NCBI GenBank assembly: GCA_951406725.2
Contig: OX597815.1
Location: 6,820,001-6,884,000 of the forward strand
Length of the DNA stretch: 64,000 nucleotides
Direction of reading: 5' to 3'
Source of the DNA: Octopus vulgaris
Lineage: Eukaryota
Translations under genes and position numbers: made by a program
Part shown: one piece after another, positions 1 to 64,000 of the stretch
How the letters are laid out: every line of letters starts with the position of its first letter
Position numbering within the stretch: the stretch's first letter is position 1
Notes under the pieces: model-generated
Seen by the model: the letters and a program-made list of their open reading frames with translations, nothing else
What the model was told of the DNA's origin: nothing
Database searches by the model: none

Positions 1-319
1 ATCTAATCTGTTGTCGCAACATTAAGTCAATTTTTTTAATGGGGGTGAGATAACCAAAAGGTACGAAACAAACAAACAAAAACATGAATTCTTACAACTT
101 CAATAATTAAAAACAATACGGAACACTGAAGATAGAATTAGGTCAAGAGCTCTATCCGTCATTTCGTTAAATATCCGGACATCATCGCTTTCAATAGTTT
201 GAAGAGATGCTTGAAACGGAAGGGTTTTTGCCCAACGTACAGTTTAGGAGTTTGCAAAAGTGAAAGTAAGTTGATCGGAAGTGACAATTATGAAAATCCG
301 TTGATTTTATGAAAACAAA

Positions 320-690
320 TTATAGTGAATGGACAGGAACAACACTATCACTTACATACATGTATGTATATTTGTCGAACGCTTTACTGAAGTCAAGATA
401 TATGACATCAGAGTTCAAATCTGTTCCCAAGGCTTTAAGTATATCTTCAATGTGGTGTAAGAGCTGTGTTAGACAGTCCCTGCCACAGCGAAAGCCATGC
501 TGATTTGCATTTAGGAGTTTGTGAGTTTCCAGGAAGTCAGCTATCCTATTTCTTAACACTCTTTCAAACACTTCAGTGATGTGGGAGGTGAGTGAGATTG
601 GGCGATAGTTGACTGCGAGGGATCTGCTTCCCTGTTTGAAAACCGGGATGACAGACTGGGAGAGGAGCTGTTTCGGTATATAACCTGAGT
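320..690 (-). mobile_element. LINE (CR1-like) reverse-transcriptase fragment
   Basis: VIPVFKQG..NYRPISLTS..QHGFR..DVIYLDFSKAFD. Confidence 0.85.
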
Positions 691-916
691 CTAACGAATA
701 TATATATATATATATATACATACATGCATGCAATAAGAATATGAAAAATATTCTTATTACCTGCTTTGGCTCAGTTTCATGAATATGATGAATCCTTATT
801 AGAAATCTCCTTTTCCCTCTTTTTGGATCCTCCCAAAAGTTGGAATTGCTCTTTTTGAACCTACTCTTTCTCAAATATACATACATGCATATATATACAT
901 ACATACATATATATAC

Positions 917-1580
917 ATCATCATCATCATCATCATCATCATTTAGCGTCCGTTTTCCATGCTAGCATGGGTTGGACGGTTCAACTGGGGTCTGGGAGCC
1001 CGAAGGCTGCACCAGGCCAGTCAGATCTGGCAGTGTTTCTACAGCTGGATGCCCTTCCTAACGCCAACCACTCCGAGAGTGTAGTGGGTGATTTTATGTG
1101 CCACCGACACAGGTGCCAGACGAGGCTGGCGAACGGCCACGCTCGGATGGTGTTTTTATGTGCCACCGACACAGGTGCCAGACGAGGCTGGCAGACGGCC
1201 ACGCTCGGATGGTGTTTTTATGTGCCACCGACACAGGTGCCAGATGAGGCTGGCAGGTGCCAGACGAGGCTGGCAGACGGCCACGCTCGGATGGTGTTTT
1301 TATGTGCCACCGACACAGGTGCCAGATGAGGCTGGCGGACGGCCACGATCGGATGGTGTTTGTTACGTCCCCAAAGCACGGAGGCCAGTCTATGCGGTAC
1401 TGGCTACGGCCACGTTCGGATGATTTTCTTGTGTGCCACCGGCACTGGTACCACAAAGATACAAATTCCATTTATGTTCATCTATTTTGATTTGTTTTGA
1501 TTTGATTTGATTTTCACTTGCCTCAACAGGTCTTCACAAGTGTCACAAGAAGGAAGGTATGCACAGGTGGACTGTCTACG
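917..1580 (-). mobile_element. SINE family C with (GAT)n tail and internal repeats of about 62 bp. Many copies in both orientations (e.g. 3420-3915, 4254-4670, 29664-30062, 35573-36420, 55585-55950, 62095-62407)
   Basis: Conserved ctacagctggatgcccttcctaacgccaaccactcc core and catcat tail. Confidence 0.85.
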
Positions 1581-1616
1581 TCGCCGGGTCTCCGGATGGT
1601 GTCTTTATGTGCCACC

Positions 1617-1660
<44 letters not shown>

Positions 1661-1729
1661 GGAGTAAACACATAAATGTGAAACAAGGTGGAAAAAAGAG
1701 TACTCAAATACCAGTGGTAGAGTAATATG

Positions 1730-2172
1730 CTTTATTTTAAGCAGCAGAAAAATCAACAAAATCTGTTACTCTGAGTTTCTCGTTGCCGTTCATCAGACAG
1801 TTTTTGCTAGAATGGAACATATATATTAATTCAATCTATACTCTTACAAACGCTACACCTTTAAAAAGAAATGGACTTGTTTGATTGGCCCTTTAGAAAA
1901 ACGGTCAATCTTCGAGCGATAAACAAAAAGGTCAAAAATATATGTATATATATATACATATATTTTTGACCTTTTTGTTTATCGCTCGAAGATTGACCGT
2001 TTTTTCTAAAGGGCCAATCAAACAAGTCCATTTCTTTTTAAAGGTGTAGCGTTTGTAAGAGTATAGATTGAATTAATATATATGTTCCATTCTAGCAAAA
2101 ACTGTCTGATGAACGGCAACGAGAAACTCTGAGTAACAGATTTTGTTGATTTTTCTGCTGCTTAAAATAAAG
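1730..2172. repeat. Near-perfect palindrome (fold-back) of about 440 bp with a hammerhead in each arm
   Basis: Arms are reverse complements around a (TA)n centre at about 1950. Confidence 0.9.
2097..2144 (+). ncRNA. Minimal type I hammerhead ribozyme motif
   Basis: aaaactgt-CTGATGA-a[cg gcaa cg]a-GAAA-ctc t gag-TA-acagatttt. A mirror copy lies on the - strand at 1758-1805. Confidence 0.7.
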
Positions 2173-2607
2173 TATATATATATATATATACATATATATA
2201 TTTATATACATATATATATATAAATATATATATATATGCACACGCACATACGTACACACACACGTCTGTCTTTGTGTCTGTTTTCCATCTCCGCTTGACA
2301 ACCAGCGTTGGTTTGTTTACATCCCGTAAGTTAGCGATTTGGCAAAAGAGACCGATGGAATAAGTATCAGTCTTTTAAAAAAAAGTACTGGGGTTGATTC
2401 ATTGGACTAAAATTCCTCAAGGTGGTGCCCCAGCATGGTCGCTGTCAAATGACTTAAACAACTAGAAGATAAAAGATGTCAATGTATCAGCTATAATACA
2501 GCGACACACAAAACACCGAATTGTCTTCTCAATGCTGTTGTTTGTTGCTGGGAATAGTAAAGCTGGAACGGTGTATGTCAGCTACTATTTCTGAAATGCC
2601 CGAGATA

Positions 2608-3128
2608 CTGTAAATCCTCGAGTATAGTCCGCCCTCGAGTATAATACGCAGTGGATTTTTAGGGGGCTTTACCTCTGAAAAACCTAAACCTTGTGTATAA
2701 TATGCACCCCTTCTCTAACTTGAGTTGTGCGTAATTAAGCCAGCAGCACCTGGTCGAACAAACATTTCCGTGCATGCGTAATACAATAATGGTGATGTTC
2801 TTAACTGTTATATGGGAATGTAAATATGTTTGCAAATTGGTTTGTTAGATGTTTTTCTGCGTTCTGAATACTTTTATTTAAACAAATGTTGCTTACTGCA
2901 AGTTATGGATGATTCTTTTATGACTTCATTGCTTTCAGGCTTAGCTTAAGGTATTTTCGCGCCCGACATCACAAAATGCGTCTGAATAAACATTGCTGGA
3001 AAGCAAATAGAGACTCGGACATTGCTTAGAAAATATTTTTCATTTTTAACCTCGTATATAGTACGCAGTAGGGATTTTGACCTTTAAATTTTTGGAAAAA
3101 TATGCGGATTATACTCGAGGATTTACAG
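2608..3128. mobile_element. Tc1/mariner (Tc2/pogo-like) MITE
   Basis: TIR ctgtaaatcctcgagtata / tatactcgaggatttacag with TA TSD. Confidence 0.8.
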
Positions 3129-4972
3129 TACTTAAGCTACCACTAGAACACCCTATACAAGGAGATGTCCATAAATAAGGTATAACAAAGGGAAACTGTT
3201 TATAAAGCTAAGCGTTTCATTCGTTTAATGAGTTGTCACTATCGTCACTTCCAGTTAATGTATTTTCCTTTTGCTTAATATCAAAACTGCAGGTTAATTA
3301 GGTCACAGAGCGTATTGGCCGATGGTCAGACAGGACATAATGTTCAGATAGATACGATGGTCATTCAAATGAAGTCTAAAAACTTCTGTGACAATTTTCA
3401 GAAAATAAAATCAAATTTGCTGACGTGGCCGATGACAGCACCACCTGACTGGCACCTGTACCAGTGGAACGTTAAAAACACCATCCTAGCGTGATCGTTG
3501 CCAAGGCCGTTGACTGGCTCCCATGCCGGCGGCACATAAAAAGCATCATTCGAGCGTGAACGTTGCTAGCGTCGCCTTACTGGCACTTGTGCCAGTGGCA
3601 TGTGAAAAACAACATTCGAGCAAGGTCGTTGCCAGTGCTGCTGGACTGGCTCCTGTGCAGATGGCACATAAAAAACACAATTTGAGCATGGCTGTCGCCA
3701 GTACCACCTGACTGGCCTTCATGCTGGTGGCACATAAAAGCACCCACTACACTTTCGGAGTGGTTGGCGTTAGGAAAGGCATCCAGCTGTAGAAACTCCG
3801 CCAGATCAGATTGGAGCCTGGTGCAGCCATCTGGCTTGCCAGTCCTCAGTCAAACTGTCCAACCCATACCAGTATGGAAAAAGGACGTTAAACGATGATG
3901 ATGATGATGATGATGGTGTTGGTGGTGGAGGTGGTGGTGGTGGTGGTGGTACTTTTTCTGTTACAAAACCTTTCCTTGTTGGCAAAAGCATGTATGAAAG
4001 GTTTAAGAGTTGTTTTACTTTGCACAACACTAAATTGACGTGTGAAACTCTCAGTGCTTACACAGAGGATGATGTTATCTAAAAGCAGTGAGCAAAATTA
4101 CTGATGAAAGTAGCCTATACACCAGAACTGGTGCACAAGGTTGATCACACTGGATTCTTCTGGAAGTTTATGATTGTTAGATAAACCAGAGCCCAACTTT
4201 AAAGCTTCTAGCAAACGCCCAACACTTCTAAGAGGAAATGCTGCTGTAGTGATCATCATCATCATCATCATCATCGTTTAACGTCCGTTCTCCATGCTAG
4301 CATGGGTTGGATGGTTCGACCGGGGATTTGGGAAGCCAGAAGGCTGCACCAGGCTCCAGTCTGATCTGGCAGTATTTCTACAGCTGGATGCCCTTCCTAA
4401 TGCCAACCACTCCGTGAGTGTAGTGGGTGCTTTTTACGTGCCATCTGCACAGGTGCCAGGCGAGGCTGGCATCGGCCACGGTCGGATTGGTGCATTTTAC
4501 GTGCCACCGGCACGGAAGCCAGTCGAGGCGGCACTGGCTTCGGCCACGATTCGGACGGTGCTTTTTACGTGCCACCGGCACGGAAGCCAGTCGAGGCGGC
4601 ACTGGCATCGGCCATGATTCGGATAGTGCTTTTTACGTACCACCAGTCCAGGGGTCCTGGCATCTGCCGGATGCCAGTCATAAGATTGGTTCAATTTCGA
4701 TTCCGATTTCGTGCCTGTCGTCGGATGAGGTTCGATATCGACTTCGCTTGCTTCAACAGGTCTTTGTGTGTTGATATAAAATTAAAGTCCTTACTTGTGC
4801 ATTACTCTCCAAATCTAAAGGTTTTCAAGGATTAGCCAATTTATCTGTGAATCAGCATTCAATTACAACATTTGGATGACTTCCAGCCTTTTTCAAGACT
4901 GGTTTACGAACCATTTTTTGTGTTTGCTCTTCTGTAGAGAGGTATTACACCAGGCAGAAACTCTCCAACATA

Positions 4973-5755
4973 AAGGCGGCGAGCTGGCAGAAGTGTTAGC
5001 ACTCCGAGCGAAATACTTAGCAGTATTTCGTCTACTGTTACGTTCTGAGTTCAAATTCCGCCGAGGTCGACATTGCCTTTTATCCTTTCGGGGTCGATTA
5101 AATAAGTACCAGTTACACACTGGGGTCGATATAATCGACTTAATCTGTTTATCTGTCCTTGTTTGTCCTCTCTGTGTTTAGCCCCTTGTGGGTAGTAAAG
5201 AAATAGGTATTTCGTCTGTCGTAACGTTCTTAGTTCAAATTCCGCCGAGGTTGACTTTGCCTTTCATCCTTTCGGGGTCGATAAATTAAGTACCAGTTAC
5301 GCACTGGGGGTCGATATAATCGAGTTAATCCATTTGTCTGTCCTTGTTTGTCCCCTCTGTATTTAGCCCCTTGTGGGTAGTAAAGAAATAGGTATTTCGT
5401 CTGTTGTTACGTTCTTAGTTCAAATTCCACTGAGGTCGACTTTGCCTTTCATCCTTTCGGGGTCGATAAATTAAGTACCAGTTACGCACTGGGGTCGATA
5501 TAATCAAGTTAATCCATTTGTCTGTCCTTGTTTGTCCCCTCTGTATTTAGCCCCTTGTGGGTAGTAAAGAAATAGGTATTTCGTCTGTCGTTACGTTCTG
5601 AGTTCAAATTCCACCGAGGTTGACTTTGCCTTTCATTCTTTTGGGGTCGATAAATTAAGTACCAGTTACGCATTGGGGTCGATGTAATTGACTTAATCCC
5701 TATGTCTGTCCTTGTTTGTCCCCTCTGAGTTTAGCTCCTTGTGGGCAATAAAGAA
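4973..5755 (+). mobile_element. SINE family B (Meta-domain-like) as a tandem array of about four units of about 185 bp. Other copies near 23538, 23770, 33090 (+), 40040, 47485, 47727, 50062 and 56253
   Basis: aggcggcgagctggcagaa..gttcaaattccgccgaggtcgactttgcctttcatcctttcggggtcgataaa. Confidence 0.85.
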
Positions 5756-6958
5756 AAAAGGAAAAAGAAACTTTCCAACAAAAGAGTAAAAGAGTAAAAG
5801 AGAGAGTAAAGAGTATTTATCGTTTTAGACAATTATGTAAGAGCGGAATATCTCCCCACCCCACAAAGTGATGCTGTGACAGGCAGATGAAAGCAATCTG
5901 GCTTTTATTAATAGTTTGGATTAATGGTGAAGTCTCCACCCGGCACTCTAATTGCGGAAGCCCTGAAGATCGCTAAGAATTCCACAAATTAATGGCCCAA
6001 AGAGAAAGGAAAAGGATGAATTTATGAATTCACTTATTTTACTTCTTTGTTAAGCTGCATCTAAACTTACTCTTTTACTTGTTTCAGTCATTTGACTTAT
6101 TCTATCGGTCTCTTTTTGCCGAACCGCTAAGTAACAGGGACATAAACACACCAGCATCATTTGTCAAGCGATGTTGGGGGGACAAACACAGACACACAAA
6201 CACACACACTTATATATATATATATATACATATATACGACGGGCTTCTTTCAGTTTCCGTCTACCAAATCCACTCACAAGGCTTTGGTCAGCCCAAGGCT
6301 ATAGTAGAAGACACTTGCCCAAGGTGTCACACAGTGAGACTGAACCCGGAACCATGTGGTTGATAAACAAGCTACTTACCACACAGCCACTCCTGCACCT
6401 ATTGTTAAACATCATGATAAAAGATGTGACAGGTAAAACTGTGGACATGGAAACAAATAACAAAGATTCCACAGGTCTGGTAAAGGTCTAGAAGGGTCAA
6501 GGGAACGTCATGAATGAGGAAGGTGCTAGGAAGCTTCAGTCTTGCAAGTGGAGGCAGTATTGGGGTGGGGTGATCTGGACAAGGTGAAATTAAAAGTGTC
6601 TGCAAGGACAAAAGAAAATCAAAAAGATTAGACCAGTTCAGGACAAGTACAAATAAGCAGGGCAAAAGATTTAGAAGAGAATTCACATTTAAAAATGAAA
6701 ACCTTAAAAAATCAAATACCCCAGGAAATTAAATAGCGGGGCCTATATTCTCCACAAAAGCAATGGGAATGCAAGAAAACACAGCCAAAGAACTCTTTGA
6801 CTCGAAGGGCATCATCAGTGAAGAGGACAGATGTCCAACAACCACCATCGCCACAAAAAAGCACAATTGTTCCCAGTTATGTTGGACAAGCTGCATGTTA
6901 CTGAATCAAAAGCTCACAGTAAACTCCAAGCAATATTTTTCTTTCAGTATGTAATTAT

Positions 6959-7460
6959 TGGAGGCACATAGCTTAGTGGTTAGGGTACTGGATTCATGAT
7001 TGTAAGATTGTGGTTTCGATTCCTGGACTGGTCAGCGTGTTGCATTCTTGAGCAAAACACTTCATCTCACATTACTCCAGTCCACTCAGCTGGGAAAAAT
7101 GAGTGATCCTGCGACAGACCGGCATCCCGTCCAAGTGGGGAATTTCTACATCACTGAAACTGGGAAACCGGCACTTATGAGCCTGGCAGGGATCAAGAAG
7201 GAACATTTAGTGGAGGCTTGTGGCATAGTGGTTAGGGTGTCAGCATCATGATAGTAAGATTGTGGTTTCGATTCCTGGACCGGGTGACGTGTTGTGTTCA
7301 TGAGCAAAACACTTCATTTCACGTTGCTCCAGTTCACTCAGCTGGCAAAAATGAGTAACGCTGCGATGGACTGGCATCCCGTCCAGGTGGGGAATATATA
7401 CGCCATTGAGACTAGGGAACCGGCCCCCATGAGTCTATATGACTCGGAAAGGAACTTTAC
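6959..7460 (+). mobile_element. Two tandem tRNA-derived SINEs (CORE/V-domain-like)
   Basis: A/B boxes tagtggttagg..ttcgattcc; ctgcgatggactggcatcccgtccagg. Confidence 0.7.
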
Positions 7461-7718
7461 TACTTTTATGTAATTATTGCCATTGTTATTTGTAAAAGAC
7501 CAACGCAGTTTCACTTCATGTTTAATATAAAATCTGTTGAATGATCGCGGATGTTGTTCACTTACTTCCACACACAACCAAGAGACATATTCTCATTCAT
7601 CAACCAACCACCACCACTACCACCACAGACCAGCCCAATAACCTTCAGACCGCGACAGGACCTACTGTCTGAATCTTTCGTTGACTAAGAAGTCTGTGGA
7701 GACAGAAAGATTTAAGAA

Positions 7719-8745
7719 TGTAGCGTATCTGATATCCTCACTGTTTGAGAATGATCTCGTTTGAGATTACAGCCATCTTTGGCTAGTTTGACCCTGTTGT
7801 GTCCACTGCTCTGATTGGTTGGCATCTAGCGTGGTCTGTCTCCCGACTTATTTCGCGCCAGTGTGTAAGTCAACCAATCACGGCCTTTAGATAAGGTCTC
7901 ATGACACTGTGTTTCAGATGCCCTTCTTTGAGCCATTTTAACCATTTAAAAAGGCCAGCTTTCATTATTTTCCATCTTTCGACTTAAGACCTTTTAAGGT
8001 CTAGTCACTGACCACAGAGCTACTCAGCCATGTTCCAGTTCCAGCGACAGACGACCAGCTTACCAGCCATGCTCCTGCTTCAGCTATGACAACAGGACGT
8101 TCTCCATCTCCGCCGCCATCATCACCATCATCGTCCTTCAGCTCTATGTCGTCTCCATCTCCGTCGACTTCAACAACATGTACACATCAACACCAACCAG
8201 GTTTAACTCACGCTGTTTGTGTGAATCTTTCACCGAGAAGAAACAGTCAGTCTATCTGAAAGAACTATCGATATCAAGAGACTTGGCACGGCATGATAGC
8301 CACAACTTCTACATGGGTAGTAACCGGCTCTGCCATGTGACCCTCAACATCTTGTTATAGAACTTACTATTGTGTACCTCATGAACTGGTAAACTAACTC
8401 TATCTTTACTCAATATGCTGAGACTTATCTTATGCTCTGTATTTCTGTTATATGCATTCACCTTATTTGTATCTGTCGCACACACAAACACATAGACACA
8501 AACACTTGTCACACGCATGCACACTCTCACATATGCTAGCACTCACATGCTTTCATTTTGTACACGTTGTAAATAAAGTCTTCTCTCTCAAACAGTAGAA
8601 CGGTTTGTTGTCCTTCATTTATTCCTTTGGCACTGTATTCTATATCATGTATACGGCATTCTTATTTTTGTTAGGGACGACCGTGCAGCGTTCAAAAGGG
8701 GACCTTTTGTCACCAACTCCTTACGTACCATCATCTAACCCTACA
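7719..8745 (+). mobile_element. Solo LTR (Gypsy-like)
   Basis: TGTAG...CTACA termini, 4-bp TSD AGAA/AGAA, AATAAA at about 8572. Confidence 0.75.
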
Positions 8746-9359
8746 AGAATTTGGAGAGGTTAAGACAACTCTGAGAATGGTTGACAGGATCACGATCAGT
8801 CGATCTGTTTGGCAAGATAATCAGTGAGTGTGCATATATGGTAGTGAGTCAGGTTGGTTGGTTGGTTGGGAGGGGAAGAATTTTGGAAGAGTTTTATGTT
8901 TATGTTTGTTGATTGGAAGCGAAACACACAACAGAAGCAACCTCTTCAGCAGCAGGTCTGTTACTTACAGAGCCATCTTCATTGGGAAGTGGTAGGCAGG
9001 AAATTCTGCAAAGTTAGTAGAGATCCTCTTGGCAATGATGCAGAAAAACAAGCTGCAATTTAGGATGTGTGAGTGTGTGTATGAGAGAGAGAGAAAGAGA
9101 GAGACAGACAGAGAGAAAGCTTAGTCTGTATGATACATGAAATCATTGCTGTTTTATTGATGGTTGTTTTGGATGCCATGAAGTTGGTAAATGCTTCTGG
9201 CCTTTAAGAATGAGCCGTTTTGAATAATCCTGTTACTTTCCATCCTGGATCCTGTCCATTCTACACAGCTGAAATTAAAAGAAATTGAATTCACTCTGGC
9301 GAGTCTGTTCTCTTAAGGAAGATCGTGATGTTTAGCCTTAGGTCAGCCCTGAACAAGTA

Positions 9360-9940
9360 GAACAAATACTATGCCTACGCAGACTCACTGAAGAATCAAA
9401 AGCATTTAATCACAATCTTGCAATGGTGTTTGTAGGCTTTTCTAAAGCGTTCGACTCTGTAGATAGGTACAAGATGTTTGAAATCCTTAAGCTCTATGGG
9501 ATTCCAGACAAAATCATCTCTGCCATCAAGGTCCTCTACACAGATACGTCTTCAACCATCTTAACACTTGATGGGGAAACATCATCTTTCTCAATCAAAG
9601 CCGGAATACTGCAGGGAGACACACTCACCCCATTTCTCTTCATCATTGTCGTTGACTATGTGCTACATATGTCAGTTGATACCATTTCTGGCAAGGGCTT
9701 TGAAATAAAGCCTAGAAGAAGTTCCAGACACCCAGCTGAGTACTTGACAGACACTGACTTTGCTGACGGCATCGCTCTTATCAATGATTCTCTCTCCAAT
9801 GCCCAGTCTCTTTTACAAGCCTCAAATTGGGTAGGTCTTTACCTCAATGAGTCCAAGACTGAATATGTAAACAAGTGCCTGTCCAACAGTGATTGCATCA
9901 TCCATTCTCTCAACAATACGCTCTTAAATAAAACAGATAA
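9360..9940 (+). mobile_element. LINE (RTE-like) reverse-transcriptase fragment
   Basis: FSKAFDSVDR..GILQGDTLTPFLF..DFADGIAL. Confidence 0.85.
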
Positions 9941-9984
9941 ACCATCAGATGATCCGTCACCAAACCTCGTATTTTATGATGATA

Positions 9985-10700
9985 CTAGATGTACCTGCCA
10001 TGACCCGTTGGATCACAACCACTCCAAGTTGAAATTGTCGATGTGCAGCAGGAAAGGAAACAAAACACTACTTCGAACTTTATGCAATAAAATTCTTTGC
10101 TGTGACACCATAAACATGACCAAGTGCTTCTTCGTTGAAAATGTTCAAATAGCCTTCAACTTTTTTCCTCGCTTTCTTCTTTGCCATTCTTTGTTGCTGC
10201 TGTTCCAAGTGAAATACACAGGTACTTCAGCATAAAGTAATGTCTTTGCAAAGTCATTATTGATGCACAATGAAAAGAATTCTGTCAATGTTGTTCTCAT
10301 CTGTTGTTCATTGACAGCCATATATATCCCCATAATTTCTGAGCAATAATCTTTATTCGTCTGGAAGATGAACTTGTAGTCTCACTATTGCAGGTGCTCT
10401 TTGATGAATTGAAAATCCTAAAATGGATGTAACTGCTTCGAATGGTCCAGTATACCTAGCCATTAGATACTGACTAATTTGGTTATCGTTGTTTATTTGA
10501 ACAGCTGCTTGGTCATTTCCTTTCAGTGTGTACTTGATGGCATACTTAACTGACCTCACTGAGGCAATGATTTCAATGTTGCAGTGGCATTTGAATGCTC
10601 TTAAAAGAGTTTCTTTATAAGGTGCAACCCATTTGTTGTTTGTTTTTCCAATCTTATGAGATTCAACTCCCTCCATTGCAACTGGTTGTCGTCTATAAAG
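9985..10700 (-). mobile_element. Decayed Helitron Rep/helicase fragment with 3' terminus
   Basis: HCNIEIIASVRSVKYAIKYTLKG..ARY..EA..ILGFSIHQRAPAIVRLQVHLP and TTLTEFF..LLYAEVPVYFTW. 3' hairpin tgatccaacgggtca followed by CTAG at 9985. Confidence 0.85.
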
Positions 10701-10816
10701 AGAGTCTCTCTGTCTGTGTTTCTGCTTTTTGATTAAGATAATGAAGATTAATATTTTGGAGATGTACTTGCATAGCAAGTGATTTGATCTGAGATCGTGT
10801 GCTGAAACGAAAACAA

Positions 10817-11056
10817 TTGCAGCGTGGAAGAAACATACAAAAGCCGTTCGATTCACTCAACATTTAAGTTTAATTTGTCAAAAATATTTTCGTCGCTAAA
10901 ATCTGCGACCTGTTCAGCACAGATTTTTGTCAGTGAACAGGTCGCGGATTTTTGCGCCGAAAATATTTTGACAAATTAAACTTAAATGTTGAAGTGAATC
11001 GAACGGCTTTTGTGTGTTTCTTAAATGGCTTACAAACACCTTCCACGCTGCAATTG
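10817..11056. repeat. Fold-back repeat; same family at about 62634-62882
   Basis: ttgcagcgtggaag...aacatttaagtttaatttgtcaaaaatatttt is mirrored on the other arm. Confidence 0.8.
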
Positions 11057-11760
11057 ATTAATATTTTATTTTAAATAAAATAGTAATTTTCCCTTTTAAG
11101 AAAAAAAAAATCAAGTACCCATGATTTAAAAATATAAAAATATAGGGAGAATTTTTCTTTCAAGTCCACAGCTCTCCAAATGATTGAGGAAAGAAATAAA
11201 GGACAGACAGCAGTAGCTGACATGACCCTTCAAAGTGTCGACATTTTCAGCTTGATTTTTTCTTATTCTTAAAGAGGGAAAATGACTATTTCATTCGTAA
11301 TCTTTAACATCTTAATCAAATGGCAGGAAAACAAACTTTGAGTTTTAGCATGATATAGATAGAAGATAAATGGAGTGTCTTGGACTACATTATTCAATGA
11401 ATTTGAGAAAGGTTTGATTGCTTTTTCTAGCGGCTAGAGCAATCATGTTGATGTCCTCTTTTTTATACGTCCTTGAGAGGATCTTTTTATCTGTCCCCAA
11501 TCTATTTCTTGTTTTCTGACGGACATAAATGAGAAAATTGTAGCCAAATTCTTTCAAATCACACAGGCAGAACTGTTAGCACGTCGGACAAAATACTTAG
11601 TAGTATTTTGTCCGTTTTTACATTCTGAGTTCAAATACTACCGAGGTCGACTTTGCCTTTGAGAGTCGATAACCAGTTGAGTACTGGAGTTGATGTAATC
11701 TTCCCCGAAATTGGTGACCTTCTACCAAAATTTGGAACACATTGGACAGTGCAGTTTACT

Positions 11761-12170
11761 CTTTACTCTTTTACTCTTTTACTTGTTTCAGTCATTTGAC
11801 TGCGGCCATGCTGGAGCACCGCCTTTATTTGAGCAAATCGACCACGGGACTTATTCTTTGTAAGCCCAGTACTTATTCTATCGGTCTCTTTTTGCCGAAC
11901 CGCTAAGTGACGGGGACGTAAACACACCAGCATCGGTTGTCAAGCAATGCTAGGGGGACAAACACAGACACACAAACATACATATATATATATATATACA
12001 CATATACGACAGGCTTCTTTCAGTTTCTGTCTACCAAATCCACTCACAAGGCATTGGTCGGCCCAGGGCTATAGCAGAAGGCACTTGCCCAAGATGCCAC
12101 GCAGTGGGACTGAACCCGGAACCATGTGGTTGGTTAGCAAGCTACTTACCACACAGCCACTCCTGCGCCT
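11761..12170 (-). mobile_element. Young tRNA-derived SINE (family A). Other copies start at about 6069, 12607 (truncated), 24711, 28034, 28499, 31727, 38676, 40629, 42390, 43317, 50980, 57993 and 60641
   Basis: Head aggcgcaggagtggctgtgtggtaag..ggttcagtccc, internal (TA/TG)n, tail (gagtaaaa)n; copies are near-identical. Confidence 0.9.
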
Positions 12171-12191
12171 ATTTGGGATAAAATTAATAAA

Positions 12192-12588
12192 TCTCTCTCT
12201 ATATAAAGCTGAAGTTGTCTGTGTATGGCAGGTTCGGTAGCCTTCAACTAATACTATCTTCTCCGAGACCCTGCAGCACAAGTTGACCAAAATGGAGAGT
12301 ATGATAGAAGAAGGCTTGCTCTTCCTTCTGTAGAAGATAAAATTCAAATCGGACCATGTTAACACCAAAAATTATTTACATCAAAAAGGTGCTTTTTTTT
12401 TTCTATGAAAATCCTTATTTTTTTACGATTTTTTGACTGCTGTGTCGCCATTTTTCGGTGTATTTCAACCAGAAAAATGTTCACTTAAGGAGAATAACAA
12501 GCTACATAATGCAAAATGTTTACTTTTCAAAAATTTCCAATTCTAAAGGGTCGAAACAAACCCGAGCAACGCCGGGCGATACTGCTAG
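12192..12588 (+). mobile_element. Non-autonomous Helitron
   Basis: 5' TC, subterminal hairpin cccgagcaacgccggg, 3' CTAG, inserted between A and T. Confidence 0.85.
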
Positions 12589-13716
12589 TAAAATATAATG
12601 GGTATACTCTTTTACTCTTTTACTTGTTTCAGTCATTTGACTGCGGCCATGCTGGAGCACCGCCTTTAATCGAGCAAATCGACCCCGAGACTTATTCTTT
12701 TGTAAGCCCAGTACTTATTCTATCGTTCTCTTTTGCCGAAGCGCTAAGTAACGGGGGACATAAACACACCAGCATCGGTTGTCAAGCAATGCTAGTTTAT
12801 TAAATTTGGAAATTTCTACTGAAGTGGATGCGTAAGTTCGTTCAAAATCGCGCGCATGTGTCTATGTATGAATGTGCCGTGTATAGTGCAAGTGCTAGTG
12901 CACGTGCCTTCGTGCAGTGTATATGCATGTGTTTCTTTGTATATGTGCATATTTGTATATATGCAAGCGAGTGTATGCGCTTTGCGTGCGCGTAAGTGTA
13001 CGTGCGTGTGTATGTGTGTACGTTAATGTGCACGCTTGCATGTTGTTTGCCTATGTGTGTGTGTGTGTGTGTGTATGCACGCCTGTGCATGTTTATTAGT
13101 GTGTGTCTGTGTGTGTGGTCGTCTGCGTAGAGAGGGAAAGAATATGAGAGGAATAGAAAGAAAGAGAAAGAGAGGAGATAGAAATATGGAGAAGGAAGAA
13201 AGAGAAAGGAATTTGCTATCATTAACTTCCCCAAACAAGCATCGAGCGACACAGACGGATTGAAATAATGGAGAGAAAGTGGTGGGGGTCATTAGTAAGT
13301 TATAAGTAGACATAGGCAGAAAGATAAATAGTATAAATAGAAATACAATACAAAGAATTGAATTGACTGGAGAAATAAATAGTGACAATGTAGAAAGAGA
13401 AGATAGGATTAATAAGAGAGGGAAAGATGGCTAGACAGAGACAGAGACATGGACAGTGACAATGAGATAGAGAAGGGGAGAGATGGCTCGCCAGCAGGAT
13501 AAGCAGTTACAATGAGAGAGAGGGGGAGAGAAATGGCTCGCTAGAAAGATAAACAGATACAATAAGAGAGAGAGAGAGAGCGATGGCTCGCTAGAAAGAT
13601 AAACAGTTACAATAAGAGAGAGAGAGAGAGACAGACAGAGAGCGATGGCTCGCCAGCAAGATAAACAGTCACTATAAAAGAGTTACAGAAGTGAAAAACG
13701 ACAGAAAGAAGCGAAC

Positions 13717-13780
13717 ATGGCGACATCAAAACGTAGGGGAAAAATGTCGAAAAAGTCTAAAATTGTCGCAAGAGTTAAAG
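13717..13780 (+). CDS. ZnF candidate first coding exon 1a (MATSKRRGKMSKKSKIVARVK)
   Basis: AACATGG start context. Donor AAG|GTAAAG is phase 1 and joins exon 29013 in frame. Confidence 0.65.
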
Positions 13781-16700
13781 GTAAAGATATAAAAGTTATT
13801 CTTTTTCTGCTTTATTTGAAATTAATATGATCTGTGTTGTAATTGTTTTAAACGGTTCCGCCATAAAAAAAGGTGATAAAATTTTTCAATTTGTTTTTGT
13901 TATTTTCTATATTAAGATAAGAGTTGGATATCAAGATTCTCCTTTTTTTGCTGTATAATGTAATAATTTAACAAATTCATTGCAATAATTTCACTAAATA
14001 TCTCTCAAAATAAATTAATAAAAGCAACGCTTTCACTTTTTACTTTAACCGGAAGCTTCGTTCTGCTAAAGCTTAACACAAAAGCTTTCACTTTTGCCAA
14101 CGCTATTGTATACATATGCTGACATGGCGACAGTTAAACGTAGGGAAAACATGTCGAAAAAGTCCAAAATAGTCGCCAGATTTAAAGGTAAATGTATAAA
14201 AGTTGCATTTTTCTGTCTGTTTTTATTGTCAAATGAAGTTTAGTTGCAAATGTTTGTCGTGTGGCTGTTGTTGTCTCGGTGAGTTGGGACAGTGGCGATG
14301 TCGGCTGCTAGCGACCATGCAAAACAACTTATAAATCTTTATTGTCTCAACTACTTCGCACATTTTACAGCAATTCAATTGAATGAATAACTGTTTAAAA
14401 ACGCGAATGTTTCGTAATTTCTTCAAATTACTCGTATTTACATCAAGCCATAAAAGTTTCGCAGCCAGTAAAGGCGGCAATATCTTCTCTCCGGCATGAC
14501 AGACGATCTAAGATGGCGTCGTCAACATGTTGTTTGGTTGCCGTCGTTGTTTCCTACTTAAGCAGACTTTCCCATCGTTATTTTCCTCAAGCCATCGCTT
14601 TTGTCAGCTCCACTCCATTGTATGAATCTATTTATTAACAGCTATTTACAGTTTATACGGAATAAAGTAATAAAATGGCGATAATACAACAGCAAAGAAG
14701 CTGTTTGTCTAACTTTTCGCTCTTAAACTATATTTGTGTTGTACAAACAACAGCCACGTGTAGTCAGTTTTTCTCGTCATTTAACAGTTTTAAAATCATT
14801 TCAAACATTAGATTTATCCAATTAATCATAGTTTAAAATGACGATATTATAGTTGTTTACTATATATTTATATATATATATATATATGTGATGCGTGTAT
14901 ATGTTGTTTGTTTTTATGTCGTATTATTATTATTGATAAAAACAATTTTACATTAAACCGAAGAATTTCGCAATACTTTTTTATCGAGTAAATATTTAGT
15001 ATGGGGTGATAATATTTATTATACTTTTACAAGCAGAGCAGGGACACTCATTTCGAAATTTCGGCCTAGTCTGATGACAGCTTATAAATCGAAACTTCGA
15101 AGTCACTATCAACCTTTTCGTTGTCAAAATAAATATGTACTCCACTAAAAGTATTGAGTGATCTTTCAGCGAATTATTAACTTGTTTTTTTATCTATACC
15201 ATCAGATAAAAACAATAGTATGTATGTCTGATGTATATATCTGCTGCTTTTAAATAAAGTATATATATATATATATATATAGCAAGAGAAAATTGACGAC
15301 ATACTTATACAGTAACGTTGTCAAAGTATAATTTTCAATCAAATTGTTGTAGAATAAGGCTTTCAGTTGAAGTGAAAAGCTACAATAAATATTAACAGAC
15401 GTTTTCAGACAGTTGCGATTGACCCACAAGTAAAGGACCAGACGACTATTACCAACCCACCATATATATATATTTATATATTTATATATATAGATATATA
15501 TATATATAGTATTTCTTTTTGGTTTTTATTTTATCCAATTTTAAACAATATAATGCAACGGTTTTACTTTGACCGGAAGCTTTGTTCTGCTAAAACTCGG
15601 CTGAAACGGTTTCACATTTGAAGACGCTATTGTACACATATGCTCACGTTCAGCCTTTCTTGTTTGTGTTATACGTCATAGAAAGTTCCTTAAATAATAA
15701 GTAACTCGATGTATTTTCACTAAACAGCTACAATCCTTCATATTCGTTTCTTTCAGATAATACTTTTGTTTTCTTTTTTTCTTCATTTATTTTATTTGAT
15801 CGTTGTTTAATCTTCAGTCGAAGTTCGTCGTAAGACTTCGGCATTCCTGTACAATAGCGTCGGCGACGGCGAAAACGAAACTTTTTTATTTGTGTCAAAT
15901 TTGAGCAGAAGAAAGCTTCCGGCTAAAGTTTAAAAAAAAAAAACAACATCAAAGGTGTCCTTTTACCTAATATAACGTGTAATTCAACAAATTTATTTTC
16001 ACACATGATAACATTTTGAGGTGAATAAAGTTAATAAAATCGATCCCAAGAATGAAAGAGGAAGATAACCTCTGAGATTAAAACCCAAAGCATATCATCA
16101 TCATGTGTTTTAAATTCGGGGTTTTGTGCCCGTTAATAGGGGTGGCTGGGTCTACCTCAATGCATTAGCAACTGAGGTAGGTAGGTGCAGCCCACCCCTA
16201 CCTTTGGATTGGCTGGTGCCCATTCTCCTTTGCTATCATGAGGCTTTTTTGGAACTGGACTTTCTATGGGGAGCATACCCTTGCTTACCTCCCAACCTCA
16301 ATTTCTAGACATGAGTGGTCCTGAGATCAAGGACTCTACCACAATTTTTAAGAAATATGGCGGAAAACTAGCTCAGGAAGGTAGGGACACTACTCCCCGA
16401 AACCCCTTTCGAAGCCCCTTAACTAAAACATAAAGATGTGTAAATGATTGCCAAAAGGCATTTTGTCTGTTTCTTGCCAATTCATCACACACACATTATT
16501 GGTCAGGTATCTGTAAGTCAGGAAAATTGAGTACTTCTATTATAATATTGTTGATTGGTATATTCCTGATCATGACATACAACTGGTCAGAAAGTTACTG
16601 AAGTTTTCATGCCTGCTGTTGCACTTAGCAATATTGACAACTTTTCAAGCTTCTTTTATGCTGGAGGTGAATACACCGTCCCGGTTTGCTCAATGTTGAT

Positions 16701-19700
16701 AAAAAGCAGAATGAAATGAAAAATGTGAAAAATTTTCTGATAAAGACAAAAAAAGTTGTCTCTCTTGGTGCTGTGCCAGCTGTGGGTGAAGTGGGTCAGC
16801 TATGTCTGTGTACTAGTCTCTAGTTCAAAGAAAAAGGCCAACCACATTGCTAAAATAAATTTTCTCTCATGAGGGCAGCCACTGAAAATTTCACTTTTTG
16901 AGATCAAGACAGCACCCAGATAGTGTAAATTTTTTAGAATTATTTTCCTCTCAGCCAAGCAATGCTTGCACCAATTACTTCCATTCAGATCAGGTCATAT
17001 CTTATCATCGTCATCGTCATTTAACGTCCGCTTTCCGTTAAACGACAATGATGATGATGAGATATGACCTATGATGTCCCAGCAGTTTCCTGTTGAATTT
17101 GTCCAGTGTTCCTTTCTCTTTTAAGCACCATGTATCGCTGGTTAATGTTGTAAAATCATACCTCTCTTGGATTCTAAATGGTTTTGTGATCATTTTGACT
17201 GGCCTTAAAGGGAACCCTCTATTACCGCAATGTATTCTGTTGAGATATAGTGAAAACCTGAGCTGAAAGAAATGCTTTTATTACCATTAAGAATCTCAAA
17301 CCTGAGTGCTGCTTGATTAACCCAACTAAACTGGAGATTCACCTGGTGAGTAAACACATATTGAGGAAGATAAGCAATGATATAAGGAAGGAATCACATC
17401 TTTCCTTATAGTGTAACACTAGTGGAGTAGCCAGGATAGAAGCAAAGCAAGGCTCTTGCAGTTCAGTACAGTGGATTTCTATCTCTCCACAATGAAAGGG
17501 TTGTTAAAAAGGACACTTAATTACGATGGTGAGTTCAGTGATGTTAGTGATAGGAAAATAGAGCTAGTAAAGGCTGATGCCAGTATCCCCTGACTAGCTC
17601 CTGTGCCAGTGGCATGTAAAAAGTACCATCGGAACGTGATTGAGGCCAGGACTGCCTGACTCTTGGAGTGGTTGGCATTAGGAAAGGCATCCAGCTGTAG
17701 AAACGTTGCCAGATCAGAACCTGGTGCAGCCTCCTGGCTTGTCAGTCCCCAGTCAAACTGTGCAAACCATAAACGATGATGATGGATGCATGCCAGAAAA
17801 ACCTTGCAGTTCAACAAGGCTTTGGCCTCAATCAGATGAACAGGCCTCAAAAGCTCCTTTGATGTGAAGATGGGAGATGTCTTATGTGCGATCTATTAGG
17901 CTTATTTATACTTGACATTTGCTGGTGAACCAAACAAGAGCTGGCAAGTGACCTACTCTGCTATGGTTGCAAAGCATGGCCATACTTGAGCAGGTTGTGC
18001 AAACATAATGTATGTAGTTCAATTCGCTAGAGACACTGGATGCCTCCATGAAGACCTCCGGGATCTTTTCGGTTTGAACGGCAGTTTTTTAAAATAATTT
18101 CTATGTAACTAAACACTTTTAAACTTCGTATACTGGTAGAATGTGTTTATAAAACATCTTTTTCTCTTGGATTTCTTGAGAAAATTCTATAGTTTGTAAG
18201 ATATTTGTAAGATATTTTCTTCAATTTTGGCAATTTCAACCAATCAGTGATGTCTATTGAGGTGAAAACATTATCTGCTGTAAAATTTTCTGGCAGTGAA
18301 ATATGAAAATGACCCTCGTTTAAGAAACAGATTGGGTTTATTTACATTTCTGAAGAAAAAAAGATACCCTTCCCCCTACCCTTAACCCTAACCCTAAAAC
18401 AGATTGAAATGCAATAGATCGATACTAGGGCCATAATTATGGGTGGACACTAAAGAGGGAACGGTTTTGTTATCCAGCTCTGTTTACAAGTGACCCCTCA
18501 GTTTATGGCCACAGGGTACCTTTTTTTCTCATAAATAACAGGGACAATTTCATATGACATCGGAAATAAATGTTGACACACTACGGCAGAAATCGTTTTC
18601 TCCTCAATAGACGTCATTGATTGGTTGAAATTGCTGAAATGCAAGAAATTAAAGACCAAATATCTTACAAACTATAGAATTTTCTCAAGAAAGCCAAGAG
18701 AAAAAGATGTTTTATAAACACATTCTACCAGTATACGAAGTTAAAAATTTTTTTAGTCACATAGAAATTATTTTAAAAAACTGCCGTTCAAACCAAAAAG
18801 ATCCGACCTCCGTCTTCTAATGTAAGATTGAAATGAATGGCGTGTGCAGGTTCAAAATGTCTGAGAAAGCCCAACCAGATGATGGTGGTACTTGACACTT
18901 AAGTAAGAAATTCCTGCCAACCCTTTTTGTCCTATATTGAGAATACTCTTTAGCCATCTCAAGTGGCTTGAACAGGCATAGCCTTAAGAAAGATCTGACC
19001 CCTTGGACTAACAGTAACCATAGAGACCAACCTTACCGTAGTAAATTTCTTAGATGCAATGCTCAATTTGGGTATTGGTTCATACAGGCCCCACAGCAAA
19101 TCTTATGAGAGGCCTTTGTATCTTGGTAAGTTTGTGAGGCAGCCATGGCTCTTTGCAGCCCTCTAAGATTGGTAGAGAAAAGAAAGACCTTGATAGTCTT
19201 CAACTGGAAACATAATGGAAATGTTTGCAACTGAAGAGACCTGGGTAAAGGTACTTGAGAGGCGTTAAAATGGTTGGCAGATTAACTTCAGTCCATTCAA
19301 GAATTTTCTCTATAGTTACTATTTAGCCATTTTCACTCACAAGGTTTTGTGTTGACTCATTGCTATAGTTAAAGGAAATTGCTCAAGGAGTGAACCATAT
19401 TATTATGAAGCAAAATTCTTGAGCATGAGGATATATTGGTTGAAATAACAATTGCTAGAAATGTACTTGTTCAAGAAAAAAAATCTTTGTATTTCTCAAA
19501 CTTGTGAAAGTAATTTTTTTTTTTCAGGGTTGCAAACCCCAAAGCTTAATGTGGATGAATGGTTTCAACCTTTGTGTGAGAGTACCACAAAAAGTTTCGG
19601 CTTAGTAGCGAATTCAGTGAAAGATTTAACAGACAATGTGTTATTTCTTAGGTCTGTGGCCACTACTTTTTATTAGAAGCCTTCATCATCATCATTGTTT

Positions 19701-22664
19701 AACGTTTTCTTTCCATGCTGGCATGGGTTGGATGGTTTGAGTGAGGACTGGCAAGTCAGTAAGCTGCACCAGGCTCCAATCTGATCTGGCAAGGTTTCTA
19801 CAGCTGGTTGCCCTTCCAACCATTCTGAGAGTGTAGTGGGTGCTTTTAATGTGCCACCGGCATGGGGGCACCGACCAGCACTGGCATCAACCACACTCGA
19901 ATGGTGCTTTTTACATGCCACTAGCATGGGAGCCAGAAGTAGTTTTAGAACTGGGAACTTCTATATTTTCATGGGTTGGTTTTCATTAAAGAATCTGTCA
20001 AAGAATTATGGGACAAGTTCCAAATCTGGAAGAGTGGTGAAGAATTAGCAACAAAAAGCCTGAACAATCTAGGCAGTAGCCTTGCTCAATACTTGGAAGA
20101 AATCCACTCGGAAACTTTATATTGTGTATTTGGAAGAAATAGTGGGTGCTCAAAAGTTGTGATGGGCTGGCAGATACAGAGAGAGAAACCAGGAATGTAA
20201 ATGAACAGGAATGCTGAGCATTGCGGATACTCCCAAAAATAAAGATCAAGAATTGTCCAGATGGAAGATATTCAGAGAGTAGGCTGATCAAAATGTAAAA
20301 TGGAACTATACCAAGTGTGGTATATATATATATATATATATATGTAATCAAAAATAAGCAACAAGAATGAATTCGGTAATTTAGTACAATTGTTTCATAC
20401 TACAACATTTTATTAAAGGCTGTAAATATTACAGCAGATTTAAGCTAATTTTATATAGGTTTTCCAATAATATAAAGTTCTCAGATCAATTAATAACATC
20501 TTAGGGAAGGTAAATATACAGATAAAGATGTAGATATGAATCTCAGGAACATGAGGTAGTGTAGTTAGGATGCCAACCTGACCAAAACTTTGCTCACAAC
20601 TGACTGTTGTTAGAAAATTTCCCTAGTTATAAGAATGGGGGTAAGGGCAGGTTAAGAAATCAAGTTAGTCAAGCTAGAAGAAAAGAAGGGGAAAAAATTC
20701 AGGAGATGTAAAAGACTAACAGATTGTCACTAGAACAAAGGGTCAATCTATTTATGTGGTGACAAAAGATTTAGGTCAGTGTAGAAGAAACACTAAATTC
20801 TTAGGAGACTATGAGGTAGGAGGTCAGCTACTAAACTGACCAACCCTTACTTTCATCTGAAAGCCATCAGAATTTTTAGTAAGAATTTAGGTAAGGGGAT
20901 GTGAAAAAAAGCTGTAAAAGGGGTTTAAGTTAGAGAAAATACATGAAAGGAATTCAAGGTTATCACTAGAGTATATATATATTTACTCATTCCTTCTATC
21001 ATAAAATGAAATGGTTTAGGTTTTGTTTAAAATAAGTTTATAGGTTAATAATTATATTAATTGAAAATATTTGACTTATATTTACTATACAAAATGGCCA
21101 CCCTTTGCTTTCACCGTAGCCCTTCATCTTTTCTCAGCTGAAGTGCAGGACATTGGGGGAAATATATATATCCAAACGTCATTGATTCCAGGCCCACCTG
21201 ACTGGCTCCTGTGCTGGTGGCACTTAAAAATCACTCACTACACTCTCAGAGTGGTTGGCATTACGAAGGGCATCCAGCTGTAGAAACATTGCCAGATCAG
21301 ATTGGAGCCTGGTGCTGCCACTGGCTTTCCAGACCTCTTTCAAACTGTCCAACCCATGCCAGCATGGAAAAACGGACGTTAAATGATGACGATGATGATG
21401 ATGTTGCACCCAGTTGTAGATGAGGTTAACAATATAGAAATCTTTAACTCCATGTTTTCATCATTGTTTTTATACTTTTCCAACCTTATATGGGTTGACA
21501 GAATTCATTGAGAGATTTCTATGGCTGGATGCCATTCTTATCACCAGTCTTCATTTATTCTCAAGTAAGGTAATATTTTCCCTAGTCCAAGCATGTTTCC
21601 ACAGAAAACTGGAAGCGAATAACATTACTTGTATAATGGTGGCACTCACTTGCAACTGTCACATAATGTCAAGACATTGAACATCCAGCAGAGCATGCTG
21701 GCCTCATTCCTCCCTAGCCTTTGCATGTCCTCTGCATTTAGGCCCATATTTCTCAACCATGTAGAATTGCTGTTTGTATGCATGCATCATATGGTCTTCC
21801 TTTCACTAGAGAATAAGTATGTATTTATATGTGTATATATACATATATGTGTGTATGTACAATATTTACATTTGACGGATATTTGTCCTCATCTTGTTTG
21901 TTGTCAACACAGCGTTTCAGCTGATATACCCTCTAGCCTTCATCAGGTGTCTTGGGGAAATTTCGAACCTGGGTTCTCATTCCTAAGGTATTTTTCAATG
22001 TTATTATTATTCAGATCACTGCCTGGAATCGAACTTTGAATCTTGTGGTTAGTAGCCCACGCTCTTAACCACTATGCCATATGCCTGTGGTTTTTTTCTT
22101 CTTCAGAGCTTTCTAGATGTCGGCTACTTACATTAACTACTGCTTTCACAGGTGGGTGACAGACTTTAGTCTTCATTCGCTGACCTTTGAGTTTCATAAG
22201 CTTCATAATCTGGTGTGTCTTCACTATTTCAAATAATAACATCGAAAAATACCTTAGGAATGAGAACCCAGGTTCAAAATTTCCCCAAGACACCTGATGA
22301 AGGCTGGAGAGTATATCAGCCGAAACGTGTTAACAACAAACAAGATGAGGACAAATATCCGTCAAAAGTAAATAATTCCACATCTCTTAGACATCGGACT
22401 GTATGTGTATACATATGTACATAGTCTGTATATATATATTGATTAAACCTCGCCAAGTTAAATATTTAAACCACCTGAAGAATGACTGTAACTCGAAATT
22501 TTAAGAATTAGACAGCCATGAAACAATCGTAGTGTTATATTAATTATCTTTTTTAATAATTTTGATATATATTTAAATAATATAAATTAATTAATCTTAT
22601 GTATTGGCTTAAGTTTTTCATTGTATGATTTGCCTAATAGTGGTTTTATCTCTAATTTAATATA

Positions 22665-22696
<32 letters not shown>

Positions 22697-25600
22697 CTGT
22701 GTATATATATATATGTACCTACGTATGTATATACATATCTACATACGTATATGTGTGTGTGTGTATACATATCTCTTGTCATCTTCATATAATATTCATT
22801 TTCCATGTTGACATGGGTTGAATGGTTTGACAGGAGCTGGCAACCCAGAAAACTCTATCTGCTTCGGCACTGTTTCTATGGTTGGGTACCCTTCCTAACA
22901 TCAACCACTTTACAGGGTGTACTGTGTGTATTTTTGCATGGCACCAGCAGCAGTGGGGTCACCGAATAACTTACAAGGCAAGGTCCTTCAACCGAGGTGG
23001 GTGTGGCACTGAAGGGTAGAAATAGGGGTCTTGCAGTAGAGGCGAGACATGACCACGTCAGGTGGTGAGAGAGAGTAGATAGATAAGATGGTGAAGATGT
23101 GACAGGTAATGTAGCCCTGTGTTTAAGGAAGTGGATCAGGCACTGGAGAGGGTAAGCGGGTGGGTAAGTTCACAAGCTTGTGAAAGGAGAATGGGTTGGT
23201 GGTGGAGAGGGAGGAGGTACTGGGAGGATATGTGGTGTGGAAGAGATTTGTTAGGAACATATTGTGTGCAAGTAGGTTTGTTATGGAGAGTAGGAGATAG
23301 AAGGGAGAGGTGTTGCAAAGGTGGGTTGTTGGGGAGAGGTTTGAACTCCTTCTAGCCTGAATTCTATTTTGTAGATTCTTTTCTGTATGATTGGATAGAA
23401 AGAAAAAAAATATTATTAATCCTACTTTTTAATACTTTTAGTTCTAGAAAATCCCCCAAAATCAAGAGATTCCAAAGATTTCCTTTAAATTGTTTACTTT
23501 TTCTGATAAACTTTTCTCTTTATATTGTCTATTCAAAGGTAGCGAGCTGGCAGAAACGTTAGCACACCGGGCGAAATACTTAGTGGTATTTCGTCTGTCT
23601 TTACGTTCTGAGTTCAAATTCCTCCAAGGTTGACTTTGCCTTTCATCTTTTCAGAGTCGATGAATTAGGTACCGGTTGTGTACTGGGGTCGATCTAATTG
23701 ACTGGTCCCCTCCCCCAAAATTTCAGACCTTGTGGCTAGAGTAGAAAAGAAAATTCATAGTATTTCTGAGGCAGCGAGCTGGCAGAAATGTTAGCACACT
23801 AGGCAAAATACTTAGTGGTATTTCGTCTATCTTTACATTCTGAGTTCAAATTCCACCGAGGTCGACATTGCCTTTCATTCTTTTGGGGTCGATAAATTAG
23901 GTACCAGTTGCATACTGGGGTCAATCTAATCAACTGGCCCTCTTCCCAAAAATTTCGGGCCTTGTGCCTAGAGTAGAAAAGATTATTGTCTATTCAATTT
24001 CTTAATCCTTTGATAATTCTTTTGTAAGAGTACTCAATGACATTTGAACTGATCCATTTACTAGTCTCCCACCATTACTTAGCATTCTTATGTCTCTGTC
24101 AAATTAGCATTCTTATCTGTCTCTGTCAAATGAAATGCTTATTTAATCATATTGTTTTGAATTAATCAGGAATTATCTCAGAGCTTTCGGATTTTGATGG
24201 TGTGATTGCTTATTTTTAGAGTGGCATCATAGGGTTGGTGTGAGAGGCCAGACCAGGCCTATTTGAATGTAAATCATGTAGAACGTTTAGGTTGGATAAG
24301 GCTGGTTTAAAATGGCTAAACTTATTCTGGCTTTTTTGTTTTCTTAAGCCCTTGGATTCATAAGGCTGGTTTACCTGGTTTCCATGATGTATAGATGACC
24401 AAGATCACAACAGTCTCCCTGAACAGGACACCGACTTGATGCAAAGTTCAAACCCCAAAATTTCAGGGGTAGAGGGCAGTCGATTACATTGACCCCTAGT
24501 ACTTGACTACTCTGTTATTTTATTGACCCCCAAAGGGATGAAAAGCAAAGGTGACCTTGGTTGAGTTTGAACTAAGAACATAAAAAGCAGAAGAAATGCT
24601 TCTAAGAATTTTATCCAATGAGCTAATGATCATGACAGCTTGCCACCTTTCTGATGAATTAATGGTCCCTTAATTGAAGGTGCAAGAATATTAAAGATAT
24701 TTAAAGATATACTCTTTTACTTGTTTCAGTCATTTGACTGCGGCCATACTGGAGTACCGCCTTTAATCGAGCAACTCGACCCCGAGACTTATTCTTTTGT
24801 AAGCCCAGTACTTATTCTATCGGTCTCTTTTGCCGAACCGCTAAGTAACGGGGACATAAACACACCAGCATCAGTTGTCAAGCAATGCTAGGGGGACAAA
24901 CACACACACACATATATATATATACATATATACGACAGGCTTCTTTCAGTTTCCATCTACCAAATCCACTCACAAGGCTTTGGTTGGCCCGAGGCTATAG
25001 TAGAAGACACTTGCCCAAGGTGCCACGCAGTGGGACTGAACCCGGAACCATGTGGTTGGTAAACAAGCTACTTACCACACAGCCACGAATTGATTTTGAA
25101 TTTGTTTTGCAAGAATTTTGTTTTCAAACCAAGTGTTGAAACCAATATTGTTATATTTGGGAATTGTTATAATTGATAAAATTTAGAAATACACTCCTCG
25201 GTTGTTGCTTGTCTATATTTCACTTCTTTTTCTTTTTCTTTGAAAACAATTAATGTTCATTTGTGTCCCTCAAAAGACTTTCCACTACAGCAATTTGTTT
25301 TCTCAATGGGTATACTGGGAAAAAAAACAATAAAAAATTCCAAATTCGAGCATTTAAAAGTACAAAATATATACCCATTGAGAAAGGGACCAATTGGTGG
25401 AGGGAAAAATATTTTGGGGGACATAAACATATATCAAATGATTTAGAAAAACAAAGGGAAGTGAAATATAGACAAGCAACAACCGATGAGTGTGTTTATA
25501 GGCTTTATTAATTATCACTCTTCCAAAATACAGCAACATTTTTTTTTAATATTCGATCAACAATATTAAATTTTAGTATTTTTATTGCAGACATTTTTTT

Positions 25601-28600
25601 ACATTCCTAGATGCAGGTGTGGGCTTGGATCAGTCTCACTACATGTTACCTTGGGCAGGTGTCATCTACTCTAGCCAAAGCCTTATGAGAGGATTTGGTA
25701 CAGGGAAACTGAAAGAAGCCTATCATGCATATCCTTACTTTGACATCCTGTGATAATTAGAAATGAGAATCACCAACATACGAGGGACGTTGTGCCTTTC
25801 TTGTCTTCCATGGTGAAATATTACCTGGCTTGGAAACAAGTGAGTGTTGGCAACAGGAAGGGAATCCAGCTGTAAAAATCTACATCAGCAAATTCCATCT
25901 AACCCATGCAGACATGGGAAAATGGATGTTGAATGATGGTGATTGTTCTGTATGCTGGTATGACATTTCTAGTTATTAGATACAATTTAGGCCCTGTATG
26001 TTTAGAAATGCATGGCATACTCTAATGGGTTAAAATATGAGCTTGTAGTTGCTAAAGACAGGTTAAAGATAATATTACATCATCCCTTCTCCAATGTCAA
26101 TTGAACAAGAATGAATTTATTTTTAAAGGCTTAATCACAGGAGGAAGGGAGGTGCTTGCAGGCTGAGATTTCTGGGAGGAAATTATCCCTAAACTGGTGA
26201 CTCTGCCCAAATGTTACTAAAGACACCCAAGGCCCAGATGGTGGTTTTGTTAAACTAGCTCCTGCAATTAAGTCTCCTCCCATCTAAGAATTAAAAAAAC
26301 AAAACAAAAAAACCCCAGCAAAAATATGTAAAAAGAAGAAAAAAAGAATATATATTGCAAAGCAATTTTGAAAATATTGTTCATTCTCAGTATCTCCAAC
26401 AAGCTAGTTCATGCTGTCAGCAACTCTAGTGTTTGTTCTGTGACTCACAGACACACTCTGCTGCTGGGTGCTTTTTTTCTAGTCTCATATTTCATGTCAT
26501 CCTTGCATAAAATAGTTGAAGTGGATTCATTAGTCTGTCTGTTGTACAAAGAATCTGTTGATGTTGAATTAGACGGAGAAGGGTGTCGAGTTACACAAAA
26601 GTTAGGAATACAAAGAATTTTTATAAATTTTTGTTCAGTAAAATATACACAAAAGTTTTTCCTAATGCCATCCTCTTGTCTAAAATGTGAGTTACCATAT
26701 AGCAAGAAACCTGTTCCGCTCTGGCCCATCCCCTCGTAATTTAGCCTCTCATCTCCTTGCATAAAGACACCTCTCTCAAAGTATGTGGTGTTGCAAGCTG
26801 CATGGTAACCCCACTAATGCTGGTGGCACAAAGGGGGGGGGGAGACCACCTAGTAAACATTGTAAAGTGGTTGGCATTAAGAAGGACCCATCTAGCTGTA
26901 GAAGCTGAAGTGTAAAGGGCTTCAAGGAAGTCTCTTACCCTTCTTAGCAAACAACTCCGAAAAAGATACCCTCTACCCTACCCGTTGGTCTGTAGATAGA
27001 ATACTCCAGGACTCATACTTGTGCACATCTGTTCCCAGTGACTGCCTATGCAAAAAAAGGTTTGGAGTAAAGATAATTTGCAAACATAACATGGCAGTCC
27101 TGGTTTAGGACTGATGTTGCTGTAATTTAGCCCCAGGACACATCGTCTCCAGCTGGCTATATGACATGATCTGTGTTCTTATATTTTCAAACAAAAAAAG
27201 AAAAATAAGGACACAGATTGTGTCATATAGCCAGCTGGAGACAATGTCTCTTGGGGCTAAATTACAGCAACATTCATCCTAAACTAGGACTGCCATGTTA
27301 TGTTGACAAACAATCTTTATTCCAAAGTACTGTTACTGAATATCCCTCGTTGTGAGATTTAAAAATAGTAATTTTCTAAAGAAAGTTTTGCTCAAATCAC
27401 CTGTTTTGTCAGGTGGTGCATTGTGTCTTTGAGCAAGACACTTTATTTCATGTTGCTCCAGTCTGCTCAGCTGGCAAAAATGAGTTGTACATGAAATTCA
27501 AAGGGCCAGCCTTGTCACATACAGTATTATGTTGAATAATCATCATCATCATCGTTTAATGTCCATTTTCCATGCTGGCATGGGTTGGATGGTTTAACTG
27601 AAGTCTGGTAAAGCCAGTGGCTGCACCAGGCTCCAATTTGATCTGGCAATGTTTCTACAGCTGGCTGCCCTTCCTGCCTTGCCCAAGGACACAACACACC
27701 ACCTAGGCCAGAAATTGAATTCATGAACTTATGGCTATGAGCCCAGCACTTTAATCAATGTGATATTAGTTGAATAAGTTTTTCTGTAGTTGATGTTTAG
27801 CCCCAGGTCAGCCTTGACCACCTAGGCTATGACCAAAGCTGTTCCTGCTGTAACTATCCCGTCTTTTATTTTCAGACACAGTTTATCAAGGACTGCATTG
27901 GCCAAATGCAGATGGTTGTGTGTGATTTGGGGGAAATTTGGCTACTATTTCTACCAGGTCAAGCAACCAAGCAGAGGCTTTTTTGTAGACTTGTTCTTTA
28001 GTTGCATGTCAATTTTGTCATTAAGCAGTCATCTCTTTACTCTTTTACTTGTTTCAGTCATTTGACTGCGGCCATGCTGGAGCACCGCCTTTAAGTCGAG
28101 CAAATCGACTCTAGGACTTATTCTTTGTAAGCCTAGTACTTATTCTATCGGTCTCTTTTGCCGTACCGCTAAGTTGTAGCGACGTAAACACACCAGCATC
28201 AGTTGTCAAGCGATGGGGGGAAGAAACAGACACACAAGCATACATATACATATATATGACGGACTTCTTTCAGTTTCCGTCTACCAGATTCACTCACAAG
28301 GCTTTGGTCGGCCCGAGGCTATAGTAGAAGACACTTGCCCAAGGTGCCACGCAGTGGAACTGAACCCAGAACCATGTGTTTGGTAAACAGGCTACTTACC
28401 ACACAGCCACTCCTACGCCTATTTTTATGCTGTGACTTTTTTCTTTTTTTTTTCTGTCAGACAGGTAGGCAGAGGGTAACATGCATACTCTCTCTCTCTC
28501 TTTTACTCTTTTACTTGTTTCAGTCATTTGAATGCAGCCATGCTGGAGCACCGCCTTTAGTCGAGCAAATCGACCCCGGGACTTATTCTTTGTAAGCCTA

Positions 28601-31600
28601 GTACTTATTCTATCGGTCTCTTTTGCTGAACCGCTAAGTGACGGGGACGTAAACACACCAGCATCGGTTGTCAAGCAATGCTAGGGGGGACAAACATATA
28701 CACACACACACATATTTATATATATACATATATACGACAGGCTTCTTTCAGTTTCCGTCTACCAAATCCACTCACAAGGCTTTGGTCGGCCCGAGGCTAT
28801 AGTAGAAGACACTTGCCCAAGGTGCCACGCAGTGGGACTGAACCCAGAACCATGTGGTTGGTAAACAAGCTACTTACCACACAGCCACTCCTACGCCTAT
28901 TTTTATGCTGTGATTTTTTCTTTTTTTTTTTTTTTCTGTCAGACAGGTAGGCAGAGGGTAACACGCATGAAGACTTTTCATAAACAACCTTCTATATATA
29001 TATTTATTGCAGAATCTCATGAACACAATAAACAAAGGAAATTTGTTGACGAAAATGACAAACAGTTTGAAGAAAAGACAAACGGATCCTTAAGCTGCCA
29101 GGTCTCCTACATGTCCCTGGATGTTTTGGCTCAAGTTGCAGCTGATAAGTTACGAGATGATGAAAAATTACGACAGAAATCAACATCTAAAAAGGTTTCT
29201 AATTTGATTTTATTTATTTGTGAAGTGATTTCAATTAGGAGGAGGACCAGAGGGGGCTCCTGGCCCTCACAGACTCTCTGAGACTAGTTTGATTGTTGTG
29301 ATTTAATGATTTTAACCCTTGAGTATTTAAACCGGCCATATCCGGCCAAAATAATTAATCTGTTTTATGTTCAAACTGACCGGATCCAGGCTCTCGCACC
29401 TACCCTACAATGTTATTCTACATTAAGTAATTACACCATCAAGCTCTTGAAGATATGAGATAATGCGTGATTAATTGAAATCAATGGGAATCAATAGGTA
29501 TTATGTTTGGTTGAATAATCTGAACACTAAAGGGTTAATGTTGTTTGATGAGACTGGTTTTAGTTCTTCTATATTTTGACTGAACATAAATGTAAAAAAA
29601 AAACTATAAATTGTCAAAAAAACACAAAAGGCAGCTGAATGAATTGCATTTCTTATATTATTTAAGCACCCACTGCACTCTCAGAGTGGTTGGCATTAGG
29701 AAGGGCATCCAGCTGTAGAAACTCTGCCAGTAACTGGCTTCCGTGCCGGTGGCATGTAAAAGGCACCATTCGAGTGTGATCGTTACTAGCATCGCCTTAC
29801 TGGCACCTGTGTCGGTGGCATGTGTAAAAAGATTTGAGCAAGGTCGTCGCCAGTACCGCCTGACTGGCCCCTGTGACGGTGGCACATAAAAGCACACAAT
29901 CCACTCTCGGAGTGGTTGGCATTAGGAAGGGCATCCAGCTGTAGAAACTCTGCCAGATCAAGATTGAAGCCTGGTGCAGCCATCAGGTTCGCCAGCCCTC
30001 AGTCAAAATTGTCCAACCCATGCTAGCATGGAAAGCGGATGTTAAATGATGATGATGATGATTTACATTTGATGGATATTTGTCCTCATCTTGTTTGTTG
30101 TTAACACAACATTTCAGCTGATGTACTCTCCAGCCTTCATCAGGTGTCCTGGGGGAATTTCAAACCTGTGTTCGACAAACATCCATCAGACGTAAATAAT
30201 GTACATAATTCCTCATCTCTCAAATATCGAACTGAATTGTAATTTGTGTTAAGGAAATAGGATAACAGGCTGGTGGAATAGTTAGCACACCAGACAAAGT
30301 GCTTAGCAGCATTTCCTCTGTCTTTATGTTCTGAGTTCAAATTCTGACACAGACTGCTTTTCCTTTCGTCCTTTCGGGATCAATAAGATATGCTCCAGTT
30401 GAGCTCTGGGGTCAATGTAACCAACCCCTCCTTCGTAATTGCTGGCCTTGTGCCAGAATTTGAAACTGATATGTGTCAAGGAAATAGATACTATCATGAT
30501 CATCATTTACAGCCTGCATTCCATGCTGCCATGGGCTGGATGCTTGACAGGATTCGACTAGCTTAAGGGCTGCTTTGGTCTCTGGTGGTGTCTGCTTTGG
30601 CAGCTGAATGTCTTTCTCATGCTTACCACTTTACAGAGTGTACTGGGTGCTTTTTTTTTGTGTGGTGACTTGGGAGACAAAACCTCAACTGAGTGAAGGT
30701 TGCTGTATTTGGAGAGGTAGCTTTGAGCCAGGCTTAGAAAGGTTAAAGTAGGAAAGAGAGGCAGGAATAAGTGTTTTGCTGTAGAGGAGATGTATAACTA
30801 CACCATATATCTCTTCAATGCTGTGTGTGTGTACGAGATCATAGTCATGGCTGATGCAAGTCTAGCATAACTGGCCTGTTTAAAAGTACCCTTCAATTGT
30901 CGGGTAATATGCTATGCATAAGATCTGTTGAGTCAAGTGATGTCGTGGCCGATGCCAGTGCAGCCTGACTGGCACCTGTGCCAGTTGCACGTAAAAGATA
31001 CCAGTTGAGCGTGGTCGATGCCAGTGCCACCTGACTGGCTCCTGTGTTGGTGGCACGTGAAAAACACCATTTGAGTGTGGTCGATTCCAATGCTGCCTGA
31101 CTGGCTCTTATGCTGGTGGCACGAAAAAAGCACCCACTACACTCTTGGAATGGTTGGCTTAGGAAAGGTATCCAGCTGTAGAAACCTTGCCAGATGAGAC
31201 TGGACCCTGGTGTAGCCTCCTAGTTTGCCAGTCCTCAATCACTCCAACCCATGCCTGCATGAAAATCAGATGTTAAACAATGGTGATGATGAATTGAAAG
31301 ATCGGCTGTGTATTACAAAAGAAATATGGTAACAGAACGGTTAAAGCTCTTTAGTAAAGAATTATTTCATTTCAATAAATGTTTAAAATCTCTATTTTTC
31401 TCATTTTCCTTCCACAGATTTCAAAACGCAGCATTCAGTGCCTTGATATTTTAAACCTTGAGCAAATCCAATCACTCTCAGATAAAACCTTGCTTAATCT
31501 CTTCTCCGAAATCACATGCAACGAGATGACTCGGAACTTTACATATCAGTGTTATTTAATACCAGAAAAGTGCCAAGAAAAATTTACGAGTTTTGGAAAT

Positions 31601-34600
31601 GAAACGAAAGCAAAAATGCACATGAAACAACATTTAATCAACCATATCGACCAGCTAGTGTACGAAGCAAATGGTATGATAAATTTCTTGATAAATTTGG
31701 ATTTTATTTATGTTTTGACTCTCTCTCTTTACTCTTTTACTTGTTTCAGTCATTTGACTGCGGCCATGCTGGAGCACCACCTTTAGTCGAGCAAATCGAC
31801 CCCGGGACTTATTCTTTGTAAGCCCAGTACTTATTCTATCGGTCTCTTTTACCGAACCGCTAAGTGACGGGGACGTAAACACACCAGCATCGGTTGTCAA
31901 GCAATGCTAGGGGGACAAACACAGACACACAAACATATACACACACACTTATATATATATACATATATACGACAGGCTTCTTTCAGTTTCCGTCTACCAA
32001 ATCCACTCACAAGGCATTGGTCGGCCCGGGGCTATAGCAGAAGACACTTGCCCAAGATGTCACACAGTGGGACTGAACCCGGAACCATGTGGTTGGTTAG
32101 CAAGCTACTTACCACACATCCACTCCTGCGCCTATATGACTGTTTCATATCAGTAATTCAGTTTTTATCATCATAAGTTTTGTTTTCAAGAATTAAATAG
32201 CATTAATTTAGCTCTATTTTAGAATATTGAGCACATGGTGTAGACATGGCTGTGTGGTTAAGAGGTTCAGTTACCAACCACATGATTTTAGGTTCAGTCC
32301 CCTTTGGGATTTTGTGGCGCCTTAGGCAGATGTCTTTTGTTATTATTCCAGGTCAACCAAATCCTTGTGAATGGTGCTGGTGAATGGAAACCGCATGATG
32401 CCTAGTATGTGTGTGTGTGTGTTTGTGTGTCCTTATTTTGTCATTGCACCATAGTTGTAAACAAATATCACTGTTGTACATTCTGTGTCATTTATTTGCA
32501 ATCTTCAGTGAAAACATGTCCAGCCATTGTGCTGTTTGCGCATAAAGGACCAAGAGAAATATTGCCTTGCTTGGAAACAAGTGAGAGTTGACTACCTGAA
32601 GGGCATCATCATCATCATCATCATCGTTTAATGTCCATTTCCCATGCTAGCATGGGTTGGACGAGGAGGCTGCACCAGGCTCCAGTCTGATCTGGCAGTG
32701 TTTCTACAGCTGGATGCCTTTCCTAGCGCCAACCACTCCGTGAGTGTAGTGGGTGCTTTTTATGTGCCAGAGGAGACTGGCAGTGGCCACAATCAGTTGG
32801 TGCTTTTTACTTGCCATAAAACATCTACCTCACCTGGCCATAAAACATCTACCTCAATGAATTTCGCCTGACCCATGGACATTAAAATTGAGGAGGAGGA
32901 AATTAAATATACTGCAATTCAAGCTTGATGAAAGAAACTGCTTTTAAATATTTTCCATTTGTTTTATTTTTAAACTTACAGATCCAGAAAGGAAATACCG
33001 ATTTATATTTACTGCTGAACCAGTTCATGTCCGGAAAAGGAAATTATCTGGTAAAGTTACAGTTTAATTTCTGATGAAATATATTCTCAAAAAGGCGGTG
33101 AGCTGGCAGAAACGCTAGCATGCCAAGCGAAATGCTTAGCGGTATTTTGTCTGTCGTTACGTTGTGAGTTCAAATTCCGCCGAGGTCGACTTTGCCTTTC
33201 ATCCTTTCGGGGTCGATAAATTAAGTACCAGTTTCGCACTGGGGTCGATGTAATCGACTTAATCCCTTTGTCTGTCCTTGTTTGTCCGATCATCATCATC
33301 GTTTAGCGTCTGCTTTCCATGCTAGCATGGGTTGGACAATATGTCCCCTCTATGTTTAACCTCTTGTGGGTAGTAAAGAAATATATATTCTCAAATTATA
33401 TTTTCTTCTACAGTGAATTCCTGTGGCCTTGTGGTTAGGGTGTTGCACTTACGATCGCTTGGTCATGTGTTCAGTTTCTGAACTGATCCACATGTGTTCT
33501 TGAGCAGATCATTTCATTTCATGTTGCTCCAGTCTATTCAGAAGTAAATGGGTTCCCCTGTGATGGACAGGTTTTCCTGTCAGTGGAAATGTTGATCCAC
33601 TTGCCTAGCCACTGGGGTGGGATGTGGGGGTGTTGTCTGAAAGCTAAAATGATGCAAAGTATAACGACATCCACAATCATCATCATCCTCAACACCGTAA
33701 CCCTTATCATCATCGTCACTGCCATAACATCATCACTGTTATATCACCACTATCATCATCAGTCATAACATCACCACCATCATCACCACCACCATCATCA
33801 TCATCACCACCATCATCATCATCACCACCACCATCATCATCACTACCACCACCATCATCATCACTACCACCATCATCATCATCACCACCACCATCATCAT
33901 CACCACCACCATCATCATCACCACCACCATCATCATCACCACCACCACCATCATCATCACTACCACCATCATCATCACAACCACCACCATCATCATCACT
34001 ACCACCACCATCATCATCACTACCACCACCATCATCATCACCACCACCATCATCATCATCACCACCACCACCATCATCATCATCACCACCACCACCATCA
34101 TCACCACCACCACCATCATCACCACCACCACCATCATCACCACCACCATCACAGTCATCACCATCACTATTGTCACCATCACTGCCATCACCCCCACCAC
34201 CATCGTTCTACTAAAGTATTTTTATGTGTTCCAGTTATTGTAAGTGTATGAGAATTAATGCAGTATTTTTTTTTAATCTTTTTTAATTAACAGAAGAAAA
34301 AGCTAAAAAGAAGAGATCAACAAACTATGTGAATTGCAATCCTCTCAACGGGAGTAACATCAACTGCAGCAAGAACATTAAAACTTTCACGAATCTAAAA
34401 GCAACCAAAGAAATTAGTCGAGAAAACAAGATGCCAACCCCGAAGAGGAATGCTGTTGATATGAACGGACCAGTGAGGTCGACAAGAAAAAATAATCTGT
34501 CTGAGAGAGAGATAAAACAATCAAACGAGACTGTAAAAAATGTTAGTTCTCCCAAAAAAGTTATGGCACAGCATAACCTTAACAAAGAAACAAAACTTAA

Positions 34601-37600
34601 AAAGTCCCCTAAATGTAAAACCAAAAGGGTTTCTTCCAAATCTGTTCTTTTAGCGAATGAAGATGAATTAAAATTTGTAAGCCCGCAAGTTGTAGACGAA
34701 GCAGCTAAAAATGAGGAAGGAAACGGTGCTTCTAGAAAAGACATTGTCAAGAAGGTTGACCGAAATAATGAAGAATTTATTTTAGATTTGTTAAAGAATA
34801 CTCACCCACACCACGATCATTGTTACACGACGACATCTGGTAAGAAATGTCTCGTTGAGACATGTTCTGTCTATTCGGACAATGAAGAGGACAATTCCAG
34901 CAATCACTCAGCAGACGTAGATGACAGTTCTACATTGGATAGCAGACCATTATTGCCAATATTGGAATTAGATTTTTGCAGTGAAGATATACCTTCAGTG
35001 GCCTCTGAAGAGATTGTGGACAGTTCGTTGTTGACAGAAGATGAGGACTCTTTGGGTCATTGCGGACATAGTATGTTGTTTGTTTTTATCTTTTTTCTTT
35101 GTATCTTTTATCTATTATCTGTTTTAGTCATTGAACTGTGGTCATGCTGGGGCACTACCTTGAACAAACAACACCAGTAAATATTTTTAAAGTTTGGCAT
35201 TTATTTTCAATCAGCCTCTTTTGCTGAACTGCTAAGTTAAGGGGGATGTAAACAAACCAACACCAATCACCAAGTGGTGTGTGGGGACAAAGACACACAC
35301 ATACATATGATTGGTTTCCACAGTGTTGTTCATAAAGCATTGGTTGGCCTGGGGCCATAGTAGAAGACACTTGCCCAAAGTGCCATGCAGTGGGATGGAA
35401 CCCAAAGCCATATGGTTGCAAAGTGAGATTCTTAACCACTCAGCCATGCTTGAATCTGTAATTTTATAGAAATTCGACAAAATATGTTGAATTGGGAAGA
35501 TTTCAGTTTTTTTATTGTTATCAACTGAATTCAAATTTGCAGTTAATTTCATAAAAGTAATCTTGTGATATTCATCATCATCGTTTAACGTCCGCTTTCC
35601 ATGCTAGCATGGGTTGGACGGTTCAACTGGGGTCTGGGAAGCCCGAAGGCTGCACCAGGCCAGTCAGATGTGGCAGTGTTTCTACAGCTGGATGCCCTTC
35701 CTAACGCCAACCACTCCGAGAGTGTAGTGGGTGATTTTATGTGCCACCGACACAGGTGCCAGACGAGGCTGGCAGACGGCCACGCTCGGATGGTGTTTTT
35801 TATGTGCCACCGACACAGGTGCCAGACGAGGCTGGCAGACGGCCACGCTCGGATGGTGTTTTTTATGTGCCACCGACACAGGTGCCAGACGAGGCTGGCA
35901 GACGGCCACGCTCGGATGGTGTTTTTTATGTGCCACCGACACAGGTGCCAGACGAGGCTGGCAGACGGCCACGCTCGGATGGTGTTTTTTATGTGCCACC
36001 GACACAGGTGCCAGACGAGGCTGGCAGACGGCCACGCTCGGATGGTGTTTTTTATGTGCCACCGACACAGGTGCCAGACGAGGCTGGCAGACGGCCACGC
36101 TCGGATGGTGTTTTCTTATGTGTCACCGACACAGGTGCTAGACGAGGCTGGCGGACGGCCACGCTCGGATGGTGTTTGTTACGTGCCCTCAGCACGGAGG
36201 CCAGTCATTGCGGTACTGGCTACGGTCCCGTTCGGATGGTTTTCTTATGTGCCACCGGCACTGGTACCACAAGGATACAAATTCCATTGATGTTCATCTA
36301 TTTTGATTTGGTTCGATTTGATTTGATACGATTCGATTCTCACTTGCCTCAACAGGTCTTCACAAGTGTCACAAGAAGGAAGGTATGCACAGGTGGACTG
36401 ACTACGTCCCAGGTAGGGGCCACGGATTATGGCTTCACTAGTCTTGCCGGGTCTTCTCACGCACAGCATACTTCCATAGGTCTCGGTCTCTAGTCATTTC
36501 CATGGTGAGACCTAACGTCCGAAGGTCGTGCTTCACCACCTCGTCCCAGGTTTTCCTGGGTCTACCTCTTCCACGGGTTCCCTCAACTGCTAGGGATTGG
36601 CACTTTCTCACACACCTCTCTTCATCCATTCTCGCCACATGACCATACCAGCGCAATCGTCTCTCTTGCACACAACAACTGATGCTTCTTAGGTACAACA
36701 TTTCTCTCAAGGTACTAACGCTCTGTCGAGTAAGTACACTGACATTACACATCCATCGGAGCATACTGGCTTCGTTCCTCACGAGCTTACGCATGTCCTC
36801 AGCAGTCACGGCCCATATTGTAAAGTATATCTGCCACCTAAATGTGGCAGTCCCATAGAGAACAATGCTACTGTTGTTTATAACCTCAGGAAGGCATCTC
36901 TTCCAACTAGCTAACGACACACTGCCTCATCATCATTATTTAACGTCCGTTCTCCATGCTAGCATGGGTTGGACGGTTCGACCGGGGATCTGGGAAGCCA
37001 AGAGGCTGCACCAGGCTCCAGTCTTATCTGGCACTGTTTCTACAGCTGGATGCCCTTCCTAACGCCAACCACTCCGTGAGTGTAGTACACTCCGTGAGTG
37101 TAGCTAGAAGCACTGTCTGTGTCTGATTAATATTTGTGAAGAGAAATCATCATTCTCATCTCAAGCCTTACTAGGTGGCAAATATACTTCACGGTTCCAT
37201 GCTGCTACTGTTTACTTCTCGCTCAGAGATTTAATTTTGTGATATTAACCAAATCCAAAAACGAAATGTACTAAAAACGAAAATCAAATAAATACTTGGC
37301 TTCTTAAATTTCTGTGAAAATGTGGAGAAAAATGAGAAAATATAGATTTTACGCATATATAATATAATTTGGTGCCACATAAAAAGCACCGATAACACTC
37401 TGTAAAGTGGTTGAAGTTAGGAATGGCACCCAGCTGCAGAAACCTTACTGAAACAGACCAAGGAACCTGGTGTAGCCCTCTGGCTTGCCAGCTCCTGTCA
37501 AACAATCCAAACCATGCCAGCGTGGAAAACGGATATTAAATGATGATAGTAATATTCATCATCATCATCATGACCATCATTTAATGTCCGTTGTCCATGC

Positions 37601-37748
37601 TGGCATGGATTGGACTGTTTGACCGGGACTGGTAAACTGGAAGGCTGCACCAGACTCCAGTCTCATTTGGCATGGCTTTCTATGGCTGGATGCCCTTCCT
37701 ATAGTATATTTTAATTGTTACATTGTGGGAGTTTTGGTAAAAGATTAT

Positions 37749-37786
<38 letters not shown>

Positions 37787-40700
37787 CATCTTCATCGTTA
37801 TCATTTTTCATGTTCACTTTGTTTGTATTCAGAACCGTATCCCCCTATGCCAAAATCAGCTTTAGCCAAAAAAGGAAAACTACAGGTGCCAGAAGAAAAC
37901 GAATCCCTTAGTGAAGGAGAAGCTGTGGAATATAATACCCCTTGCCCTAAGAAGAAGAAGAAAGATTTTGAGAAGAATACAGCTGCTGAATTAGAAAGGG
38001 TAAGTGTTTATAGAGTTTGATTTATAAAATTCTGATGTTACGAAGAGCATTGAGCCATAGAAACCATGCCAAAACAGACAATTGGTGCCTGGTTAGTTAC
38101 TTAGTTAGTTAATTATTTGGCTCAAAAAGCAAAAAGTAAGGCCATGTAGGGGGACATGAAGTTATGTACAGGGTGGTGTTCATGTAAAGCGTTCAGGCCA
38201 CTTGAGGTCAAGGGAGACTTTGAACCGAGCGGTTGTCGGCATCATCACCATCTCGTCTGGCAGCTTATTCCACGGATCCGCCTGGTGTAGCTCTCCAGCT
38301 TGCCATTTTCTGTCAAACTGTCCAACCCATGCCAGCATGGAAAATGGACATTAACTGATGATGATGATGATGGTGTTTCTTGAAGTAATAATAATAAAAG
38401 TAGAGATGAGAAATGGCATTATTCATTCCCTTTGGTATAGTTCATGAGTGATATTGAGATAAAACCAGTGGGTGGTGAACTCAGTAGGGCTCTTGGCAAA
38501 ATGTAGAGCTCATAGTTACATTCTTGTATGTTGTGAGTTCAAATCCCACTGATGCTGAGTTTGTCTTGCATCCACCCCCTGGGGTGGGGGAGGTTGATGA
38601 AATAAGTAACAGTTATATATTGGAGACAGGTAAATCAACATAGCCACCTCTCTCCCTCTGTCTAAATCTTATACTCTCTTTTACTCTTTACTCTTTTACT
38701 TGTTTTAGTCATTTGACTGCGGCCATGCTGGAGCACCACCTTTAGTCGAGCAAATCGACCCCGGGACTTATTCTTTGTAAGCCCAGTACTTATTCTATCG
38801 GTCTCTTTTGCCGAACCGCTAAGTGACGGCGACGTAAACGCACCAGCATTGGTTGTCAAGCAATGCTAGGGGGACAAACACAGACACACAAACATATACA
38901 CACACACTTATATATATATACATATATACGACGGGCTTCTTTCAGTTTCCGTCTACCAAATCCACTCACAAGGCATTGGTTGGCCCGGGGCTATAGCAGA
39001 AGACACTTGCCCAAGATGCCACGCAGTGGGACTGAACCCAGAACCATGTGGTTGGTTAGCAAGCTACTTACCACACAGCCACTCCTGCGCCTATGTCAAT
39101 GATAAAAATTAATATTTAGATAAGTTTGTGTATTTTCATGTATTTTAATCTGATATAGTGCCCTGTTATGACTGGAAGTGTGAGGGGCTTCCGTTTTAAA
39201 CTGGGACCAGGAGAGACATGTTGGCATATGCCAACAACATTATTGTCATTGTGTTGGACATCACAGAAGTGGGCATCATCATCATCATCATCGTTTAATG
39301 TCCGTTTTCCATGCTGGCACAGGTTGGACGGTTTGATTGAGGTCTGGGAAGCCGGGAGGCTGCACCAGGCTCAAATCTGATCTGGCAGTGTTTCTACAGC
39401 TGGATGCCCTTCCTAACTCCAACCACTCCGAGAGTGTAGTGAGGGCATTTTGTGTGCCACCAGTATGGGAGCCAGTCAGGCGGGCCTGGCATTGATCACA
39501 TTCGGATGGTGCTTTTTATGTGCCACTGGCACTGGGGCCAGTCAGGTGGTACTGGCATCAGCCATGTTTGGATGGTGCTTTTTACGTGCCACCAGCACTG
39601 ACACTATTCTAAATCAATATGAGACGGTGGCAGGAGTCAAGATCAATGCAGACAGCTTGATGGTGTTGCCACTGGACACATGAAGAGGCTGCTCAATGTT
39701 GTTCAACAATGTTTATAGCATGTTGGATTGATGGACCAGTTAAACTGCTCAGGGTCTGGTTCACTTGCAACAAATACATGTGGACTGGACCTAGGATGAG
39801 GTGACAAACAGGGTGGCTAGTCCTGTCCAGAAATTGGTTGATTGACGGCTACCTCAGAAAGGCTGGGCAGAGAAGGCAAATACCTACGTCACTTCTTCTG
39901 ATATCAATTTCTGCTGAGATTGACTTTGTCTTTCATCCTTTTGGGGGTCAATGTCATCAATGAGCTCCTTCCCCTCAAAATTTCAGGCCTTGTTTCTATA
40001 GTAGAAAGGATTATTATCATTGTTATTATTATTATTAAGGTAGCAAACTTGGCAGAACAATAAGCATACTGGATGAAATGCTTGGCGGTATTTCGCCCAT
40101 CGCTGCGTTCTTAGTTCAAATTCTGCCAAGGTCAACTTTGCCTTTCATCCTTTCAGGGTCGATAAATTAAGTGCTAGTTAAGCACTGGGGTTGATGTAAT
40201 CAACTAGTCCCCTTGCCCCAAATTTCAGGCTTTGTGCCTATAGTAGAAAATATTATTATTATTATTATTACTCTTTTTTTTTCTTTTCTTATATATTGAA
40301 GAAAACGGCATTACGTTGCATCAGGGAATTGAAAGGCCGCAAGAAAGATGATAAAATTGCTCTTGCTTGTCAAATTTGTCTCGACAAGACCTTCACAGCC
40401 AGTGCAACTCTGATGTATCACTATCGTAGCCATGCTGGTAAGTATCTCAAAATTGTCTTTGATCCTTTCATTCTTATCATCAGAACAATTATTGGTGGTA
40501 TAGGTTCTAATATTTGGCAACAAGCTTTTAGCTTTCCATAAATTTGTTTTGATATGGTCTTTCTTCTCTCTTAGAGATTTGCAAGTAACTGTCATATTTT
40601 CAAGTGCGCAAGTCTGTGTAGTATATACTCTTCTTTTACTTGTTTCAGTCATTTGACTGTGGCCATGCTGGAGCATCACCTTTAGTCAAATCAACCTCAG

Positions 40701-40825
40701 GACTTATTATCTGTAAGCCTAGTACTTATTCTATCGGTCTCTTTTGCTGAACCGCTAAGTGACGGGGACGTAAACACACCAGCATCGGTTGTCAAGCGAT
40801 GTTGGGGGGACACACAGACACACAA

Positions 40826-40861
<36 letters not shown>

Positions 40862-43554
40862 GACGGGCTTCTTTCAGTTTCCGTCTACCAAATCCACTCA
40901 CAAAGCTTTGGTCGGCCTGAAGTTATAGTAGAAGACACTTGCCCAAGGTGCCACGCAGTGGGACTGAACCCGGAACCATGTGGTCGGTAAGCAAGCTACT
41001 TACCACACAGCCACTCCTACGCCTATTATAGTATAAATGTGTTGAGTAAACATTTTAACATCACCATTACCTTTCCAAATCATGCTGCATTTTACATGGA
41101 ACTTTTGACCCTCTAAAGTTATTTTAGTATGTAAGCCAACCTACCTTTATTGGCCATAAATTTTGGTGTGAAGAACTCAACTCGTGTGCCAGGAAATATG
41201 GTAATGACAAGTGACTGAGACCTTTGGAGATATGCTGTGCTTAAAAGACTCAGTCGGCCAAGTGAGATTGTAACTGTGGCTGATGCCAGTGTCGCATTAC
41301 TGACCCGTTTAAAAGTACCCTTCAATCATTGAGCAATATGCTGTGCTTGAGAAGACCTGTTGAGGACAAGTGAAATCATAGTCATGGCCTCTGCCAGTAT
41401 CACAGGGTAGTTTTATTCTGTGGAATCTTTCATCTTGCTCAGAACATTGACCTCCTGGAATCTGTTCAGAGACGTGCAACCAAACGCATACCCTCCATCA
41501 GACACCTACCATACTCTGAGCGCCTTGTTTCCCTGGGCATGGATTCACTGAAGCTCCGGCGTCTGGCGATGGACTTGGTAAACACCCACAAGGTTATCAA
41601 CCACCTCACCAACAACAACACTGAACACCTTTTTGATCACCATGTGTCCAACACACGTGGACATACCTACAAAGTCAGAAAACAACACAGCTCCCATGAC
41701 TTTCGGAAACATTTCTTCACACTCAGAGTTGCTGAAGCATGGAACAAACTGCCGGCGTCAGTTGTTGACTGCCATGACACTGCATCCTTTAAGGCCCTCA
41801 TGCTTTCCGAAATCCGCCGAAACTACACCTGATTATACATACACTTTAGATGAGTTGTAGTACACCTGAGCACTGTACACAATGTTTTTATTATTATTAT
41901 TATTATTATTATTTAAATACGTTTTGTGTGTGTGTGTGTATGTAATGTGTTTAATTTAAATATTTCATTAACATTTAAGAAACCACATCGTAGTTTTTAA
42001 CAAAGAGAGTTTTTACTAATTTAATTTCCTTGATTCTGTTTAGGAATCAAGCCATTTGTGTGCCTTCTGTGCAGTACCACATTTACAAGACAACACAGTC
42101 TCAACTATCATATGTTAATCCACAACAATCAAAGCCGTTTCACTTGCAAAGACTGTGGTAGAAAATTTCGGCATCCAAGCCATTTTAAGGTACGGTTGTG
42201 ACATTTTATCATCTTTTTTCTTCCCTTCTTTTTCCACCACCATCTTGCAGTTTCAGACTAAATGCAGTTTAGTTTTAATTCCCAGTTCTACCATTATTCT
42301 TTTGTTATAAAGCAAAAATCTCTCTTGACTGGAGAAATCAACCAACCAAACAACTATTTTTAGGAGAGTATTGTAGTTCGCTTGAAGCATTACTCTTTTA
42401 CTTGTTTCAGTCATTTGACTGCGCCCATGCTGGAGCACCGCCTTTTAGTCGAGCAAATCGACCCCAGGACTTATTCTTTGTAAGCCCAGTACTTATTCTA
42501 TCGGTCTCTTTTGTCGAACCGCTAAGTGACGGCAACATAAACACACCAGCATCGGTTGCCAAGCGATGTTGGGAGGGGACAAACAAACACACACACACAC
42601 ACACACACATATATACGACAGGCTTCTTTCAGTTTCCGTCTACCAAATCCACTCACAAGGCTTTAGTCGGCCCGAGACTATAGCAGAAGACACTTGCCCA
42701 AGATGCCATGCAGTGGGACTGAACCCGGAACCATGTGGTTGGTTAGCAAGCTACTTACCACACAGCCACTCCTGCGCCCATTGTGTATTGTTTGTGAAAT
42801 ATAATGCATCTTGAATGGCACAAAAATGCTGGGTGGTCTAGAATAAATGCTATAATAAAGCACCCACTACACTCACGGAGTGGTTGGCGTTAGGAAGGGC
42901 ATCCAGTTGTAGAAACATTACCAGATAAGACCGGAGCCTGGTGCAGCCTTCTGGCTTCCCAGATCCCCGGTCGAACCGTCCAACCCATGCTAGCATGGAG
43001 AACGGACGTTAAATGATGATGATGATGATGATATAATAATATTTTGGAATATGAAAATTCCTTCTTCAGGTATCGCTAGGAATTGATTGAGTCACTGTTA
43101 TAAACCGATTATAAGAGTGACTATGAGTAATTAAATTATAGCAGTTGTTATGGTCCACCCTGCATTGTCGTGCCATTCAAGACATTATATTTCACAAACT
43201 AATCTTATATTGGCTGTTATTAAATAGAGATTGTAACAACTCTTATTCGTGTCTCACACCTGTGGACATGTTTACAAAGTCAGAAAGTAGCACAGCTCCC
43301 ATGACTTTCTCTCTCTCTTTTACTCTTTTACTTGTTTCAGTCATTTGACTGCGGCCATGCTGGAGCACCACCTTTAGTCGAGCAAATCGACCCCGGGACT
43401 TATTCTTTGTAAGCCCAGTACTTATTCTATCGGTCTCTTTTGCCAAACCGCTAAGTGACGGGGACGTAAACACACCAGCATCGGTTGTCAAACAATGCTA
43501 GGGGGACAAACACAGACACACAAACACACACACACACACACACATACACACACA

Positions 43555-43594
<40 letters not shown>

Positions 43595-44748
43595 CGACAG
43601 GCTTCTATCGGTTTCCATCTACCAAATCCACTCACAAGGCATTGGTCGGCCCGGGGCTATAGCAGAAGACACTTGCCCAAGATGCCGGAAAGATTTCGGA
43701 AATATTTTTTCACGCTAAGAGTTGCTGAATTATGGAACAGACTACCTGCATCAGTTGTTAGTTACTGAAACATTGCATCCTTTAAAACCTCCATGCTTCC
43801 TGAAATTCACCAACACTACACCTGGTACCTCCCCCCACCTCCATATGCATGCACACATGTATATCATGACTCCTCCACTGTTCACTTTCCTGACTTTTGT
43901 ACATAATTCGATGTGTTATACAGGTACCTTTGATGAGTTGTAGTGCACCTGAGCACTGTACACAATAATATCATTATTATATTATTTTAATAATTCTGTT
44001 GTGTCTGGGGAGAGTCATTTTCTTTTTGTGCCTTATAATTTAACACACTCACCGGTAAAATTTCCACTTTTTTTTCTTATTTTTATTTTCCTAAAATTTT
44101 CGTTGTCTTGCAACCTTTTCAATAGTTTTGACTCTGTCCGTTATTTCAGGACACAAAAAGAAAATGACTCTCCCCAGACATAACAAAACATGCTTCAACA
44201 CACGAACTTATATAAAGAATCTTGCAAACCAAATCCAAAAACGAAATTATTTTAATAACTTTGTGATATAAAGGAAGTAGTTGTATATTATGACATTATT
44301 AAAATGTTAACGCTTGCTCCTTCTCTTCCCTTTTTAGGAGCATTTGCGACGACACACGGGAGAGACTCCGTTTGAATGCAAAGACTGCCCACAGAAATTC
44401 AAAACACGTAACACATATAAAAGACATTTGAAAACAAGACACGGCAAGCTGCTTACTGCTGCAGGTATTCACGTTTTATCAAAGGAAGAATTTCTGAAAG
44501 TTAGAACTAAACCATACAAGAAATATTACACTCTAAAACACACAGAATCTGTTAAAGAACAATTAATGCCTGAATTAGGGGATTCCCAATTAGTGAGTCC
44601 ATGTTCTGAATCTGTTTACAACCCAGTGCCTACAACATCGAATAATGCCTCTAATTTCACAAACAGTATTGAGAAACCATCAACTGCTATAATTAATTCT
44701 TCCGACAACTCTTTCTATATTCCATTTGAAATCTCTGTTAATTCATGA
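13717..44748 (+). CDS. Multi-exon C2H2 zinc-finger transcription factor, about 735 aa; join(13717..13780,29013..29194,31418..31673,32982..33050,34294..35070,37833..37999,40302..40437,42044..42189,44338..44748)
   Basis: All eight introns are GT-AG with matching phases (1,0,1,1,1,0,1,0), giving 2208 nt open to TGA. Four C-terminal C2H2 fingers: CQIC..HYRSH, CLLC..HMLIH, CKDC..HLRRH, CKDC..HLKTRH, with AGIKPF and TGETPF linkers. One atypical finger-like motif (CYLIPEKC...HMKQH) lies in exon 3. Confidence 0.88.
14124..14187 (+). CDS. ZnF candidate alternative first coding exon 1b (MATVKRRENMSKKSKIVARFK)
   Basis: Paralogous 64-nt copy of exon 1a with the same phase-1 donor (AAG|GTAAAT). Confidence 0.6.
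15067..15108 (+). ncRNA. Minimal type I hammerhead ribozyme motif
   Basis: tagt-CTGATGA-(13 nt)-GAAA-cttcgaag-TC-acta. Palindromic stem III and GUC cleavage triplet; stem II pairs poorly. Confidence 0.65.
18061..18804. mobile_element. MITE with TIRs of about 200 bp and an 8-bp TSD
   Basis: GGATC...GATCC termini, TSD GACCTCCG on both sides, internal taaccctaaccctaa. Confidence 0.85.
21858..22085 (-). mobile_element. tRNA-headed SINE-like element with hammerhead (second full copy)
   Basis: Reverse complement matches 63206-63440. A headless inverted copy lies at about 22232-22400. Confidence 0.7.
21907..21950 (-). ncRNA. Hammerhead motif within a tRNA-headed SINE-like element
   Basis: acac-CTGATGA-aggctagagggtatatcagct-GAAA-cg-CT-gtgt (U16.1 changed to C). 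Confidence 0.6.
22290..22331 (+). ncRNA. Hammerhead motif (same family, small deletion at the cleavage site)
   Basis: acac-CTGATGA-a ggctg gagagtatat cagcc-GAAA-cg-tgtt. Confidence 0.55.
22472..22534 (+). ncRNA. Type I hammerhead motif with long stem II
   Basis: cac-CTGAAGA-atgactgt...acagccat-GAAA-caatcg-TA-gtg. Confidence 0.6.
27061..27327. mobile_element. Palindromic MITE
   Basis: Inverted arms of about 128 bp around a short A-rich loop; related fragments near 36820 and 58380. Confidence 0.75.
29013..29194 (+). CDS. ZnF exon 2
   Basis: ttgcag acceptor and AAG|GTTTCT donor. Encodes ESHEHNKQRK...SLDVLAQVAADKLR... Confidence 0.8.
29316..29534. mobile_element. piggyBac-like MITE; also at 52554-52775 and 53834-54056
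   Basis: TTAA|CCCT...AGGG|TTAA termini and a shared body. Confidence 0.8.
30104..30147 (-). ncRNA. Hammerhead motif (SINE-like family, most intact copy)
   Basis: acac-CTGATGA-aggctg gagagtacat cagct-GAAA-tg-TT-gtgt. Confidence 0.62.
31418..31673 (+). CDS. ZnF exon 3
   Basis: Polypyrimidine tract + cag acceptor, G|GTATGA donor. Encodes ISKRSIQC...VYEAN. Confidence 0.85.
32982..33050 (+). CDS. ZnF exon 4
   Basis: ttacag acceptor, G|GTAAAG donor, phase 1/1. Encodes DPERKYRFIFTAEPVHVRKRKLS. Confidence 0.8.
33680..34203. repeat. (CAC/CAT)n compound microsatellite in ZnF intron 4
   Basis: Directly visible. Confidence 0.95.
34294..35070 (+). CDS. ZnF exon 5 (low-complexity basic/acidic region containing DHCY)
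   Basis: Long open frame, aacag acceptor, A|GTATGT donor. Confidence 0.85.
35739..36181. repeat. 63-bp tandem repeat, 7 copies, inside a family C SINE
   Basis: Unit atgtgccaccgacacaggtgccagacgaggctggcagacggccacgctcggatggtgtttttt; the first five to six copies are essentially identical. Confidence 0.95.
36437..36813 (-). mobile_element. RTE-clade LINE 3' fragment
   Basis: EASMLRWMC..RLRWYGHVARM..RGRGRPRKTW. Confidence 0.85.
37833..37999 (+). CDS. ZnF exon 6 (PKKKKK NLS-like motif)
   Basis: ttcag acceptor, AGG|GTAAGT donor. Confidence 0.85.
40302..40437 (+). CDS. ZnF exon 7 (finger 1)
   Basis: Encodes CQICLDKTFTASATLMYHYRSH. G|GTAAGT donor. Confidence 0.9.
41410..41912 (+). mobile_element. 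CR1-like LINE 3' end with (TTA)n tail; related pieces at about 43250-43985 (split by a SINE) and about 53150-53450 (-)
   Basis: LKLRRL..NTRGHTYKVRKQ..RKHFFTLRVAEAWNKLP; shared 3' motif gatgagttgtagt.cacctgagcactgtacac. Confidence 0.85.
42044..42189 (+). CDS. ZnF exon 8 (finger 2 and first part of finger 3)
   Basis: Translated by hand (absent from the ORF track): GIKPFVCLLCSTTFTRQHSLNYHMLIHNNQSRFTCKDCGRKFRHPSHFK. Confidence 0.92.
44338..44748 (+). CDS. ZnF exon 9 (end of finger 3, finger 4, stop)
   Basis: Encodes EHLRRHTGETPFECKDCPQKFKTRNTYKRHLKTRH... and ends in TGA. Confidence 0.92.
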   Translation, partial: EHLRRHTGETPFECKDCPQKFKTRNTYKRHLKTRHGKLLTAAGIHVLSKEEFLKVRTKPYKKYYTLKHTESVKEQLMPELGDSQLVSPCSESVYNPVPTTSNNASNFTNSIEKPSTAIINSSDNSFYIPFEISVNS

Positions 44749-44979
44749 AGGAAATGGTTTAGAATGTTCTTTCAGGTGTTGCCAATGTTTCTCTCTTTGA
44801 TAATGTTTGACCATAATTTGATAGTTATACCCTTGTGGTATTTTCAAGATGGTACGACTGAAGCCAAAAATTAAGTTTCTTAAACAAAACTAAAACAAAA
44901 AAAAAGACCCTCCAACAAAATTGTGTTCTTCATGCGGAAGAGAATTTGGAGTATTTTGATAACCTATTTCTTTATCAAC

Positions 44980-45357
44980 AATATATATGTGTATACACAC
45001 ACACACACACACACACATACACACACACATATACATATATATACATACATGCACGCATATATGTACGTGTGTGTGTGTGTGAGTGTGTGTGTATATATAT
45101 GTATATATATATATATACACACACACATACATACATATATACATATGTGTATGTGTTTGTATGTATATATATATATATGTGTATGTATGTATGTATATAT
45201 ATGTATGTATGTATGTATATATATGTATGTATGTATGTATATATATGTATGTATGTATGTATATATATATATGTATGTATGTATATATATATATGTATGT
45301 ATGTATATATATATATGTATGTATGTATGTATATATATATATATATGTGTATGTATG

Positions 45358-45392
<35 letters not shown>

Positions 45393-45423
45393 AGAAGGTT
45401 GAAAAGGAACACTCGAGTTGATA

Positions 45424-45455
<32 letters not shown>
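44980..45455. repeat. (CA)/(TA)/(TATG)n microsatellite complex
   Basis: Directly visible. Confidence 0.95.
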
Positions 45456-45457
<2 letters not shown>

Positions 45458-45469
45458 GAAAAAAAAGTC

Positions 45470-45803
45470 AAGGTACAAAATGCAAAAATAATTTTATAAA
45501 AAACATTTCCGTACCGGTTTCAGTCATTGAGACTTTTTCAACTGTAAGTATGGAAAACAAATTTTGGAAAAATTAAAAGAAAAGTTTTTTTTTAAAAGAA
45601 TATTTGTATAGTATTCAAATACAAGGGGCATTTTCCTTGTTTCTGCCTGTCTCTGTCTCTTGTATTTGAATACTATGCAAATATTCTTTTAAAAACTTTA
45701 CTTTTAATTTTTCCAAAATTCAATTGTTTTCCATACTTACAGTTGAAAAAGTCTCAATGACTGAAACCGGTTTTTATAAAACTATTTTAGCATTTTCTAC
45801 CTT
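45470..45803. repeat. Fold-back repeat with a hammerhead-like motif in each arm
   Basis: accggtttcagtcattgagactttttcaactgtaagtatggaaaacaa is mirrored at 45723-45771. Confidence 0.8.
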
Positions 45804-45815
45804 AGAGCAATAGTC

Positions 45816-45903
45816 ATTACAACAAAATTTTCTGATGAGCTGTCCACAAAGCTTTAGCTTTGTGGGTGTGAAACCTTGGGTAACTCTACATAAAATTTTG
45901 TTG

Positions 45904-45907
<4 letters not shown>
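45816..45907 (+). ncRNA. Hammerhead motif about 1.1 kb downstream of the ZnF stop, sense strand
   Basis: attacaacaaaatttt-CTGATGA-gctgt ccacaaagc ttta gctttgtgg gtgt-GAAA-ccttggg-TA-actctacat-aaaattttgttgtaat. Confidence 0.6.
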
Positions 45908-45937
<30 letters not shown>

Positions 45938-45996
45938 GCACACACACACACATATACATATATCTATATATAATGGATCTTCTGGATGCCAAAACT

Positions 45997-46033
<37 letters not shown>

Positions 46034-49000
46034 AATGCACACACATATAAATATATATATACTTTGGATTCTCTCATTCAATTCAGCATATGGGGTTCCA
46101 ACAGCCTTTAGCTACCAACATTGATAACCTATCTTCAGTTGTGAAGGCTTGTGTAGATCCAGCTTTGGAAATATTGATAGAAAGTTGGTGCAAATGTTTA
46201 CTGCAAACTTAATGGACAACATACTGCAGGCTTTTCCTATTATGTTCTAATTGTACCCTGCAGCTGTTTCACTAGCATTGAACATCGATTATACGTCAGT
46301 TTTCTTTATATAGAGAATATTGTAATCTTTAACATGGACACAGTTAACATAAGGAGGAGATGTATAGTTATTTCCTTTCAAGTTGATATATGTCTAGGAA
46401 TTGTTTGAGTCAGGGATGAAAAGCAAAATAGTTCCAAGTGGATTTGAACTCAGAACGTAAAGGGAGATAACAAAATACTGCTTCAGATTTTCTCTTGTGC
46501 TTTATTGATCTTAGTTATTTACTGCTTTTGAAACTCCACCACAGAATACTAGTTGCAGTAGTTATAGTATGGGGACATGTGTCTCCTGGCGGTTGACACC
46601 TTTGCACCACTCAGACAACGACTTGCCAACCCACGGGTCTGTTTGGATAGTTGTTACTAGAGAGGGTTTTGTGAGGTCAGAGTTTAAATTCTAGCTCAAC
46701 CTCTTTTAGTTGCCTTTTTATGGCATGCAAAGGAAGCGTTGGGACTATTTTTTTGACATGCTGGTTCCCACACGGCACTTGACCAACGTGATCTGAAGTG
46801 TTTTGCTCAAGAACACAACATGCCATTTAGCCTGGGAATCGAACATTGATCTGGTGATCATGAGTGCATTACCCTAACCACCAGACCATGTAACTTCACA
46901 AAATACTGACAAAAATAACTACTCTTCAATGCGTGTATACTTAGACATATATATCATCATCATCATCATCAGTGTTTAACGTGTGCCTTCCATGCTGGCA
47001 TGGGTGGAACAAATATATTCACACTGACACACACAGCTGAGGTGTAGCTGTGTGATTAAGAAGTTTGCTTTCCAACCATAAACAAAGTCCTTGGGAGCAT
47101 CCTTCTTTGGGGTCTTGCTAACCTTGTCTCTTTTAACACCAGAAAACTCAACAAGCTTAAAATATAATCTTGTAAAATCGAATTCTAAAATATTGAAATA
47201 GATTTCTAACATATTTGTTAATGCCTTAAAACCCTTCCAGACCACCCTTGGTTTTATTGTAGAACCTCCCATTAAAATTTCCCGTTAATTTATGATCCAA
47301 ACACCAGCTTCACAATGACAAAGTTATTTTGCAATATTTTTTTAAATTGAGAATCATCTGTATTTCAACAGAAGTATAGCAAAAGGGTTAATACACTCAT
47401 CCTTCTACACATATCTTCTACATACAATTCTCTCTCTCTCTCTCTTAACCCCACTCCATCACTTACTCAATATTTGTTAAATTAGGGTGGCAAGCTGGCA
47501 GAATCGTTAGCACACCGGGTTAAATGCTTAGCGGTATTTCATCTGCTGTTGTGTTCTGAGTTCAAACCCCGCCGAGGTTGGCTTTGCCTTTCATCCTTTC
47601 AGGGGTTGATTAAATAAGTACCAGTTATGCACTGGGGGTCAATGTAATCGACTTAAACCCTTTGTTTGTCCCCTCTATGTTTAGCCCCCTGTGGGCAATA
47701 AAGAAATAAATATTTGTTAAATAACAAGGCGGCGAGCTGGCAGAAATGTTAGCACGCCGGGGCGAAATGCTTAGTGGTATCTTGTCTGCCGCTGCGTTCT
47801 GAGTTCAAATGCCGCCGAGGTCAACTTTGCCTTTCATCCTTTCGGGGTCGATTAAATAAGTACCGGTTATGCACTGGGGTCGATATAATCGACTTAATCC
47901 GTTTGTCTGTCCTTGTTTGTCCCCTCTGTATGTAGCCCCTTGTGGGTAGTAAAAAAATAGGTATTTCATCTGTCTTTACATTCTGAGTTCAGATTCTGCC
48001 GAGGTCGACTTTGCCTTTCATACTTCCAGGGTCGATAAATTAGTACCAGTTGTGTACTGGGGTTGATCTAATCTACTGGCCCCCTACCCCAAAATTTCAG
48101 GCCTTGTGCATAGAGTAGAAAAGAATATTTGTTAAATAACAGCAATCCACTACATTCTGTGTTTATGTATGAGAACTCCTATCCCTTGTAGTAATTCTAT
48201 TATTTTGGTTATGTTCTGAGTTTAATCCACCCCAGGGTCAACTTTGCTTTCCATCTGTCTGAGGTTAGTAAAATAAATACGTGACAAAATACTGATGCTG
48301 ATATAATCAACTAAAACCCTTTAAGACAATCCACCTCTGTTTAACAACAGTCCCCCTCTAGGACCAAATATAAAGGCAGTCGCCCCCACATGGCCACAGT
48401 CTGATGGCTGTTCCACCAGCACGACCATAGTCTGATAGCAGGCTTCCCCTCCTCCAGTGTCACAAAAGTCTGTCAGCAGAACCCCTAGCATGGCCGTAGT
48501 CTGATGACAGTCCCCATCTCTTATACTTGTGGTGGAATTCTCCTGGGGTAGGTTGAGTCAACTCTGACCAATGGGTTCACCATGTCCCTTATGAATGCTG
48601 ACCATCAGCATGGCCACAGTCTAACATCATTCCACCTTCCAAAGAATCTATTTTCCCAGGGAATCAGTGATTAGAGCCCAGAAGGTGCCAATAGATGTTT
48701 CTATTTTGTTGTAATTTCCCAGATTATCAGCTAAAATAGAGGTGACTCTCTAGTGATTTTGAAACTGTTTTTACCATGATTAGGCCAGTGACAAAGATGA
48801 AGTATTATCACTTGACCGACTTAACATTCACATTACAGTGGTCATTCGTTGTCTATGAAAGACAGCTGGGTGATGTCTTTCATAGATTTACTTCATACGT
48901 ATGTAAATAATTAACCAAGTGGAGAAATAGGACAGAGGAGATGTTAGCTCTGTTGCTGGTGATTAACACCAAGCTCCAAATCAGACTGGAGCCTGGTGCA

Positions 49001-49681
49001 GCTTGCTAGTTCTGGTCAAACCATCCAACCCATACACACGTTAAAATGATGATGATGATGAACAAATTTATAATCAAGTCATGATTTCGGCATTGACTAA
49101 CATATTTTTTGTCTCTAGATATAAAGTATTTTGCATTATTATTATCATTATTATTGAGTGAGAGAGCAGTGCATGCCATCAAAGTGACACTGGGGTAAAA
49201 TATACGAAGCCCAGTATACCCATCATGACTACCCGTCTGATAAGGGTACACCAGGCACATGCATCACAACCATATGTGCGCGACATGGTGATCTCATAAA
49301 AAGATAAACAGCGCATGACCTTGCGGGTGGGGCCCAGTTAGAATTTTCTTCTGGTCGAGTAGCCCATCCCGCTCAAAAGGCCCCTGAATAAGGGTTGTTT
49401 AAGGATGTTGAAAGAACCACCCATGTTTCCAGAGGTGAATTATTCAAACCTCAAAGAATCCCTCTCAACACATGGCTATGATGCTCCCCCACTACTTCTG
49501 CTCGAGATTAGAGATGCACATATCGTCAGCCACTAAGGGACATGCTCAACTGGTTAAGGTCAAACAACTGACAAGCAAATCTGTGGTATTGAGCAGAATA
49601 TTTGCTGTAGCCCATCTTTTATACCAAGACAAAACAATGTACATGACAACACTTCCAATCAGTTAATTATTATTATTATTA

Positions 49682-50053
49682 CTAGCAGTATCGCCCGGCG
49701 TTGCTCGGGTTTGTAAGGGAAATAACTATAAAGCATTTTTAGAGAGTTATAGCCAAAAAATGGAAAAAAAATTATGGTAAATATTTTTTTTAGTTAAAAA
49801 GGTCGAGTTGCGTCCCCTAGACAGTCTGTGGTTTGTGGTTCTGATTCTCGACCCCATGTCGAATTTATCGATTTTTTTCAGAACTGGGGGAACTTTTCAA
49901 AATTTTCGCTGCATTAGTTTTGAATTATGACATTGGGCTATGTGTGTGTCAAGTTTCATCAGAATCGGTTGAAAGCCGTGGTCAGGGTGAGGGTACAACC
50001 TAACAGACACACAGACACACACACAGACAAACTGCCGTTTATATATAGAGAGA
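49682..50053 (-). mobile_element. Non-autonomous Helitron (same 3' end, different body)
   Basis: ctagcagtatcgcccggcgttgctcggg at the left end; tatatatagagaga at the right end. Confidence 0.8.
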
Positions 50054-53000
50054 TTATCTGAAGGCAGTGGGCTGGCAGAACCATTAGCACACCGGGCAAA
50101 ATGCTTAGCAGTATTTCATCTGTCCTTATGTTCTGAGTTCAAATTCCACCAAGGTTGACTTTGCCTTTCATCCTTTCAGGGTTGATAAATCAAGTACCAG
50201 TTGCATACTGGGGGTCGATGTAATCGACTTAACCCCTCCCCTCCACCAAATTTCAGGCCTTGTGCCTTTTTAGTTAAAAGGATTATTATTATTATTGCTA
50301 TTATTATTATTATTATTATTATTATCTGAAAGTGGCAAGCTGGCAGAATTGTTTGTTGGCTGTATTTCACCCGTCTCTACATTCTGAGTTCAAATTCTGC
50401 TGAGGTTGACTTTGCCTTTCATTTTTTTTTTTTTTTTCAGGATCAATAAAATAAGTACCAGTTGAACACTGGGGGTCAATGTAATCAGCTCATCCCCTCC
50501 CCATCAAAATTGCTGCCCTTGTGGCAAAATTTGAAATCCTCATTATTATTATTATTATCATCCAAAGTGTTCTCCTATATAACGGTCTTCATATAACATT
50601 TGCCTGCTATTTCTAGCAGGTTGTGGTTACCCCCTTATAAGCGCATGTGAAATTCAGTAAAAGCTAAGGGTATTATACAAACATGGAAGAGTATATTTTG
50701 TGATGCTTACCCAAAGAATAATCGGTGGAGCGTTTTAATAATGATGGTGACTTGCATGTTTGTTCTTGATATCTTCCAACAAGTTTCAATGTGAATATTT
50801 TAATTGCTGTTTTATTTCATCATTGGAGAAAAGTCTTCGTTAGCACAAGGAGTTTGTCTCTTGTTAGCTTCATTAGTCTGGTGGGGTGGGGTGTCTCAAG
50901 CTGACGAGACACAACAATGTCAAAACAATGGCTGTCAAACCAGAGTCTGTTGCATCAATGAATCCAGTTTTTATTTTTTTTACTTGTTTCAGTCATTTGA
51001 CTGTGGCCATGCTGGAGCACCGCCTTTAGTCAAGCAAATCGACCCCAGGACTTATTCTTTGTAAGCCTAGTACTTATTCTATCAGTCCCTTTTGCCGAAC
51101 TGCTAAGTTACAGCGACGTAAACACACCAGCATCGGTTGTCAAGCGATGTAGGGGGGGGGAAACATATACACACACACGCACACATATACATATATACGA
51201 CGGGCTTCTTTCAGTTTCCATCTACCAAATTCACTCACAAGGCTTTGGTCAGCCCAAGGCTATAGTAGAAGACACTTGCCCAAGGTGTCACGCAGTGGGA
51301 CTGAACCCGGAACCATGTGGTTGGTTAGCAAGCTACTTTAGTTGAATAAATTGACCCCGGGACTTATTCTATCTGTCTCTTTACCAAACCACTAAGTTAT
51401 GGGGACATAAACACACCAACATTGGTTTTTTCAAGTGATAGTGGTAAGGGACAGACACATCATCATCATCATCATTTAGCGTCCGCTTTCCATGCTAACA
51501 CACACACACACACAGATGATGGGCTTCTTTCAGTTTCCGTCTTCCAAATCCACTCAAGTTGCTCCACAAAGTGGGACTGAACCCAGAACCATGTGGTTGG
51601 TAAGCAAGCTACTTACCTCACAGCCACTCCTGTGCCTATGTGTATCTTGCAAACAAACGTTTGTCATATGGGAGAAGCTTTTTAAAGTTTCGACTAGTAA
51701 GCCTTTAATATACTTGGTAGAATATTTATGGTTGCAGAGCAAAATACTGTGCCCCAACTCACCCACAATTAATAAGTACATACCAGTTGCCAGGAACGTG
51801 TTTAATATGTAAGATTAATAAATCCAATTGTGTTACACAGCTAAATATTAGGGGTTATTTAAGCAATGTGTTCATGGACGGTTAATTGGTTGGATGTGAT
51901 ACTGAAGAAGGAGCAAGAACTCCTGAAATATCCATATACACCAATTACTCATTTTTCCATCTTCGATCACATTGTTTATACATAGACGTATTCGTATATG
52001 AAACATCGTAACTTTCAGTGCTGGCTCTAGTTTCTGTAGAAAGTCAGTAGAGATAACTTAAAAGTGACTGATTTGCACTGCTAACACAGGTAGGATACAG
52101 GATTGACTTATAAACATTTAATATATTTGGTAGAATATTATGGTTGCATAACAAAATACGGTGTCCCTACCAGTAATTAATAGGAGGAGCTCTTCACCTC
52201 TGATGAAACACCACGAAATTAGCATATTTACATTTGAATCTGCCTGAATGTTTTAAGACTAAATATGCCGGTCATTGTTCTGATTCTTGCTGCTCACCAT
52301 GCGTATGATAATGTCTTGATAATGTTAATGCCATCAATATAAAGCTTCACCATCCCACCTCAGAATACATCATGTGAGAAGTAATTTTTAGATATCTTTA
52401 CATTTTACCATCACGGAGAAAATTTCAATTCATAAAAGACATATTTTCCTATGAATTAGCCAAACCCTTTTGATACCAACATACTTATGAGACTGCTTAT
52501 GGTTCCCTTATAGAAACAACAACCCCGTTTTAGAGTGTTCATATTTATGTTAACCCTCAAGCATTCAGATTATTCTGTCAAATGCAATACTCACACATTT
52601 CCATTGTTCTGAATTAATCCTGAATTATCTTGAAGCTTCAAGATTACAATAAGATGTGATTGTTTGTTTTTAGAATAACATTGTGGGGTAGGTGTGAATG
52701 GCCAGATGTGGCCAGTTTCAATATAAAACAGAGAGAATATATGGGCTGAAAATGGTCAGTTGAAAAGCTAAAGGGTTAAACCTGCCATCATAATTTTACA
52801 CAAATTGTAATAATGAGTTTATCGTGTACTTCTTCCTCTACAGCAAGAGACCTGTTTTGCTTTGGCCCCTTCCCTCATATTTTAGCCACCCTCATCTCCT
52901 AGCATAAAGCTGCCTCTTTCAGGGTTCATAGTCATGTTAGCTAGTGCTGGTGACATGAAAAAAAGCACGCAATACAAGGTGTAAATTATTTGGTGTTGGG

Positions 53001-56000
53001 AAGATCTCCAGCTTTGGGGGTTGTTCCAAAGTAGAAAGTGGAGCACATTGCAGTCATTGGACTCATTGGATTTTGTCAAACTGTCCATCCTGTGCCACCA
53101 TGGAACATGGACCTTAAATGATAATGAGTCTATTGTATACAATGAATAAGGAACTTATCGTATACAGTGCTCGGGTGCTGCACTACAAGTCATCAGGAAA
53201 TGGTAACCAAAAGTGCATGCAGAGTGCATAGAATAATTCACAGGAAGGGAACGGTAAACGAGTCGTTTAAAAATAAAGGTGGGGCGTCAGGTGTACTGTT
53301 GTTGAATTTCAGGAAGCCTGGAAGTTTTGCAGAATGTAATGTCCCAACAACCGATGCCAGCAGTTTATTCCATGCTTCAGCAATCCTGGGCATGGAAAAA
53401 ATGTTTCCAAAAATCATGGGCACTTCTGTTGCTTTCCAATTTTGTAAGTAATGCTCAGGTGCATTGCAAATTATTGGGAAAAGGTAAGAGAGGACAGAGA
53501 GCAGCTGTAAGTAAAGAAAGACAGCAATGAAAGCAAGAAGTACTCAATACAGAATAAAATCAAAATGAACAGGAAATGGGCCACAAAAAGGGCAAATGTG
53601 CCTAGGTACATCAGGAATAGTGTAAATTTCAGAAAGTGTTGGAATTTTCAAAAGATTCAGTATCCTGGCAGCTAACAACCAACACATATGGTTTATTCCA
53701 TGTTTTCACAATTCTAAGCATAAAATATATATAATATTAATAAATGGAAAAAAATTTTGCTAAATCCTGCCAAATTCTTGATTGTTTTATAAAATTAGCT
53801 AAAAACTGGTGTATTTCATGAGAAAAGGATTAACCCTTTTAGCCACTCGGATTACTCTGTCGAATGTGGTGTTTATTTATTCCAGTTGTTTTGAATTAAT
53901 CATGCATTATCTTGAGGCTTTGAGATTCTGATGATGTGATTGTTTATTTTTAGAACGACATTGTAGGGGTAGTGTAAGAGACCTGATCTGGCTGGTTTGA
54001 ACATAAAACATAAAACAATATTTAGGCCAGAAATGGCCAGTTTAAATGCTAAAGGGTTAAAAAAAAATTAAATGTGACAGAAAGGAATGAAAATACAGAA
54101 CTAGGAACAGAATTAAAAAAAAAAAAAAAAGGGTTCTGACTCTATTTTAGGAATGATGTTTAACCTGTAATCCAGACACTTATTTTATTGTATTTTGAAA
54201 AATATATTTATGAAAAAAAAAAATCATATCACTTTTTCTAAGAAATAAGATTTTAGGACTGTGGTCTTAGTGATGGTGTTTTGTTTTTTTCTTGAGATTC
54301 TCTCCTCAACTCCTGGGGCTACAAATACAGATTCTTTATGAACAAGATCTCAGTTAGAAGCTTATACTCTGAGTAAAGTTAAAGCCAACTCTATTAGCTT
54401 GAAGAAAAAAAAAAATATGGAAAACAAAAAGAAAAAAAGGCAAAGCAAATATTGTAAATATTAAAACTATATTGTTCCTTTTTTTTTTATGATGTAGTAT
54501 TTTTATATGTTATAGAAACAATAAATATATCTTGAAATATTGTATGTGTATGTATGTATACATACACACTCACACATATGTATATATATATATATATATG
54601 AATGTATTTTTTAATGAATAGAATAAAAATTATTTTCCTTGGAATATGAGTTTTTGATTTTGGTGGTATTTCATCTGTCTTTACATTCTGAGTTCAAATT
54701 CTGCCAAGGTCAACTTTGCCTTTCATCCTTTCAGGGGCCGATCTAATAAACTGACCCTTCCTAAAAATTTCGGGCCTTGTGCCTAGAGTAGAAAAGAATG
54801 AGTCTTTGATTTCTGCTGTGTCTGGACACACACACACTCGACAAGCTTCTTTCAGTTTCCATCTACCAAATCTACTCACAAGGCTTTGGTTGGCCTGGGG
54901 CTGTCGTAGAAGACATTTGCATAAGGTACCACATGGTGGGACTGAACCCAGAACCATGTGGTTGAAAAATTTATTTACTGGTTTCTTTTTAAGTCTTTGA
55001 TTTCTATTCTCTTCTCAGTCTTCAGGTATAAGAGAACCAATCAACTTGGGGTTCCTTCCAAGATTCTTGGAAGGGGAACACCACTGACTCCTGAACAATG
55101 TAGAATTGATGGAATGAGCAGGTTTCTTTGTATCTTTTATTTATTTTTTTTTCATTACTTCTTTCAGTCATGAGACCACGGCCATGCTGGGGCATGTCCT
55201 TGAATTCCAGTCAAATGAATTGCTCCCCAGTACTTAGTCATTTCAAGCCTGATACTTTTGCCAAACCGCTATGTTACAGGGATGTAAACACCCCAACACT
55301 GGTTGTCAAACGGTGGTGGGACACATACACACACTCGACAAGCTTCTTTTAGTTTCCATCTACCAAATCCACTAACAAGGCTTTGGTTGGCCTGGGGTTG
55401 TAGTAGAAGACATTTGCATAAGGTACCACACAGTGGGACTGAACCCAGAACCATGTGGCTGAAAAATTCATTTACTGATTTCTTGTTTTCCTTTACTTCT
55501 TACCATTTTTTTTCATTGTTTTCTTCTTTTGTTGTGTTTCCTTTTCACTAAAATCCAGGTACTGGTTCTGAATTTTTCTTGTAATCATCATCATCGTCGT
55601 CGTTTAACATCCGCTTTCCATGCTAGCATGGGTTGGACGATTTTGACAGAGGGCTGGTGAACCAGATGGCTGCACCAGGTTTCAATCTTGATCTGGCAGA
55701 GTTTCTACAGCTGGATGCCTTTCCTAATGCCAACCACTCCGAGAGTGTAGTGGGTGCTTTTGCATGCCACTGGCACGGGGGCAAGTCAGGTGGTACTGGC
55801 AACGACCTTGCTCGAATCTTTTACACATGCCACCGGCACAGGTGCCAGTAAGGCGATGCTGGTAACGGTCACGCTCGGATGGTGTCTTTTACGTGCCACC
55901 GGCACGGAGGCTAGATAGCCACTCTGGCAATGATCACGCTTGTATGGTGGTAGTATTCTCAAATATTAAATCCTAACATCTTTTTTTTTTTTTTTTTGCC

Positions 56001-56857
56001 TGGCTTTGCAACCATGTAGTTTTGAGTTCAGTCTCACTGTACAGCACTTTGACCAGAAGTCTTCCACTGTTTAACCTCAAACCAACCAATGCTTCATGAG
56101 TAAATTTGGCCGACAGAAACATTGTCTATGTCTTTGTGTGTTTGTATCCCACCATTTCTTGATAACCAGTGTTGGTTTGTTTATGTCCCTGTAACTTATT
56201 GGCTAAAGAGACAAATAGAATAAGTACCAGGGGTACTTAGAGAATAAGTACCAGGCAGCGAGCTGGCAGAAACATTAGCACACTGGGTGAAATAGTTAGC
56301 AGCATTTCGTCTGCCGCCAAATTCCGCCGAGGTCTACTTAGCCTTTCATCCTTTCGGGATCGATAAATTAAGTACCAGTTACGCACTGGGGTCGATGTAA
56401 TCGACTTAATCCCTTTATCTGTCCTTGTTTGTCCCCTCTGTGTTTAGCCCCTTGTGGGTAGTAAAGAAATAAGAAACATTGTCTATGTGTTTGTTTGTAC
56501 CCCACCATTGCTTGACAACCAGTGTTGGTTTGTTTATGTCCCGGTAACTTATTGGCAAAAGAGAGACCAATAGAATAAGTACTAGGGATCGGTTTGCTCA
56601 ATTAAACCCTTCAAGTGTGTATGTGTGTGTGTGTGTGTTACATGATCTTTCATTAAGCAGTAGTAGTAGCAGTAGTAATAGTAGTAGTAGTAGTATGAGT
56701 GGTGGGGAGGTAGGTGCACTAAATAGTACATTACTGCATCCACCATTTGTTGGTGATTCTCTATTCTTGGCAGACGAGAGCTCTGCACCGTTCAGGTGAC
56801 GCCCCTTCAACCGAGGTCGGCATGCAAAACCCTTCCTCAACCAGTTTTAGTTACACG

Positions 56858-59800
56858 TTAAGGGCCAGATTTAAACAGTACATGTTCCAACAATAAACTC
56901 GGTGACACAAACTGAGAAAATATGGCCTCTCCACAGACGTAATCAGATGCTGCAGACGCCACAACTAATGGCAGGAAATGTTCGATACGGGGATGAGCTT
57001 TGTGGAAGAATCGAAGAGATTCACACTCGAGCATTTGTGTTTTTCTTTCCGATGCTGATAATTTAGGGTCACAAAATACACTGCGCTCCCACACTTTAAA
57101 TTCGTTTGCCCATTCAAATGCACCATCAACCGTTTTCGCTTTTTCGCTAGAGTGAGTCATGAAACCGGATCCAACAATCAGGATTCCATCTTTGCGTAGT
57201 TCTGATAATGCCTCACCAATTTCTTGGTGTTCTTTGATGTCCAAAGTGTTCTTTAGAGAGACTTGGAATGCTGAAATAAATTACAATAAAATATTAAAAA
57301 TTATGAAAGCTAATTTTAATATTTTAAGTTTCATTTTGTGATGTGTGTCAGTATGTATGTGTGCGAGCCTAGCAATTTTGTTTTCATATTCAATTCTGAC
57401 ATAATTGTAATTTACACCATCTGAAAGGTATTTATAGAAAACTAGCAGTATCGCCCGGCGTTGCTTGGGTTTGTAAGGTAAATAACTATATAAGCATTTT
57501 TAGAGAATTACTTCCCTTATATAAACCGAGCAAAAAAATGCATTAAAAAAACGAAAAAATGATGGTAAATTTTTTTTTAAATCGTAGACTCATCGTAGAT
57601 GCGCGCTAATACCCAGAAGGGCTTGATATGAATCACAACTATAAGATATCCGCTTTTGGTTAAACTGCACCGCAAAATGTGGGAGTAGTTAGGAATCTAA
57701 ATCGGAGGAGTCAGACTCTCACACAACTTCAATTTTATATATAAAGATTTCATTAAATAATACCCTTTTTTCAGAAAGTTATGAGGAAACAAAGTTCATT
57801 CGAGTGAATTTTCCGAAACCCCTTTCCCCACTCTCGGAAAAACATTTTTATGAGAAATTCCGATACAACCGGAATCTACACCAGCTGAAACATATTTCTA
57901 GAAAATTTTGTATTAAAGTTGTCGTATTTCGATAATTTCACCCCCTCCCACAATTTTAAATTTTGAACTCTTTCATCCATTTATTCCTTTAACTCTTTTA
58001 CTTGTTTCAGTCATTTGACTGTGGCCATGCTGGAGCACCGTCGAGCGAATCAACCCCAGGACTTATTCTTTGTAAGCCTAATACTTATTCTGTCGGTCTC
58101 TTTTGCACCAGCATCGGTTGTCAAACGATGTGGGGGGGGGGGACAAACACAGGCACACATACATATATATATATATACGGCGGGCTTCTTTCAGTTTCCG
58201 TCTACCAAATCCACTCACAAGGCTTTGGTCGGCCCGAGGCTATAGTAGAAGATACTTGCCCAAGGTGCCACGCAGTGGGACTGAACCCGGAACCATGTGG
58301 TTGGTAAGCAAGCTACTTACTACACAGCCAATCCTACGCCTATAATAACTCTATTTATCCCTGTCCGTTTATTTATAAAATATATTTGTCAACTAAATGT
58401 GGCGGTCCTGTAGAAGACCGTGTTACTATTGTTTTTAGCCCCAGGAAGACATTCATATCTATTTCTTTATACACCTATCTAAATGCTTATTGAATTCAAA
58501 ATTTTGAAAACCTGGTTCCTTGCATATTCGTAATCTCCGTCATCTAAAACATGACGGGAAAAAAATTTAGAAAAAGTTCAAAATTTTAGGGGAAGGGGTA
58601 AATTTTTATTTATTTTTTTAGCATATTCGTAATCTCTGACATGCTAAACGTAGGAATCTGAAAAAATTTTTTTTTTTAAATGCATTTTTCAAGGAGAGGT
58701 GCGAAACTGCATTAACCCCACCATAAATGTGCTTGTTTCCATCTTATATAAAATATCTGTACAGGCATGAGCCATATTTTTCGAGAAGCGACCCGCTAAG
58801 ATATGGAGTACTACTTGAGAACAGTGGTCCCGGTGCGCGCACTCGCGTAGTCACGCATCCGCGCTAGCTAGTCGTGACTAGTCGATCCTACAACGACTAC
58901 CTAGCAAAGTAAATAAAACACAAAAACACAAAGTAAATAATTTTTTAAACACAGTAAATAACAAAAACACAAAGTAAGGATCGACTAGTCACGACTAGCT
59001 AGCGCGGATGCGCGTGTGCGCGCACCGGGACCACTGTTCTCAAGTAGTACCAAGATATGGCTCGTCATCAGTCGGGCCGCACTACTAAAAATATTCAACG
59101 TAATTCTTTGTGAGATACGTCATTCAGTGCCGTCCCGTGGCCCGCAGTTGGCCCATGACGGTTCTCTACGTTGGTTATGTTTATAAAGAATTGTTTAGGT
59201 GAAGCTCAAGAGATGGTTCTGTCGTCACTTCCGATCAATTTACAGGGAATGTCGACCTCCTCCGACCAGACTTTAAATTGAAGGTTACCAACATCCCCCG
59301 TGAGCCAACCGTCGACCATGTCCCTGCCCACCACGGTACATCGTGTGTTTTGAATAATTTGGAGATACGGACAGCAGCAACTGGAGCTCTTCCTGCAGGT
59401 ATGCCCTTGGGAAATCCATAAAGAAGTTTGGCTGCTATTTCTAACGTCCCGTCTATTTCAACGATAAACCAACAAGGAGCACCTGTAAGCTTCGGGTTGA
59501 TGTATACGATGGCGGTTTGTAGTAACGACGTAAACAAAAATCTCTCTCTATATAAAGCTGAAGTTGTCTGTGTATGGGCAGGTTTGGTAGCCTTCAACTA
59601 ACACTAACTCCTCCGAGACCCTACGGCACAAGTTGACCAAAATTGAGAGTATGATAGAAGAAGGCTTGCTCTTCCTTCCGTAGAAGAAAAGAATTCAAAT
59701 CCGACCATGTTAACACCAAAAATTATTTACATCAAAAAGGTGCTTTTTTTTTCTATGAAAAGCCCCATTTTTTACGATTCTTTGACTGCTGTGTCGTCAT

Positions 59801-60412
59801 TTTTCGGTGTATTTCAACCAGAAAAATGTTCACTTAAAGAGAATAACAAGCTACATAATGCAAAATTTTTACTTTTCAAAAATTTCCAATTCTAAAGAGT
59901 CGAAACAAACCCGAGCAATGCCGGGCGATACTGCTAGTGAATAAATAAAATTTGAGGGTTAACTTACTTGGAATGTCGGCTTCTGGCCAGACCAAGATAA
60001 GGGGCACAAAAACGCCATGGTCTAAACCACGACCACGCACCTGTCTGCATGATATACCGTGTGTCTTGAATAATTCGGTGACACGGGCAGCCACAGCCGG
60101 AGCTCCTTTTGCAGGCCATTTCAGGTCATACATGCTCTTAGGGAATCCGTAATAATCAAAGAACAAGGAATGGTTTGGGTCGTCCATGACGCATGGGACA
60201 TTCTCTTCCCAGTGGGCGCTGACAACTAGGATCGCCTCTGGCCGTTTGTTCAGGTGAGTTCGTGTTAGATTTTGCAGGAATTTCGCTGCCTCTGAGTCCC
60301 GATCCATTCCACGCATATCTGGATATTCCTTGACATCCATGAAGAACGAAGGCCCACCTCCATGCGATAAGAAAATAACAGGCTGTACACGATCGTTCGA
60401 GTGACCCGACAT
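56858..60412 (-). CDS. 4,5-DOPA dioxygenase-like extradiol ring-cleavage dioxygenase (LigB/DODA/YgiD family), 285 aa; join(complement(59968..60412),complement(56858..57270))
   Basis: Family motifs SHGGGP, SAHW, FDYYGFP, RGLDHG, PEADIP-TFQVSL, GSGFMTH and HPRIEHFLPL. Phase-1 intron A|GTAAGT ... ttcAG|CA joins to 858 nt. Confidence 0.92.
57442..57747 (-). mobile_element. Non-autonomous Helitron
   Basis: Same 3' hairpin + CTAG; 5' TCTTTATATAT. Confidence 0.8.
58807..59051. mobile_element. GC-rich MITE with a 9-bp TSD (Merlin- or Mutator-like)
   Basis: TIR gtactacttgagaacagtggtcccggtgcgcgcac; TSD AAGATATGG on both sides. Confidence 0.85.
59244..59420 (-). pseudogene. Degenerate duplicate of the 3' half of dioxygenase exon 1, inside the intron
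   Basis: YGFPKG..PAGRAPVAAVRISKLFKTHD vs YGFPKS..PAKGAPAVAARVTELFKTHG. Ends GACATTCCCT|GTAAAT, compared with GACATTCCAA|GTAAGT in the real exon. Contains frameshifts. Confidence 0.8.
59541..59937 (+). mobile_element. Non-autonomous Helitron (near-identical to 12192-12588), in the dioxygenase intron
   Basis: Same termini and body as 12192-12588. Confidence 0.85.
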
Positions 60413-60864
60413 AATTCTATTTCAATATTTGCTGCGAGAATCGAGCTGACAACTTCCAACTCACTTCCACTCTTCCTCTCTTTCACCCACTCTATCTATT
60501 GATCGCTTTCTTTTCTCCATGTCTCACCTGTATTATTATTCCTTCTCTCTCTCACTCTCTTTCTTTAACCTTCACTCATTAATGGATCTTGTTAAATTTC
60601 TTCTCAAATTTTTACCAATTTTTTTTTTTTAATTTCGACATTACTCTTTTACTCGTTTCAGTCGTTTGACTGCGGCCATGCTGGAGCACCGCCTTTAATC
60701 GAGCAACTCGACCCCGGGACTTATTCTTTGTAAGCCCAGTACTTATCCTATCGGTCTCTTTTGCCGAACCGCTAAGTGACGGGGACATAAACACACCAGC
60801 ATCGGTTGTCAAGCAATGCTAGGGGGACAAACAGACACACAAACACACACACACATACATATAC

Positions 60865-60899
<35 letters not shown>

Positions 60900-62633
60900 C
60901 ATATATACGACGGGCTTCTTTCAGTTTCAGTTTGGTCAGCCCGGGGCTATAGTAGAAGACACTTGCCCAAGGTGCCACGCAGTGGGACTGAACCCAGAAC
61001 CACTCCTGCACCTACATTGTGTAACTTTTTTTTATTGTACTTTATACGCACCTTTGACAAGTTGTGATGTACCTGAGGACTGCATACAACAAATTCATTA
61101 TTATTATTATTATTATTTAATTTCTAGTGGAAGTGGGGCGGGATGAATGCAAGTTTCGTCTCCAGCTTTCAAAACTACATTTAAAAAATTATTCTAGAGA
61201 AAATACTTGAAATTTAACAATATCCATTGTTGTATCTGTTTCGTATATAATTGGTGCCAATTAAAATTAACCCATAAGAACAGTAATGCACACTTGATAA
61301 ATTAATTAAACTATGATGCCGAGAAATGACAACATTAATATACAATAATAACCTTATCTTCACTACAGAATGCAGCAAAAACAACCCATCAGTTTCACCG
61401 ATCTTGATAAACGTTTCAAGAAGAAACGTACAGAATACATCAGTGCAAATAACGATAGTAACAAAAGGGGAAAAACACGATAAAACATTAAACTACATAA
61501 AGACACCATCGCTGCCTGTTTGAATTTTGTTAGTGTCACATCAATAGCCACGAGAAATAAGGGTTTTCTGTCTCATCTGCAATAACAATGTTGTTAAACA
61601 TCTGTTTATTCGTTTCCTTCATCCAGGATAGCCAGATTATTTATTTCTGTATATATCTCGTTACTGTTGGTTTCATTCTAATTAACGACGCTATAATCAA
61701 TGATTACCTCTTCTTTTTTTCCCTTCAACTTTCATCTGTCCACTTTGAATTTATCTCATTACACTGGTCAACAAAATACAACTTTCATTTTCTGGCATAA
61801 AATCTTAGAGTTGTACTAGACTTGTGTGTGTTTATGAGCGAAACACCTAAGCTCCATGCGGCTCCGGCAGAAGGTAATGGCGAACTTCTGCTGACTCTTT
61901 CGCCACAACTTTCTCTCACCCTTTCCTCCTGCATCTTGCAGCTCACCTGTGACGGACCGGCGTCCCGTCCAGGTGGGGAACCTATACACCAAGGAAACCG
62001 GGAAACTGGCCCTTATGAGCCAAGCATGGCTCAAGAAGGAACAAGCAACTGTTCCTTCTAAAGGATGAAACAATAAGATGACCAGAATGAATGACCACGT
62101 GCTGGTGGCACGTAAAAAGCACCATCCGAACGTGGCCAATGCCAGCGCCGCCTTGACTGGCGTCCGTGTCGGTGACACGCAAAAAGCACCAACCGATCGT
62201 GGCCGTTGCCAGCCTCCCCCGTGCCGGTGGCACGTAAAAAGCACCCACTACACTCACGGAGTGGTTGGTGTTAGGAAGGGCATCCAGCTGTAGAAACATT
62301 GCCAGATTAGACTGGAGCCTTGTGCAGCCTCCCGGCTTCCCAGACCCCGGTCGAACCGTCCAATCCATGCCAGCATGGAAAACGGACTTTAAACATGATG
62401 ATGATGATTTTGTTATCACCAAGCTTAATTCTTACATGCTAATGTGCATTTTTTACTCCCATAGCTTTGTGTTTTGATTTATTAGATTAAAAAATGACAT
62501 ACTGTCTATTAAAAATTGCATCTACGTATGTTTAATTCTTCCATTATCTCAAAAATCTGATGTGATAGACAAAATCTGATGCCAGATTTAAGATTCAGCA
62601 CCCAAAAATTAGCTAAAAACCATTGATAAATAA

Positions 62634-62882
62634 ATTGCAGTGTGGAAGGTGTTTATAAGCCATTTAAAAACATGCAAAAACCGTTAGATTCACTTCAACA
62701 TTTAAATTTAATTTGTGTCTCAAAACGACGAAAATATTTTGACACAAATTAAATTTAAATGTTGAAGTGAATCTAACGGTTTTTGTGTTTTTAAATGGCT
62801 TACAAACACCTTCCACGCTGCAATTGTTTTCGTTCCAGCACACGATCTCAGATCAGGTCACATGCTATGCAAGTACATCTCC
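62634..62882. repeat. Fold-back repeat, same family as 10757-11056
   Basis: Inverted arms; shares gcacacgatctcagatca...gctatgcaagtacatctcc with the 10.8 kb copy. Confidence 0.78.
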
Positions 62883-63165
62883 ATCGATAAATCTTGTGCC
62901 AGAAAATGTGATGACCAGCATTATCATATCAGCTCCATTTTCACCACAGACACAGAGTTGTATATGCCACAATTTGGCATTCTTTCGATATTGGTACACA
63001 AAACAATTCACCCATACAGGACACAAAAGGGGCTTAGCTGAAAAGGTCGGTGAATGAGGTCTTCCCCTCCTCACACTTTGCAGACCAATGCCAAAGGAAT
63101 GCCCTCTATTATTTAGATTTGGGGAAATTTCGAACCTGAGTTCTCATTCCTAAGGTATTTTTTTA

Positions 63166-63205
<40 letters not shown>

Positions 63206-63440
63206 ACATATGGCGTAGTGGTTAAGAGCACAGGCTACTAACCCCAAGATTCCAAGTTCGATTCCAGGCAGTGAACTGAATAATAATAGTAACATCGAAA
63301 AATACCTTAGGAATGAGAACCCAGGTTCGAAATTTCCCCAAGACACCTGAAGAAGGCTGGAGGGTATATCAGCCGAAACGTTAACAACAAAGATGAGGAC
63401 AAATATCTGTCGAGTGTAAATAATGTACATAATTCCTCAT
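63206..63440 (+). mobile_element. tRNA-headed SINE-like element carrying a hammerhead core
   Basis: A box TGGCGTAGTGG (63211), B box GTTCGATTCC (63256), then acac-CTGAAGA-aggctgg..cagcc-GAAA-cgtt. A partial inverted copy lies at about 63120-63165. Confidence 0.7.
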
Positions 63441-64000
63441 TATTTCATTCTCTCTTCTTTGTCCCCCACTATCTTCTTTTTTCTTCAATGTTCTGATTTG
63501 TCTCAATCATTATTCATTATTCCCATCCACGTGTGTGTGTTTACACAAACACAAGAAACACTATTTCTTTCAAACATTATATTGAAAACACAACAGTTTT
63601 TGAGTTTAAAGTTTTTTTATTAATGATTTTTCACATTGTCTTTTAAAGTTTGGCACAGTAACAGTTTTAAATGCGTTAATATTTTTCACTCTCTCATCTT
63701 CTAAATAATGTACTCATTAGTCATGTTTCTGTAGTATTTATACATACATTCACACACACATATATTTAATCATATCAAAGGGAAATAGAAATTAATAGAA
63801 ATTTTCACTTCCAGTGGCCTAGCGTGTAAAAATTTAGTCTAGAGACTATGTATTAATCATAAAATACAGTGTACATATAAACACATAAGGAATCCACTCG
63901 TGGGATTCAACATGCTAGAAACAACAGCTAGGTTCCATAACCACAAAATTAGGGATGGTAAAATGTTTTTATTTTTTCATTTCATTCCTGTTGAATTTTA

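What the first reader, a model, noticed from the sequence alone, without database searches (positions are those of the whole stretch)
10817..11056. Second core variant GUGAACA (G3-C8) in a palindromic repeat family
Seen: tgtca-GTGAACA-g gtcgc ggattttt gcgcc-GAAA-atat-TT-tgaca at about 10928-10973. The mirror arm has gcgac, which completes stem II. The same family at 62634-62882 retains cgacGAAAatattttgaca. G3-C8 is the exact inversion of the canonical C3-G8 pair. Together with the U3-A8 cases this looks like natural covariation of a catalytic-core tertiary pair (inference).
Basis: partly seen in the sequence, partly recalled or inferred. Interest (0 to 1): 0.72.

Follow-up and report, generated by a model that had tools for sequence, protein, structure and literature searches.

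The report
Octopus retroelement hammerhead, swapped core pair
A Penelope-type jumping-gene family of octopuses carries a hammerhead-shaped RNA motif in which two paired core letters are swapped (G3-C8 instead of the usual C3-G8) as the family norm; it likely still cuts itself weakly when two copies pair up, which is untested, and the usual search pattern would miss it.

Summary
The motif is present at the stated bases (G3 = 10933, C8 = 10938, predicted cut after 10968) and is not chance: 2 descriptor hits in the window against 0.03 per shuffle. The 'palindrome' is an insertion of a Penelope-like retroelement end (pLTR). It has two inverted arms, a 56-nt tail on one arm and an 11-12 bp target duplication. 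It also holds the first 29 codons of an ORF that named Octopus proteins link to a Penelope-type reverse transcriptase. G3-C8 is the family norm, not decay: in four sequencing runs under four organism labels (774 to 11,596 contigs laid) no other letter reaches 3% at either position. A second subfamily with a different loop II shows the same core. This copy itself is probably dead: one stem II pair is broken and the arms fold onto each other. Engineered G3-C8 is known to rescue cleavage in part, and natural U3-A8 is published; I found no published natural G3-C8, but key papers were unreadable. No within-family covariation was seen and cleavage is untested. Verdict: new variant of a known kind, moderate interest.

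The parts
10746..10757 (.). Left target-site duplication (11-12 bp, A+T-rich)
   Evidence: Same 12 letters at 11056-11067
10758..10813 (-). 56-nt 'tail', present on one arm only; encodes about codons 11-29 of the element's ORF
   Evidence: the same tail ends at the same base in the second copy (62827-62882)
10814..10916 (-). Inverted pLTR arm, cut off at core position U4, with a deletion of about 20 nt that removes the ATG; intact stem II, one extra T near the cut site
   Evidence: junction placed by contigs whose likeness starts at about 10915 (tables 2, 5, 7)
10915..11056 (+). pLTR arm without tail, holding the complete hammerhead motif and ORF codons 1-10
10926..10975 (+). Minimal type I hammerhead motif: stem I 10926-32/10969-75, stem II 10941-45/10954-58, palindromic helix III 10962-67, predicted cut after U17 (10968)
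   Evidence: cut site inferred from the standard hammerhead numbering
10933..10939 (+). Variant core strand with G3 (10933) and C8 (10938)
   Evidence: no other letter at 3% or more at either base in 4 of 4 runs
10953..10957 (+). Two letters private to this copy: 10953 (loop II) and 10957 (breaks the second pair of stem II); the family majority has A at both
   Evidence: table 3: A in 97.8-99.9% of depth at both places in all four runs
11025..11056 (+). Start of the Penelope-type ORF (codons 1-10)
   Evidence: 10 of 10 residues identical to the N-terminus of P0001
11056..11067 (.). Right target-site duplication
62632..62882 (+). Second insertion of the family (second subfamily); inverted short arm 62632-62719, long arm from loop II through the tail, ORF codons 1-29 at 62795-62881; flanked by 12-bp repeats with one mismatch (62620-31, 62881-92)

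Best explanation
The stretch is an inverted, truncated end (pLTR) of an octopus Penelope-like retroelement, and its hammerhead-shaped motif has G3-C8 as the family norm; the family motif likely self-cleaves slowly after U17 as a dimer, possibly with help from the element's protein, while this genomic copy is likely inactive. Shown: the letters, the target duplication, the one-sided tail, the ORF start matching named Octopus proteins whose longer relative has Penelope RT motifs, and the fixation of G3 and C8 among laid contigs. Inferred for the insertion: the element's protein nicked both strands of an A+T-rich target and started reverse transcription at two internal sites of the RNA, after ORF codon 10 and after codon 29. 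The two cDNAs met head to head and were joined at a 2-nt overlap, which gave the palindrome. Inferred for the ribozyme: two motifs in a tandem transcript pair through the self-complementary helix III, and G3-C8 takes the place of the C3-G8 tertiary pair that positions the 2'-OH of residue 8. U at position 17 avoids the G3-C17 pair that would trap the fold.
For: Descriptor 2 hits vs 0.033 per shuffle. Stem I pairs form with probability 0.77-0.81 in the isolated arm. Laid contigs: 774, 11,596, 4,496 and 2,736 in runs of organisms A, B, C, D; 11 variant rows at 3% or more, none at 10933 or 10938; the majority restores stem II; loose-end consensuses of a second subfamily with a different loop II show the same core strand in 2 of the 4 runs (X2, X11), while X1's is too short to reach G3 and X9's differs at that distal end. 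Six opposite-strand joints join about 10912-10922 to variable points 10958-11013, as expected for variably truncated inverted arms (table 5). Peptide at 62795-62881 is 26 of 29 identical to the N-terminus of P0001 (O. sinensis); P0002 (O. bimaculoides) 88% over 25; P0001 74-223 is 79% identical to P0004 (O. vulgaris). P0004 has DKS, YGLRKDHK, RP and DVVSLYPSI motifs and maps in the ESM Atlas (feature score 0.97) to DUF8422 clusters that also carry RVT_1, HTH_animal and GIY-YIG. Literature: min-HHRs with palindromic helix III sit in pLTRs and cleave weakly only as multimers (PMC4209133); an inverted 5'-truncated copy and a one-sided tail are typical of PLEs (PMC8557442); PAc extends both strands from two internal sites that bound the tail, and its C3G/G8C double mutant partly restores cleavage (PMC11167929). 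Other inverted elements in the window carry C3-G8 or U3-A8 cores.
Against: No cleavage data. No compensatory change inside the family; core and stems are not demonstrably more conserved than the downstream pLTR (hand-entered counts 0 of 41 vs 3 of 81, p = 0.55). Many copies run through the cut site to about 10915, and none of the 6 listed inversion joints lies at 10968/9, so the templates were often uncut RNA; in PAc, cleavage was dispensable for insertion in vitro. The nearest-neighbour model does not favour the double hammerhead for this copy (-15.4 vs -33.1 kcal/mol for the cofold minimum; closing helix III costs 1.8 kcal/mol) and slips stem II by one base (G10.1-C11.1 probability 0.01) and extends stem I with G3.U17 (0.56); this copy has the broken stem II, and I did not fold the majority sequence. 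The 3% test covers mainly the first subfamily; the second is seen only through loose-end consensuses with agreement about 0.7. G at position 9a is rare (1 of 44 rows read). Pfam as held here found no RT or GIY-YIG domain in P0001-P0004; no full-length element or GIY-YIG domain of this family was seen.
Confidence: 0.7

Rival explanations
1. Same retroelement, but the motif is a hammerhead relic that no longer cuts; the fold is kept for another job (protein binding, promoter or splice signal) or simply copied from a master element in which the swap was fixed by chance.
For: Copies commonly extend through the cut site and no listed joint marks it; PAc insertion does not need cleavage (PMC11167929); both single-step intermediates of the swap are inactive in PAc, so the lineage passed through a dead state or changed both letters at once; conservation of the core does not exceed that of the rest of the pLTR.
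Against: All other core letters are canonical and the two changed ones pair; loop II changed between subfamilies while core and stems did not (hand-entered 4 of 9 vs 0 of 41, p = 0.0005); the engineered swap is active in part in a PLE hammerhead.
Confidence: 0.24
2. G3-C8 is decay of one copy or an artefact of the inversion junction.
For: The mirror arm reads C at position 3; this copy has two private changes in stem/loop II.
Against: No other letter at 3% or more at 10933 or 10938 in 4 of 4 runs; the mirror C lies beyond the junction; the second subfamily has the same core.
Confidence: 0.03
3. The palindrome is a miniature inverted-repeat DNA transposon (or a hairpin-RNA gene) and the hammerhead likeness is chance.
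For: Long inverted arms and a target duplication; the insertion folds as one hairpin of -164 kcal/mol; weak miRNA-family hits in Rfam, all under their gathering scores.
Against: One-sided tail, variable inversion joints, ORF start tied to a Penelope-type RT protein, descriptor rarity.
Confidence: 0.03

Closest known systems
Minimal type I hammerheads (min-HHR) in pLTRs of metazoan Penelope-like elements (Cervera and de la Pena 2014, PMC4209133)
   Same: Place in the pLTR, type I order, extra base after A9, G10.1-C11.1, palindromic helix III for dimer formation, short stem I, most copies as lone truncated ends, some as opposite-strand pairs.
   Different: G3-C8 core. In the 44 alignment rows I read (supplement 2, part 2 of 3) 41 have C3-G8, 2 U3-A8, 1 U3.G8, none G3; no cephalopod row. 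Their descriptors fixed these letters, so they could not have found it.
Natural U3-A8 core variants (Perreault et al. 2011, PMC3088659; Schistosoma Cercyon PLEs, PMC4209133)
   Same: A compensated change of the 3-8 tertiary pair in nature.
   Different: U3-A8 is two transitions with a U.G wobble as intermediate; G3-C8 needs two transversions with unpaired intermediates (my inference).
Engineered C3G/G8C double mutant (PAc Poseidon element of Anolis, PMC11167929; citing Martick and Scott 2006, not read) and engineered G3-C8 in PMC3884650
   Same: Same letters at 3 and 8; partial rescue of cleavage; in PAc also a PLE hammerhead upstream of a tail defined by two RT start sites inside the ORF.
   Different: Laboratory mutants of C3-G8 ribozymes; here the swap is the natural, amplified state, with U17 rather than C17.
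Penelope-like elements with C-terminal GIY-YIG endonuclease (Penelope/Poseidon, Neptune, Nematis; PMC8557442)
   Same: pLTR overlapping the ORF start, inverted truncated arm, one-sided tail, RT motifs alignable by eye to PENELOPE in the paper's supplement.
   Different: Tail 56 nt rather than 30-40; DKS in place of DKG; clade not determined; six short strings of this element were not found in that paper's supplement.

Membership tests
Hammerhead ribozyme (type I, minimal/dimeric) | Core strand U4 G5 A6 N7 .. A9 and G12 A13 A14 | tested here: met
   10934-10939, 10959-10961
Hammerhead ribozyme (type I, minimal/dimeric) | Canonical letters C3 and G8 | tested here: not met
   G3 and C8; the letters differ, the pair is kept
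Hammerhead ribozyme (type I, minimal/dimeric) | Watson-Crick complementarity of 3 and 8 | tested here: met
   G-C in the copy and in the family majority; actual pairing in 3D not tested
Hammerhead ribozyme (type I, minimal/dimeric) | A15.1-U16.1 and H17 | tested here: met
   10962/10967 and U at 10968
Hammerhead ribozyme (type I, minimal/dimeric) | Stems I and II, with G10.1-C11.1 | tested here: met
   Stem I 7 bp; stem II 5 bp in the family majority and the mirror arm, 4 of 5 in this copy
Hammerhead ribozyme (type I, minimal/dimeric) | Self-complementary helix III allowing a dimer | tested here: inconclusive
   The 6 nt are a perfect palindrome, but all A-U; the energy model does not favour the double hammerhead for this copy
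Hammerhead ribozyme (type I, minimal/dimeric) | Compensatory changes in the stems among relatives | tested here: inconclusive
   Stems invariant in the majority of both subfamilies; only loop II changes
Hammerhead ribozyme (type I, minimal/dimeric) | Site-specific self-cleavage | not testable with these tools
   Needs an in vitro assay or raw RNA-end reads; only contigs were offered
Rfam hammerhead families | Score at or above the gathering threshold | tested here: not met
   the window's canonical C3-G8 minimal motifs were not hit either
Penelope-like element | pLTR with inverted 5'-truncated copy | tested here: met
Penelope-like element | Tail at one end only | tested here: met
   56 nt in 2 of 2 copies
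Penelope-like element | Penelope-type reverse transcriptase ORF | tested here: met
   Indirect chain: window peptide - P0001 - P0004 with RT motifs through motif A; Atlas clusters with RVT_1. Pfam scan of P0004 itself was blank
Penelope-like element | GIY-YIG endonuclease in the same ORF | tested here: inconclusive
   Retrieved proteins end before it; only look-alike Atlas clusters carry it
Miniature inverted-repeat DNA transposon | Symmetric terminal inverted repeats with a fixed interior | tested here: not met
   One-sided tail and variable central joints

The most novel reading that the evidence does not exclude
This is the first described natural hammerhead in an animal with the catalytic 3-8 pair fully inverted, fixed in a very abundant retroelement family shared by several octopus species and catalytically active. 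The lineage would have crossed an inactive intermediate and regained the pair, which would show that selection acts on cleavage in Penelope elements even though insertion in vitro does not need it, and that ribozyme censuses built on the CUGANGA pattern miss whole families.
Probability: 0.45. Interest if true: 0.65.

Novelty: new variant of a known kind. Interest (0 to 1): 0.5.

Why it matters
The role of hammerheads in Penelope elements is open (PMC7761336, PMC8557442, PMC11167929). A family that amplified with the tertiary pair inverted but intact is a natural version of the classic rescue mutant and an argument that the active fold is under selection. It gives a simple test set from one genome window: C3-G8, U3-A8 and G3-C8 motifs in similar elements. 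It also means descriptors that fix C3 and G8 undercount these ribozymes, which bears on reports that some PLE clades lack them. The chemistry itself would not surprise a specialist, since the engineered swap is known to work in part.

Tried and rejected
No genome is held for this window, so no copy-by-copy alignment or covariation count was possible. Two scans of metagenome contigs (0 and 4 loci) and one of viral contigs (11 loci) gave 15 loci; none matched the element beyond the seed by more than a few bases, all taken as chance. Rfam: nothing at gathering score; miRNA-family hits reflect the long hairpin. A search for full-length proteins with the N-terminal 205 residues of P0001 found none among 642 candidates; the Atlas gave nothing usable for that part; no solved structure matched P0004. 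The methyltransferase domain in P0001 (residues about 243-310) is not shared with P0003/P0004 and is read as a gene-model fusion. tblastn found no other ORF remnant of the family in the window. The published Hydra-1 element of O. bimaculoides has a different, canonical hammerhead. A relaxed descriptor added two weak hits (50791 +, 54879 -) that I rejected as chance. Summed contig depth was not used as a copy number. The Fisher tests use counts I entered by hand and are rough. Papers not held: Lunse et al., Hammann et al. 2012, and two ids given from recall for Seehafer et al. 2011 and Arkhipova et al. 2017.

Full report
Observation. In hammerhead numbering on the + strand: stem I 10926-10932 with 10969-10975 (7 bp), G3 at 10933, C8 at 10938, A9 at 10939, an extra G at 10940, stem II 10941-10945 with 10954-10958, GAA 10959-10961, a self-complementary 6-nt helix III 10962-10967, U17 at 10968. 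A descriptor that leaves positions 3, 7 and 8 free found 2 hits on both strands of the window, this one and a U3-A8 motif at 44122 (-), against 0.033 hits per window in 60 dinucleotide shuffles and no G3-C8 hit in any of them. Stem I is not a by-product of the large palindrome, whose centre lies near 10921. Plain folding of 10922-10980 gives stems I and II but a modest z-score of -1.56. Rfam has no hammerhead hit.

The carrier. The palindrome (10814-11056) is part of an insertion 10758-11056 flanked by an 11-12 bp duplication (10746-10757, 11056-11067). One arm stops at 11056; the other runs on for a 56-nt tail. The second copy, 62632-62882, has the same two ends in the opposite orientation, its own 12-bp duplication with one mismatch, and a different central junction. 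An ATG at 11025 and 62795 opens a frame that runs to the end of the tail. This peptide is 26 of 29 identical to the N-terminus of P0001, an uncharacterised Octopus sinensis protein, and 88% over 25 residues to P0002 of O. bimaculoides. P0001 residues 74-223 are 79% identical to P0004 of O. vulgaris. P0004 carries DKS, YGLRKDHK, RP and DVVSLYPSI motifs that line up by eye with the PENELOPE RT rows in the supplement of PMC8557442; naming the last as RT motif A is from my own knowledge. The ESM Atlas places P0004 (feature score 0.97) with eukaryotic DUF8422 clusters, several of which also carry RVT_1, HTH_animal and GIY-YIG. The Pfam copy held here found nothing significant in P0002-P0004, and no full-length protein was retrieved. 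In both copies the short arm ends after about codon 10 and the long arm after codon 29. This matches the PAc element, where both target strands are extended from two internal RT start sites inside the ORF that bound the tail (PMC11167929, main text read in full), and the general PLE pattern of an inverted truncated copy and a one-sided tail (PMC8557442, passages). That the window is from an octopus is inferred from these named proteins.

Is G3-C8 the family state? No genome is held, so I laid contigs of 4 of the 24 runs listed on 10910-11060 at 80% likeness with a 3% reporting floor: 774, 11,596, 4,496 and 2,736 contigs from organisms A, B, C and D (4 samples at most, 3 studies). Eleven variant rows were listed; none is at 10933 or 10938, where summed depth is about 700-1,000 (X1), 0.9-1.1 million (X2), 170,000-220,000 (X9) and 76,000-85,000 (X11). 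At 10953 and 10957 the majority letter is A in 97.8-99.9% of depth, which restores a perfect 5-bp stem II; this copy's letters are private. A second subfamily, to which the 62-kb copy belongs by three linked downstream letters and its loop II, does not align across loop II. Its loose-end consensuses show the same core strand in X2 (38 contigs, agreement 0.72) and X11 (38 and 21 contigs, 0.68 and 0.73); X1's (3 contigs) starts at position 7 and shows C8 only; X9's (20 contigs, 0.67) shows U4 replaced and no G3 at its distal end, and a further X11 consensus (10 contigs, 0.65) is degraded. Limits: differences near contig ends are not counted, contigs drop rare variants, 347 loose ends were not shown, and depth is no copy number. 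Likeness begins at about 10915 in many contigs, and 6 opposite-strand joints link 10912-10922 to points from 10958 to 11013. So the + arm is the longer pLTR piece, the mirror arm stops at U4 with a 2-nt overlap, and its apparent C3 is a junction letter.

Mechanism. For the family I favour a slow, dimer-type and perhaps protein-assisted ribozyme. PLE min-HHRs were inactive as monomers and weakly active as dimers or trimers (PMC4209133, parts 1-2 of 4 read). In PAc, C3G and G8C each abolish cleavage, the double mutant partly restores it, and cleavage needed the protein. PMC3884650 (passages) says an engineered G3-C8 variant is more active with G17 than with C17 (data not shown there), which fits a G3-C17 trap; this family has U17, although the energy model still gives G3.U17 a probability of 0.56. 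Against activity: the model does not favour the double hammerhead for this copy (-15.4 vs -33.1 kcal/mol) and shifts stem II by one base; copies often run through the cut site; none of the 6 joints marks it; and PAc insertion did not need cleavage. This copy is probably inactive in any case: stem II is broken and a read-through transcript folds into one hairpin of -164 kcal/mol.

Covariation. Within the family positions 3 and 8 do not vary, so there is no compensatory change to count. Loop II differs between subfamilies while core and stems do not (rough hand count 4 of 9 vs 0 of 41, p = 0.0005), but the core is not more conserved than the downstream pLTR (3 of 81 vs 0 of 41, p = 0.55). Across other inverted elements in the window there are C3-G8 cores (21946 -, 22294 +, 63347 +; and 2106 + with its mirror), U3-A8 at 44122 (-) and a U3-A8 candidate at 45541 (-)/45743 (+) with poor stem I; of these only 44122 passed the strict descriptor. 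These families cannot be aligned to each other, so they show variation across a structural class.

Novelty. Natural U3-A8 is in print (PMC3088659, section 8 read; PMC4209133). In 44 rows of the PLE alignment in the supplement of PMC4209133 (part 2 of 3) none has G3. Eight literature searches gave one listed paper with the string G3-C8, about an engineered variant (30 of 37 listed), and none with G3C8 plus hammerhead. Passages were also checked in PMC6765202, PMC11014351, PMC10085705, PMC6155905, PMC7761336, PMC7936874, PMC12192606 and bioRxiv 10.64898/2026.07.22.740005, and part 1 of 2 of PMC2920678, with no natural G3-C8 case. Lunse et al. 2017, Hammann et al. 2012, Seehafer et al. 2011 and Arkhipova et al. 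2017 could not be read, figures are not held, one supplement file of PMC4209133 was not searchable and bioRxiv supplements are closed; a prior report there cannot be excluded. Earlier notes of this scan list G3-C8 candidates in phages and, with an inserted base, behind protist Penelope-like RTs; these are unchecked leads, but they suggest the swap recurs. What sets this case apart is a clean core without insertion, fixed in an abundant animal family seen under four organism labels.

Verdict. Observation confirmed; interpretation partly supported; new variant of a known kind; interest 0.5.

Noticed in passing
window 43994-44188, core at 44122 (-): Inverted-arm element with a minimal hammerhead that has U3-A8, a G after A9 and a 4-nt palindromic helix III; passes the strict descriptor.
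   Followed up: partly
window 45470-45803, cores at 45541 (-) and 45743 (+): Palindromic element with a U3-A8 core on both arms, 4-bp stem II and a 6-nt G+C palindrome for helix III, but weak stem I; candidate only.
   Followed up: partly
window 21863-22374 and 63119-63392: Two insertions of one family with canonical C3-G8 minimal hammerheads (21946 -, 22294 +, 63347 +); unrelated DNA lies between the arms.
   Followed up: partly
window 1725-2177: Near-perfect (98.7%) palindrome around a TA microsatellite with a C3-G8 hammerhead on each arm (2106 +); stems I and III resemble a sequence seen in the Hydra-clade part of the PMC8557442 supplement.
   Followed up: partly
window 62717-62719: The short arm of the second copy stops one base from the predicted cut site (at G1.2), with a 3-nt overlap to loop II of the other arm; one case only, may be chance.
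   Followed up: partly
window about 10915: Many contigs begin their likeness here with mixed flanks that share about 5 further letters (34 contigs in X2, 29 in X9): a preferred 5' boundary about 20 nt before G3, perhaps a transcription start or splice site. Unexplained.
   Followed up: no
P0001 (Octopus sinensis LOC115227545): Gene model that joins this element's ORF start to a methyltransferase domain; probably a prediction artefact, possibly an exonised element.
   Followed up: partly
window 18061-18804, 27061-27326, 58808-59050, 37418-37701: Further inverted-repeat elements without a recognisable hammerhead core.
   Followed up: no
window 33667-34200, 35672-36175, and dispersed families D6-D20: Short-period tandem arrays (9-12 nt and 63 nt) and several abundant SINE-like dispersed repeats.
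   Followed up: no

Follow-up and report, generated by a model that had tools for sequence, protein, structure and literature searches.

A SINE-like repeat of Octopus vulgaris with a tRNA-derived head and a predicted hammerhead ribozyme is the pseudo-LTR of an autonomous Penelope-like element

The 64,000-nucleotide stretch of Octopus vulgaris DNA analysed here (the window) holds copies of a short repeat in which a tRNA-like head with the A and B boxes of an RNA polymerase III (Pol III) promoter precedes a hammerhead motif. The features are listed below in terms of the pseudo-LTR (pLTR) of a Penelope-like element, an identity for which we argue further on.

63119–63181, minus strand: inverted partial pLTR arm, from the linker to just before the hammerhead (92% to 63279–63341).
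63203–63280, plus strand: tRNA-derived pLTR head, from the sequence (aligns best with host tRNA-Arg(TCG) and tRNA-Thr, scoring 38 where the maximum for shuffles is 24.7 ± 3.0).
63281–63293, plus strand: (AAT)n linker of variable length, from the sequence.
63313–63440, plus strand: decayed 5' end of the ORF of a Penelope-like element; its first ATG in frame is at 63313 and it ends inside the tail region (the segment continues in frame into the RT ORF in L231, L260/L317, L270 and L272; tblastn to P0003).
63342–63382, plus strand: minimal type-I hammerhead motif inside the ORF, 3' strand of stem I deleted (sequence; per-column counts in ~270 copies).
21854–22087, minus strand: tailless pLTR that retains the head, with a mutated ribozyme (88% to the 63-kb copy).
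22098–22224, minus strand: fragment from the N-terminal part of the element's ORF, immediately contiguous with the head (blastn match to the natural N-terminal region; tblastn match to P0003 weak at E 0.055; sequence).
22232–22404, plus strand: headless inverted arm with tail, same insertion as 21854–22087 (sequence comparison).
30058–30173, minus strand: pLTR arm truncated at its 5' end, lacking both head and tail and with a mutated ribozyme (81% to the 63-kb copy).
30174–30237, plus strand: short, tailed arm in inverted orientation, immediately next to the 30058–30173 arm (sequence comparison).

In the 63-kb copy the A box (63211–63221), the B box (63256–63265) and the hammerhead core CUGANGA (63347–63353, i.e. 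82 nt past the B box) lie where the original prediction had placed them, together with stem II (63355–63359/63370–63374) and the GAAA-CG-UU stretch (63375–63382). The extent assigned to the element, 63120–63440, includes all of these motifs but stops approximately 30 nt short of the true end, the missing part being a 'tail'. The four copies counted in the window are real and 81–91% identical to each other; they represent, however, three insertions, with 21854–22087 and 22232–22404 forming the two arms of one of them, and only two of the four (at 63 kb and 21 kb) possess a head. Self-comparison of the window locates an inverted arm at every locus, as had been proposed. An intact ribozyme is found in none of the four copies: the 63-kb copy is devoid of the 3' strand of stem I, the 21-kb copy has lost U16.1 and one stem II pair, the 22-kb copy has no cleavage triplet and the 30-kb copy is changed at C15.2 and C11.1.

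The surroundings contain several unrelated features. A 181-aa open frame (59879–60421, minus strand) that matches Pfam LigB (ring-opening dioxygenase, E 2.2e-18) is probably a host gene, located ~2.7 kb from the 63-kb insertion. Two related, palindromic and MITE-like repeats of ~195 bp occupy 62633–62825, only 300 bp from the 63-kb element, and 10828–11022, and a near-perfect palindrome of 453 bp (98.7% self-complementary) lies at 1725–2177. A separate, abundant family of ~400-bp repeats is represented at 11755–12175, 28485–28900, 31718–32135, 38673–39094 and other positions. On the plus strand we also noted an RT fragment of another family (9342–10232, RVT_1 E 7.9e-10) and a 297-aa open frame with no Pfam match (34287–35177).

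The head aligns best with host tRNA-Arg(TCG) and tRNA-Thr, with scores of 38–46 against a shuffled maximum of ~25 ± 3, which upholds the proposed tRNA derivation; single shuffles reached 34–40, making the margin a modest one, and the parent tRNA is uncertain in a comparison that covered 30 host tRNA loci of few isotypes. Rfam and ARAGORN do not recognise so degenerate a head: the latter called no tRNA in the window or in 60 of 80 control loci scanned, and Rfam returned no hammerhead or tRNA match in the window or in a full copy, only microsatellite look-alikes. Of the 21 related elements in which a hammerhead follows the ORF (48 loci examined), not one has a B box before that hammerhead, in a scan that recovered the B box in 7 and the A box in 13 of 15 of the element's own copies.

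A 32-letter hammerhead descriptor finds 2,544 exact matches in the host genome and its reversed control none, and the motif read from the window is thus a genuine one. The conserved core, stems I and II and a palindromic stem III, as expected of a minimal type-I hammerhead, occur family-wide, and within the core it is position 7 that shows a common non-CpG variant (A in 20%). Judged by these features the predicted ribozyme would belong to the minimal, dimer-dependent Penelope type, whose members are reported to cleave weakly and only as dimers (PMC4209133; PMC6765202); in the predicted monomer fold stems I and II are kept and part of the core is paired. A genome search with Rfam Hammerhead_1 returned six loci, all of other families. 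Such other hammerhead families in the same genome comprise L062, L063 and L066; L064; L065; and L061, one of these families having a long stem II insert.

The identity of the repeat emerges from its flanks. Using a Penelope-type RT fragment adjoining one copy as query, we searched the host assembly (2.80 Gb, 227 contigs), scored 150 matches and cut out 30 loci. In 23 of these 30, which were chosen by RT protein alone, the head is located at a fixed distance downstream, ~35–40 nt past the stop codon of the GIY-YIG endonuclease; the other seven are rearranged or broken off before the spacer ends. Over all loci examined, the head follows the endonuclease stop codon or ORF end in 90 of the 92 copies that reach the end of the spacer. 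One of the two exceptions shows the first letters of the head and then jumps to the body, the other has neither head nor body, and 16 further ORF-end matches, which are outside the 92, stop before the spacer end.

On its other side the body of the repeat codes for the N-terminus of the ORF, and the pLTR continues into the ORF in L231, L248, L260, L270 and L272. The tail region passes into the N-terminal region in L231 and L248, L260/L317 and L272 start at the head and proceed into the ORF, and L270 displays the succession ORF end, pLTR and ORF start. In L231, L260/L317, L270 and L272 the hammerhead-bearing segment is in frame with the RT ORF; the start codon, an ATG, precedes the ribozyme, and the frame then passes through the latter. 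L317 translates through the ribozyme and shares 47% identity with residues 18–330 of the 847-aa homolog P0003 (E 7.5e-89), whose own N-terminus matches the ribozyme-encoded peptide. The order of the unit is hence head, (AAT)n, ATG, hammerhead within the first codons, RT, GIY-YIG endonuclease, stop codon, a spacer of ~35–40 nt and the next head. Since the head trails the ORF end, the repeat continues into the RT ORF and the frame traverses the ribozyme, the ~265-bp SINE-like unit is the whole pLTR of an autonomous Penelope-like element encoding RT and GIY-YIG, and no separate SINE.

That a tRNA pseudogene and a ribozyme-like motif have come to lie next to each other by chance in a few copies might seem suggested by the lack of a head in two of the four window copies. 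The headless copies are 5'-truncated arms, however, and the link between head and body, rather than being confined to the window, recurs across many chromosomes and at almost every ORF end that reaches the spacer; this vanishingly improbable explanation is refuted.

No single unbroken full-length ORF was found among the copies examined. The natural ORF of L097 spans 569 aa, with RVT_1 below the cut-off (E 2.7e-06) and GIY-YIG uncalled, and a PDB sequence search yielded weak RT matches only. The ORF has 2,980 homologs, of which P0001 and P0002 are 60–68% identical, and among the 27 that were aligned the profiles call RVT_1 in 26 and GIY-YIG in four. Several hallmarks of EN+ Penelope-like elements are present: an RT with a C-terminal GIY-YIG in one ORF, pLTRs in tandem as well as inverted arrangement (direct pLTR–ORF and ORF–pLTR–ORF junctions; inverted arms), a hammerhead motif in the pLTR and a one-sided tail. 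In translations read by eye the CCHH motif is present and the CX2-5CxxC linker before the endonuclease is absent, features that serve to delimit Penelope/Poseidon (PMC8557442). By its domain order and the missing zinc-finger linker, a criterion-based placement, the element would belong with the Penelope/Poseidon clade. Many copies (L258, L261, L264, L265, L268, L274, L275, L278 and L284–L286) jump from ~200–260 nt inside the ORF back to the pLTR, partly at short shared sequence, which results in internally deleted units of ~500–700 bp.

The insertions themselves show an inverted arm and target duplications of 8–15 bp, and just one of their arms carries a tail; Penelope-like insertions are described as carrying an inverted truncated copy on their 5' side and a tail of 30–40 bp at one end (PMC8557442). 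In 72 inverted pairs the tail is found on exactly one arm in 55, on both in none and on neither in three, the remaining 14 being unclassifiable; the 3' ends cluster at reference positions 233–239 and 264–267, ~30 nt apart. Target duplications of at least 8 nt accompany 35 of 85 insertions compared to 1.9% of 1,056 mismatched pairs. With these footprints, and with head and body making up the pLTR of an autonomous element, the suspected mobilisation by Penelope machinery is supported.

We also considered the ribozyme cut as the 5' boundary of the copies and rejected it, as the start of only one among 351 arms coincides precisely with the cut and the number rises mildly over the next 14 nt. The lack of a pile-up of copy starts at the predicted cut is in line with the Penelope-like element PAc, for which cleavage is reported to be unnecessary in vitro and no reads end at the site (PMC11167929). 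The 5' ends instead gather at the head. Among 69 head-bearing arms, taken from four copy sets not selected on the head and including arms of one insertion, which are not independent, 44 begin at head positions 1–11, 20 inside the head and five reach further, into the ORF side; when 40 arms were aligned more finely, 21 started at +1 to +10, nine of which were scored non-inverted. This distribution suggests starts at the head as Pol III transcripts would give. A short palindrome spans the first base of the head and coincides with many inverted junctions, and fold-back priming at this palindrome could cause part of the pile-up.

The main rival to a working Pol III promoter regards the head as a passive tRNA or SINE fragment that was captured once in the spacer, with transcription carried out by Pol II from a pLTR promoter or by host read-through, as in Drosophila Penelope; in D. 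virilis the Penelope promoter is described as TATA-less, LINE-like and internal (PMC2377424). The 5' pile-up would then be due to RT pausing or fold-back at the palindrome or the head structure. Copies that are not inverted nevertheless start at the head too (e.g. L162, L171, L308, L317 and L322), and we consider a passive head unlikely, although it is the most serious competitor.

A run of TTTT (T4) is a terminator for Pol III, and a test was fixed in advance according to which a unit read in its entirety by Pol III has a sense strand without TTTT. Over the ~2.6 kb of sense strand no TTTT is shared by the copies: in 191 ORF and 393 pLTR matches, scored on a 2,353-nt ORF reference (coverage at least 30) plus the pLTR, T4 occurs in at most 9% of the covering copies at any site and 13 T3 sites are shared. 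Five long natural copies hold 1, 0, 1, 0 and 3 T4 runs where 3.9–5.4 are expected. As controls we used 80 related metagenome elements, in which the median ratio of observed to expected T4 is 1.43. The 57 controls of similar T content have a median of 3.29 T4 per kb, with one short element having none, and a hand count of the 25 that measure at least 1.9 kb found zero T4 in none of them and only one T4 in the ORF in two. Of 16 long ORFs from other retroelements of the same genome, many of which belong to one family, 13 contain 3.0–7.2 T4 per kb and three 0.8–1.4.

If the head were a passenger, the lack of TTTT would have to be compositional luck or have another cause. Consistent with this, a codon-preserving shuffle gives a moderate result, with 25 T4 in 39 non-independent ORFs where 49.9 would be expected and only one ORF reaching p<0.05, and G4 runs are likewise absent (0 against 2.5–2.8 expected). 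Avoidance of the TTT codon ranks 4 of 78. Other observations are harder to reconcile with luck: T3 runs are at expectation while T4 is missing, which amounts to a threshold effect; the 77 frequent non-CpG variants of the ORF suggest several source lineages, none of which has a common T4; and 16 of 21 related elements have at least one T4 between ORF end and ribozyme. Overall the scarcity of T4 lies at the extreme of the controls, with an empirical tail of a few percent, and is suggestive.

Transcript data are uninformative about the promoter. From one study (organism label B), three raw RNA-seq runs, each sampled to ~6%, map to the element equally in both directions and without a meaningful pile-up of ends. 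In a search of sequencing runs, contig sets under five organism labels contained 0.60–0.72 of the words searched and no RNA set was listed. From the head into the ORF end the depth in run X21 amounts to 1185, 839, 556, 613 and 301, a gradual profile with no step, in keeping with a passive head. Such a pattern is compatible with read-through of embedded copies, and it counts mildly against an abrupt step at the head in that organism.

The pLTRs are abundant. A locus is present in 19 of 92 regions sampled at fixed positions on contigs C1–C19 (917 kb), from which we estimate ~58,000 loci genome-wide, with a wide error. The copies deviate from the commonest letter per column by ~6%, and the family is therefore old. 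Only three of the 19 randomly sampled loci include ORF sequence, the copies start at the head and the solo pLTRs behave like SINEs; on these grounds one could still argue for the separate non-autonomous lineage of the original prediction, i.e. a tRNA head and a Penelope-type ribozyme tail that borrow Penelope enzymes in the manner of SM-alpha/Sj-alpha. The A and B boxes of a tRNA-derived head do conform to SINE2, but an independent lineage of this kind has a head that its partner element lacks, and here the autonomous element itself bears it, with the body in frame with the RT ORF. Over 239 columns no letter separates 37 ORF-linked from 76 solo copies, and even in the ten most different columns the commonest letter is the same in both sets; the differences reflect greater decay in the ORF-linked set, the solo set being biased toward less decayed copies. 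Tandem multimers of the short unit were not seen among the sampled loci. A SINE lineage of its own is thus very improbable and already largely refuted.

Returning to the head as a functional promoter, we regard initiation by Pol III at the head as fairly probable, whereas the idea that Pol III reads through the entire coding unit is put forward only tentatively. According to this scheme, a 3' or solo pLTR would give rise to a short RNA that is copied back by the element's own RT and endonuclease, and in this way tens of thousands of SINE-like copies could have accumulated. From an upstream pLTR the transcript might run through the entire TTTT-free unit into the next pLTR, and the read-through RNA would bring together two minimal hammerheads, the arrangement predicted to be necessary for dimer cleavage. 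A transcript composed of head, ORF and next pLTR and processed by the hammerhead dimer may serve as the RT template and perhaps as an uncapped mRNA; cleavage, if any, does not determine where the inserted DNA begins or stops. Seen as a whole, the element would be an autonomous protein-coding retrotransposon in which a captured tRNA-type Pol III promoter has replaced the Pol II one and terminators have been purged from the 2.6-kb unit, a possibility that we entertain with some doubt.

By definition SINEs are Pol III passengers of autonomous elements that are transcribed by Pol II. Here head and enzyme are combined in one unit with a SINE-like terminal repeat, a direct path by which an autonomous element can give rise to a SINE-like family, and tens of thousands of loci that annotators could label as tRNA-SINEs are in fact Penelope termini. 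The lack of TTTT hints that a protein-coding transposon is transcribed in a manner for which we found no description. Pol III RNAs are uncapped and the head includes a two-codon upstream ORF, making translation a problem; if Pol III does transcribe the whole unit, one has to ask how an RNA that is uncapped and bears a ribozyme can be translated, and the element would provide a compact system for testing the Penelope cycle, which is poorly understood.

Our literature search found no tRNA-headed or Pol III-driven autonomous Penelope-like element, and the family may stand in Repbase or Dfam under a Penelope or SINE label. The accessible portions of cephalopod repeat papers make no mention of a tRNA-headed Penelope structure, nor, in the case of PMC13282606, of ribozymes; for the giant squid 235 hammerheads were counted (PMC6962438). 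With the EN+ Penelope-like elements as described (PAc of Anolis, PMC11167929; PMC8557442; D. virilis Penelope, PMC2377424) the octopus element shares a single ORF for RT and C-terminal GIY-YIG, pLTRs and an inverted 5' arm, as well as a one-sided tail of 30–40 bp, a hammerhead over the ORF start and the absence of read or copy ends at the cut (PMC11167929; PMC8557442). It differs from them in the tRNA-derived A/B-box head that opens the pLTR, their described promoters being TATA-less, LINE-like or overlapping a spliceosomal intron (PMC11167929; PMC8557442; PMC2377424), and in a sense strand without the T4 runs that most of the 80 relatives carry. The predicted ribozyme resembles the minimal metazoan Penelope-like hammerheads (Cervera and de la Pena 2014, PMC4209133) in being of type I, with an extra nucleotide before stem II, G10.1-C11.1, a palindromic 15.2–16.2 without loop III and a 5-bp stem I; we see no essential difference from their published description apart from the Pol III-type head that precedes it.

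Animal non-LTR retrozymes (bioRxiv 10.64898/2026.07.22.740005) are likewise non-coding derivatives that carry a hammerhead and are related to pLTRs, but they are tandem repeats, and the available part of that paper mentions neither tRNA, Pol III, octopus nor cephalopods. The nearest parallels are the schistosome SM-alpha/Sj-alpha elements and the LTRs headed by small RNAs of the Cassandra type. The former have a Pol III-type promoter followed by a hammerhead in short dispersed copies, but are described as non-coding and multimeric (PMC6765202), whereas the octopus ribozyme region is protein-coding, lies in an autonomous element and was not seen in short tandem multimers. Cassandra, Helenus and Ajax likewise harbour a small-RNA-derived Pol III promoter in their terminal repeat (Kojima 2024, PMC10886601); they are non-autonomous LTR elements, in contrast to the octopus element, which is an autonomous Penelope-like one.
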